A DNA stretch of 39,970 nucleotides from a virus. This document shows positions 1 to 39,970 of this stretch, in pieces; within the stretch, counting starts at the first letter, position 1, and each line of letters starts with the position of its first letter. Below the pieces are notes generated by a model that was not told the origin of the DNA, ran no database searches, and worked only from the letters and a program-made list of their open reading frames with translations. The translations under genes were made by a program, and so were the position numbers. The DNA lies in the IMG/VR virus record IMGVR_UViG_3300045988_068451, positions 1 to 39,970 of that record. One strand, given 5' to 3'.

Positions 1-55
1 CAGATATTTCTTTTGACGTTCCGTCAATTTCTACTAAGCAATCTATACTTTCAAT
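1..55. repeat. Terminal 55-bp exact direct repeat, copy 1 (identical to 39916-39970); circular-closure overlap of a 39,915-bp unit
   Basis: Direct comparison of both window ends: all 55 bases are identical. The repeat lies inside an ORF whose frame reads through the junction. Confidence 0.95.
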
Positions 56-1105
56 CTCATCATCCTTGAAAATCCTTATAAGTCCCCAAGTAATCTCTGT
101 AAGGAATGCATTTCTAAAAGGCTTACTTGTTTCAAGGAATGTTATGACAACCCTGTTATAGAAATCTACAACGCCATAGCAAAAGTATTTATAGCTATCC
201 GGATCATATTCCTGTTCCTTTAGCAAAGTATTATCTGAATACCATTTGATATTTATCTTACTACAATAGTCTTCGCTGTGATCATTAAAGACAAGGCTAA
301 TCCCTACACTTGAGAAGTTTTTGGTAAATCTAAAATCTAAAGTAGGTGGATTTGCAAATCTGCCTGAACTATCCGATACACCTCTACTTATGTATCCCAT
401 GTGCTCGAAAGTGTTAGGATCAGGAGTATTTGCATAATATCCGTCAAGCTTAGAATATCGAGGTAAACACATAGCATAATTTGGATACTCAACTACCTCT
501 TTCAGATTTTCAAGTACAACAAAATCCTTTTTATCTGATGAACTTATAGAGCTGTCCTCTTTTGCTCCAAGTGCTATATCATCATATACTATCTTTAATC
601 CCCCGGCATTTGACATCCTTTGATTTCGGATAGCTGACAGCCAAATATATCTATATGGCTTACTCGTCTGTAGAAACTCAATTTTAACAGTATCAAAAAG
701 CTTTACTTTAGCAGCGCAAAAATATTCGAATGATATCGGACTGTATTCTGCAGTCTTTACAATTGCGTTGTCCTTAAACCAACTTATTTTTACCTTCTTC
801 GCATAGTCTCCCGATAAAAGGTTAAATTTAAGCTGTATTCCGTTACTCGTCTTTAGCCTGTCATATTTAACTGTAATAGTAGGTATATCAACAAAATTGC
901 AATCGCGATCCGATAGGCTACCGCTAATATACCCACCTAAACCATATGGCATATTATCAGGAGCATTTGTATAATCTCCGTTCAGCTTAGAGTATCTAGG
1001 CAGGCAATACGCAAATCCCTGCATAGAATTTTCAGTGCCAAATAAAGTATCAAGAGTGGAATATTCCTGTTGATTATTCGTTTCTGTTTGTATATCCCAT
1101 CTCAT
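1..1105 (-). CDS. Tail-tip/baseplate protein, N-terminal 368 codons of a 699-aa ORF that wraps the window ends (ATG 1105-1103; continues 39915->38921)
   Basis: Manual translation of the minus strand 1105->1 is stop-free (MRWDIQTETNNQQEYSTLDT...VEIDGTSKEIS). It is in frame, through the 55-bp overlap, with track ORF 38921..39907. TAATG stop/start overlap with the upstream gene. Absent from the ORF track because it runs off the window. Confidence 0.85.
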   Translation of the reverse strand, partial: MRWDIQTETNNQQEYSTLDTLFGTENSMQGFAYCLPRYSKLNGDYTNAPDNMPYGLGGYISGSLSDRDCNFVDIPTITVKYDRLKTSNGIQLKFNLLSGDYAKKVKISWFKDNAIVKTAEYSPISFEYFCAAKVKLFDTVKIEFLQTSKPYRYIWLSAIRNQRMSNAGGLKIVYDDIALGAKEDSSISSSDKKDFVVLENLKEVVEYPNYAMCLPRYSKLDGYYANTPDPNTFEHMGYISRGVSDSSGRFANPPTLDFRFTKNFSSVGISLVFNDHSEDYCSKINIKWYSDNTLLKEQEYDPDSYKYFCYGVVDFYNRVVITFLETSKPFRNAFLTEITWGLIRIFKDDEIESIDCLVEIDGTSKEIS

Positions 1106-1500
1106 TATCTTCTCCTCTGTGGCTCCATAGCTATAAAGTTTATTGACAATCCTTCAGTAAGGCCCCAGTAGTTTTTACCGTTTCTTACCATCAGATCATC
1201 TTCGCCCTGTGTAACATATGCCTTAAATGTCATTGTCTCATTCCCGTAAGGTACCGTTATGTCATGGCTTGCAAATGACGGATTAGATATAGCGTCATAA
1301 AAATGATTGTATGATGCCATATCCAAACCCTTAGGAGCAACCTTCATTGTATAGTTGTAAAATGTACCGATAATATCTCTATGCATAGCATAATCGGTAG
1401 TACGACCGGAGTTTTCTGTATCTGTTACAGCGAACTTTCTCTTAAGCTCCAGCACATTTACATTGTATTCTCTGCCGTCTAATCTAAAAATATTAGCCAT
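1105..1500 (-). CDS. Small tail protein directly after the tape measure gene (distal-tail-protein position), 131 aa
   Basis: Track ORF. It has TAATG overlaps with the TMP stop and with the start of the next tail gene. Function is by synteny only. Confidence 0.6.
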   Translation of the reverse strand: MANIFRLDGREYNVNVLELKRKFAVTDTENSGRTTDYAMHRDIIGTFYNYTMKVAPKGLDMASYNHFYDAISNPSFASHDITVPYGNETMTFKAYVTQGEDDLMVRNGKNYWGLTEGLSINFIAMEPQRRR

Positions 1501-4500
1501 TAATTACCTCCTACCAACACAAGGCTCACTCCCTTTCTCTTTGCCTCTTTATCTAGTTCAGGCTTCAAAAGCCTTGCGAGAGCTCCAAGACTGCTGTCAA
1601 ACTTTATTACAATCTGAGAAGGCTCTGCACTTCCATTGCTTGCTTGCATTTTATCTGCTAACATTCCAAGAACATCGTCCTTATTCTCATAGCTTGCCTT
1701 TAGTGTATCTGTATATCCTGTACCTGTAGGCATTATTCTACCCTTAGCAACATTTGGTATATACGAGGATGCGTTAGGAATGTTTAAGCCTATAGGAACG
1801 CCTATATCAACGCCGTCGAATACATCAATTACTCCGCCCAGCCATTTTTGCGCCTCACTTATAGATGTCTTAGCTGTATCTGCAATACCGGCATTAAATC
1901 CTTTTACCACGTATTCAGCTATTGAACGGAACTCTCTTGAAGGAGAATGTATCTTAAATACTTTTTCCGCCTCTTGTACAGCTTCTCTTGCCCATTTTCT
2001 TACTGCAGACTTAGCCATGTGGCCAAATTCATTAATACCTTTTGCAAACCCCTCATTTATACGCTTAGCCATGTTGTAAAAAGTTTGATACAGGCCTCCT
2101 GATCCGGAAGTGTTACCATCTCCCCAGAACCACTCTGTTACATTTTTGCCCCATGTCTGCATAGGTGTTTTTGTTTCCGTGTGGCTACTCTCTATCTTTG
2201 TTTTAAATGCAGTAATTATGTCTTGTGCAAATTTAGTCCATGATTTTACATTTATACCTTTTGCCTCGCTCTCGTCCACAAACCATTTTCTAATGTTCTG
2301 TGCCCAAAGTTCTACAGGGCTTTGTGTATCTGTGTGAGACCCAAGTATTTTATCTTTGAAAGCGGTTATTATATCTAAGGCAAACTTAGTCCAAGACTCT
2401 TTGTTTACGCCCTTGTCACTTCCCGCACCTATAAACCATGTTCTTATCGCTTTACTCCACGCTTCTATAACATTCTGAGTAGTCTTATAGTTCGACGTAA
2501 CTCCAGTATTAAATCCGGTTATAGTTCCTGAAGCCCACTTTTGAGCTTCTGAAGAAGTATTACTGTTTATTCCAAGCTTTGTAGCAAACCAACTACTTAC
2601 TCCGCTCGCCCAGGATTGTATTATTGACTGAGTGCTTACTTGCTTCTGCGATACTCCTTGATTGAATCCCTCTACAGTAAACCCTCCGACTTCCTGCATT
2701 ATGGTTGAAGGACTGTGTATTCCCAAAAGCCCCTTCACTCCATTTACAAACGGATCTGTTATATTCTGCTTTATAAAATTTATAGGAGCTGAAAAGGTAT
2801 TCTTGACTCCGTTACAAAATCCTTCCCACAGATAAGTTCCTATTTCCTCCATCACCTTTGAAGGGCTGTGTATTCCAAAACCATTCTTTACTCCGTCAAT
2901 GAACGGCTTTATCATGTTTTTATACACCCATCCGGCTATGCCTATCAAAGCGTTTTTAACTCCATTTAAAAGGCCTTGTACAACATTACCCCCACAATCT
3001 TCTATTTCTTTGCCAAAGTAATCTCTGGCCTTCGTAAATCCTTTTATTATCAAGTCTGCAACTACTCTTGCAAGCATTCCGAACACAGTACCAACTGCAG
3101 AATAGAAAAGCGTGTAAAGCCTGCTTGCTATACCTAGCCAGTCTATGGATGTAAGCATTGTTTCTATACCTACAGCAAGCTTGCTCCAGTCGGTTGTTTG
3201 GACAATCTTTATAAGAGTATCAAGCAATCCTATTACAAACATGCCTATTGACTCGGCCACCATTCCAAAATCAAATGTGTTGAATATTGTAGTCAGACTT
3301 GTGCCGATATTCTCTCCAAGTGTTGCCCACTCAAAATTTTCTACAGCCGTATGAAATGCCCTAAAAACTCCGTTTAAGCTTTCAGCCGCCACAAGCCCTA
3401 AATTCTCCCACGGTATATGCTCCATCATGCTGTTTAAGCTTTGTGATACTGCGTCTCCTATACTCTCCCAGTCAACCGTTTCGACAAACCCTCTAAGACC
3501 CTCTACTTTCGCTTTGAAATATTCCCCCAGAGTTGCGCCGAACAATTCCCAGTCTATGGTGCTTACCATACCGTTTAAGCCATCGCCAAAAGCTTTACCA
3601 AGAGCATACCAGTCTATTTGAATTAAAAGCAAATACAGAGTATGCAGTACTGTATTTATACCTGTTCCAATCATAACTCCTATGGCATTCCAGTCTATCG
3701 TTGCCACAAGCGAATTGAACATAGTTGTAAAAGCTGTTACAAACTCCGTTATTTTCCCGCCCAAATTATCCCAGCTGATAAATTTAGTGAACATTCCCAC
3801 AGCGTCATTTATCTTTTCGCCTATAAGCTTTCCAATACCTGCAAAATCTCCGGCATTGAATAAGTCTTTTAACTGCTTCGCAAAGTCACTTATGCCCTTA
3901 TTTATCTCAGCTGTTTCGAACATATTTGCAGGAGATACGGCACCGCCGCCACCTCCTCCGCCACCGCCTGAGCCTTTGTTGGCATTCAGCTGTATCTGTA
4001 CAAGATCATCAAAAGGTGCGAGTGCTTTTTTAGCCTCTTGGCCTGCTTTCTTTGCTGCTCCTCCTGTACCTTTTAAACTCTTTGCGTAGTCCTCATTAGT
4101 CTTCTTGGCTCTTATGAATGTTGTCTTACCGCCTAATGCTGAAAAGAACTGGTTTATATAGCTTAACGCTGTTGCAAGTAAGTTTATAAGAGCGTTTAAG
4201 GCAGGAGCCACAGCAGTTAGGATAGGAGCAAATGCAGCCGCAAAACTGTTCTTTAGATACCCCATTGAAGACATAAGCCCTGAAAGAGTAGCGTTTGCTT
4301 CGCTTGAATACTGCACAAGGTTCTGAAATCCTTCTCTAACTCCCTGTATAACTGCACGCATAGCCATACGAATCAAGAGCATTTTAAACATGTTTGATAA
4401 CTTTAATATGCTCTTACTTACACCGTTTGACGCTCCGTTAATTTTCTTTGTGTTAGCTACAAAGCTTCGGATTTGAGAAGCCATCTTAGAGCCTATAGAC

Positions 4501-5171
4501 CTTGCAAACTTTAATGCTGCACTTGTAGCTTTGCCAAACGCCGCTTGTGCAGCAGAGCCAAAGCTTTTGAGAGGTGTTCCAACAGCTCTTTCTCTTTCTT
4601 CTGTTTCAGCAAGTCTTTGTCTATACACTTCCAGCTGACTTGTGAGTTGCTGAACTCTATTCGCCCTGTCCGTATATGCAGCACTATCCGTCCCAGAGGT
4701 GAAGGCTTCGCCATCAGCTTTCAGTTGCTCCATTTCATTTCTGTATACTTCAAGCTGTCTTGTAGTCTGATCTATATCATATTGTAAGGTTTTCCACCTG
4801 CTGGAGTTATGGCTTACACCCATAGCGTCCATTTTTTCCTGTCTTGCTATGAGTGCTTCAAGTTTACTGCTTGTTGCATCTATTTGCTCTTGATACCACT
4901 GGTATTCATCTGTTGGTATCTGAGATTGCCCAATTTCTGCCATCTCTGCTGTAAGTCTTTGTATTTTAGCTTCGGTTTGCTCTATCTGATTATTTAAATT
5001 AGTTATCTTTGAGCTACCACCAAAGCTTCTTTCTATAGTGCCTCCTACCCTTTCCATATCAGTCTGGAGAGTTCTTGCGGCACCCGAGAGTGTACTAACA
5101 CCTTGCTCGAATCCCGTGGTATCTACTCTGGTGTCAAACCTTAAACTTCCATCACTTCCGCCACCTGCCAA
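1500..5171 (-). CDS. Tail tape measure protein, 1223 aa
   Basis: Size and position after the tail chaperone genes. Coiled-coil N-terminal third, Gly9 run, many DW..(L/I)G repeats and three (G/K)IHSPS motifs. Tandem about 40-aa W-rich repeats near the C-terminus. TTG start 6 nt after GGGGGTG. Confidence 0.9.
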   Translation of the reverse strand: MAGGGSDGSLRFDTRVDTTGFEQGVSTLSGAARTLQTDMERVGGTIERSFGGSSKITNLNNQIEQTEAKIQRLTAEMAEIGQSQIPTDEYQWYQEQIDATSSKLEALIARQEKMDAMGVSHNSSRWKTLQYDIDQTTRQLEVYRNEMEQLKADGEAFTSGTDSAAYTDRANRVQQLTSQLEVYRQRLAETEERERAVGTPLKSFGSAAQAAFGKATSAALKFARSIGSKMASQIRSFVANTKKINGASNGVSKSILKLSNMFKMLLIRMAMRAVIQGVREGFQNLVQYSSEANATLSGLMSSMGYLKNSFAAAFAPILTAVAPALNALINLLATALSYINQFFSALGGKTTFIRAKKTNEDYAKSLKGTGGAAKKAGQEAKKALAPFDDLVQIQLNANKGSGGGGGGGGGAVSPANMFETAEINKGISDFAKQLKDLFNAGDFAGIGKLIGEKINDAVGMFTKFISWDNLGGKITEFVTAFTTMFNSLVATIDWNAIGVMIGTGINTVLHTLYLLLIQIDWYALGKAFGDGLNGMVSTIDWELFGATLGEYFKAKVEGLRGFVETVDWESIGDAVSQSLNSMMEHIPWENLGLVAAESLNGVFRAFHTAVENFEWATLGENIGTSLTTIFNTFDFGMVAESIGMFVIGLLDTLIKIVQTTDWSKLAVGIETMLTSIDWLGIASRLYTLFYSAVGTVFGMLARVVADLIIKGFTKARDYFGKEIEDCGGNVVQGLLNGVKNALIGIAGWVYKNMIKPFIDGVKNGFGIHSPSKVMEEIGTYLWEGFCNGVKNTFSAPINFIKQNITDPFVNGVKGLLGIHSPSTIMQEVGGFTVEGFNQGVSQKQVSTQSIIQSWASGVSSWFATKLGINSNTSSEAQKWASGTITGFNTGVTSNYKTTQNVIEAWSKAIRTWFIGAGSDKGVNKESWTKFALDIITAFKDKILGSHTDTQSPVELWAQNIRKWFVDESEAKGINVKSWTKFAQDIITAFKTKIESSHTETKTPMQTWGKNVTEWFWGDGNTSGSGGLYQTFYNMAKRINEGFAKGINEFGHMAKSAVRKWAREAVQEAEKVFKIHSPSREFRSIAEYVVKGFNAGIADTAKTSISEAQKWLGGVIDVFDGVDIGVPIGLNIPNASSYIPNVAKGRIMPTGTGYTDTLKASYENKDDVLGMLADKMQASNGSAEPSQIVIKFDSSLGALARLLKPELDKEAKRKGVSLVLVGGN

Positions 5172-5186
5172 TGTTACACCCCCTTT

Positions 5187-5219
5187 CTAAAAAATAAAAA
5201 GGGCACTATGAAATGCCCT
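5187..5219 (-). terminator. Rho-independent terminator-like hairpin between the Gp15-like gene and the tape measure gene
   Basis: Minus sense AGGGCA-TTTCATAG-TGCCCT (5219-5200) followed by TTTTTATTTTTT. The hairpin starts at the TAG stop of the upstream gene. Confidence 0.6.
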
Positions 5220-5778
5220 AATTCAACAAACTGTTTAAGTAATCTATTTCCGCCTGCTCTTCCTCGGTGTACCTTGTCTTTATGTCGCAGATATTTTTAT
5301 TGTGAGAATAGAAATCCTGCTCCCATTTTTCAAGTTTCTTGCCCCTCTGCTTCTTTTGCCTTATAGCTAAAACTGTTGAAAATGTTCCGCCCTCTATTTC
5401 CATAAAGTAGCCCATAAACGTCCACCAGTGAAGATATTTTTCTGCTCTCACCTCTTTACTTGCAACACGATTTATTGCCGGAAAGATAATAGTTGCGTCC
5501 TGTACCCAGTCTATTACCTTTCTTTGCTGTACTTCATTGCCTGACTTACCGCAGTCAACAAACCATTTTGCTTGCTCTAAGGCTTCTTCTATGTTAGCGC
5601 TTGATACTTCCCCGTAATTATCGCCGTATATCCTTTTTAGAAGTATATAGAGACGTTCCTTGTCGTTTATTTCAGGATCTTCACAAGCCTCCAAAAACAC
5701 TAATATATTTCTAAAATCAGTATTTATGGAATATTCTTTTCCTGCAACTGTTAATGCAGTCGGTAAGCACCCTATCAT
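5218..5778 (-). CDS. Gp15-family phage protein (tail assembly chaperone position), 186 aa
   Basis: Position between the major tail and TMP genes. The sequence pattern (LP..L.V.GKEY.I.TDFR..L...) resembles the bacteriophage Gp15 family as I recall it. ATGA overlap with the upstream gene. Confidence 0.65.
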   Translation of the reverse strand: MIGCLPTALTVAGKEYSINTDFRNILVFLEACEDPEINDKERLYILLKRIYGDNYGEVSSANIEEALEQAKWFVDCGKSGNEVQQRKVIDWVQDATIIFPAINRVASKEVRAEKYLHWWTFMGYFMEIEGGTFSTVLAIRQKKQRGKKLEKWEQDFYSHNKNICDIKTRYTEEEQAEIDYLNSLLN

Positions 5779-6209
5779 TTTATTACATCAATATACTTGT
5801 CTATTCTTGCCTGATTCTTCTTTGCGTACTTTTCTATAGCTGGTTTCATAATATCTATGAGACCGTCAAACACGCCCTCAAACAAGTATTTTTGTCCAAC
5901 AATACAAAGAGGTGACTGCCCATCAAAGATAGTATCATACACATCTGCATTGAATACCTCGTTAAAAGCCTTACGCATAGCAGAGGTAAAGTCTGCTATG
6001 TACGCACCATCTTTTTCTAATCCACTCTTTGCCGTGCCGTCAGGATTAAGTTCTACATCTTCAGGTACGCTGTAATTCTCAAAATCCTTTTGCATTTTCA
6101 GGATTCTGTTGATTATCTCAGGATCTGCGGGATTAAATCTTATTACTTTGTTTGGATCATCATTGACGGTAAAGCTTTCTCTACCGTCATTAAAAGATAA
6201 ATTTTTCAT
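5775..6209 (-). CDS. Tail assembly chaperone-like protein, 144 aa
   Basis: Acidic 144-aa ORF immediately after the major tail gene. Call is by synteny. Confidence 0.55.
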   Translation of the reverse strand: MKNLSFNDGRESFTVNDDPNKVIRFNPADPEIINRILKMQKDFENYSVPEDVELNPDGTAKSGLEKDGAYIADFTSAMRKAFNEVFNADVYDTIFDGQSPLCIVGQKYLFEGVFDGLIDIMKPAIEKYAKKNQARIDKYIDVIK

Positions 6210-6233
6210 TTGTGTAACTCCTTATCTGTATTC

Positions 6234-6728
6234 TTAATCAGCTGTAAATGTCTTTGATGTTAATACAAACTTACCCTTTACTCTGTTGCCTGTGTAATGA
6301 ATGTTGAAAGGTATCTGATAACCTGTAGTATCACCGCCGTAGCTTGAAATCTCAATAATTGCGTCCTCTTTGTATGCAACATATGTTCCCGGAGTTCCGT
6401 TATCCTCATCCCAAAGATGTACCTCTACAACATCAGTAGTAAGGTCATCAAGTGTCTGACGCTCATCTATGATAGCCTGCAACCTTGTAAATAATGGATC
6501 TCCTACCTCAGCATAATAAGGCTCTACAGATGCCTCAGGCTGATATGTGGTAAGATTTACAGATGTTTCACCTAAGATATTACTCTTCTTCTCTGTGTTG
6601 GCGTTCATCTCAATCTTATACTCTTCAAGGTCCTTACCTAATCTTGCATATGCTGCAGTGGTACCGGTCTTATTTGTATTTATAAAGTGCGCCATGAATT
6701 TACGCTTAATCTTTCCTGTTACTGCCAT
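6234..6728 (-). CDS. Major tail (tube) protein, 164 aa
   Basis: Position after the head-tail joining genes and before the chaperones and TMP. Size is typical of siphovirus tube proteins. SD GGAG upstream. Confidence 0.7.
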   Translation of the reverse strand: MAVTGKIKRKFMAHFINTNKTGTTAAYARLGKDLEEYKIEMNANTEKKSNILGETSVNLTTYQPEASVEPYYAEVGDPLFTRLQAIIDERQTLDDLTTDVVEVHLWDEDNGTPGTYVAYKEDAIIEISSYGGDTTGYQIPFNIHYTGNRVKGKFVLTSKTFTAD

Positions 6729-6730
6729 GT

Positions 6731-7180
6731 TTATTCCTCGCTTTCTAATTTATACTCGGCGTAAATTTGCAATTGATACATTACGCCATCATTTATAGTT
6801 TCCCCAACTAAGCCCATGCTCATAGCATTAGCAGTTGTAGCTTTTAAAAATATTCCTTGCTTTTCTTCGCCCTCAACTTCAAAGGTTACAAGTTCCTCAG
6901 GTAAATGCTCTAGCCAGTACGATAATTCATATAAAAAATTGCTGTTGGCCAACCTGTTATAATCTGTATAAGACTGACCAATAGCATACAATACAAAGTT
7001 ATGTTTTCGTATCTGTGTGCCCTGTATATCTTCTTTTACAAGGCTGTCACCTGTGCTTGATAGACCGTAATTCGTGGGCTGTGGCTCTGTAAAATCTATA
7101 TGGACATCATCCCCAGCAAGGAATTCTGATATCTTAGGATAAGCTGTCAGCTTCTCCCTCATAAAGTCTATGATTGTCAT
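6731..7180 (-). CDS. Head-tail joining / tail terminator-class protein (Sfi11-type minor capsid set), 149 aa
   Basis: Synteny. Tightly packed with its neighbours (ATGA overlap upstream). Confidence 0.5.
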   Translation of the reverse strand: MTIIDFMREKLTAYPKISEFLAGDDVHIDFTEPQPTNYGLSSTGDSLVKEDIQGTQIRKHNFVLYAIGQSYTDYNRLANSNFLYELSYWLEHLPEELVTFEVEGEEKQGIFLKATTANAMSMGLVGETINDGVMYQLQIYAEYKLESEE

Positions 7181-7647
7181 ATACTGCCCCTGTCTATCAA
7201 TGCCTGTGTGGCCTTGAGTATATCTTCCTTGTGGTCAGCCTTCATTCTGTCAAAGAACTTTTTGCCTCTCATAGGTGCTCCGAAGAACTGTAACTCCCTT
7301 ACAGGGCTTGACATAACCTTTGTTACGCCCTTCCTAGACCTCCACTCTCCAGCGTATGGACCTGATTTTATCTTAAAACCTGCTGTTTTAAATACGGGGT
7401 CTACATACACGATACCTTCATGCAGATAATGCGCATACGGTCCGGGTATATCTATCTGTCCGCTTCCTACCACTGTAGCCATGGCCATCATGTGCTCAAG
7501 CTCTCCGCTTTGTCTTCTCGGCATGTAATCGCCCATATAACGCATAGTTTCAGTATCAACGAAAGACTGCACAGTATTCTTTAGTCCTAAGCCCTTATCA
7601 CGCATTATCGCATCTGTTGGCTTTATATCTAAACTTCCATCAAACAT
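7177..7647 (-). CDS. Head-tail joining protein, HK97 gp10-like / minor capsid class, 156 aa
   Basis: Synteny, plus a PYAHYLHEG motif reminiscent of gp10-like tail completion proteins. Confidence 0.5.
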   Translation of the reverse strand: MFDGSLDIKPTDAIMRDKGLGLKNTVQSFVDTETMRYMGDYMPRRQSGELEHMMAMATVVGSGQIDIPGPYAHYLHEGIVYVDPVFKTAGFKIKSGPYAGEWRSRKGVTKVMSSPVRELQFFGAPMRGKKFFDRMKADHKEDILKATQALIDRGSI

Positions 7648-7653
7648 AAATAC

Positions 7654-8034
7654 CTACTTTCCTGTTAATTCATAGTGCTGTACTGACTTGCTTCCATACA
7701 ATCTTTCATCTGCCGATACAAGTGTTAAGGCCTTGTGGTTTGTCTTTAGCTTCGCTATACCTTCCGCAATAGTAGCCTGAGAAGTGTTATCAAAGCCAAA
7801 ATCAATAACACCCTTAACCATTAAATCCTTGCCCTTGGTAAAGTTAATAGCTCCTTTAAGGCTGCTAAGGGGTATCATAACTAACGCTGTACAGCTACCC
7901 CTTTGCCCTGTTTTAATGAATGTAGAGTGTTCTACATCTTCCCAGTACACATTTTTTACTACTTGCCGTGTAAACTTCTCAAGCTTTCCATCTTTAGTAC
8001 ATAAGTACAGCGTGATATCTGAATTAGTAAACAT
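7654..8034 (-). CDS. Head closure / head-tail joining protein, 126 aa
   Basis: Synteny between the connector and tail genes. Confidence 0.5.
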   Translation of the reverse strand: MFTNSDITLYLCTKDGKLEKFTRQVVKNVYWEDVEHSTFIKTGQRGSCTALVMIPLSSLKGAINFTKGKDLMVKGVIDFGFDNTSQATIAEGIAKLKTNHKALTLVSADERLYGSKSVQHYELTGK

Positions 8035-8035
8035 C

Positions 8036-8416
8036 TTACAGCCCCCTATAACAAAGACCTGTATTGCCTAGCCATTTAATCACAATATCGTACTGCTTAG
8101 ACTTAAAAGACTCTTCTCTATCTGCTTTACTCGAAAAGCCGACAGAGTAGGATCCTATTCGTTCGGATGTTTTATTGCCCGTATCTCTTGACTGTGTTTC
8201 ATTTTCACATATTAATTCAGCCAATTCACAACAGCAAAACTTTACATCTTTCGGAATGTCCTCAACTCCTTCAAGCCTTCCAAATGTGTACATGTCTATT
8301 ATTCTGCTTGCACCTCTTGCGTAGTAATCAAAACCGGCACCAACGGTCGGATTCTTTCCCTGCAGATATTCTCGTGTGTAAAAGCTATAGTCCGCATACC
8401 TTACCATCAGTGCCAC
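8036..8416 (-). CDS. Head-tail connector (adaptor) protein, about 123-126 aa
   Basis: First gene after the capsid block. The N-terminal pattern (Y..Y....F..YA..ASR.ID..T..R) is typical of gp6-like adaptors. Start is GTG at 8416 or ATG at 8407. Confidence 0.55.
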   Translation of the reverse strand: MALMVRYADYSFYTREYLQGKNPTVGAGFDYYARGASRIIDMYTFGRLEGVEDIPKDVKFCCCELAELICENETQSRDTGNKTSERIGSYSVGFSSKADREESFKSKQYDIVIKWLGNTGLCYRGL

Positions 8417-8420
8417 TCTC

Positions 8421-8543
8421 CTATTCCTTTGCTTTCTTTGCCTTTGCTGCTTCTGCCTTCAAGGCTTCGTTCTCTGCCTTAAGTGTCTCAATAATGTCCT
8501 CGGCCTTTGCCTCTGTACTTACTCCCATTCCTATCTGTCTCAT
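8421..8543 (-). CDS. Small coiled-coil protein, 40 aa (below track threshold)
   Basis: Manual translation MRQIGMGVSTEAKAEDIIETLKAENEALKAEAAKAKKAKE. SD GGAAGGAG lies 7 nt upstream. Sits between the capsid and connector genes. Confidence 0.45.
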   Translation of the reverse strand: MRQIGMGVSTEAKAEDIIETLKAENEALKAEAAKAKKAKE

Positions 8544-8557
8544 GCAATACTCCTTCC

Positions 8558-9430
8558 TTATGCCTTATGGCTTAGATAAATGCCTGCAACCTTATTCTTA
8601 TACGCATCAACAAGACCGTACTTACGATACTTTGAGATATAAGAATCAGCGTTCGGATTGTTCTCAGGTGCAATAATGTCTGAAGCGATATGCTTGTCAA
8701 ACTTGATAATTGCAGGCTTATGAACGATCATAAAGTTGATATCCTTACCGCTTGCAGCCTTCTTGTAGTGTCCAAGCTCCTCGCCTGAGCTCTTTCCGTC
8801 AAGCAACTCTATAACTGTATAGAATCTTGACTGTGGCACTGCCTTCTTCACCATAAAGGTATCAAGTATCTCTCTTGACTTTGTAGTGTCAAGGGACATA
8901 ACACTGTTTAACAATGTTGGAGTTGCGTACAAAATTCTGTTATCAAGCGGCACTTCATCCTCATCCATCTTGTTCTTTGCCTCAATAAGTGCAGACAAGA
9001 AATCAGATGCATTTGCATATGTTGCAGGTGTTGCCTTTGATATTCCTGTAAGCCCGGCAAGTGTAGCAAATACAAAAGCATCGGCCTCAGGTGCCACCTT
9101 CTCCCTCTGAAGTGTTGCTCCTGCCATACCAAAAGCAATGTTGAATGTCTCCTGATCATCCATAGTATCAACAGATATCTTTGTGCCTCTGTCATAGTTA
9201 AATGTTGCAGTCTTCCATACAACATTTACGGATCCATTTGTGTATCCGCTGTTTCTGTCATAATCTCCAAGACCTGATACAGAAATCTGTGGATATAAGA
9301 TTTCCTTTGCATTTGCTCCGGCTCTCATCATTGACGCATCGCTTGTCAGATCCGCTGTAACTGACGCATTCTTGTAGACTTCATCAAGTAGGTCCGTATA
9401 ATTTTTTGCTAATGTAATATTGTTTGCCAT
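8558..9430 (-). CDS. Major capsid protein, 290 aa
   Basis: Follows the scaffold gene. Size and position match the major capsid proteins of Sfi11/A118-like head modules. Strong SD. Confidence 0.8.
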   Translation of the reverse strand: MANNITLAKNYTDLLDEVYKNASVTADLTSDASMMRAGANAKEILYPQISVSGLGDYDRNSGYTNGSVNVVWKTATFNYDRGTKISVDTMDDQETFNIAFGMAGATLQREKVAPEADAFVFATLAGLTGISKATPATYANASDFLSALIEAKNKMDEDEVPLDNRILYATPTLLNSVMSLDTTKSREILDTFMVKKAVPQSRFYTVIELLDGKSSGEELGHYKKAASGKDINFMIVHKPAIIKFDKHIASDIIAPENNPNADSYISKYRKYGLVDAYKNKVAGIYLSHKA

Positions 9431-9446
9431 GTTTATTTATCCTTTC

Positions 9447-9995
9447 TTATTTATCCGAGGTACTCAACCCCATTGCAGCCCTTAGTGACATAGTGTTTGC
9501 ATCCATACCCGTATTACCTCCACCTGTAGGAGCGGTAGGATTATGAATAGGTTCATCACTCCCGAAAAGGTATGAATTTTCCTTCTGACACGCCTCCAGA
9601 GCTGTCTTAATATCAGTGCTCCTGTCCTTGCTTGCCTTTAATGCCTCAATGTCAAGTAAGGCCCTAACAGCTTTCGCACTCTTTCCGCCTGCTGCATTGA
9701 TAGCACTCTCAAGAGTAGAGTCAAATTGCATATCCGCAATCTTGCCTTCATATTCAGCTTTGGAATCCTCATACTTCTTCTTGTAATCTTCAACCTGCGC
9801 TTTCACCTGGTCATAGTCCTTGAAGCTTTCAATAGTTGTATTTGCTTCCTGTAACTGTGTCTTTACCTGCTCAAGTTCTGCTTTTACCTGTGCTACTTCA
9901 CTCTTTGCAGCTTCAATATCATTGCCGTTCTCGGCCATAATGCTATCAATCTGCTCCTTTGTGAGTCCCATGTCTTCTAATGACTTTCTTTTCAT
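9447..9995 (-). CDS. Scaffolding protein (GP20-like), 182 aa from ATG 9995
   Basis: Highly charged coiled coil (MKRKSLEDMGLTKEQIDSIMAENG...) directly upstream of the capsid gene. Track ORF trimmed to the ATG behind the SD. Confidence 0.75.
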   Translation of the reverse strand: MKRKSLEDMGLTKEQIDSIMAENGNDIEAAKSEVAQVKAELEQVKTQLQEANTTIESFKDYDQVKAQVEDYKKKYEDSKAEYEGKIADMQFDSTLESAINAAGGKSAKAVRALLDIEALKASKDRSTDIKTALEACQKENSYLFGSDEPIHNPTAPTGGGNTGMDANTMSLRAAMGLSTSDK

Positions 9996-10081
9996 ATTTG
10001 TTCCTTTCCTCACTACACTTTTTACGAGTTCGCTCTCATGTGCTGACTGTTTTACGTCTAATCAACTGACAAAATTGTATT

Positions 10082-10112
10082 AAAAAAGCACCCTATTCAG
10101 GTGCTTTGATTT
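10082..10112 (-). terminator. Hairpin terminator (potentially bidirectional) between the MuF/micro-ORF block and the scaffold gene
   Basis: Minus sense AAAGCACC-TGAATAG-GGTGCTTT followed by TTTAAT. The plus sense also has flanking A/T runs. Confidence 0.6.
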
Positions 10113-10123
10113 TTAACAGGCGT

Positions 10124-10249
10124 CTATTCTTCTTCCCACTTTTTCATTTCTTTACATCGTTCTGTTTCTTTCTCTATATCCCTCTCGACCTCTTCCAGCG
10201 TTCTACCGGAATCAACTATCGGCCCATCATAATAGCTTAATCTTCTCAT
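10124..10249 (-). CDS. Small acidic protein, 41 aa (below track threshold)
   Basis: Manual translation MRRLSYYDGPIVDSGRTLEEVERDIEKETERCKEMKKWEEE. ATGA overlap with the MuF stop, with GGAGGA 5 nt upstream. Confidence 0.45.
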   Translation of the reverse strand: MRRLSYYDGPIVDSGRTLEEVERDIEKETERCKEMKKWEEE

Positions 10250-12006
10250 AACTTCCTCCACTTAATACCATAATCTATTTCGAACTGTTCCAATGCTTTT
10301 ATATTAGCTTCTACCCCATTAGTGTAACCCATCTTCGTGTATTTTTCAACTGTATCGTCAAACAACCTTGCTGAAAACGGTTTATTACCAACCTCATAGG
10401 TATATATATCCCCGTTGTGGCAAGCTATGACCCCCATTTTGTACCTGCGAAATCCGGCAGATGCAAAATCAGCCCCCGATGGTGGTATGTTCGTCGGGTG
10501 ATTGTGTATGCTAATCAAAGAATACGGTTGACTTTTACTTACCGCATTAAGTAAGCTTTTGTTGTATTCAACTTCATAATCTGAACTACTTGACGTTTGA
10601 GAGCCTACTATTTCACCTTTCGATTTATCCAAAAGATACATGTCTTCTAATCTTGTTCCATTGCGATGAATCAGCATAGCTTTTGCTCTCTGATATATGC
10701 TCTCGTTAACATCCTGATTATCTGTAATTGTTTTGAACTTTGCTTTATACTGTTTTGAATTAATAAATTTTAAATCAACCTTACTGCTATCTCCTGCTGC
10801 ACCCTTTTTAGATGATATTCCTCTTTCTGAGTTATTACCGACCCCGACTTTCAACCTCTCCAGCTGTTGCGGCAATCCCATAGCCTTAGAAAACTCTGTA
10901 TATAAAGCTTTAACAGATTGTAATTTACTTTGCTTTGCGATAAGCACATCTTTATCTACTTCCGCACGACTAAGCAATATTACATCCTGTTTTAGCTTTC
11001 TGATAGTCCTTTCAAGCTTTCTTTGATACTGCAAGGCATCATAAACAGTGTACTCTTTACCCTTAAACTCCTTAGGCGTATTCTCTTTTTTATTCTGTTC
11101 TTCAAGCCATTCATCTGTATATTTTCGCTTTGATATGCCTTTGATAAACGGCCACTTGATGTGATAGCAGTTAATACCGGCAAAGCCTAATATATCACCT
11201 TCACCGCATATAGTAATCATTTCCTGCTTTGAATATACTTTACCTTGCCATTCTTGGTGGTTTTCAATGCCTATGCCCTTATTTCTCGCTCCAGGGTGCC
11301 AATCGACTTCAAAGTAATCAGTATCCAACTTTTTTGCGTTGCTTTCATTGATTTGGTTAGTCATTTGCGCAACGCCTGTCATCAGAGCACGTCTTACAGC
11401 AACTTCTATGCGGTCTGTTTTACCCGAAGCATAGTTTACTACCCTAAGCCCGCTATTCGTCATCTCGTCAATCACAGAGCCTATAGCTTGGCTATATGTA
11501 TATGCTCCGCTTGCTATTCCTATAAGGCTTTTATCAAGGCTCTTTGCAAAGTAGTCGGATAATGGAGTAAATGCAAGTTTACCATTCTGCATAATATTAA
11601 AACCCGTTGTCTTTGTTATATTCTCAAATGGTTTTATATTGTCCTTCGTGTGCTCTCTGGTGGCATTTACTAATTGTTTCAGCCACTCATTATCTTCATA
11701 GGCTAAATACTCCCTGCCTACCTTAGTAAAAAGGTCCTTGCGCGTTATATAATCAGCCTCAACCGCCTTATCGTATATCTTGTCTATGTCGATATTGGCC
11801 TGCTCAAGCTTTTCTTTTAACAGCTTCTTTATGCTTGAACCATTGCGATCTAATACCGTAAGCCTGTCAAGCATATGTTCACCAACCGGCGCAATCTCAT
11901 AAGCCTTCTTAATTCGGTCTACTACTTCGCCCATTACTTCAAGCTCAAGCTTTGATATAGTACGTTCAAGCGGTTTAGGAAGCTTCTCCATCTCCTGCGG
12001 TGTCAT
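10246..12006 (-). CDS. Head morphogenesis protein (SPP1 gp7 / Mu F family) with a C-terminal JAB/MPN-like domain, 586 aa
   Basis: MuF core motifs HQEWQGKVYS and GINCYHIKWPF. The C-terminus has IHNHPTNIPPSGADF (an HxH..S..D metal site). Located right after the portal gene. Confidence 0.85.
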   Translation of the reverse strand: MTPQEMEKLPKPLERTISKLELEVMGEVVDRIKKAYEIAPVGEHMLDRLTVLDRNGSSIKKLLKEKLEQANIDIDKIYDKAVEADYITRKDLFTKVGREYLAYEDNEWLKQLVNATREHTKDNIKPFENITKTTGFNIMQNGKLAFTPLSDYFAKSLDKSLIGIASGAYTYSQAIGSVIDEMTNSGLRVVNYASGKTDRIEVAVRRALMTGVAQMTNQINESNAKKLDTDYFEVDWHPGARNKGIGIENHQEWQGKVYSKQEMITICGEGDILGFAGINCYHIKWPFIKGISKRKYTDEWLEEQNKKENTPKEFKGKEYTVYDALQYQRKLERTIRKLKQDVILLSRAEVDKDVLIAKQSKLQSVKALYTEFSKAMGLPQQLERLKVGVGNNSERGISSKKGAAGDSSKVDLKFINSKQYKAKFKTITDNQDVNESIYQRAKAMLIHRNGTRLEDMYLLDKSKGEIVGSQTSSSSDYEVEYNKSLLNAVSKSQPYSLISIHNHPTNIPPSGADFASAGFRRYKMGVIACHNGDIYTYEVGNKPFSARLFDDTVEKYTKMGYTNGVEANIKALEQFEIDYGIKWRKL

Positions 12007-12010
12007 TTGC

Positions 12011-13381
12011 TTACTCCTCAGTCAATACCGGCTCAGGTAAGTTCTTTTTAGCCTCTGATTCCGTCTCTCCGTACCACTTACAGCGATATTCTAAGAGCGA
12101 CATAACTCCCATAGCCACATCCTGCCTGTCCTGTTGCCTCTCTGTCTCTTCGTCTACAAGAATACTGTCCTTGAATGTGCATACAAATTCGTATCCAGTC
12201 TTTGTAAGCCCGTTATAAAATGCCAGGGCATACACTAAGTCTTCTAAGCAATCCTTTAAGTTGGACTGTATCGCCTTTACCCTGTTAAACTTACGTTTCT
12301 TTGCGATCTTCGCTTCTGTGGCCGTCTTATCCACATTGCTGACATCGGACAAATCTCCGTAAGATAAACAAGAGTTAAATTCTATTCTTCTAAGATATGC
12401 ATTCAAACCGCTTATAATGTTACTATCTCTAAATTCAGGACTGTATTCCTGGTATATATCGTCCCCATTACCCTTAGATAGGTTTAATGCCCTATATAAC
12501 CTTTCAGATAGCTTAGGCATCTTGAAAGTCTTATTACCTTCTTTGCCTATGATTGGCACGGCTTGCAGTGCTGTAATATCTACATGTACAGCTCTCTCAC
12601 CGCTTTCAAACTCCCAATCAAGTCTTGCAAATTGTGTATCTGTCATCTTTATGAGATTTATGGAGGTATCAAATACCGACACTCCACAAGGTGAATTGTC
12701 CACAGTATTCTTTATAGGGTTTCTGTAATACCCGAAATCAGGCTTTTCTACTCCTGTATAAAACACATCCTCAGGAAGGTTTGCCCACTCTTCTATATCT
12801 GTCAAAGCAATAGGTGAGCCAATGCTGTTACCGTCTGAAGACTTATAAGCTTTATTCTGTATCCTCAGTGTTTTATCTTCTTTCCATTCGTGGTATTCAA
12901 GCCTTATATAAAAAGTGCTTTCGCCTACTCTCTTAACCTGTATAAATACCACACTTGTAAGCCTATCTTTTGAGTTAAATGCAAGCGGTATAAATCTATC
13001 TGCTGTTATATACTCAACCGCATCACCCCCCAAAGGCTTTATACAAAAGGATCCTAACCCAAGCCCAAGCTGTAAGTTCTCATTCAGTGCCCTGATAGAC
13101 TCCTGAAATATTATATCGACCTGTTCAATTGATACACTCGCCTCCATCTCATTAAGGCATACATTAGCAAACTCCGTACAAATGCCCTGCTCTATCATCA
13201 AAGAACTTACTTTGTTATCAATCCAAGAGGCTTGACCGTTATACATAGCGTTCCATGTCTCTATTTTATTTATCATTGCTTGGCTGATAGCTATGTCCTG
13301 CCCTATCACCTGCTTTATAGTTTTTGAAGGAAACACTTTTCTAATCACCCCTCTTATCATTTCTATCAATCTGCTAAACAT
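12011..13381 (-). CDS. Portal protein (SPP1 gp6-like), 456 aa from ATG 13381
   Basis: Position after TerL and size. The N-terminal pattern (I..W...Y.G...W) is typical of this portal family. Start moved to the ATG 1 nt after the TerL stop. Confidence 0.85.
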   Translation of the reverse strand: MFSRLIEMIRGVIRKVFPSKTIKQVIGQDIAISQAMINKIETWNAMYNGQASWIDNKVSSLMIEQGICTEFANVCLNEMEASVSIEQVDIIFQESIRALNENLQLGLGLGSFCIKPLGGDAVEYITADRFIPLAFNSKDRLTSVVFIQVKRVGESTFYIRLEYHEWKEDKTLRIQNKAYKSSDGNSIGSPIALTDIEEWANLPEDVFYTGVEKPDFGYYRNPIKNTVDNSPCGVSVFDTSINLIKMTDTQFARLDWEFESGERAVHVDITALQAVPIIGKEGNKTFKMPKLSERLYRALNLSKGNGDDIYQEYSPEFRDSNIISGLNAYLRRIEFNSCLSYGDLSDVSNVDKTATEAKIAKKRKFNRVKAIQSNLKDCLEDLVYALAFYNGLTKTGYEFVCTFKDSILVDEETERQQDRQDVAMGVMSLLEYRCKWYGETESEAKKNLPEPVLTEE

Positions 13382-13382
13382 T

Positions 13383-14978
13383 TTACTGTCCTTTTTTCTT
13401 CCAGATTCGGTTAGTTGCATATCTTACCGCATCTATACAGTGGTCATTACCATCAGGATATCCGCTTATAACATTATCCTCTTTATCTCTCTCATATTCA
13501 TAGTCTAAAAACTCCTGTGCAGCCTCAGGACATCTGACATTATCAATGATTATCTCTTTTAAAGACTGCAGCCATTTGTATGAGTATTCTCTACTGCCCG
13601 GACCTTTTTCCGCTGCTCTTGCAAGTAGTCCATAAGCTTTGTAATCACCTATAGATTTATTCTCTGCACTATCACAAGTAATTATGTCATTGCCTGTAAT
13701 GCCCATCTCAATAAGTGTATTCGCTGTCTGTTCATTGCTTTGCTTGTTACAAGTGTACTCCTGCCAAATATATAGTTTATGCTGTGCAGGCTCATAATGA
13801 ACACGCACAAAAGCAAATAAATCAGGATACCAACCCCAGTCAACACCGTTTAGAATGTGGTCAAATTCCGCTATCTCTTCATCTGCTATCTGTCTTATAA
13901 CAACATTGTCAAATACCGAACCGCCTGCACCGTTGGCAACGCCCATATACTCAGTTTCATAAGCGTCGGGATTAGTTTCCTTCAAGAACTCTGCTTCTTC
14001 AAGGAACGGTTTGCCAAGCCACTTAGCAGGCACTTGTAAGTAGTTACTTTCTATTACCGTCCTTGACTCTTTAGGCACCTTTATATATTTATTAGCCCAG
14101 TTATTTGATGTCTTAGGCGGGTTAAATGACTTAAATATATAAGCAACATCGCCGCCACGAATAACAGACTGCTCTATCTTTCTGACTGATTCGGGTCCCG
14201 CAAACTGATCTAACTCCTCAAACCATAAAATGCCAATGTATCCGAACGGCACCTTTATAGACTTAATCTTACCCGGATCGTCCGCACCTCTGAAATATAT
14301 CTTTTGCCCTGTGCTTTTCCGTGTAATCTCCATAGGGCTAACAGTCGCATGAAACTCTTCTGTAAGGTCCAGAGCGTCTATTGCCCACATAATCTGTTGA
14401 TACACAGAACCTCTGAGCGTGTCCGCCACCTGTCGCATTACTACAGCGTGCATATTATCGTTACGCATTATCAAGTCTATAACTTGCAATGACACGAAAG
14501 AAGATTTTGTTGAACCTCTACCGCCAGGGAAAACGTATTCAGTGTAGTTGTGTTCATGTATATCAAACAATACAGGAGCAAATACAGGGGCCACCATGCT
14601 TGCAGGTATCCCTGTGTACTTTGTTCCTTGTGTGCTTGAATCATCAGGTTTTAATTTTTCGTTTTGTAGCTTTATCTGTTCTATCTTTATTTTCTGCTCT
14701 TTAATATCCAGTGCCGTCTTAGTCTGCCCTATTAGGTCCCTGACTTCTTTAAAGGCTGATACAGCATTTTTATTGCCCGGATCCGCCGCTATATCTATCA
14801 AAGACTTAATCATCATTTCAGATATATCACCCGTAATCATGCCCTCTGCTATCTTTCGCAAGTCCGCTTTTCTTCTACGGGCAACTCCTGAAGCTTTACC
14901 GCCTTTTCTGCCACTTTCTCTCGCTTCGTCCTCGCTTCGCTCACTAAACGGTATTAAGTTATCCTGCCCATTTGCCAC
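13383..14978 (-). CDS. terL: Terminase large subunit (PBSX-type) with a TerS-like N-terminal extension, 531 aa
   Basis: Walker A FPGGRGSTKSS and Walker B-like ILWFEELDQF, with a C-terminal nuclease half. The first 45 residues of an N-terminal extension of about 115-120 aa resemble small-terminase N-termini (NLIPFSERSEDEARESGRKGGKASGVARRRK). Confidence 0.9.
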   Translation of the reverse strand: MANGQDNLIPFSERSEDEARESGRKGGKASGVARRRKADLRKIAEGMITGDISEMMIKSLIDIAADPGNKNAVSAFKEVRDLIGQTKTALDIKEQKIKIEQIKLQNEKLKPDDSSTQGTKYTGIPASMVAPVFAPVLFDIHEHNYTEYVFPGGRGSTKSSFVSLQVIDLIMRNDNMHAVVMRQVADTLRGSVYQQIMWAIDALDLTEEFHATVSPMEITRKSTGQKIYFRGADDPGKIKSIKVPFGYIGILWFEELDQFAGPESVRKIEQSVIRGGDVAYIFKSFNPPKTSNNWANKYIKVPKESRTVIESNYLQVPAKWLGKPFLEEAEFLKETNPDAYETEYMGVANGAGGSVFDNVVIRQIADEEIAEFDHILNGVDWGWYPDLFAFVRVHYEPAQHKLYIWQEYTCNKQSNEQTANTLIEMGITGNDIITCDSAENKSIGDYKAYGLLARAAEKGPGSREYSYKWLQSLKEIIIDNVRCPEAAQEFLDYEYERDKEDNVISGYPDGNDHCIDAVRYATNRIWKKKGQ

Positions 14979-15032
14979 TCACCTCACCTTCCCATCTGTC
15001 TAATTCGGCAACAAAAAAGAAGGCTCTCACCT

Positions 15033-15659
15033 TCATACTCTAAATTTATCTTGATATGAACCGATAGCCACAATATTGTCCTTATCTTTGTCTATCCAGT
15101 CCGGTACATTTCCGTAAAATATTATCTTTTTAGGCTTTAAACATTTCTGCATTTCAGTATACCCGTCTAAGAACAATCTCTTTGCATCTCTATTCTTCAT
15201 ACACCCGACACTTGATATTGCCACAGTACCCCCGATAGGCTCCCCATCAAAGCACCATTCATAGCTGTCGTGGTCGCTCCATGCTATAGTCGGTATTACA
15301 TTTATGCCTAGGCTCTGCCAGTACGCCGCTAACCAATGCTTGCGATAGTGGTTATACATCTGCATTATTTTCGGATAATCAGTATATAGCGAAAAATCAG
15401 GACTCAGTACATACTTAAATTTCTTTAAGATATTTATGTACTTGTCAGGTTCTCTCCATACTCTAAAAAACTGATAGTCATCCAGAAAGAAATGCAGTCC
15501 CGTACTTTCAAACTCACCTTTGTAGCTTTTAGCATAGTTGAAAGATATCCAGTTCTTTACGCTGCCATACCCACAAGGCTCAATAGCCGGGATATCATAC
15601 TTGCCAACTACCTCAGGATAGAACTTATGCAGATTTTCCATAGTCTTTCTTTCCTGCAT
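15033..15659 (-). CDS. DUF4417-like protein, 208 aa
   Basis: Motifs HFFLDDYQFFRVW, SPDFSLY, YNHYRKHW and NVIPTIAW match my recollection of DUF4417. Needs HMM confirmation. Confidence 0.65.
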   Translation of the reverse strand: MQERKTMENLHKFYPEVVGKYDIPAIEPCGYGSVKNWISFNYAKSYKGEFESTGLHFFLDDYQFFRVWREPDKYINILKKFKYVLSPDFSLYTDYPKIMQMYNHYRKHWLAAYWQSLGINVIPTIAWSDHDSYEWCFDGEPIGGTVAISSVGCMKNRDAKRLFLDGYTEMQKCLKPKKIIFYGNVPDWIDKDKDNIVAIGSYQDKFRV

Positions 15660-15661
15660 AT

Positions 15662-16089
15662 CTATCCCCTACCACTTCTTTTAGCGTACCCCGTAAACCA
15701 TCTTTCAACTGATTTCGTCAACCTCTTTTGAGCCCTCTCATAAGTAGTTGATGTAATTTCTCTACTTGTAGCTTCCCCGTATCCGTTCGCAAATGTTTTC
15801 TTTTCCGCAGGCTCACTTTTTGCCTGTTTAGACCTCGCTTCCGCATCTGCTTTATATGCCTTGCTTAGCTTTTGAACAATATCATCTCTCTTTGATTTTG
15901 TAGCGTAATATTCTTTTCTCGCTTCTCTCGTCATTTGTCCGTCTTTATCCGTCTGCCTTACCAAGCTCGCCATCTTATCTCCAAGAGCTTTCTTTTGTGC
16001 CTCTAGGCTCTTTATAGAGCCCCCCCAGCACTTGCTCCGCCTCCGGCTCCTGCACCTGCTCCAGAACTTGCTGAACCTCTTCCGCCCAT
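15662..16089 (-). CDS. Gly-rich-N-terminus protein, paralog 2, with the reading frame broken at a G7 run
   Basis: SD-supported ATG at 16089 gives MGGRGSASSGAGAGAGGGASAGGAL-stop (to 16012). The body of the gene (SIKSLEAQKK...YAKRSGRG, to 15662) is in the -1 frame downstream of the G7 run at 16020-16026. Confidence 0.55.
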
Positions 16090-16119
16090 ATCGCAATCCT
16101 CTTTCATCCTTTCCAACTT

Positions 16120-16503
16120 TTACATAGCTGACCAATACGCTCTATGCCTATTTACTCCACGTCTTGAACTTCTTCCGCTTAACTCTTGTGCCTGTTTACG
16201 ACTATTCTCTATGTTTCTTTTACTCTCAGCTTCTAATTGTTTAGAACTAATCTTCTCTATTGTTGCGCCGTTGGCCTTTGCATTGGCCACAAGCTCCTTC
16301 AACGTATGCCCCGGCATTTCATCCATCGTGTCATACCTTCCAGCTTCCGCTTGGCTGTGCTTGTAGAGAACTCCGTTGTACTCCGTTAGTCTAACTTTTG
16401 TCTTGCCGTCAGCACTGGTAATTACTACGGTTCTTTCTTTACCGTTTGTAGCATTACCGCTACCACCGCCACCTCCCGAACTACCAGATCCTCTTCCACC
16501 CAT
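16120..16503 (-). CDS. Gly-rich-N-terminus protein, paralog 1, 127 aa
   Basis: Track ORF MGGRGSGSSGGGGGSGN.... SD AAAGGAGA upstream. First gene after the late leader. Function unknown. Confidence 0.7.
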   Translation of the reverse strand: MGGRGSGSSGGGGGSGNATNGKERTVVITSADGKTKVRLTEYNGVLYKHSQAEAGRYDTMDEMPGHTLKELVANAKANGATIEKISSKQLEAESKRNIENSRKQAQELSGRSSRRGVNRHRAYWSAM

Positions 16504-16549
16504 AAATATCTCCTTTTATCTTTTTCATGGTTATCCTCCCTTTGCATAC

Positions 16550-16585
16550 AAAAAAGACAGCCGCGCTTGACCACACATGACTGCC
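16550..16585 (-). terminator. Strand-specific hairpin plus U6 just upstream of the first late SD
   Basis: Minus-sense RNA GGCAGUC-16 nt-GGCUGUC (7 bp including two G-U pairs) followed by UUUUUU. It cannot form in the plus sense. Confidence 0.35.
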
Positions 16586-16631
16586 TTAATTGAAAAATAG
16601 CTTAAGAGGTTCATTACAACGATTTCCTCCG

Positions 16632-16666
16632 AAAAACTGAGAGCGGTAAAATGCCCACCCGCTCTC
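16632..16666 (-). terminator. Hairpin terminator downstream of the late regulator gene
   Basis: Minus sense GAGAGCGG-GTGGGCATTTTA-CCGCTCTC (8-bp GC-rich stem, extendable across a bulge) followed by AGTTTTTC. Confidence 0.55.
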
Positions 16667-16751
16667 ACGCCCTTAAAAGGAGGATCTTATGAAAAAGTGT
16701 GTACTTACTTAAACTTTTCACATGTACACTATATCACAGAAGCGGGAGGAA

Positions 16752-17165
16752 CTAACAGGAACTATTGTAAATTTCTTCAAATTTTTTCAAGGCCTTCTCG
16801 TGTATCTTACGCACCCACCTAGATGATATGTCTGTATTCTCAGCTACCTGTTCAAAGGTTAAGTTTGACACATAGTACATAGACAATACTGCTTTGTGCT
16901 TATTATTCTCCAGGCTATCTATAATCTGTGTAGCCTCTACCTTAAGGTCTACCAGCTTATCTATGTCGGCATTTATTTGTATCTCAAGCTCTGTAATCTT
17001 TATAACTGTGTTCTCTATTCCTCCGGATCCACTGCCCTGTACCCTCTCGCTTAGGTTACTTGTAACCTTAGTTGCTAATGCTCTTATTCGCTCTTTTTCA
17101 AGAAGCTTTGCATTTATGACATTATCAAGCGTCTTCAGCTGCCTTAAATATTCTTTTGCTGTCAT
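16752..17165 (-). CDS. DUF1492-type phage late transcriptional regulator (sigma region-4-like), 137 aa
   Basis: The pattern YL.QLK.LD..I..KL.E...RVQGSGSG...L..YYV..LTFEQVAE....S.RWV.KIHE.AL..FE is typical of this family in streptococcal and clostridial phages. Located just upstream of the packaging genes. Confidence 0.8.
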   Translation of the reverse strand: MTAKEYLRQLKTLDNVINAKLLEKERIRALATKVTSNLSERVQGSGSGGIENTVIKITELEIQINADIDKLVDLKVEATQIIDSLENNKHKAVLSMYYVSNLTFEQVAENTDISSRWVRKIHEKALKKFEEIYNSSC

Positions 17166-17168
17166 TAC

Positions 17169-17375
17169 TCACCTCCTGTATTTTACCTCTTCCCCATCTT
17201 TTGATCTGACTAGTATCCAATTTGGAAAGCCTTTTGCGTTATGCTCGTATGGTAAGTACCCGGACTTAACGATCTTTAGTCCCGTCTTATGAGTTTTTTC
17301 GCACTCCTCCGCTTTGCTCTTATCGTTATAGCTTGTTCCACACAGCTCACACGTATACACTGTTTTTATCTTCAT
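17169..17375 (-). CDS. Small C-x2-C ... C-x3-H zinc-ribbon-like protein, 68 aa (paralog of 18311..18529)
   Basis: MKIKTVYTCELCGTSYNDKSKAEECEKTHK.... It aligns along its whole length with the other copy. Confidence 0.6.
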   Translation of the reverse strand: MKIKTVYTCELCGTSYNDKSKAEECEKTHKTGLKIVKSGYLPYEHNAKGFPNWILVRSKDGEEVKYRR

Positions 17376-17692
17376 GCTTCTACCTCTTCGATTACTTTTT
17401 TCATCTCTCTAAGTCTTTTAATCAAATCTTTTTCGTGCTGCTCTGCTTCCTCTTCCAGAATCCTTGCCCCTACCTCTGCAAATAGCATTTCTCTATCAAT
17501 CGTGAAATCTGCAGGGAAGCCCACATCTTCATAGCCGATTCCCTTCTTAAAAATTTTAAAGCTTATAAGTAATTCATCTTTTTTCGCAGCGACTCTAAGC
17601 TTTTCAGCTAATTCACGAAACTTGCGGGATGCAGTTCTTGAAAATTTTACACCTTCCAATCTTTCGATAATCTTATCTATATCATTCTTCAT
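17372..17692 (-). CDS. Hypothetical protein, 106 aa
   Basis: Track ORF. ATGA overlap with the downstream gene. SD present. Confidence 0.6.
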   Translation of the reverse strand: MKNDIDKIIERLEGVKFSRTASRKFRELAEKLRVAAKKDELLISFKIFKKGIGYEDVGFPADFTIDREMLFAEVGARILEEEAEQHEKDLIKRLREMKKVIEEVEA

Positions 17693-17704
17693 TTACTCAC
17701 CGCC

Positions 17705-18028
17705 TCACTTTAGCAACTCATCTAGCCTCTGATAAGCCTTTATAATTTCATCATCGTACTCTTCAATTTGATTTCTGAGCTTTTCCTCGATCAAAACTTC
17801 TATTTCTTCTATATCGTTGCCGCGTAGAGGCATAGGAACGCATTCTCTGTATCCATCATCGTCACTATATCCTGTAAGTGATGTAGTGCTGCATTGAAAG
17901 GCATCTAAAAACTTAAGCACGCCCATCGTGTCTTCCAGCTTGTTTTCGTAAAAGCTCGCCTTCTCGTTAAGATCGTTTATTTCATCAATTTTGTTCTTTA
18001 ATTCTTTTATTCTCTTATCTTCCATTGT
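17705..18028 (-). CDS. Hypothetical acidic coiled-coil protein, 107 aa from ATG 18028
   Basis: Track ORF trimmed to the ATG 8 nt after AAGGAGG. Confidence 0.6.
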   Translation of the reverse strand, partial: TMEDKRIKELKNKIDEINDLNEKASFYENKLEDTMGVLKFLDAFQCSTTSLTGYSDDDGYRECVPMPLRGNDIEEIEVLIEEKLRNQIEEYDDEIIKAYQRLDELLK

Positions 18029-18314
18029 TTTTTCCTCCTTGCTCTTCACCCCTAGTAGCTATCTCACCGCCACACGCAGCGTATCCTGCAACATCAATCC
18101 AACTGTCTTTATCTCTTCCCTCACTTGACTTTATTCTTGCAGTCTTCAGCAATATCATCATTGCAGCCACCTGTGGCGCTGATATAGGTATGTCTAAGAA
18201 AGCACTCCACATCTTTGCTATAGCGTTAAAGTTATCCTCCGGCTCTCCATACTGTAAATTTCTGTCACCGCATACACATTCATTTGCCAAATCTAAAATC
18301 TCTATTCTTGTCAT
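18015..18314 (-). CDS. Conserved phage protein (DUF6378-like as I recall), 99 aa
   Basis: The motif R..QYGEPEDNF..IA..W...L......V..MM.LLK..R......D.DSW.D.AGYAA is common in phage genomes. The family name is uncertain. Confidence 0.5.
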   Translation of the reverse strand: MTRIEILDLANECVCGDRNLQYGEPEDNFNAIAKMWSAFLDIPISAPQVAAMMILLKTARIKSSEGRDKDSWIDVAGYAACGGEIATRGEEQGGKNNGR

Positions 18315-18529
18315 TCGTTAATCACCGTCCTGTATATTGCTGTTTTTCCATCTTTTGACTTTAAAATAACCATTCTAGGAAATCCATGATTTACCCAGTC
18401 GCAGGGTTTGTACTCTGCTTTTTCAACCACAAGGTCAGTCTTGTGACCTTCCTCGCACTTTTTCGCTTGCTTGCGGTCGCTATAATCGGCTCCGCAAATT
18501 TCACAGCGGTAAACTGTATGCTCTTTCAT
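18311..18529 (-). CDS. Small C-x2-C ... C-x3-H zinc-ribbon-like protein, 72 aa from ATG 18529 (paralog of 17169..17375)
   Basis: MKEHTVYRCEICGADYSDRKQAKKCEEGHK.... TGATG overlap with the upstream micro-ORF. Confidence 0.6.
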   Translation of the reverse strand: MKEHTVYRCEICGADYSDRKQAKKCEEGHKTDLVVEKAEYKPCDWVNHGFPRMVILKSKDGKTAIYRTVINE

Positions 18530-18678
18530 CACTCGTTCTCCTTTATCTCCAGCCAAAATCCTTTAACTCCATCTTTCTCATAGCAAAAATCCGTATCGTA
18601 TCCCTCGGCTTCATATTCGTGCATCAGCTCTATTAAGTCGTCAGAATCTTTGCACCTGATATATCTAACTTCTGTCAT
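18529..18678 (-). CDS. Small acidic protein, 49 aa (below track threshold)
   Basis: Manual translation MTEVRYIRCKDSDDLIELMHEYEAEGYDTDFCYEKDGVKGFWLEIKENE. It fills the gap exactly, with TAATG and TGATG overlaps at its two ends. Confidence 0.5.
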   Translation of the reverse strand: MTEVRYIRCKDSDDLIELMHEYEAEGYDTDFCYEKDGVKGFWLEIKENE

Positions 18679-19151
18679 TACTCATTCTCCTTTACTCGTG
18701 TAGCAAACGCTAAGCCTAACCACTCATCAACTTCTTTTATGTAAACAATGTCACTATTTTCACCGGCATAATATCTTATACCCTGCCCAAATGGTTTTAT
18801 AAGTTTCTCATCTACAAAAATTGATTTATCATCTTTTGTCTTAAATTCTTTCAGCTGTCTTCCATCCGGTAGAATCTTTATCACCTTTGTATCCGTCAGC
18901 TGGTCTGCAGTCTCCGCACTTTTGAAAATATTATCTACCCTCGTGTTACCAAATCCTGCAAACGCAGGATTTAATAAGCTATACTTCTCCGGTATCAGGT
19001 ATATTGATATGCCTTTATACATAAGCGGTATATATGTGTTCCCGTCTATCGTGACAGTGCTACAAATTCTATAGTTCGCTGCTTTACCCGTGATTTTTGA
19101 CTTACAGATGTTTTTTACCCCATCCGCCTGTACTTTTCCAAAATCTATCAT
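18678..19151 (-). CDS. Hypothetical protein, 157 aa
   Basis: Track ORF. ATGA overlap with the SNF2 stop. Confidence 0.6.
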   Translation of the reverse strand: MIDFGKVQADGVKNICKSKITGKAANYRICSTVTIDGNTYIPLMYKGISIYLIPEKYSLLNPAFAGFGNTRVDNIFKSAETADQLTDTKVIKILPDGRQLKEFKTKDDKSIFVDEKLIKPFGQGIRYYAGENSDIVYIKEVDEWLGLAFATRVKENE

Positions 19152-20518
19152 TTTTTCAATCTCTCCTTTACTTCTTGTATTCTAGCTTTTAAGCTGTCAA
19201 GCAAGGCTTGCTGTGTATCGCTCTTGCCCTCAAGCGCTTTGGCCACATCCTCATCACGCTTGCCTTTTACAAGCAATTGATGAACTATAACCTTTTGCTT
19301 TTGTCCTTGCCTGTGAAGTCTTTTAAGTGCCTGTTGGTACAGCTCTAGGGACCAGTTAAGACCAAACCATATCATGTGATTACCTCCGTCCTGTAAGTTA
19401 AGCCCATAGGCTGCACTTGCAGGGTGCGCAAGCAGTAGCTCTATTTTCCCCTCGTTCCAGTCTTTTTGGTCCTGTACGGTCTTCAGCTCTCTGCACTGCG
19501 GAAACTCTTTTATGATTCGGTCTTTGTCGTGCTGGAAGCTGTAGAACAATAAAATATTATGGCCTTTCAGTGATTCTATAATCTCTTTCAGTGCGTCCAT
19601 CTTGCAGTCGTGTATGTGATGGACCCCTCTGTCTTCATCATACACCGCCCCGTTGCAAAGCTGTAAAAGCTTATTTGAAAGTGCAGCTCCATTTGTAGCA
19701 GATATTTCTCCATCAGGAATTTGCAGAATATATTCTGTTTCAAATTCTCTGTAAACCTTATCGGCCTTGGCGTCTAAAACTACATACGTTGGGTTTATAA
19801 CAAGGTCAGGAAGCTCTAAATAATCACTTGCCTGCATTGATATGCAAAGGTCTGATAACTCTTTGGATATAAGCTCTTTGGCTCCGTCTTTAGGGGTGTA
19901 GTTTTGTCTTCCTGATGCATCTGCTGTGTAACTATCAAAATACCTGTTACGGTATTGAGTAATAGTCTTATAAAGCCTTTGACCCTTATCAAGCAAATAC
20001 ACTTGCGCCCATAAATCCATTAAGCCGTTAGGCGCCGGAGTTCCCGTAAGCCCTATAATTCTATCTATCCTTGGCCTTATAGCTTTTAAATCCTTAAACC
20101 TCTTTGCTTCTCTGCTCTTAAAACTTGATAGCTCATCTATAACCACCGTATCAAAAGGCCAATCATTTTTGTAATAATCCACAAGCCATGATACATTTTC
20201 ACGGTTTATAACATAGATGTCTGCAGGTGTACAAAGCGCTCTAATTCTCTTTGCGCTACTGCCAAGGCAAGTGCTTATTCTTAAATGTTTTAAGTGGTCC
20301 CATTTATCGGCCTCAAGTGCCCAAGTTCCTTCTGCAACCTTTTTCGGCGCTATGACTAAGGCTTTTGAAATCTCAAAACGGTTATAAAGTAAATCATTAA
20401 GGGCGGTTAAAGTTATTACAGTCTTTCCAAGTCCCATATCAAGAAACAGCCCAATTTCTTTTTGCGATATTATTCTTTCGATGCAATACCTTTGATAATT
20501 ATGCGCTTTGAATATCAT
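19148..20518 (-). CDS. SNF2-family helicase, 456 aa
   Basis: Motif I DMGLGKT, motif II VIDELSSF, motif III LTGTPAPNG, motif VI RLHRQGQ. Confidence 0.9.
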   Translation of the reverse strand: MIFKAHNYQRYCIERIISQKEIGLFLDMGLGKTVITLTALNDLLYNRFEISKALVIAPKKVAEGTWALEADKWDHLKHLRISTCLGSSAKRIRALCTPADIYVINRENVSWLVDYYKNDWPFDTVVIDELSSFKSREAKRFKDLKAIRPRIDRIIGLTGTPAPNGLMDLWAQVYLLDKGQRLYKTITQYRNRYFDSYTADASGRQNYTPKDGAKELISKELSDLCISMQASDYLELPDLVINPTYVVLDAKADKVYREFETEYILQIPDGEISATNGAALSNKLLQLCNGAVYDEDRGVHHIHDCKMDALKEIIESLKGHNILLFYSFQHDKDRIIKEFPQCRELKTVQDQKDWNEGKIELLLAHPASAAYGLNLQDGGNHMIWFGLNWSLELYQQALKRLHRQGQKQKVIVHQLLVKGKRDEDVAKALEGKSDTQQALLDSLKARIQEVKERLKK

Positions 20519-20780
20519 TTAAAAACTTATCTACTCCCTCTTTGCTGTCGATCACAAAAACCTTGCAACCCAAATCCTTAAGCCTGCCTATCTGCCTGTC
20601 CTGTAGTTGGCTTGTTTTTCCTCCAGGTCTTTTAAGCTCTATGAAATAAATCTTGTTTCTCGGCATTACTACAAGCCTATCGGGTACTCCTGCATTGCCC
20701 GGAGATGTAAACTTGAAGGCTATACCGCCCAGCTTTTTTACTCCAAGTCTTAAATATTCTTCAATCTCTCGTTCTCTCAT
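20499..20780 (-). CDS. VRR-NUC domain nuclease, 93 aa from ATG 20780
   Basis: GVPDRLVV...YFIELKRPGG..S.LQ (D...ExK catalytic pattern). ATGA overlap with the upstream gene. Confidence 0.85.
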   Translation of the reverse strand: MREREIEEYLRLGVKKLGGIAFKFTSPGNAGVPDRLVVMPRNKIYFIELKRPGGKTSQLQDRQIGRLKDLGCKVFVIDSKEGVDKFLNDIQSA

Positions 20781-20971
20781 TTTCTTAACCGCCAAAACCA
20801 ATTATTTATATCGTCCTCTTGCTGGTGAAAAGTTTCCACACCTAAATTTTTTCTTGCCGCTTTGAATTCGCTTTTCTTAAAGCCTGTCTTTTTAAATTCA
20901 GCTCTTACCCAATCTACCAAATGCCATTCTTCATCTTTTAACTGATCGACTAACCAATCTTCACAAGTCAT
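20777..20971 (-). CDS. Hypothetical protein, 64 aa from ATG 20971
   Basis: Track ORF trimmed to the ATG behind AAAGGAGA. Confidence 0.55.
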   Translation of the reverse strand: MTCEDWLVDQLKDEEWHLVDWVRAEFKKTGFKKSEFKAARKNLGVETFHQQEDDINNWFWRLRK

Positions 20972-20986
20972 TTTTTCTCCTTTCAA

Positions 20987-21130
20987 TTTAAAAAAGGGGG
21001 CAACTTTGACGTTTTTTTCTATATATATATGTATTAGGGGTATATATACGGTATATAGTGTCTATTTTATATAGTTATATACTTAATGTTGCTGTTGCCC
21101 TAATACTACAAACCCTTATAAATCAAGGCT
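20987..21130. promoter_or_regulatory. AT-rich repeat-containing intergenic region (candidate replication origin or middle promoter region)
   Basis: (TA)n and GGTATATA x2 spaced 11 bp apart, plus TATATAGT x2. Flanked by direct GGGGGCAAC copies (20996-21004, 21134-21142) and an inverted GTTGCCCTAA (21094-21103). Confidence 0.35.
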
Positions 21131-23515
21131 TTAGGGGGCAACATTTTTATATCCTCTTTGGTCTCCATGGCAGCCGAATTTCATCACTTTATTGCAGTGT
21201 TCAAATCCATCTAAGCTGCTTAGAATCCCATTTATTTCTATAGTATCCTGTCTTCTTGCTGTGCTTGCGTCCTTGCCAAAGCACTCTGTCCAGATCTCCG
21301 CCGCACATATCCTATCCCTTTTTACAGTATTACCTTTGTATGTTTTGTACTCGAAAGACCAGTAAGCTCTTCTTTGCTCCAGGCTGTATGTGTTCCATCC
21401 TTCCGGTACTTCTTTTTCTACAAAGTTTCTTACCATTCCTGTCTTAATAGAAACCTCTCTATGCTCTTCCTGTACAAGTCTGGCCATTGCTTCTACGTCT
21501 TTTGGTAGGTGTAATTTCTCACCTAATTGCCAGTAAAAATATGCTTCTGCCCATATTTGGTCTTTTTCTTTTGGAAGGTCATTAAAAACAGATTTTGCGG
21601 TTTTAAGCGGGTCCGCATCTACTGGCCAAAACCTACGGCTCCCCGTCGGGTCCCTTAAGTATTCGCTATCATTTGTAGTTCCAAAGAATACGCACTTTCT
21701 GGGAAACTGCGCTGTTCTTCTTCCGTACGCTTCTCTGTATATATCATCGGTCTTTGAAAGAAACTGCTTTACCGTATTAGTCTCCGACTTAGACATACCA
21801 CTAAGCTCTCCGACTTCTACGATCCATCTGCCCTGAATAAGTTCCGCCGCTTCTTTTCCCTCAAAAGTCATAAGGCTGTCTGAAAACCAATCACCACCGA
21901 GCGTTGCAAAGAAAGTACTCTTACCTATACCCTGCGCCCCTGATACAATCACCATGTTGTCAAACTTGGCTCCCGGTTGCATAACTCTTGTTACTGCTGC
22001 AACAAAAGACTTTCTAGCTACAGCTTTTACATATAGGCTGTTTTCAGCCCCGAAATAATCTATAAATAGATTCTCAAGCCTTTGCACTCCGTCCCAACTA
22101 AGCCCCGTTAAATAGTCTTTAACGCTATTAAAAGCGTGCTTGTGGGCGCATAAAGCGGTTGCATCATATATCTTATCTTTACCCGTGATTCCGTAAACGC
22201 TTTCCAGATACCATCTAAGGCCTGCATCGTCTGTGTCGTTCCACTGTCTTTTTTCTTCTTCACTATTCCAAGGAAGCGCCCCCAGTGCAACACCTCTGCA
22301 TGCGAATTCATCGAGAGCTATTTTATCTTTTAACAGCGGATCATTATCAAGTATCAGACTTATATTGCCTATTGTCTTTTCCACTGCTCCATTGCTATTG
22401 ATTTTAAGCCCTGACATCCAATCGCTGTTATCATCTGTTATGTCGGTTTTAAACTCTCCACTTGCCTCTTCATATCTCTCTTTAGTTAAAAGCACAGATA
22501 CCTCTTTAATGCCCCTTACAAGCTCCGCCATGGCCAAATAAGAAGGCAACTTATTTGTAGGAGTATCCGGCTTTATGTCTGCGTCCAAGTCACCAAACTT
22601 ATGAAGCCTTACAAGGTCCCAAGCATTACACAGTCTTCCGCTTGCAGGGTCTGTAGCATGATGCGAATACAGCCACAGCCCGTTGTATACGATTGCACCT
22701 CCTGCGGTTGAACCACCTGAGTAGGTGTATCTGTCCTCGTGCTCTGTGCTTAAGTAAGCCCCTGGAATAAGCTCATCCATAGCCCTGTAAATGTCGTAAG
22801 TTCTACAAAAAGCACCTATGATTCCACCCTTCTCTCTTGGATCCTGTTGCTTATCGGCCAAGTGTGTATACTTTTGAGCTTCGTTCGGTACAAGTGGCCA
22901 TTCTAAGTGATTATGCCAGTCGTTGTACATGGCCAGCACACCTTTAGGATCTAAGAATCCACCTTCGAGAACTTTAAAAACATACACGCTATCACTACTG
23001 CAACTTGGGTTGTACATAAGTCTTGAAGCCTGGAATGTTGTCGGGTCTGCCCACTCTATTCCTATAAGCTCCGCAACCTTTCTTGCTATTGGTTCATACT
23101 CTTCGGCTGTTACGGTGTTTGCAAGCGGAATAATTACTCTAAGCCTCGGCCTTGCAGGTTCGTGCTTTCTTGTACTGTGTACTAAAAGGGCACAGCCAAG
23201 CAAAGTTATTCTTTTTAAAACTTCGTCGGTCATTCCGCTTGGAATATTATCGAGGTCAAGCGTAACTAAATCCCTACTCTCTACACTTCTTGCCCCTCTA
23301 CGGCCGTTTATGAGAGCACCGCCCACATAACCGCCGACATCCTTAAGTTCGTCCTGCTTCGATTTAGGAAGGCTTAAAAAGTGTTCCAGTGTTTCAGGCG
23401 ACCTTACAGGAGTCTCTAATTTTTTTATGAATTCCGACCACCAAATTGTCTGCCTCTGCCACTTAGCAGAAAATCGACTGGCGGCAATGGAAATAGTCAG
23501 CTTTTTATCCGTCAT
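21131..23515 (-). CDS. Primase-helicase: N-terminal AEP/prim-pol-like domain plus a VirE/P4-type P-loop NTPase, 794 aa
   Basis: Walker A VSGAQGIGKSTF in a VirE-like region. The N-terminus has TLDLDN and LVHSTRKH motifs consistent with an archaeo-eukaryotic primase fold. Confidence 0.85.
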   Translation of the reverse strand: MTDKKLTISIAASRFSAKWQRQTIWWSEFIKKLETPVRSPETLEHFLSLPKSKQDELKDVGGYVGGALINGRRGARSVESRDLVTLDLDNIPSGMTDEVLKRITLLGCALLVHSTRKHEPARPRLRVIIPLANTVTAEEYEPIARKVAELIGIEWADPTTFQASRLMYNPSCSSDSVYVFKVLEGGFLDPKGVLAMYNDWHNHLEWPLVPNEAQKYTHLADKQQDPREKGGIIGAFCRTYDIYRAMDELIPGAYLSTEHEDRYTYSGGSTAGGAIVYNGLWLYSHHATDPASGRLCNAWDLVRLHKFGDLDADIKPDTPTNKLPSYLAMAELVRGIKEVSVLLTKERYEEASGEFKTDITDDNSDWMSGLKINSNGAVEKTIGNISLILDNDPLLKDKIALDEFACRGVALGALPWNSEEEKRQWNDTDDAGLRWYLESVYGITGKDKIYDATALCAHKHAFNSVKDYLTGLSWDGVQRLENLFIDYFGAENSLYVKAVARKSFVAAVTRVMQPGAKFDNMVIVSGAQGIGKSTFFATLGGDWFSDSLMTFEGKEAAELIQGRWIVEVGELSGMSKSETNTVKQFLSKTDDIYREAYGRRTAQFPRKCVFFGTTNDSEYLRDPTGSRRFWPVDADPLKTAKSVFNDLPKEKDQIWAEAYFYWQLGEKLHLPKDVEAMARLVQEEHREVSIKTGMVRNFVEKEVPEGWNTYSLEQRRAYWSFEYKTYKGNTVKRDRICAAEIWTECFGKDASTARRQDTIEINGILSSLDGFEHCNKVMKFGCHGDQRGYKNVAP

Positions 23516-23518
23516 ATT

Positions 23519-25480
23519 TTAGTCCTTTTTATAAAACATTGATTCGAAACCGTCGCCACGTAGTATAAGCCCCCGGGCCCACGGCACGGGCTCCGCCATT
23601 ATATCTGTAAGTTCTTTAAGTTCTCTATCTACAGGGCTGTCAATTACCATTTCATCATGTATGTGCATCACTACTTTAAATCCCTTTGCTGCAGTCTTTT
23701 TCATACTTAATGCCAAACAGTCTCTTGCTATCGCTTGAACGATATTCTCAACTATCTTTCCTCCGTAGGTGCCTATTTCGCCCCATTTCTTAGTTCCCTG
23801 TTCTACACCCATGTAAAACATCTGCTCTTTGCACTTTTCATTAATCTTAAGTGTAGGGTTTATGTAAAATAACTCTCTACCGGAAGGTAGTGTAATTATC
23901 ATAAAATTATCTGCTTTTCTGAAAGTACAACCGTTTACGTTTTGAGCCATGCCCGTACGAACTGCTGTAAGAACTGCATTCTCACATCTATACCAAAGTT
24001 CAACTATTCTTTTGTTTGAACCTCTCCATCTTGCAACTATATCAAACAGCTCATCATCACTAAGCCCCATTTTATCGGCGCCCATAGCCTTTAGGGCTCC
24101 TACATGGCCTTGATACCCAAGAGCCAACTCCGCAATCTTTCCTTTTTGCCTAAGCTCATATTCGGGATTACCTTTTTTAATTCTATCTATCGGCACCCCA
24201 AACATAGCGGAAGCGGAAGCTTCATAAATTTTACCGTGTGTGGCAAATACTTCTTGCCTCCATCCCTCTCCTGATAGCCAAGCAATCACTCTCGCCTCTA
24301 TAGCAGAGAAGTCTGCAACAATAAATTTATTGCCCTGTGCAGGAATAAAAGTAGTTCTTATGAGTTGAGATAAAGTGTCAGGAATATTACCAAATATCAT
24401 TTTTAAGCTGTCTAAGTCCTTAGCCTTAACTAGATCTCTTGCAAGCTCTATCATATCCATATGATTTCTTGGCAGGTTTTGCACTTGTACAAGTCTGCCT
24501 GCCCATCTACCTGTTCTGTTACCACCGTAAAACTGCAAAAGTCCTCTTATTCTTCCGTCATCACAAAGGGCATTTTTCATTGCGTCATACTTCTTTACAG
24601 AAGTCTTTGAGAGTTCCTGCCTTATCTCAAGCATTCTTACAGCTGTATCGTTGTTAAGGTCTTTTATCATGCCTGAAACCGTTTCTTTCCTGAGATTATC
24701 CACCTCTTCGCCTGTCTCTTCCTCAAGCCATTTAGTTAACTGCTGTACTGATTTAGGGTTATTAAGTCCTGTAATCTCTTTAGCCTCTTCCATAAGGCTC
24801 TCTGTAATAGCCTGAGAACAATATAGAGCTCCTTCAATGAGCTTTTCATCTACGGCCACACCTGTGTTATTTATTATCAAATCCAGTCGCCATAGTTCCA
24901 TCTCGTCATCAGGTACCGGGTATTTATCTAAAATGTTTTTTATAGACATTTCAGTCACTACATCCTGCTTACAATATTCTCTAAACAGTTGCCATTTTTC
25001 GGGCTCATGCTGTGGAAGTATTCTTGTCCTAGGATCCTTCTTTGATGGCTTATGCGGTACGCAGAATTTGCGTATAAGGCTTAAGCCTACACCCATCTTC
25101 CTTTTGTCTTGTGGAAGTCCTATAGCCTCGCCTATGGCCGCTAAACCTCCGGGATACCCTAAATATAATCCATGATGCATTGTACAAGCCCAGCCGTCTA
25201 ATGGCAGTTCGTGCCCATAATATTTTGATAAACAAAGCCACTCAAATGTTGCGTTATAAGCACATTTTTCTACACCTGCCGATACTATCAGGCTGTAAAG
25301 CAAATCCATACCGGATTTAAAGTCGGGCTCTGTAAAATCAAGTATCTGCACAGGCCCTCCATCTAAACTATATGCGGCAAGCATTATTTCAAAATCAGGA
25401 GAGCGTACATATGCGTACGCTCCTGCTTTTTTAATATCTACACTGCTATAGGTTTCCAGGTCTATCGACAGCCTAATCAT
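23519..25480 (-). CDS. Family A DNA polymerase with 3'-5' exonuclease domain, 653 aa
   Basis: Exo I IDLETYS. Pol motif A VADFSAIEARV, motif B RQKGKIAELALGYQG, motif C HIHDEMV. Confidence 0.9.
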   Translation of the reverse strand: MIRLSIDLETYSSVDIKKAGAYAYVRSPDFEIMLAAYSLDGGPVQILDFTEPDFKSGMDLLYSLIVSAGVEKCAYNATFEWLCLSKYYGHELPLDGWACTMHHGLYLGYPGGLAAIGEAIGLPQDKRKMGVGLSLIRKFCVPHKPSKKDPRTRILPQHEPEKWQLFREYCKQDVVTEMSIKNILDKYPVPDDEMELWRLDLIINNTGVAVDEKLIEGALYCSQAITESLMEEAKEITGLNNPKSVQQLTKWLEEETGEEVDNLRKETVSGMIKDLNNDTAVRMLEIRQELSKTSVKKYDAMKNALCDDGRIRGLLQFYGGNRTGRWAGRLVQVQNLPRNHMDMIELARDLVKAKDLDSLKMIFGNIPDTLSQLIRTTFIPAQGNKFIVADFSAIEARVIAWLSGEGWRQEVFATHGKIYEASASAMFGVPIDRIKKGNPEYELRQKGKIAELALGYQGHVGALKAMGADKMGLSDDELFDIVARWRGSNKRIVELWYRCENAVLTAVRTGMAQNVNGCTFRKADNFMIITLPSGRELFYINPTLKINEKCKEQMFYMGVEQGTKKWGEIGTYGGKIVENIVQAIARDCLALSMKKTAAKGFKVVMHIHDEMVIDSPVDRELKELTDIMAEPVPWARGLILRGDGFESMFYKKD

Positions 25481-26109
25481 AGACCCATAACTCCGCCCTG
25501 TACTATGGGTTGCCCTGTTATAGGGTCAATCTGTGGTTGTACAGGTTGCTGTGTATACTGTGGCTGTGTAGCTCCGCCCCCAAAGTCCTCCGATGCGGAT
25601 GCCTTGGAACCTCCTAAAGGTGTACCATCTTCAAGCTTTTGTACATTGTTCAAATAGCATCCTATTCCCCTTTTTCCTGCGCTGAAATATGGAGCAAAAT
25701 TTACTGAAAGTCTACCGTACATTCCCGAGTAAACTTCTGTTGCACTCATTATCGGTAGTAAGTCAGGGCCCACTATCTCAGGTCTCGGTTTAGTTGGATC
25801 TGCATTTGTTGACGCTGTAAATACCCAGCATCCTTTACACTCATCCCCATAAGGCTCTCCACTGTCTTTCACTCCGTCTCCGTCATGAATTGGTGTAGGT
25901 ACTACCGGAGGAACTACCCCGTTCCATTTTCCGTTTCTGCCCTCTTCTATAGCTTGCGCTATAGCTGTATCAATAGCTTGCTTTGTCTGTATATCAGACT
26001 TTGGCAACAGCGCTGTTACACTATATTTACTGTTTCCGTTTAAGTCGTTTCTCGGGTTTAAAAGTGCCACATAACTAAATCTTACTTTTCCTGTTATTAC
26101 TTTACTCAT
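25477..26109 (-). CDS. DUF2815-type ssDNA-binding protein, 210 aa from ATG 26109
   Basis: N-terminal VITGKVRFSYVALLNP pattern and conserved position between the DUF2800 gene and the polymerase. GGAGGAA lies 7 nt upstream of the ATG. Confidence 0.7.
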   Translation of the reverse strand: MSKVITGKVRFSYVALLNPRNDLNGNSKYSVTALLPKSDIQTKQAIDTAIAQAIEEGRNGKWNGVVPPVVPTPIHDGDGVKDSGEPYGDECKGCWVFTASTNADPTKPRPEIVGPDLLPIMSATEVYSGMYGRLSVNFAPYFSAGKRGIGCYLNNVQKLEDGTPLGGSKASASEDFGGGATQPQYTQQPVQPQIDPITGQPIVQGGVMGL

Positions 26110-27262
26110 TTGTTGATTCCTCCTTGAATTCATCTGCTGCTTTTAATTTAATTGATTCTCTTTTATCACTATCAGGTACCAATGTCGGTTTACCTGTACT
26201 AGCCGTTACCATATCGCCTACAAGGGCGCTAAATTCTTTCTTGCCTATCTCTTTTTCAACTTGAGCAAGAGTCAACGGGCTCTTTACCCACAAAATTTCC
26301 TCACTTATACCGCTATCTGTAAGCTTTTTAAAGGCCATATCCATATCAGTCCAAGCTCTTGTTTTTCTTCCTTCTACAGCCTTCCATCCGGATATATCAT
26401 TGCCTTTTAACACTTCCGACAGTGCATATTCTTCTAAGGCTTTTGCCCAACTTGCAACATCTTTTGCCGTCTGTAAGATCTGCCCGATTTCTTCACGAGA
26501 CAAGAGCTCAGGCTTTTTAAAGTCAAGTTTTGCAAGTTCTCTGCATTTCTCAGCGTGCTTCTGGCATATTGGTTTAGCTTTACAAAAACCACACCAGGGT
26601 CCCACCTTTTGCTCTCCTGCGCCCATATACGCCATTTCCACTGTCGGCCCTATGCTGTCGCCCCAAGCCTTTAACTCCTGTACGCTTGTTGTAAATGTTC
26701 CGCCACCATCATTGTTCCTTGGCTGGAAGATATGCATATGCACCGATTGAATGTTGTAGAATAATTCATATTCGCCTACTGCTCCAAGTGCATACAGTTT
26801 TAACTGCGGATTATCCTCCGCACTAACCGGGACATTTTTACCATACTTCAGATCTACTATGTGTAACTCATTACCCGATATTATTATGCAGTCTGCCGTA
26901 CCAAACCCCTCAGGTATGTATGCGGATAAGTCAAGTTTTACCTCTACGGCTATGTACGGTTTTTGTGGGTATGAAAGCACAATGCTTCTTATATACTCCG
27001 CGTATTCGTCTGTAAGAGTGTCCATCTCTTTTTGGTACATACTATCGTTTGTAAAATCCTTAAGTAGTTTATTGAAGGACCTTTTCGACAACGGATCTAT
27101 AAGCATATTTCTTACTTTAGCCTCTGCTATTGCGTGCGCCAAAGTGCCTTCTTTTGCGCTATCTGACGATCTATCTTCAAAATTCTCTTCAAGTCTTGCG
27201 CTGGGGGTGCACTCTAACCACCTGTGCGCCCCCGATGCGCTTAATACTGCGTGCTTTGGCAT
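26102..27262 (-). CDS. DUF2800-type PD-(D/E)xK (Cas4-like) nuclease, 386 aa
   Basis: N-terminal LSASGAHRWLECTPSA, central D..K core and the Cys cluster CGFCKAKPIC. Confidence 0.8.
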   Translation of the reverse strand: MPKHAVLSASGAHRWLECTPSARLEENFEDRSSDSAKEGTLAHAIAEAKVRNMLIDPLSKRSFNKLLKDFTNDSMYQKEMDTLTDEYAEYIRSIVLSYPQKPYIAVEVKLDLSAYIPEGFGTADCIIISGNELHIVDLKYGKNVPVSAEDNPQLKLYALGAVGEYELFYNIQSVHMHIFQPRNNDGGGTFTTSVQELKAWGDSIGPTVEMAYMGAGEQKVGPWCGFCKAKPICQKHAEKCRELAKLDFKKPELLSREEIGQILQTAKDVASWAKALEEYALSEVLKGNDISGWKAVEGRKTRAWTDMDMAFKKLTDSGISEEILWVKSPLTLAQVEKEIGKKEFSALVGDMVTASTGKPTLVPDSDKRESIKLKAADEFKEESTNE

Positions 27263-27630
27263 TAAAGTTTTACCCCCATTTTTTGCAACTCTGCAGCAAT
27301 CTCAGGAAGCTGTGCTGGCTGTAACTGAGTAAGTGCTGCTACTCCAAATCTTGCCAAAAGCTGTTGGAATTCTCCAAGTCTTCCGGCATCTTTAAGCTGA
27401 ATTGCTCCGACTGCTATCTGATCAATAGAGTAGGTAGGCATTTGAGTAGGTGCCTGCGGTGTAACTGGTGCAGTAGGTTGCTGTACTGTAGGAACCTCAG
27501 GAATAACAGGCATACTAGGCTTAATCTCTATATGCGTGGATACTGGCTCCACTACGGCTGTCTGATTACCAAGTATCTGCTTTGCAAAAACTACCATCTC
27601 GTCAAAAGTTTCAAAAGTTAAATTAATCAT
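27262..27630 (-). CDS. Hypothetical protein with P/T/Q-rich linker, 122 aa
   Basis: Track ORF with a good SD. Precedes the replication module. Confidence 0.6.
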   Translation of the reverse strand: MINLTFETFDEMVVFAKQILGNQTAVVEPVSTHIEIKPSMPVIPEVPTVQQPTAPVTPQAPTQMPTYSIDQIAVGAIQLKDAGRLGEFQQLLARFGVAALTQLQPAQLPEIAAELQKMGVKL

Positions 27631-27648
27631 TTCTATTCTCTCCTTTTC

Positions 27649-27876
27649 CTAAAAAACAAACATTGCTACAACTGCTAAATTAAATATCGTAAGCCCTATA
27701 ACCCCTATCCAAAAAGCTTTTTCCACACTGTCGAGATCATACTCAAGCTCTGCAACTTTCCTCTTTAGCTTTTCAACCTCTTTGCTGTGTCTATCTTCAA
27801 GAGCCTCTATGCTCTTTTCTATCCTCTTACTGGTCCATACATCCGGCACAACTACCTTTTCTTTTAAATTAGACAT
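27649..27876 (-). CDS. Tail-anchored membrane protein (coiled coil plus C-terminal TM), 75 aa
   Basis: C-terminal hydrophobic stretch FWIGVIGLTIFNLAVVAMFVF. 13-nt overlap with the upstream ORF. Confidence 0.6.
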   Translation of the reverse strand: MSNLKEKVVVPDVWTSKRIEKSIEALEDRHSKEVEKLKRKVAELEYDLDSVEKAFWIGVIGLTIFNLAVVAMFVF

Positions 27877-28316
27877 TTAAATCCTCCCTTGCTGAGAAGC
27901 TTCCTTCCCAGGTCTTTATCTTCTAATAATTCCTTTAATGTTTTCTTTTCTAATGCCTTGCCAAGTGCAGGATTGCAGAGTATCACTCCTAATGTGCTAT
28001 CTGTGAGTATTTGCCCAATTGCGGCCGAAATATTATGCTCAATCCTCTTAATCCTGACGGACCTCTTCTTTTTCTTGCCGTGAACGACCTCTTCTCTTTC
28101 CTCTGTAACCTTTAATTCACACCAGTTGTGATACACTTTCTTAACTTCAACCTCACAGATTACATCAGTAGGTACGGCATTTTCTTTTATAAAAAGTTCG
28201 CACTTCATCATGAAAGTGTCGCCCGGCTGTATGGCCTCGTGGATCTCTTTATACCTTAGTGTGGGTTTAGGACCGTCAACTATGTGTATAATTGTATTGT
28301 TGTGATGTACTATCAT
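27864..28316 (-). CDS. Hypothetical protein, 150 aa
   Basis: Track ORF. ATGA overlap with the pentapeptide gene. Confidence 0.6.
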   Translation of the reverse strand: MIVHHNNTIIHIVDGPKPTLRYKEIHEAIQPGDTFMMKCELFIKENAVPTDVICEVEVKKVYHNWCELKVTEEREEVVHGKKKKRSVRIKRIEHNISAAIGQILTDSTLGVILCNPALGKALEKKTLKELLEDKDLGRKLLSKGGFKCLI

Positions 28317-29047
28317 ATGCGTTTCCTCGCATGTGCCAGTGCCTCTTCTTTTGAAATCCAGAAGTACAAATCTGTTGAACTTGTCTTAAATCTGTCTACT
28401 TCAAAATTGTTATCTCGCATAACATCATTCTTGGTTAAAACATAATCCCTGAATCTAAGTGATACTCCAAACGGATTGCATCCATCTTTTAGCCTTTCTA
28501 AAGAATTGACCACTAAAGCTTCCGTTCTGCATTTTCTTGTCGTGCCTGAGCTTCTCTGCGCCCAAGCAGGAATAAATACTTCCACCAAGCACTCCTCACC
28601 CTTGAAATCCTCTCCTATCGTCCATCCGATAAAGTTGCCATGTGTCGGACATACTGGAAAAATCCCCACAGTATTATCAAATTCAGCTGTAATGATGTTT
28701 GCATCCTCCAAACTTGCCTCCGTCAGGTTTGCTTGTGCGAAACTTGCACATTCCAGATCAGCTCCCTCAAAGCTTGCCTCTGTCAAATTAGCAGACAAGA
28801 ACAATGCATCTTTGCAGTTTGTGTTATTAAAGTTTGCCGACCATGCATTAGCACATGAAAAGTCTGTATTCTTTAAATTTGCACCTTCAAAATTAGTACT
28901 GACAAGAACTGCATCTATAAAGCATGCCCCTTCAAGGTTTGCACCTGAAAAGTTAGCACTCGTCAAGTTTTGCCCTTTAAAGCTCACTCCTCTTAAATCC
29001 ATGTTTGCGAAATTATTGTTTAAAACCTCTTTTAGCTCTTTTCCCAT
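28313..29047 (-). CDS. Pentapeptide-repeat protein with a distinct C-terminal domain, 244 aa
   Basis: About 22 consecutive A(D/N)LxX units (NFSGANLEGACFIDAVLVSTNFEGANLKNTDF...). C-terminal domain of about 120 aa. Confidence 0.85.
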   Translation of the reverse strand: MGKELKEVLNNNFANMDLRGVSFKGQNLTSANFSGANLEGACFIDAVLVSTNFEGANLKNTDFSCANAWSANFNNTNCKDALFLSANLTEASFEGADLECASFAQANLTEASLEDANIITAEFDNTVGIFPVCPTHGNFIGWTIGEDFKGEECLVEVFIPAWAQRSSGTTRKCRTEALVVNSLERLKDGCNPFGVSLRFRDYVLTKNDVMRDNNFEVDRFKTSSTDLYFWISKEEALAHARKRI

Positions 29048-29317
29048 TTATCCTACCTCTCTTATCATTGTCCATCCTGCTCCCCTTGCAGGTCTTCTTC
29101 TCTGACTTGCAAACTCTGCAGTTTGTATTTTTATCCTCTTTGCTATCCACTTATCAAAACCGACTGTATCAAAGATTATTGTCGAATTCGGTCTTGCCGG
29201 GTCTATCTTAGTAGCGAAATTCTGCTTTGGGTCCCGATACGCTTCCATCAGTAAAGGTATAGGGAAGCCCATTGCCTTTAATTCCGTCATTTTCATAATT
29301 TGTTTTGGATACTCCAT
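29048..29317 (-). CDS. Putative small DNA-binding protein (excisionase/HTH-like), 89 aa
   Basis: The pattern MTELKAMGFP...L......FD...FDKWI resembles Xis/MerR-type winged helix proteins. Weak call. Confidence 0.4.
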   Translation of the reverse strand: MEYPKQIMKMTELKAMGFPIPLLMEAYRDPKQNFATKIDPARPNSTIIFDTVGFDKWIAKRIKIQTAEFASQRRRPARGAGWTMIREVG

Positions 29318-29328
29318 ACTTCCCCTCC

Positions 29329-29553
29329 TTAAGGTATAAATTCAATATCTCTGGCACCCTTCCTTAATTTAAGTTCCCTTATCAGTTCTCTGTCCGAAAA
29401 CTTGTCTAATCCTGTATCTTCGTGATTTATAAGTTCTGTCAACTCATGTGCTATTATTGAAACTTGTTCGGCTGTCCCCTCTCTAGTTAAGCGAACCAAG
29501 TATTCAAGCAGTAATTCTTCTAAAATCTCTTTGGTACTTTCTTTTTCACCCAT
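29329..29553 (-). CDS. Hypothetical protein, 74 aa
   Basis: Track ORF. SD AGGAGGA upstream. Confidence 0.6.
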   Translation of the reverse strand: MGEKESTKEILEELLLEYLVRLTREGTAEQVSIIAHELTELINHEDTGLDKFSDRELIRELKLRKGARDIEFIP

Positions 29554-29650
29554 GTTTATGTATCCTCCTATTTACTTTCCCTCTAATCTCTCCTAAACTA
29601 TCCTTACAAGCTATTGCCGTAGCTGAGTAAATGAAAGGGGAAAGACTAGC

Positions 29651-29857
29651 ATGAACATGATCTCTGTATCATCGTCAAACCTAGACTCTGTTGGGTATGA
29701 AAACAGTACTTTATATGTACGCTTCAAAAATGGTTCCTTGTACAGCTATTCCGGTGTTCCTGAATACGTTTATAACGAACTTATGGATGCATCTTCTAAA
29801 GGTCACTATTTAGCCACATATGTAAAAGGACATTACCCATACAGCAAAATAGGTTAA
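29651..29857 (+). CDS. KTSC-domain protein, 68 aa
   Basis: ISVSSSNLDSVGYENSTLYVRFKNGSLYSYSGVPEYVYNELMDASSKGHY matches the KTSC consensus. Confidence 0.8.
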   Translation: MNMISVSSSNLDSVGYENSTLYVRFKNGSLYSYSGVPEYVYNELMDASSKGHYLATYVKGHYPYSKIG

Positions 29858-29997
29858 TCGACGACTATCAAAACAACTGCAGGACCGTTTACTGATACCG
29901 CCATATCTTTATTCGGTTCTGCAATTTTCACTTCTACTCCTTCCCTCTTTTTCAGTTCTTCTACCAACTCATAAGTTTTGACATCTTTTAGTTCCAT
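29854..29997 (-). CDS. BC1881-like small protein, 47 aa (below track threshold)
   Basis: Manual translation MELKDVKTYELVEELKKREGVEVKIAEPNKDMAVSVNGPAVVLIVVD. The pattern matches the small Firmicutes phage family as I recall it. Confidence 0.6.
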   Translation of the reverse strand: MELKDVKTYELVEELKKREGVEVKIAEPNKDMAVSVNGPAVVLIVVD

Positions 29998-30005
29998 GTT
30001 CCTTC

Positions 30006-30641
30006 CTAACCTACCTTTTCTTCATTTTTCTTATAAATCGTGTCACTTACCGACACATCCAGTCCGTATTTGTCTTTGACTGCCATCAGCTCTACCGTGT
30101 CAGCAAGTATTGGCTCTCTGTCTTTCAGCATTTCAGGCGTCATAGTGGCTTTCTTTATCATCTTTGGATAGCCGTACTTTAGTGATACAGCTTTGTTTGC
30201 TATCGTATTAGCCTTGATAAAATCAACTCTTGCAGGACTCTTTAAGCCCTCCTGAAGCTTCTTCATCATTTCCTTCTGATGTTCTTTATCAAGCATTCGG
30301 AAAATCTCAAAACCTTCATAGCCTGATACCTTACGGAGCTCCTTAATTACTCTAAATATCCACGACTTAAAATCTTTCGCCTCGGGTTTATTGCTTGAAA
30401 ATACTGCATTGTAAATTCCGTATTCCGAAATTATGAGCATATCTTGTGTCGTAGGGCATTTTGCTTTATCTGATGTGGTATCCACTTTATGGATACCCTT
30501 GTTCTCATCATCAATCATACGGAACATATGTGCTGTGTGCTTATATCCCAAAGCGGTCGCTACATCTTTTCCTACTGCCCACCATTCGCCATCTTTTTCT
30601 ACAAATCTGATTTCGTGGTTGCACCATTTTTCTATTTTTAT
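30006..30641 (-). CDS. BRO-N domain antirepressor-like protein, 211 aa if started at AUA 30641 (track start TTG 30551 truncates the domain)
   Basis: The upstream in-frame sequence KIEKWCNHEIRFVEKDGEWWAVGKDVATALGY is the conserved BRO-N N-terminus. AGGAGG sits 7 nt before the ATA. There is no ATG/GTG/TTG between the upstream stop (30680-30678) and 30551. Confidence 0.75.
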   Translation of the reverse strand: MKIEKWCNHEIRFVEKDGEWWAVGKDVATALGYKHTAHMFRMIDDENKGIHKVDTTSDKAKCPTTQDMLIISEYGIYNAVFSSNKPEAKDFKSWIFRVIKELRKVSGYEGFEIFRMLDKEHQKEMMKKLQEGLKSPARVDFIKANTIANKAVSLKYGYPKMIKKATMTPEMLKDREPILADTVELMAVKDKYGLDVSVSDTIYKKNEEKVG

Positions 30642-30771
30642 AAAATCACCTCCTAATTTTTCTGTTTGTAAAAACAGTTACTTCTGCCTACTTCTATTTA
30701 TTTCCGGTTACTTTATGCCACAATATATAGGTTTTGTTTTTAATTTGTATCAATATATTGTGTTTTTGTCC

Positions 30772-30800
30772 TTGACTTCTCTATCCCGTAGTAATATACT
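30772..30800 (+). promoter_or_regulatory. Consensus-like sigma-A promoter for the 43-aa gene
   Basis: TTGACT (30772-30777), 17 bp spacer, TATACT (30795-30800). Confidence 0.65.
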
Positions 30801-30828
30801 TAATGAAAATCTACGAAAGGAGGTGTCT

Positions 30829-30960
30829 ATGGCTAATAAAGAAACATCTAAAAGAGTTGCATCTACTGCCTCTAGAATTCTTCGTGATAAGCGAACAAGC
30901 TCTGCTTCCAAATCCGTTGCCGGTTCTGCTTTATCACAAACACCAAGTAAGAAAAAATAA
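30829..30960 (+). CDS. Small basic Ser/Lys-rich protein, 43 aa
   Basis: MANKETSKRVASTASRILRDKRTSSASKSVAGSALSQTPSKKK. AAAGGAGG lies upstream of the ATG, with its own promoter and a downstream hairpin. This is the 3' end of track ORF 30433..30960. Confidence 0.6.
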   Translation: MANKETSKRVASTASRILRDKRTSSASKSVAGSALSQTPSKKK

Positions 30961-30981
30961 TTGCTACTTTTGCTGCATAAC

Positions 30982-31203
30982 TCACTGGTTCTGAGCTGTG
31001 CAGCTCTTTTTAATTCTTATGTTCCCAATTGGAATCTGATAAATCTCTACCAGTCTTTCAAGCTGAAATGCGGGTATTGCTACTTTGCCTTTTTCCCAGT
31101 TCAAAATAGTTTGCGTACCTACTTTTAACATTTTTGCTACTTCCCTTTGGCTAAGCTCTGCATTTACTCTTGCCGCCGCCAAGGATATTTTTAAATCGCT
31201 GAT
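30982..31203 (-). CDS. XRE-family HTH protein, Cro-like paralog 2, 73 aa if started at AUC 31203 (track start TTG 31230)
   Basis: HTH ...ISLAAARVNAELSQREVAKMLKVGTQTILNWEKG. GGAGGTGA sits 7 nt before the in-frame ATC. Alignment with paralog 1 supports the short N-terminus. Confidence 0.7.
   Translation of the reverse strand: MSDLKISLAAARVNAELSQREVAKMLKVGTQTILNWEKGKVAIPAFQLERLVEIYQIPIGNIRIKKSCTAQNQ
30993..31011 (+). terminator. Short hairpin plus T-run after the 43-aa gene
   Basis: GAGCT-GTGC-AGCTC followed by TTTTT. Lies inside the 3' end of the convergent cro-like gene. Confidence 0.4.
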
Positions 31204-31225
31204 AAAATCACCTCCATTTATCAAA

Positions 31226-31242
31226 ATCAAATTTAATTTGAT
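31226..31242. promoter_or_regulatory. Operator copy: perfect 17-bp palindrome ATCAAATT-T-AATTTGAT
   Basis: Exact second copy of the palindrome at 31479-31495. Spans the stop of cro-like gene 1 and lies just upstream of the SD of gene 2. Confidence 0.6.
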
Positions 31243-31445
31243 TTACAGGGCAAAAAAATATTGTCTAACGGAATATTATAAAGCTCCGATAACTCTCTTA
31301 CCCTTGAAATCGTTGGTTCCGTCGCCCCTTTTTCCCAGCTTACTATGGTATTTTTTGAGACCTTAAGGGCCCTTGACACGTCTTCTTGTGTCATTCCAGC
31401 GTTTACTCTAGCCGCCGCTAAACTTATCTGTAAAATCTTTATCAC
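31233..31445 (-). CDS. XRE-family HTH protein, Cro-like paralog 1, 70 aa
   Basis: HTH ISLAAARVNAGMTQEDVSRALKVSKNTIVSWEKG. First gene of the leftward operon, divergent from the repressor. GTG start. Confidence 0.75.
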   Translation of the reverse strand: MIKILQISLAAARVNAGMTQEDVSRALKVSKNTIVSWEKGATEPTISRVRELSELYNIPLDNIFLPCKSN

Positions 31446-31471
31446 TTCCTTTCCTAAGTCTTACCAGCTAT

Positions 31472-31500
31472 ATCATAAATCAAATTTAATTTGATGTCAA
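31472..31500 (-). promoter_or_regulatory. Leftward (lytic) promoter
   Basis: Minus sense TTGACA (31500-31495), 17 bp spacer, TATGAT (31477-31472). The palindromic operator fills the spacer. Confidence 0.65.
31479..31495. promoter_or_regulatory. Operator: perfect 17-bp palindrome ATCAAATT-T-AATTTGAT inside the lytic promoter spacer
   Basis: Read directly. Half-site ATCAAATT also occurs at 31508-31515 and 31540-31547. Confidence 0.65.
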
Positions 31501-31530
31501 TACTAAAATCAAATTTTTTTTTACTAATTG

Positions 31531-31559
31531 TTGACTTTAATCAAATTACATTATATTAT
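31531..31559 (+). promoter_or_regulatory. Rightward (lysogenic) promoter
   Basis: TTGACT (31531-31536), 17 bp spacer, TATTAT (31554-31559). Operator half-site ATCAAATT (31540-31547) lies in the spacer. AGGAGG at 31566-31571. Confidence 0.55.
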
Positions 31560-31579
31560 GTGTTTAGGAGGATAGATGT

Positions 31580-31963
31580 ATGTCAGATGAACTTCAAAAG
31601 AAAATATTCGCCAAAAACCTAAGGCATTATTTAGATAGAGAAAATAAAACACAGAAGGAAGTTGCAGACGCTATAGGTGTGTCGCCACAAACTTTTAACA
31701 CATGGCTACAAATGGTCGCTTTACCTAGGATGGGAAAGGTTCAGGTCTTAGCCGACTACTTCGGTATAAATAAATCTGATTTATTAGAAGATAAGGGAGC
31801 TCAGGAAGAGGATAACTCTTACTACATAGATGAAGAAGCAAAGGAGCTTGCACAGTTCCTCTTCAAGAATCCTGAATATAAAATATTATTCGACGCTGCT
31901 AAAGATGTATCAGCGGACGACTTAGAAATGGTTAAAACAATTATAGATAAATTTAAAAAATAG
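31580..31963 (+). CDS. CI-like phage repressor (XRE HTH, ImmR-type; no S24 peptidase domain), 127 aa
   Basis: HTH KNLRHYLDRENKTQKEVADAIGVSPQTFNTWLQ. Divergent from the cro-like genes and followed by an HExxH protein. Confidence 0.8.
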   Translation: MSDELQKKIFAKNLRHYLDRENKTQKEVADAIGVSPQTFNTWLQMVALPRMGKVQVLADYFGINKSDLLEDKGAQEEDNSYYIDEEAKELAQFLFKNPEYKILFDAAKDVSADDLEMVKTIIDKFKK

Positions 31964-31970
31964 GTGATAT

Positions 31971-32207
31971 ATGGGGAAACGCAAATTGACTAATGATAAT
32001 TGCAGATATATTTATCTTCCCGGACTACCGCCGAGGGTAAAAGGTTTCGTCATGGAAGATGAGGGATACTATACAGTAGTATTAAACCCTACACTATCTG
32101 CGGATACTAATGCAAAGACTAGACGACACGAGATTAAGCACATATTAAGAAGAGATTTCGACAAGTCAGACTGTGATCAGGTCGAGAATGGTGTAAGGGG
32201 AGCTTAG
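31971..32207 (+). CDS. Short ImmA/IrrE-like HExxH metalloprotease-like protein, 78 aa
   Basis: YYTVVLNPTLSADTNAKTRRHEIKHILRRD: an HEIKH zinc motif in the context typical of ImmA-family proteins. Position is directly after the repressor. Confidence 0.55.
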   Translation: MGKRKLTNDNCRYIYLPGLPPRVKGFVMEDEGYYTVVLNPTLSADTNAKTRRHEIKHILRRDFDKSDCDQVENGVRGA

Positions 32208-32239
32208 AGGGAAGGTTTAATTTATAAAGGGTGGGATAA

Positions 32240-33070
32240 ATGAATAATAATTATACAGAAGAAGTATTTGAAAGTATTAAGCATATAAATGAATACGAAC
32301 AGGAATTTTGGTATGCAAGGGAGTTACAGAAGGTACTTGAGTATACCGAGTGGCGTAAATTTTACGGTGTTATTGAAAAGGCTAAAATTTCCTGTTCACA
32401 AAGCACTAATAACACAAATGACCATTTTGTCGACGTCGACAAAATAGTACATCTTGGGGTTGCCAATAGAAAGATACAAGATATTGTGTTATCCAGATAT
32501 GCTTGCTATCTCATTGTGATGAATGGTGACAGCAGAAAAGAAGTCATTGCTCTTGGACAAACATATTTTGCAGTAAAAACAAGGCAACAAGAATTAATTG
32601 ATGACTATGAGCATCTTACAGATGATCAGAAGAGACTTGCTATCCGAAAAGAAATGGCAGAGCATAATAAACAACTTGTAGCGGCTGCAAAAGATGCCGG
32701 CGTTGAAAGCTCTCTTGATTATGCTATATTTCAAAATTATGGTTATCAAGGTCTTTATGGCGGTCTTAAAGCTTCAGATATACACAAATTAAAGGGACTT
32801 AAAAAAGGCCAACAGATTCTTGACCACATGGGCTATGAAGAGCTTGCAGCCAATCTTTTTAGAGCTACACAAACAGAGGCTAAGTTAAGGCGTGAAAATA
32901 TTCAAGGTAAAGCAAACGCAAATCAAACTCATTTTGAAGTCGGTAAGAAAGTACGAGATACTATAAAGGATCTTGGCGGAACAATGCCGGAGGATTTACC
33001 TACACCTGATAAGAGTATTAAGCAAATAGAAAAAGAACAGAAAAAGCTTGAAAATAAACAAAAAAGATAA
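32240..33070 (+). CDS. dinD: DNA damage-inducible protein D (DinD) homologue, 276 aa
   Basis: Long collinear similarity to E. coli DinD as I recall it: LSRYACYLIV.NGD, GQTYFA..TR.QEL, EHNKQLV.AA, FAIFQN.GYQGLYGGL, KGLKK.Q.ILDHMG..ELAANLFRATQTE.KL and GGTMPE.LPTP..SIKQ. Confidence 0.85.
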   Translation: MNNNYTEEVFESIKHINEYEQEFWYARELQKVLEYTEWRKFYGVIEKAKISCSQSTNNTNDHFVDVDKIVHLGVANRKIQDIVLSRYACYLIVMNGDSRKEVIALGQTYFAVKTRQQELIDDYEHLTDDQKRLAIRKEMAEHNKQLVAAAKDAGVESSLDYAIFQNYGYQGLYGGLKASDIHKLKGLKKGQQILDHMGYEELAANLFRATQTEAKLRRENIQGKANANQTHFEVGKKVRDTIKDLGGTMPEDLPTPDKSIKQIEKEQKKLENKQKR

Positions 33071-33224
33071 TAAAAAAGCCACCCGGTACTCCAATACCAA
33101 GTGGCAAACACACTATTGCAAGCTGTTGCCTGCAACAATATGCCCTCGACAAGCTATATTGTACCATGCAAACAGCTAATTTTCAATGGCTGTTATTTTT
33201 ATACCCAAAAACAAGGAGGTGCAT

Positions 33225-34325
33225 ATGGCAAAGGCTAAATACACGAAAACAAAAGCCGGATACTTTCGTACAAAAGTGTGGGACGGCACCTACAACGCCG
33301 ACGGATCTAAACATAGAATAGACGTTACATCCAAGAAGTCCAGTGCCGACCTGGAGCGTAAGGTGAATGAAATTAAGAATCATGTAAGCCAGAATGACTT
33401 TATAGCATCAAGCACGGAGACTGTATATGACTATGCCCTGTATTGGCTTGATACTTACAAGTCAGTAAAATCAAGAAATACGTACTTGTCATATAAAAGA
33501 ACTATAGAATATCACCTTCAGGACTTCTACTCTCTTAAACTGCAATCCCTTACAAGAGGCCACATACAACAACTTATAAACTCAAGATTTGATAAGCCTA
33601 GAACTTGCAAACTTATAGCCCTTGTAATAAAGCAGGTTGTAAAGTCTGCTATAAAAGACGGTATACTTGCTCCTGCAGCCTTTGAGGTTATATGCACTGA
33701 TATAGCACTGCCTAAGTATACCGCAAAGAAAAAGGAAGTTATAAAGGCGGAAATACTTGATAGAATACTTGATATAGATTTTACAGATAGAGAAAAATGC
33801 TTTCTATACATCATATATGGCTGTGGCCTAAGGCGTGAAGAAGCTCTTGCACTTACTAAAGATGATATAGACTTTGATACAGCTGAGATAAGTGTATCTA
33901 AAGCTTTATGCTTTGACGGAAACAATGCTTATATTAAAGAGCCTAAATCTCAAAGAGGTTACAGGCGTGTGCCTATGCCCGGATTTCTCATTGACTTCTT
34001 GCAAGCCTACACACAAGTATCCGGATATAATCTTATCACTAAAAAGAATGGTAACATAATTACCGAAAGTAGCTATGTAAAAATGTGGAAATCAATACAG
34101 AGTAAGATAGATAACAGTTTAGGTATCGGGATATCCAAAGGAGTTACAGCGCACTCTTTCAGACATAATTACTGTACAAGGCTCTGCTATCAAATACCTC
34201 TGATCAGCACAAAGATGATTGCAAAATTACTTGGAGATGATGAGAAAATGGTTATAGATGTGTACAGTCACATACTTGAAGAAAAAGAAGATTGTCAGTC
34301 TGCAATCGCTAATATTTTTGATTAA
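33225..34325 (+). CDS. int: Tyrosine recombinase (phage integrase), 366 aa from ATG 33225
   Basis: AHSFRHNYCTRL (HxxR box) and VYSHI (catalytic Tyr). An Arg box lies within GLRREEALAL. AAGGAGG lies 5 nt before the ATG. attP is adjacent. Confidence 0.9.
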   Translation: MAKAKYTKTKAGYFRTKVWDGTYNADGSKHRIDVTSKKSSADLERKVNEIKNHVSQNDFIASSTETVYDYALYWLDTYKSVKSRNTYLSYKRTIEYHLQDFYSLKLQSLTRGHIQQLINSRFDKPRTCKLIALVIKQVVKSAIKDGILAPAAFEVICTDIALPKYTAKKKEVIKAEILDRILDIDFTDREKCFLYIIYGCGLRREEALALTKDDIDFDTAEISVSKALCFDGNNAYIKEPKSQRGYRRVPMPGFLIDFLQAYTQVSGYNLITKKNGNIITESSYVKMWKSIQSKIDNSLGIGISKGVTAHSFRHNYCTRLCYQIPLISTKMIAKLLGDDEKMVIDVYSHILEEKEDCQSAIANIFD

Positions 34326-34424
34326 ATCTGTGCGACAAAATTGCGACATTAGGAAGTTTGCGACACTTTTGCGACATCAAAATGACGCAAATTTTAGTCA
34401 AATCAATGTAGTTCAGCAATTAAA

Positions 34425-34469
34425 AAAAGTGGCTCAAAGCCTTATAAATAAAGGTTTTAAGCCACTTTT
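34425..34469 (+). terminator. Hairpin terminator after the integrase gene
   Basis: AAAAGTGGCT (34425-34434) pairs with AGCCACTTTT (34460-34469), a 10-bp stem with a large loop, followed by TTTTGTATT. Confidence 0.5.
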
Positions 34470-34476
34470 GTATTCC

Positions 34477-34521
34477 TGAGACACCCGGGACTCGAACCCG
34501 GGACAACTTGATTAAAAGTCA
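34477..34521 (-). other. 3' 45 nt of a tRNA-Lys(UUU) (attP core homology; not a functional tRNA)
   Basis: Minus sense TGA-CTTTTAA-TCAAG-TTGTC-CCGGG-TTCGAGT-CCCGG-GTGTCTC-A. This gives the anticodon loop CUUUUAA, variable loop, T arm, 3' acceptor strand and discriminator. The 5' half is absent. Confidence 0.7.
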
Positions 34522-34597
34522 CCCTATACTTAGCATATAAATCGGCTATTTATAAGGCTTCTTGTAAATTAGTGCGACATTTTTGCGACATCAAGTA

Positions 34598-35542
34598 TTA
34601 CTCCGCTATTCCGTATTTATCAATATTTGGTGTAGCAGTATCATACTCTTTTAAGTATTTGCCATCTGCTCCTACCCAACAATAAACATTTCTTTGAGTA
34701 TCTTTTATATATGTATTACGTGCCATCACTCCCGATCTAGTCAAGTAGTAGTAGTCATAATCTATCTGTAGCCACTGTCCTGACAGCATAGCACAATCCG
34801 TTGGATTTAAATAATACCAATCCTCATCTTGCTTGAACCACTTTTCTATAGCATTGCCGGCTTCATCAAAGACATACCAGCGACCTGCAATCTCAAGCCA
34901 CTGACCTTTTACATACTGACCGTGTAGCTTGTACTTCCATCTACCTTGTATATACTCCCATACTGTGGCTTCTTCTCTTTTATGTTTCTTACAGGCCTTG
35001 TAGGCACAGTATGATATGAACTGCTGACACCAGTAGGCTCCATTATCGCCGTACCATGCCCCGTATTTCGTGTAGTTTTTATCTCCCGGATTTGTTAACT
35101 TGCCTTCTAAATCTTTATTACTTGCTTTTTCTACATACCCTACTTCACCCTTTAGCGTATCTATAAAATCTTCTACTGTACAGGTATCATCGTCAAAAAG
35201 AGGATATCCGAAGCCGTTTATACGGTTGCTCCCTCCAACTTGATCAAGTGTAAATTCGTATGTCTTTATGGCCACACAACCGCCGTTACGATTGAAAAAG
35301 CCTGCAGATGTGTTACCCTCAACCGTCTTTATCTTATATATATCGCCTTTTTTATTTACTTCTATCACTGCGCCAACATGAGCTACACGTCCCATATTGG
35401 GGCTGTGAAAGTAAGGTATAGCCCCGACTTTTGGCTCCTTGCCCCAACGCCCCTTTTTGACGAAGTTGCCCTTACCTGAAGGAGTGTACTCCGTATAGCT
35501 TCCACAAAGAAGCTTCTTTCCGGAATTATACGCATTATCCAT
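34598..35542 (-). CDS. Endolysin: CHAP/NlpC-P60-like catalytic region (motif order apparently permuted) plus C-terminal cell-wall-binding repeats, 314 aa
   Basis: AHVGAVIEV...TVEGNTS...INGFGYP at residues 54-114. NYTKYGAWYG..GAYWCQQFISYCA at residues 156-180. Residues 195-300 carry aromatic GxW...W(Y/L) repeats of the CW_binding_1 type. Follows the holin. Confidence 0.85.
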   Translation of the reverse strand: MDNAYNSGKKLLCGSYTEYTPSGKGNFVKKGRWGKEPKVGAIPYFHSPNMGRVAHVGAVIEVNKKGDIYKIKTVEGNTSAGFFNRNGGCVAIKTYEFTLDQVGGSNRINGFGYPLFDDDTCTVEDFIDTLKGEVGYVEKASNKDLEGKLTNPGDKNYTKYGAWYGDNGAYWCQQFISYCAYKACKKHKREEATVWEYIQGRWKYKLHGQYVKGQWLEIAGRWYVFDEAGNAIEKWFKQDEDWYYLNPTDCAMLSGQWLQIDYDYYYLTRSGVMARNTYIKDTQRNVYCWVGADGKYLKEYDTATPNIDKYGIAE

Positions 35543-35566
35543 TCTTCTCTTCCTCCTTTTCTGTAA

Positions 35567-35591
35567 TAAAAAAGAGGGCCTTTAAGCCCTC
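35567..35591 (-). terminator. Hairpin terminator between the holin and endolysin genes
   Basis: Minus sense GAGGGC-TTAAAG-GCCCTC followed by TTTTTTATT, 6 nt after the holin stop. Confidence 0.55.
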
Positions 35592-35597
35592 ACTACA

Positions 35598-35795
35598 TTA
35601 CTCTACCTCAGGAAGCCCGGCTATACTTGTAAGTATAGACAGTGCGCCTGCCACTACGGAAGCACTAACTACAAGCTTCCAATCTACTGTGCTTATAATC
35701 GATCCTGTACCTATCGTTGCTACTGCAGTCTGTGCTACTGTCTTTAGCGCTCTTATGCCTGCTGCCTTTGCCCATCTTCCAAAATAACTATTCAT
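35598..35795 (-). CDS. Holin (phi LC3-like, two TM segments), 65 aa from ATG 35795
   Basis: MNSYFGRWAKAAGIRALKTVAQTAVATIG...VVAGALSILTSIAGLPEVE. The ATG follows the upstream stop by 1 nt with AAAGGA upstream. The track start at 35825 overlaps the upstream gene. Confidence 0.75.
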   Translation of the reverse strand: MNSYFGRWAKAAGIRALKTVAQTAVATIGTGSIISTVDWKLVVSASVVAGALSILTSIAGLPEVE

Positions 35796-35796
35796 T

Positions 35797-36294
35797 TTAT
35801 CTATGTCCTTTCTTAATCTCTTCAAATCTTTCTTTCATTTCAGATTTGATAATATCGTGTGCATCATCAATATAATGGTTTTTAATTTTGTATTTTTCAC
35901 AATGCATGTTATACTTTGATACTACGTCAAGTATGTATTCAAACTGTTTTTCTGAATAAACTCTGCCAAGCTTGAGGTTTTCAGCGAAGTTGATAATCTC
36001 ATTTCGCATACCTACAGCCTGATACTCCTTATCTTGCTTGTCGTATGCATCAAATCTTGTTTCCATGTCACTTCTGATATCCTCTATAGACTGTGCATTT
36101 CTTTGAGTGGCTGACTCTATACTATCAAGCTTTTTATACACTCTCCTATTTACAATACCACCTACATACTTGAAAACCGTGGTCCAAGGATTAATTTTTA
36201 TCGGGGCGATTTCCACAGCCACGCTTAGTATTGTTAAAAAAGGGGTGATAGTATGTATCACCCTGCTAACATCTGATAAATCTTGAAAAAACAC
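35797..36294 (-). CDS. Conserved N-terminally membrane-anchored protein upstream of the holin, 165 aa
   Basis: TM ITPFLTILSVAVEIAPIKINPW followed by a helical domain. I recall this architecture recurring before holins in Firmicutes phages. Function unknown. Confidence 0.6.
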   Translation of the reverse strand: MFFQDLSDVSRVIHTITPFLTILSVAVEIAPIKINPWTTVFKYVGGIVNRRVYKKLDSIESATQRNAQSIEDIRSDMETRFDAYDKQDKEYQAVGMRNEIINFAENLKLGRVYSEKQFEYILDVVSKYNMHCEKYKIKNHYIDDAHDIIKSEMKERFEEIKKGHR

Positions 36295-36299
36295 TGTAC

Positions 36300-36491
36300 T
36301 TACTCCTCATGTGTTGCATTTGATGGGGTAGCAGTTGAATCCTCCGCACTACCCTCTACTATTTCCCACACGCCTAAATCAATGGCCACCTGCTTAACAT
36401 ATGGCTTTAGCTTTCGTGGTACCTCAGCGTAAGTACACTTGCCTTCAAGTATAAGATTCACATAAAATAATGCTAAATTTTTGAACTTCAT
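36300..36491 (-). CDS. Small protein in the XkdX-like position, 63 aa from ATG 36491
   Basis: MKFKNLALFYVNLILEGKCTYAEVPRKLKPYVKQ.... AAAGGAGA lies 9 nt upstream. The track N-terminal extension has no SD. Confidence 0.5.
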   Translation of the reverse strand: MKFKNLALFYVNLILEGKCTYAEVPRKLKPYVKQVAIDLGVWEIVEGSAEDSTATPSNATHEE

Positions 36492-36571
36492 AGTTTTTGG
36501 TCTCCTTTCATCAAAAACAAAACAAATTAAATATCCTAACAAAATGTATAGCCTTGTATATAGCCAATGCA

Positions 36572-36865
36572 TTATTGTTCACCATCATCCTTCGTAGCTT
36601 CATCACTCATCACAAGGCTTGTAAGCTCCATAACAGTTTTCTCAAGCATATCAATAGCCTTTGCCTGCTTCACCAACTCTTCTGCACTTACCATCCCTGT
36701 AGAGTGTGACACAGCAGTATGCTCTGTCTTGCTCGTGTCTATGCCGTCTATGATATGATTATCGGGTATCTCAAAAGTATCAATCTTTATATTTTTGATA
36801 TCCGACTGCTCAGGTATCACCGCCAGCACATCTCCGTTATCTCTGTATACGACTGTATATTTCAT
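36572..36865 (-). CDS. Hypothetical protein between the fibre and lysis genes (XkdW-like position), 97 aa
   Basis: Track ORF. SD AGGAGGTAG upstream. Confidence 0.55.
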   Translation of the reverse strand: MKYTVVYRDNGDVLAVIPEQSDIKNIKIDTFEIPDNHIIDGIDTSKTEHTAVSHSTGMVSAEELVKQAKAIDMLEKTVMELTSLVMSDEATKDDGEQ

Positions 36866-37007
36866 ATTGGACTACCTCCTAATTTATAAATTCTATTCTT
36901 GTTATCTGTAGCGCACCCGAAAAACTTTCACTAGAGTTAGCAATGGTAACGCTTGCGGTAAGGCTCAAAAAAGCCTGTTCGTTTATGTTTCTGACGTCTA
37001 GAGTCAA

Positions 37008-38063
37008 TTAGCCTTGTCTATTTATAGCTACGCTTCCAGCCTTCGCCACTGCCAGAGCTTCGGAAAATCCATCTATTTTCCCGGCTCCTTGCACATCTAT
37101 TCCGCCCCTTTTTAGCGAACGTAGCGATGATACGAAACACTCCAAGTCTATATTCGGATTATTCTTTACCGTTCCCGATAAATTATAACTAATAACTATC
37201 CTGCTAAACGGCGACAAGTTTATAGATTGCGATAGTACGCACCCTATCTTTCTGCCTAATAGTGTAGGGGAAAAGGTTGTCAGAGAAAAATTCATTCCTC
37301 CTCCCCATATTCCTGAGTATCTATATTCGTTCGAAACGTAATTTGCATAGTAATCATTTATTATATAGAACGGTTTATTCGCCACTCCCGACACAAGTTC
37401 ATTGTCGAAAGTGGCACCATTAAAAACCGTTCTACCAGATTGCAAGTCGGGCATTGTACCTGCAAATTTTATTCCATTTTTGCTTGTTGCTGTGAAGCCT
37501 CGCATGACCTTATCTGCGGTTACATCTCCAAAGTTAGCTAAGTCGGTTTCAACATGGGGGCTATTATCATCTCTAAAATAATATGCGTTGCCATGACCTA
37601 ATCCCATAACTAGCTTCCCTCTACCACTGTCTATACCAATAAACTTTGCTTGATTGTTGGTATAATTATTTAGCTTAGTATCGACCATCTTGACCGTGCC
37701 TCGCTCTTGGCAGGTCACTGTGTCTGATAAAGTTTTTTCAGGGTGATAATTTGTCGCCTGCTTAACTATCCATACTGGCACGGAGACATATGGCTTCCAT
37801 TGACCTCTTTCGCCTGCATTGTAGTAAGCTCCTGCGTCAAATCGTGCGGTATATGCACCCTCGAGTGTGTAATAAAACATCTCAGGACAAATTACACCAT
37901 TAGACGCTCCGCCGTTGCCCTTATTGGCTAACTCCCCACTTGCAGGCTCGTCACCGCTATCACTTGTAAGCGCTGTAAATCCCTGTACCACGTGCCACCT
38001 TTTCGCTGTTACGTCATCAGAGGACACTCCCCCACCACTTTTATTTATTAAGCATACCGCCAC
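37008..38063 (-). CDS. Putative tail fibre / receptor-binding protein, 351 aa
   Basis: Last large structural ORF, Gly/Asn/Thr-rich. Call is by position. GTG start 2 nt after the upstream stop. Confidence 0.5.
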   Translation of the reverse strand: MAVCLINKSGGGVSSDDVTAKRWHVVQGFTALTSDSGDEPASGELANKGNGGASNGVICPEMFYYTLEGAYTARFDAGAYYNAGERGQWKPYVSVPVWIVKQATNYHPEKTLSDTVTCQERGTVKMVDTKLNNYTNNQAKFIGIDSGRGKLVMGLGHGNAYYFRDDNSPHVETDLANFGDVTADKVMRGFTATSKNGIKFAGTMPDLQSGRTVFNGATFDNELVSGVANKPFYIINDYYANYVSNEYRYSGIWGGGMNFSLTTFSPTLLGRKIGCVLSQSINLSPFSRIVISYNLSGTVKNNPNIDLECFVSSLRSLKRGGIDVQGAGKIDGFSEALAVAKAGSVAINRQG

Positions 38064-38065
38064 AA

Positions 38066-38509
38066 TTACACCCCCTTAAGACCTATCCAAAAACTTACAG
38101 CTGGCTTTTTATTAAAGCATTTAACTCTTATTTTGCCGTTTAGAGTTTCTACAAAATCTATCATTGCAAAAGCTTTGTTCATTGCCTTTACGGCGTCCGC
38201 CGATTCTTGCCCAGACAGGTAAAGCCCTACAGTAGGTGAGTCTGCAGACGTTATCCCCGGTACACTTATTTCTTGTGTATAAGGCGCTGTGTTGCTCCAC
38301 TTACTTACATCCACCAGTACCTGCCTTAACCCCTGCAGAGCGTTTACAGCACTATTTGTAGCGTTGATATCGTTTGCACCGAATGTATCACCTTGTACAG
38401 TATAATTAGTGCTGTCTATGATTTCATACTTACCGTCTCCGCCTTGAGTTAGTGTATATTTCCTGTTGCCCTCAAAAACATCATTTTTATAATTTGTTCT
38501 TAGTGCCAT
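38066..38509 (-). CDS. Tail fibre/baseplate-associated protein, 147 aa
   Basis: N-terminal TNYKNDVFEGNRKY...GD.F.ANDINA pattern seen in phage fibre N-termini. Call is by synteny. Confidence 0.5.
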   Translation of the reverse strand: MALRTNYKNDVFEGNRKYTLTQGGDGKYEIIDSTNYTVQGDTFGANDINATNSAVNALQGLRQVLVDVSKWSNTAPYTQEISVPGITSADSPTVGLYLSGQESADAVKAMNKAFAMIDFVETLNGKIRVKCFNKKPAVSFWIGLKGV

Positions 38510-38510
38510 C

Positions 38511-38924
38511 TTACCTCCTGTTTCCTATACTCTTTCTGCCCAAAGAAAAAGACAGCCTTTGCTGTCCACTTAAAGCACTCTCGTACATATCTCCTAAATC
38601 CCTGAGTATTCTCTCTATATCGTTAGCCTGATAAATACTATCGTAAGTAATCCGTACCGGTGTTTGGGGAGTTGATATCTTAGTATAATAAGCTTCTCTT
38701 ACCTTCTTGATATTCTCCAATAACCTGTTCATTTCAGACTCTGTTCTAAAATCTTCCATAGACCATACTTTTGAATTTATGTTTACACCAAAAAGGTCTG
38801 CTAAATGCTTACACACCTCTTCAACTCTATTCAAGTCTGTGTATGCTATATAAGCTTTGTCAGTATCGTTTATTAAGTCGTCTACCGTTCTGTCAAAGAT
38901 TAGAGTATTCAGTATATTGCTCAT
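38511..38924 (-). CDS. Tail fibre/baseplate-associated protein, 137 aa
   Basis: Two DLNRVE/NDIERI-type motifs common in fibre-associated proteins. ATGA overlap with the upstream tail-tip ORF. Confidence 0.5.
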   Translation of the reverse strand: MSNILNTLIFDRTVDDLINDTDKAYIAYTDLNRVEEVCKHLADLFGVNINSKVWSMEDFRTESEMNRLLENIKKVREAYYTKISTPQTPVRITYDSIYQANDIERILRDLGDMYESALSGQQRLSFSLGRKSIGNRR

Positions 38925-39915
38925 TCTATCACCGCCTCTGCTGTAATCTCGTTCCTGCTGAACTTAAAATCAAGCTTAGTAATTATTCCTTGTCTCTTAC
39001 CCTTAAAGGTGTCCAGTTCGACCAGATCGCCAAGCTCATGATTATCAACTACAAGCCTGCAGGATATACTTTCATTCTTCATACAATCGTCATAACACCT
39101 ATTAAGAACTTCCTGCATATTTTCCTTAGTCACAAGTGTAGCCTCTTTAATTTCAGCAACATTTTTATTGTGAGTTATCCTCTCATTATCTTTGCTCACA
39201 CTAAACATATTGTGTGTATACTTCTTGCCTGATAACACCACCTGAACCCCTGTACCGTTTATGCGAGCATAGTTATCGCCCTGTTCTATGATAACTCCAC
39301 CTTGAATTGTTAAAGAGTGCATAGGCTCACTAAACTCTATCTTTGTACCGCCTACTAAGTAACCCTTGAAAAGTTCCATAGCCTCATTGCTTTTTATATA
39401 TTCGTGTACAGTAAGCTTTACCCCCGTAATTACATCGCTATGAGAGAATGACAACTTAGTAAATAACTCTTCTTGCTTTATCTGAGTTATGTCAGTAGTT
39501 CGCATAGGATACAGATATAAGTTTCTGTCATAGCTTGTATCCACTATGGCACCTATCGCAAATGCCAACTGCTGCAACGCTGCTCTTTTTGAGCAAATTG
39601 GTAAGTATCCACTTATAGGTTTGTTTTCAAGTGCGGTATCTATAAAGTACGGTATATCTTCGCCTTGCATTATTAATCTCAAAAGCTCTTTTGCCTTTAT
39701 TTGATTGTACACTCCGCCCATAAACTCCGTGCCATCAAGTACGCCTATAGCGTCATGTGTCTCCATTGAGTAGACCGTACCGCTTAGTTGCTTGCCGTCC
39801 TTCAAATAGAATATTCCAAGGATAGACTCATCAAAATATAAAGTCTGCTTTTGCTTTTTCTGAAACTCAAAATCATATCCCATCTTATCCCTTACAGAGT
39901 ACTCCATAGTGTTTA
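38921..39915 (-). CDS. Tail-tip/baseplate protein, C-terminal 331 codons plus the stop codon (38921-38923) of the 699-aa wrap-around ORF
   Basis: Track ORF 38921..39907 extends upstream without a stop to the window end and joins 1105..1 in frame. The motif CSKRAALQQLAFAIGAIVDTSYDRNLYLYP resembles siphovirus tail (Dit/Tal-class) proteins. Confidence 0.85.
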
Positions 39916-39970
39916 CAGATATTTCTTTTGACGTTCCGTCAATTTCTACTAAGCAATCTATACTTTCAAT
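39916..39970. repeat. Terminal 55-bp exact direct repeat, copy 2 (identical to 1-55)
   Basis: Direct comparison. Confidence 0.95.

Follow-up and report, generated by a model that had tools for sequence, protein, structure and literature searches.

The locus studied here raises the question of what an enzyme-like domain does at the C-terminus of a phage head protein. It is situated in a 39,970-nucleotide viral sequence (IMG/VR record IMGVR_UViG_3300045988_068451, positions 1 to 39,970), further referred to as the window. The initial annotation, made from the sequence alone, described a capsid-packaged MuF protein fused to a JAB/MPN (JAMM-like) domain, and suggested that this domain is injected with the DNA and reverses conjugation of ubiquitin-like (Ubl) proteins by host defence systems.

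The MuF2 head protein and its genomic setting

The MuF2-JAB gene occupies positions 10246–12006 on the minus strand and encodes 586 aa followed by a stop codon, according to the list of open reading frames. The ENA contig ERZ27262759 has the same gene call with an identical protein. Residues 1–372 (10891–12006, minus strand) match the Pfam family PF06152 (Phage_min_cap2) with 306.5 bits against the gathering cut-off of 26.3 (E 3e-91), as well as the minor head protein family phrog_581. By this match the N-terminal domain is assigned to the MuF2 subfamily of the MuF superfamily, the name 'MuF2' having been given to PF06152 by Jamet et al. 2017 (PMC5576092). The proposed MuF fusion holds insofar as a MuF-superfamily head protein is encoded right after the portal gene; the N-terminal match is to PF06152 and not to PF04233 itself. 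The core motifs quoted for it are real: their H, WQGK and N-C-x-H positions (H250, W253-Q254-G255-K256 and N279-C280-H282) are invariant in the MuF2 alignment.

In the full-length AF2 model two confident modules, of which the MuF module spans aa 1–388, are joined by a flexible linker (aa 389–406; 10789–10842, minus strand) with pLDDT below 50. A fold search with this model yielded no solved relative of the MuF core. Invariant columns of the full-length alignments fall almost exclusively in the JAB domain, not in the carrier. By analogy, the MuF2 core is presumed to be a portal-binding carrier module inside the capsid. Packaging and ejection are known for SPP1 gp7, a MuF1 protein present in 1–2 copies per capsid, and MuF2-JAB would be packaged and ejected in a similar way. 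The only support found for the capsid presence of PF06152 proteins is a proteomics table for phage TP-84, where a 681-aa member of this family is tabulated as structural.

The gene is embedded in a head module with the order portal, MuF, scaffold, major capsid, and no separate prohead protease gene. The portal protein gene (12011–13420, minus strand; phrog_533, E 9e-119) is directly upstream, and TerL is at 13383–14978. Downstream are the head scaffolding protein gene, directly following (9447–10013, minus strand; phrog_194, E 3e-46; PF06810 match on the identical ENA contig), and the major capsid gene. Since an integrase (33186–34325) and an HTH repressor (31580–31963) are encoded in the window, the phage is judged to be temperate from its gene content; its relatives are prophages in bacterial genomes.

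The C-terminal JAB domain

The C-terminal domain covers aa 405–586 (10249–10794, minus strand). It was initially thought to start at residue 440; conservation and the AF2 model place the start at about aa 405–408, and the domain includes an N-terminal helical extension (aa 405–447). Conservation was assessed in 163 diverse homologs with 30–70% identity. The motif ISIHNHPTNIPPSGADF (10465–10515, minus strand, rather than 10462–10512 as given initially, a shift by one codon) contains H501 (10504–10506), H503 (10498–10500), S510 (10477–10479) and D513 (10468–10470), all correctly numbered in the initial annotation, and is near-invariant: both H501 and H503 are retained in 163/163 homologs, D513 and P509 in 162/163 each, and Ser or Thr at position 510 in 158/163. 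The upstream glutamate suspected in LEDMY is E454 (10645–10647, minus strand). It is conserved in 158/158 homologs, is located just before the first core strand in the AF2 model, and is a candidate for the general base of the JAMM site. The distance from HxH to Ser, already noticed as one residue shorter than in RadC, is indeed fixed across the whole family as HxH-x6-S, one residue below the JAMM pattern E-x(n)-H-x-H-x7-S-x2-D. An extra family-conserved histidine, H530 (CHNG; codon 10417–10419, minus strand; 154/163 homologs), is on the first strand to follow the S..D helix, at the place of the conserved 'DH' of RadC; the two are unpaired in the profile alignment, and the extended HHalign alignment is of low confidence in this region.

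The AF2 model of the domain has a pLDDT of 95.6. In the domain numbering, E50 precedes strand 52–56, strand 93–99 carries HNH at 97–99, and helix 107–115 contains D109. This predicted topology, with HxH ending a strand, S..D starting a helix and Glu before the first core strand, is the one published for RadC-like domains. A Foldseek search of PDB with the domain model retrieved PfJAMM1 (5ld9, probability 0.99), RadC (2qlc, 0.80–0.96) and AfJAMM; with the full-length model, Pyrococcus JAMM1 was again the sole high-probability match. These JAB matches are modest (E about 1e-2, TM 0.4–0.55), and cytidine and tRNA deaminases of the same fold are returned as well.

Alignment to the RadC family by HHalign gave a probability of 92.4% (P 5e-7), compared with 0.7% when the alignment was reversed and no more than 3.5% in 20 column shuffles. 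RadC 2qlc was also the top PDB match (E 0.025) of a trimmed 47-sequence profile, with E, HNHP and PS..D aligned; this profile supersedes an earlier shallow one, which included linker columns and had no JAB match in PDB. Pfam RadC (PF04002) was matched by 18/47 family members (best E 0.0049), Prok-JAB by 2/47, and no other family by more than two; single members have weak matches to PF14220 and PF15659. For the window protein, single-sequence searches of Pfam, NCBIfam and PDB produced RadC matches below the thresholds only (12.4 bits against the cut-off of 22.1 for Pfam RadC, and 11.9 against 180 for NF000642).

The complete E...HxH...S..D set, the AF2 model with Foldseek, HHalign and the PDB profile concur, and the initial assignment to the JAB/JAMM type is upheld. 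By sequence and the structural model, aa 405–586 form a divergent RadC-clade JAB domain with an intact catalytic set of E454, H501, H503, S510 and D513. By its scores it falls outside PF04002 as currently defined and represents a homologous sister clade of RadC. Such a domain may be expected to bind metal and to be enzymatically active.

At 50% identity the family falls into at least 1,386 clusters, and the domain is always C-terminal. Of 36 full-length proteins with JAB, 21 have MuF2 as the carrier, 13 have MuF1 and one has a portal protein. The hosts include Clostridia, Lactobacillaceae and Coriobacteriia; cultured phages with this domain are Streptococcus phage MissF and Anaerostipes phages AC844P1-3. 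'Solo' JAB proteins of 143 aa were rejected as standalone genes, P0002 being what is left of a MuF2-JAB gene interrupted by an IS element.

The exchangeable cassette and its micro-ORF

The limits of the exchanged segment are seen in comparison with L085, a phage whose portal, MuF core, scaffold and major capsid are essentially the same but which has neither JAB nor micro-ORF. In blastn the two sequences are collinear over window positions 15000–10833 and 10113–7001 (about 85% identity on both flanks). The 719 bp in between (10114–10832, minus strand) consist of linker, JAB and micro-ORF, and in L085 they are replaced by 208 unrelated bp. The left recombination boundary is inside the linker, at about aa 392. 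No similarity between the 719-bp and the 208-bp inserts was found by local alignment (score 22 vs shuffle mean 21), on which ground the interpretation of L085 as a deletion derivative (with 'MRLSY*' after the MuF stop) was rejected.

None of the 81 nearest MuF2 loci, chosen by N-terminal similarity, has JAB or the micro-ORF; they carry C-terminal extensions of 13 unrelated groups or no extension. The survey of replacing domains, recommended in the initial annotation, thus confirms for the present lineage its statement that the C-terminal domains of MuF proteins are variable. The sequence comparisons indicate that linker, JAB and micro-ORF form a discrete mobile cassette exchanged among MuF2, MuF1 and portal genes. 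The initial annotation had missed both this cassette behavior and the micro-protein partner. Just downstream of the cassette, outside it and within the block common to L085, is a terminator-like hairpin AAAGCACC-TGAATAG-GGTGCTTT followed by a T-run (10085–10107, minus strand; one site in the scan against 0.2 expected). A promoter-like site inside the JAB coding region was discarded (one found, 1.2 expected by chance).

The micro-ORF (10124–10249, minus strand) encodes 41 aa plus a stop, MRRLSYYDGPIVDSGRTLEEVERDIEKETERCKEMKKWEEE. The product is acidic (pI 4.8) and belongs to phrog_30750 (E 2e-20); the ORF was called independently on the ENA contig. Its ATG overlaps the stop codon of MuF-JAB (TTATGA), and its GGAGG Shine-Dalgarno sequence (10255–10259, minus strand; AGTGGAGGAAGTTATGAGA) is in the W583-R584 codons of the JAB domain. 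Across the family, start and stop overlap in 47/66 junctions and an SD-like motif is present in 44/53, which shows translational coupling of the micro-ORF to MuF-JAB.

Linkage of the two genes is strict: the micro-ORF is present in 79/79 viral loci with JAB and in 0/81 loci without it, both sets being phylogenetically redundant, so that these counts overstate the number of independent events. It is also present in all intact genome loci whose downstream sequence is long enough (Clostridia, Lactobacillaceae, Coriobacteriia), follows JAB in the MuF1/SPP1-portal context, and is found in the isolated phages MissF and AC844P2. Its dN/dS of about 0–0.2 indicates purifying selection. The median pI equals 4.6 for the micro-proteins and 8.3 for the JAB domains, which are mildly basic (median net charge +2). 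A word-index search with the 41-aa protein returned just two near-identical clusters. A seemingly natural fusion of JAB and micro-protein, P0076, was set aside, as its last strand is missing, probably due to a frameshift. The gene for the long PF06152 protein of TP-84 is followed by a similar small acidic ORF, but no JAB was detected there by tblastn.

The architecture fits the layout of polymorphic MuF effector/toxin systems with immunity-like genes, and because the micro-protein is obligatory and co-translated and the cassette behaves as an exchangeable unit, a toxin/effector with an immunity-like partner is suggested. The micro-protein may be an inhibitor, an immunity protein or a chaperone for the JAB domain, and the linkage suggests that the two bind each other. 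A partner of 41 aa would be unusually small for an immunity protein and may serve as a cofactor, a substrate or an assembly adaptor instead; moreover, immunity is of limited value when the gene is expressed late, in a cell about to lyse.

Possible function and comparison with known systems

Our preferred explanation, to which we assign a probability of roughly 0.6, is that the two-module protein made of MuF2 and a RadC-clade JAB, together with the micro-protein encoded in the same swappable cassette, constitutes a capsid-delivered effector and its partner. The enzyme and the micro-protein would be made late in infection in similar amounts via the ATGA start/stop overlap, and as long as both are in the producing cell the micro-protein would restrain the active site of JAB. 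The MuF core would carry the enzyme into the procapsid and, by analogy with SPP1 gp7, bind the portal inside the capsid. In the next infection the enzyme would enter with the DNA and without its partner, and hydrolyse a host target. We lean slightly, at little better than even odds, toward a host protein, cleaved at an amide (peptide or isopeptide) bond, as the substrate instead of a nucleic acid or a nucleotide, because the characterised JAB enzymes are all amidohydrolases and the full E/HxH/S/D set is retained.

The locus resembles MuF polymorphic toxins (PMC5576092) in the MuF-superfamily N-terminus right after the portal gene, the variable C-terminal payload, the small ORF directly downstream, and the occurrence in temperate phages of gut Firmicutes. 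It differs from them in the payload, since JAB/RadC is not listed there (neither word occurs in PMC5576092), and in the partner, which is about 40–55 aa long, translationally coupled and forms its own family phrog_30750. Toxicity of the C-terminal domain and its neutralisation by the downstream protein are putative here. The toxin domains Tox-JAB-1 and Tox-JAB-2 (DUF4329; Zhang et al. 2012, PMC3482391) are likewise divergent JABs with E, HxH, S and D, located C-terminally and each accompanied by a dedicated immunity protein. However, their carriers are RHS and T6SS/T7SS proteins instead of MuF or portal, their immunity families are Imm65 and Imm-NTF2-2 instead of a helical micro-protein, the closest profile in our case is RadC and not Tox-JAB, and the HxH-x6-S spacing is specific to the present family.

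Features in common with RadC/YicR itself (PF04002; 2qlc) are HNHP...PS..D, a Glu that precedes the first core strand, and a His located on the strand following the S..D helix (the 'DH' of RadC, unpaired by the profile alignment). In contrast to RadC, the present domain scores 12 bits where 22 are needed, has a one-residue deletion between HxH and Ser, lacks the HhH/UPF0758_N module, is extended by N-terminal helices (S417, Y420, K423, F424, H447, R448) and two C-terminal ones, and is always found on a capsid carrier and paired with the micro-ORF. Polyvalent proteins that phages and conjugative elements transfer along with their DNA can contain RadC as well (PMC5512222). The same work (Iyer et al. 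2017) describes fusions of MuF and portal proteins to PBECR, 2H, RelA/SpoT and PRTase domains and views MuF-fused enzymes as injected effectors; like these and like T4 Alt and P1 DarB, the present protein has a putative enzyme on a head or portal-vertex carrier, and a portal-JAB fusion exists in its family as well. A MuF-RadC/JAB fusion with a dedicated micro-protein does not occur in the text of PMC5512222, and delivery in the present case is presumptive. For RadC-family proteins no activity has been demonstrated in the published literature, and our literature searches yielded no functional studies of RadC paralogs.

The role proposed initially, that of a virion-delivered JAB isopeptidase which removes, as the DNA enters, Ubl conjugates made by type II CBASS (Cap2) or Bil, would agree with the fold, the complete JAMM catalytic set, the best structural match (to PfJAMM1, itself a genuine Ubl isopeptidase), the (iso)peptidase activity of all characterised JAB enzymes and a location in the capsid suited to early counter-defence. 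Cap3 of type II CBASS and the Bil JABs have the same fold and broadly the same metal-site motif, yet the affinity of the present domain is to RadC (18/47 members vs 2/47 for Prok-JAB) and not to Ubl-type JABs: the PADLOC JAB models are matched by 0/47 family members (E up to 1) and not by the window domain (E up to 10), whereas genuine RadC (E. coli YicR), used as a positive control, matches PDLC00909 and PDLC00892 'JAB' at E 0.005–0.014. Comparative genomics predicts that RadC-type and toxin-type JABs lack the residues of the Ubl-tail tunnel (PMC5512222, PMC3482391). Furthermore, the gene is phage-encoded and located in a structural module, its neighbors being portal, micro-ORF and scaffold. 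A scan of about 30 window proteins revealed no E1, E2 or Ubl families and no operon partnership with E1/E2, Ubl or CD-NTase genes. An obligatory inhibitor-like partner would be unexpected for an enzyme attacking a product of defence alone, Bil acts late, on tail assembly, and not at DNA entry, and counter-defence by phage JABs is absent from the literature searched. The sequence affinities thus do not support a deconjugase and somewhat disfavor it; overall we consider it unlikely. A wider version, in which an injected JAB isopeptidase removes, within seconds of the start of infection, Ubl/cGAS-type conjugates or another protein modification made by defence and the co-translated micro-protein is a safety catch left behind at packaging, is improbable too. 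If true, it would be the first case of a phage antagonising bacterial Ubl-conjugation immunity with a capsid-delivered protein of its own, and would provide the RadC branch of JAB enzymes with its first biochemical function.

The same delivery and cassette logic would apply to a RadC-type enzyme processing nucleic acids or nucleotides, which differs from our preferred explanation in the substrate alone. It would act either on the end of the entering genome, kept in place by the MuF core, or on nucleic acids or signalling nucleotides of the host, and the acidic micro-protein would act as a nucleic-acid-mimicking inhibitor. The RadC-clade affinity, the Foldseek matches to cytidine and tRNA deaminases, the resemblance of the acidic partner and mildly basic JAB to nuclease–immunity pairs, the predominance of nucleases among MuF toxins (more than half; PMC5576092) and DNA binding by SPP1 gp7, as given in the titles of references, speak for it. 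On the other hand, no nuclease has been shown among JAB-fold proteins, the domain is weakly basic, and it has no HhH or other nucleic-acid-binding module; we treat this as a tentative alternative of rather low probability. A protease acting in the procapsid on scaffold, capsid or MuF, with the micro-protein as an assembly factor, is suggested by the peptidase activity of JAB enzymes and by the absence of a separate prohead protease gene from the head module, where MuF is at the position in which one often sits. SPP1-type heads, however, need no protease. Since the head module of L085, with about 85% identical portal, MuF core, scaffold and major capsid, has no JAB and no micro-ORF, the domain is dispensable for building such a capsid, and 81 related MuF2 phages have unrelated extensions or none in place of JAB; a morphogenetic role is therefore very unlikely. 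Finally, all matches to curated JAB families are below threshold, as would be the case for a non-enzymatic structural extension with HxH...S..D arising by chance or persisting as a relic. This is extremely improbable and in effect already refuted by conservation: in 163 homologs the four catalytic residues are invariant and make up the most conserved columns of the whole protein, and the controls fall far short of the fold and profile matches.

RadC-type JABs are among the most widespread uncharacterised enzyme domains of bacteria and mobile elements, none of them with a known substrate. The family described here offers a tractable entry point, being large, strongly constrained and equipped with a defined delivery vehicle (MuF or portal). 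Its obligatory micro-protein partner probably reports on the JAB active site, and JAB-less phages of the L085 type are natural isogenic comparators. The gene of roughly 40 aa is an integral part of the module that gene callers easily miss or that is mis-annotated (for instance as 'RNA helicase' in MissF). For the MuF polymorphic effector systems of temperate phages of the human gut, the cassette would represent a new, currently unannotated class of payload.

MuF carrier and identity of the C-terminal domain

The 586-aa protein described in the initial annotation is encoded by an open reading frame on the minus strand (10246..12006). Residues 1–372 match PF06152 (Phage_min_cap2; Pfam, E 3e-91), the family that Jamet et al. 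(PMC5576092) named MuF2 within the MuF superfamily; at full length, the protein matches phrog_581, "minor head protein". The gene is flanked by the portal gene (phrog_533, E 9e-119) on one side and the scaffold and major capsid genes on the other, which is the canonical MuF position. The full-length AlphaFold2 model has pLDDT of 85.8 with a sole long low-confidence stretch, aa 389–406. The MuF core (aa 1–388, 10891-12006) is confidently modelled, and a fold search against 350,542 PDB chains yielded no informative match for it; a solved structure of the MuF2 core, a very common phage head protein family, is apparently still lacking.

The C-terminal domain, initially placed from aa 440, starts at about aa 405 as judged by conservation and modelling. 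Its motif ISIHNHPTNIPPSGADF is present with H501, H503, S510 and D513 as first described, whereas its DNA coordinates are 10465-10515, one codon off those given initially; E454 is the Glu upstream of the motif. Single-sequence searches were suggestive of RadC (PDB 2qlc, E 0.44): the Pfam scan proposed in the initial annotation did return RadC, but at E 0.16, under the threshold. Because of this score the domain falls outside PF04002 as currently defined. Pfam has no model dedicated to it, and it is hidden within "minor head/capsid protein" annotations.

Four independent lines then converge on JAB. With an E-value limit of 1e-3, an exhaustive profile search retrieved 1,386 representative clusters, of which 1,017 pass a limit of 1e-10; in 160 of the 163 proteins analysed, no more than 15 residues separate the domain from the C-terminus. 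Among the homologs, E454 is conserved in 158/158, H501 and H503 in 163/163, D513 and P509 each in 162/163, S/T510 in 158/163, H530 in 154/163 and N502 in 153/163. In the full-length alignment of 36 members with 21–71% identity, invariant columns are almost confined to this domain. When a trimmed 47-sequence profile was compared with the PDB, RadC 2qlc ranked first (E 0.025) with the Glu, HNHP and PS..D all aligned; individually, 18 of the 47 members match Pfam RadC and at most two match any other family. HHalign was run against a 29-row RadC alignment composed of the E. coli YicR seed, 27 relatives and the 2qlc fragment. It gave 92.4% probability (P 5e-7), compared with 0.7% for the reversed alignment and at most 3.5% for 20 column-shuffled controls. 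Exactly one gap separates HxH and Ser in this alignment and the x6 spacing is fixed family-wide, so the spacing is indeed one residue shorter than in RadC, as noted at the outset.

The AlphaFold2 model of aa 405–586 has pLDDT of 95.6 and pTM of 0.90. Its best PDB matches are Pyrococcus JAMM1 (probability 0.99, TM 0.55), RadC (0.80–0.96) and AfJAMM, followed by deaminases of cytidine and tRNA that share the superfold; the E-values are modest, about 1e-2. JAMM1 is again the sole high-probability match in the fold search with the full-length model. In the modelled domain a strand ends with HNH, the next helix starts with D513, and E454 precedes the first core strand, in agreement with the arrangement described for RadC-like domains. 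The JAB/MPN type proposed initially is thus backed by conservation, profile, HHalign and fold-search data alike, and from sequence and modelling we place the domain in a divergent clade that is sister to the RadC-type JAB domains.

A micro-ORF behind the JAB domain

The MuF-JAB gene is followed by a micro-ORF of 41 aa (10124-10249, minus strand) whose ATG overlaps the MuF stop codon (TTATGA), with GGAGG located ahead of it within the W583–R584 codons. It was called by an independent gene caller on the ENA contig that carries the identical MuF-JAB protein (ERZ27262759), and its product matches phrog_30750 (function not annotated) with E 2e-20. An ORF of 40–56 aa begins in the last MuF-JAB codons in 79 of 79 IMG/VR loci, which were retrieved via the JAB domain and are phylogenetically redundant. 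The micro-peptides can be aligned: YYDGP.xDS.(R)T.EE is followed by an acidic helix of about 20 residues and then by [L/M]xxW. In an independent set of genomes spanning Clostridia, Lactobacillaceae, Negativicutes, Erysipelotrichales and Coriobacteriia, the micro-ORF is present in all intact loci with enough downstream sequence; those of Coriobacteriia and L. johnsonii are longer and too diverged for the micro-protein HMM. It also follows JAB on a MuF1 carrier in the SPP1-portal context, as well as in the isolated phages Streptococcus MissF and Anaerostipes AC844P2. Of 66 distinct junctions, 47 show overlapping start and stop codons, and of 53 nearby micro-ORF starts, 44 have an SD-like motif ahead of them. 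The dN/dS for related pairs is approximately 0–0.2.

In MissF (OL799250.1) the 52-aa acidic ORF located directly after the MuF-JAB gene (3057-3215) is annotated as "ATP-dependent RNA helicase" (MissF_0029); this name is almost certainly wrong and the product the micro-protein partner of JAB.

Two further elements of the late region were observed. A G+C-rich hairpin followed by a T-run (10085-10107), terminator-like on the gene strand, lies between the micro-ORF and the scaffold gene, within the late structural operon and outside the cassette formed by linker, JAB and micro-ORF, in a block shared with the JAB-less phage L085. Its possible effects include attenuation of read-through or control of the ratio in which MuF and scaffold are expressed. 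A second micro-ORF (8421-8543, minus strand; 40 aa, Ala/Lys/Glu-rich, MRQIGMGVSTEAKAEDIIETLKAENEALKAEAAKAKKAKE) is situated between the major capsid and head-tail adaptor genes; it is likewise present in the ENA gene calls (L197, 5464-5586), and a 51-aa ORF occupies the equivalent position in an Enterocloster clostridioformis MAG (L199).

Exchange of the cassette and its carriers

The sharpest comparison for cassette exchange is L085, which is collinear with the window at about 85–86% nucleotide identity over window positions 15000-10833 and 10113-7001. Between these blocks, window positions 10114-10832 (719 bp: the linker from aa 392, JAB and the micro-ORF) are replaced by 208 unrelated bp. 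The left boundary falls inside the low-confidence model segment aa 389–406. A survey of the C-terminal domains replacing JAB in MuF homologues, suggested in the initial annotation, covered 81 phylogenetically redundant MuF2 loci retrieved by the N-terminal domain alone. Neither JAB (0/81) nor the micro-ORF (0/81) was found in them; these proteins either end without an extension or bear one from 13 unrelated groups, several of which contain HExxH motifs. Among the 36 full-length JAB-bearing proteins the carriers are MuF2 (21), MuF1 (13) and the portal protein (1).

The last case (P0022, 666 aa) is a direct portal–JAB fusion with N-terminal PF04860 (Phage_portal), JAB at aa 486–666 and no MuF core. 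In another IMG/VR locus (L157, IMGVR_UViG_3300045988_090156) the MuF2 ORF 3486-5318 has a far more divergent JAB-like C-terminus FVHNHVTNCSLSEMD, in which the HxH-x6-S-xx-D spacing is unchanged, yet it is missed by the family HMM; an acidic ORF of 80–92 aa overlaps its stop codon. Since this locus escapes the HMM, the superfamily of JAB payloads carried by MuF proteins is probably broader than 1,386 clusters. In the E. clostridioformis MAG (JBKUHG010000149.1, 295-3554) an IS insertion, which encodes a DDE_3 transposase and HTH_32 on the opposite strand, separates the MuF2 core (397 aa) from JAB, leaving a 143-aa "solo" JAB ORF with a 40-aa micro-ORF still behind it. Seemingly standalone family members of 143–145 aa are explained by such splitting of the gene. 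The MAG also points to Lachnospiraceae as likely hosts of this phage group.

A closely related MuF2 protein of 632 aa is encoded by Acutalibacter phage Fontainebleau (ON453893.1, 2477-4914). Its C-terminal domain, about 220 aa long and containing Cys and His, is a different one, and two ORFs come after it, one of 78 aa and one of 98 aa annotated as "peptidase"; the site holds a further combination of payload and partner here. The layout also resembles that of Geobacillus phage TP-84, where the gene for a 681-aa PF06152 protein listed as structural (TP84_08) overlaps by 4 nt with a downstream 69-aa ORF of pI 4.9 (TP84_09; PMC5889276). The JAB domain of this family was found by tblastn in no TP-84 record.

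Possible function of the cassette

The locus has the anatomy of polymorphic effector and toxin systems: the delivery module is conserved, the payload at the C-terminus can be swapped, and a small partner gene is transferred along with it. According to Zhang et al. (PMC3482391), two other JAB clades serve as payloads of polymorphic toxins, and a dedicated immunity protein accompanies each. The window itself belongs to a temperate phage. We consider a capsid-carried JAB effector with a micro-protein partner, acting on a host target after ejection, to be the best explanation (probability about 0.6). The JAB domain would be a Zn-hydrolase that leaves the capsid with the DNA and then attacks its target, and the micro-protein may be a co-translated inhibitor, immunity protein or chaperone. 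Packaging and ejection are presumed by analogy with SPP1 gp7, the general MuF-fusion model (PMC5512222) and the TP-84 proteomics table (PMC5889276). As to the substrate, we lean slightly towards an amide bond, because no other chemistry has been demonstrated for JAB enzymes and all the catalytic residues are present; a nucleic acid or nucleotide stays plausible given the RadC affinity and the acidic partner.

The initial annotation's deconjugase, aimed at type II CBASS or Bil defence, appears improbable. Nothing specific was found in its support: the PADLOC JAB models match genuine RadC but none of 47 members of this family, and the tunnel for the Ubl tail is reportedly lacking in RadC-type and toxin-type JABs (PMC5512222, PMC3482391). 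Moreover, the tight coupling to an inhibitor-like partner suggests an activity harmful in the producing cell, the Bil target is tail assembly late in infection rather than DNA entry, and the literature searched contains no report of a phage JAB acting in counter-defence. That the domain is a morphogenetic protease is unlikely because L085 makes essentially the same head without it.

The rest of the window (19148-27262, 30006-35542) completes a temperate siphovirus. It encodes an SNF2-type helicase, a VapE-like primase/helicase, a family A DNA polymerase, a Gp2.5-like SSB, an exonuclease and an endolysin-like protein that bears choline-binding repeats. The GC skew changes sign at a plus-strand lysogeny island with an HTH repressor, a Bro-N protein and a tyrosine integrase.

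Effectors borne by MuF proteins were already known, as were JAB domains acting as toxins. What PMC5512222, PMC5576092 and PMC3482391 do not describe is a RadC-like JAB payload that is carried by MuF or portal proteins and obligatorily accompanied by a micro-protein. The family delimited here combines large size and strong constraint with experimental tractability, and could yield the first function for the RadC branch of JAB enzymes.
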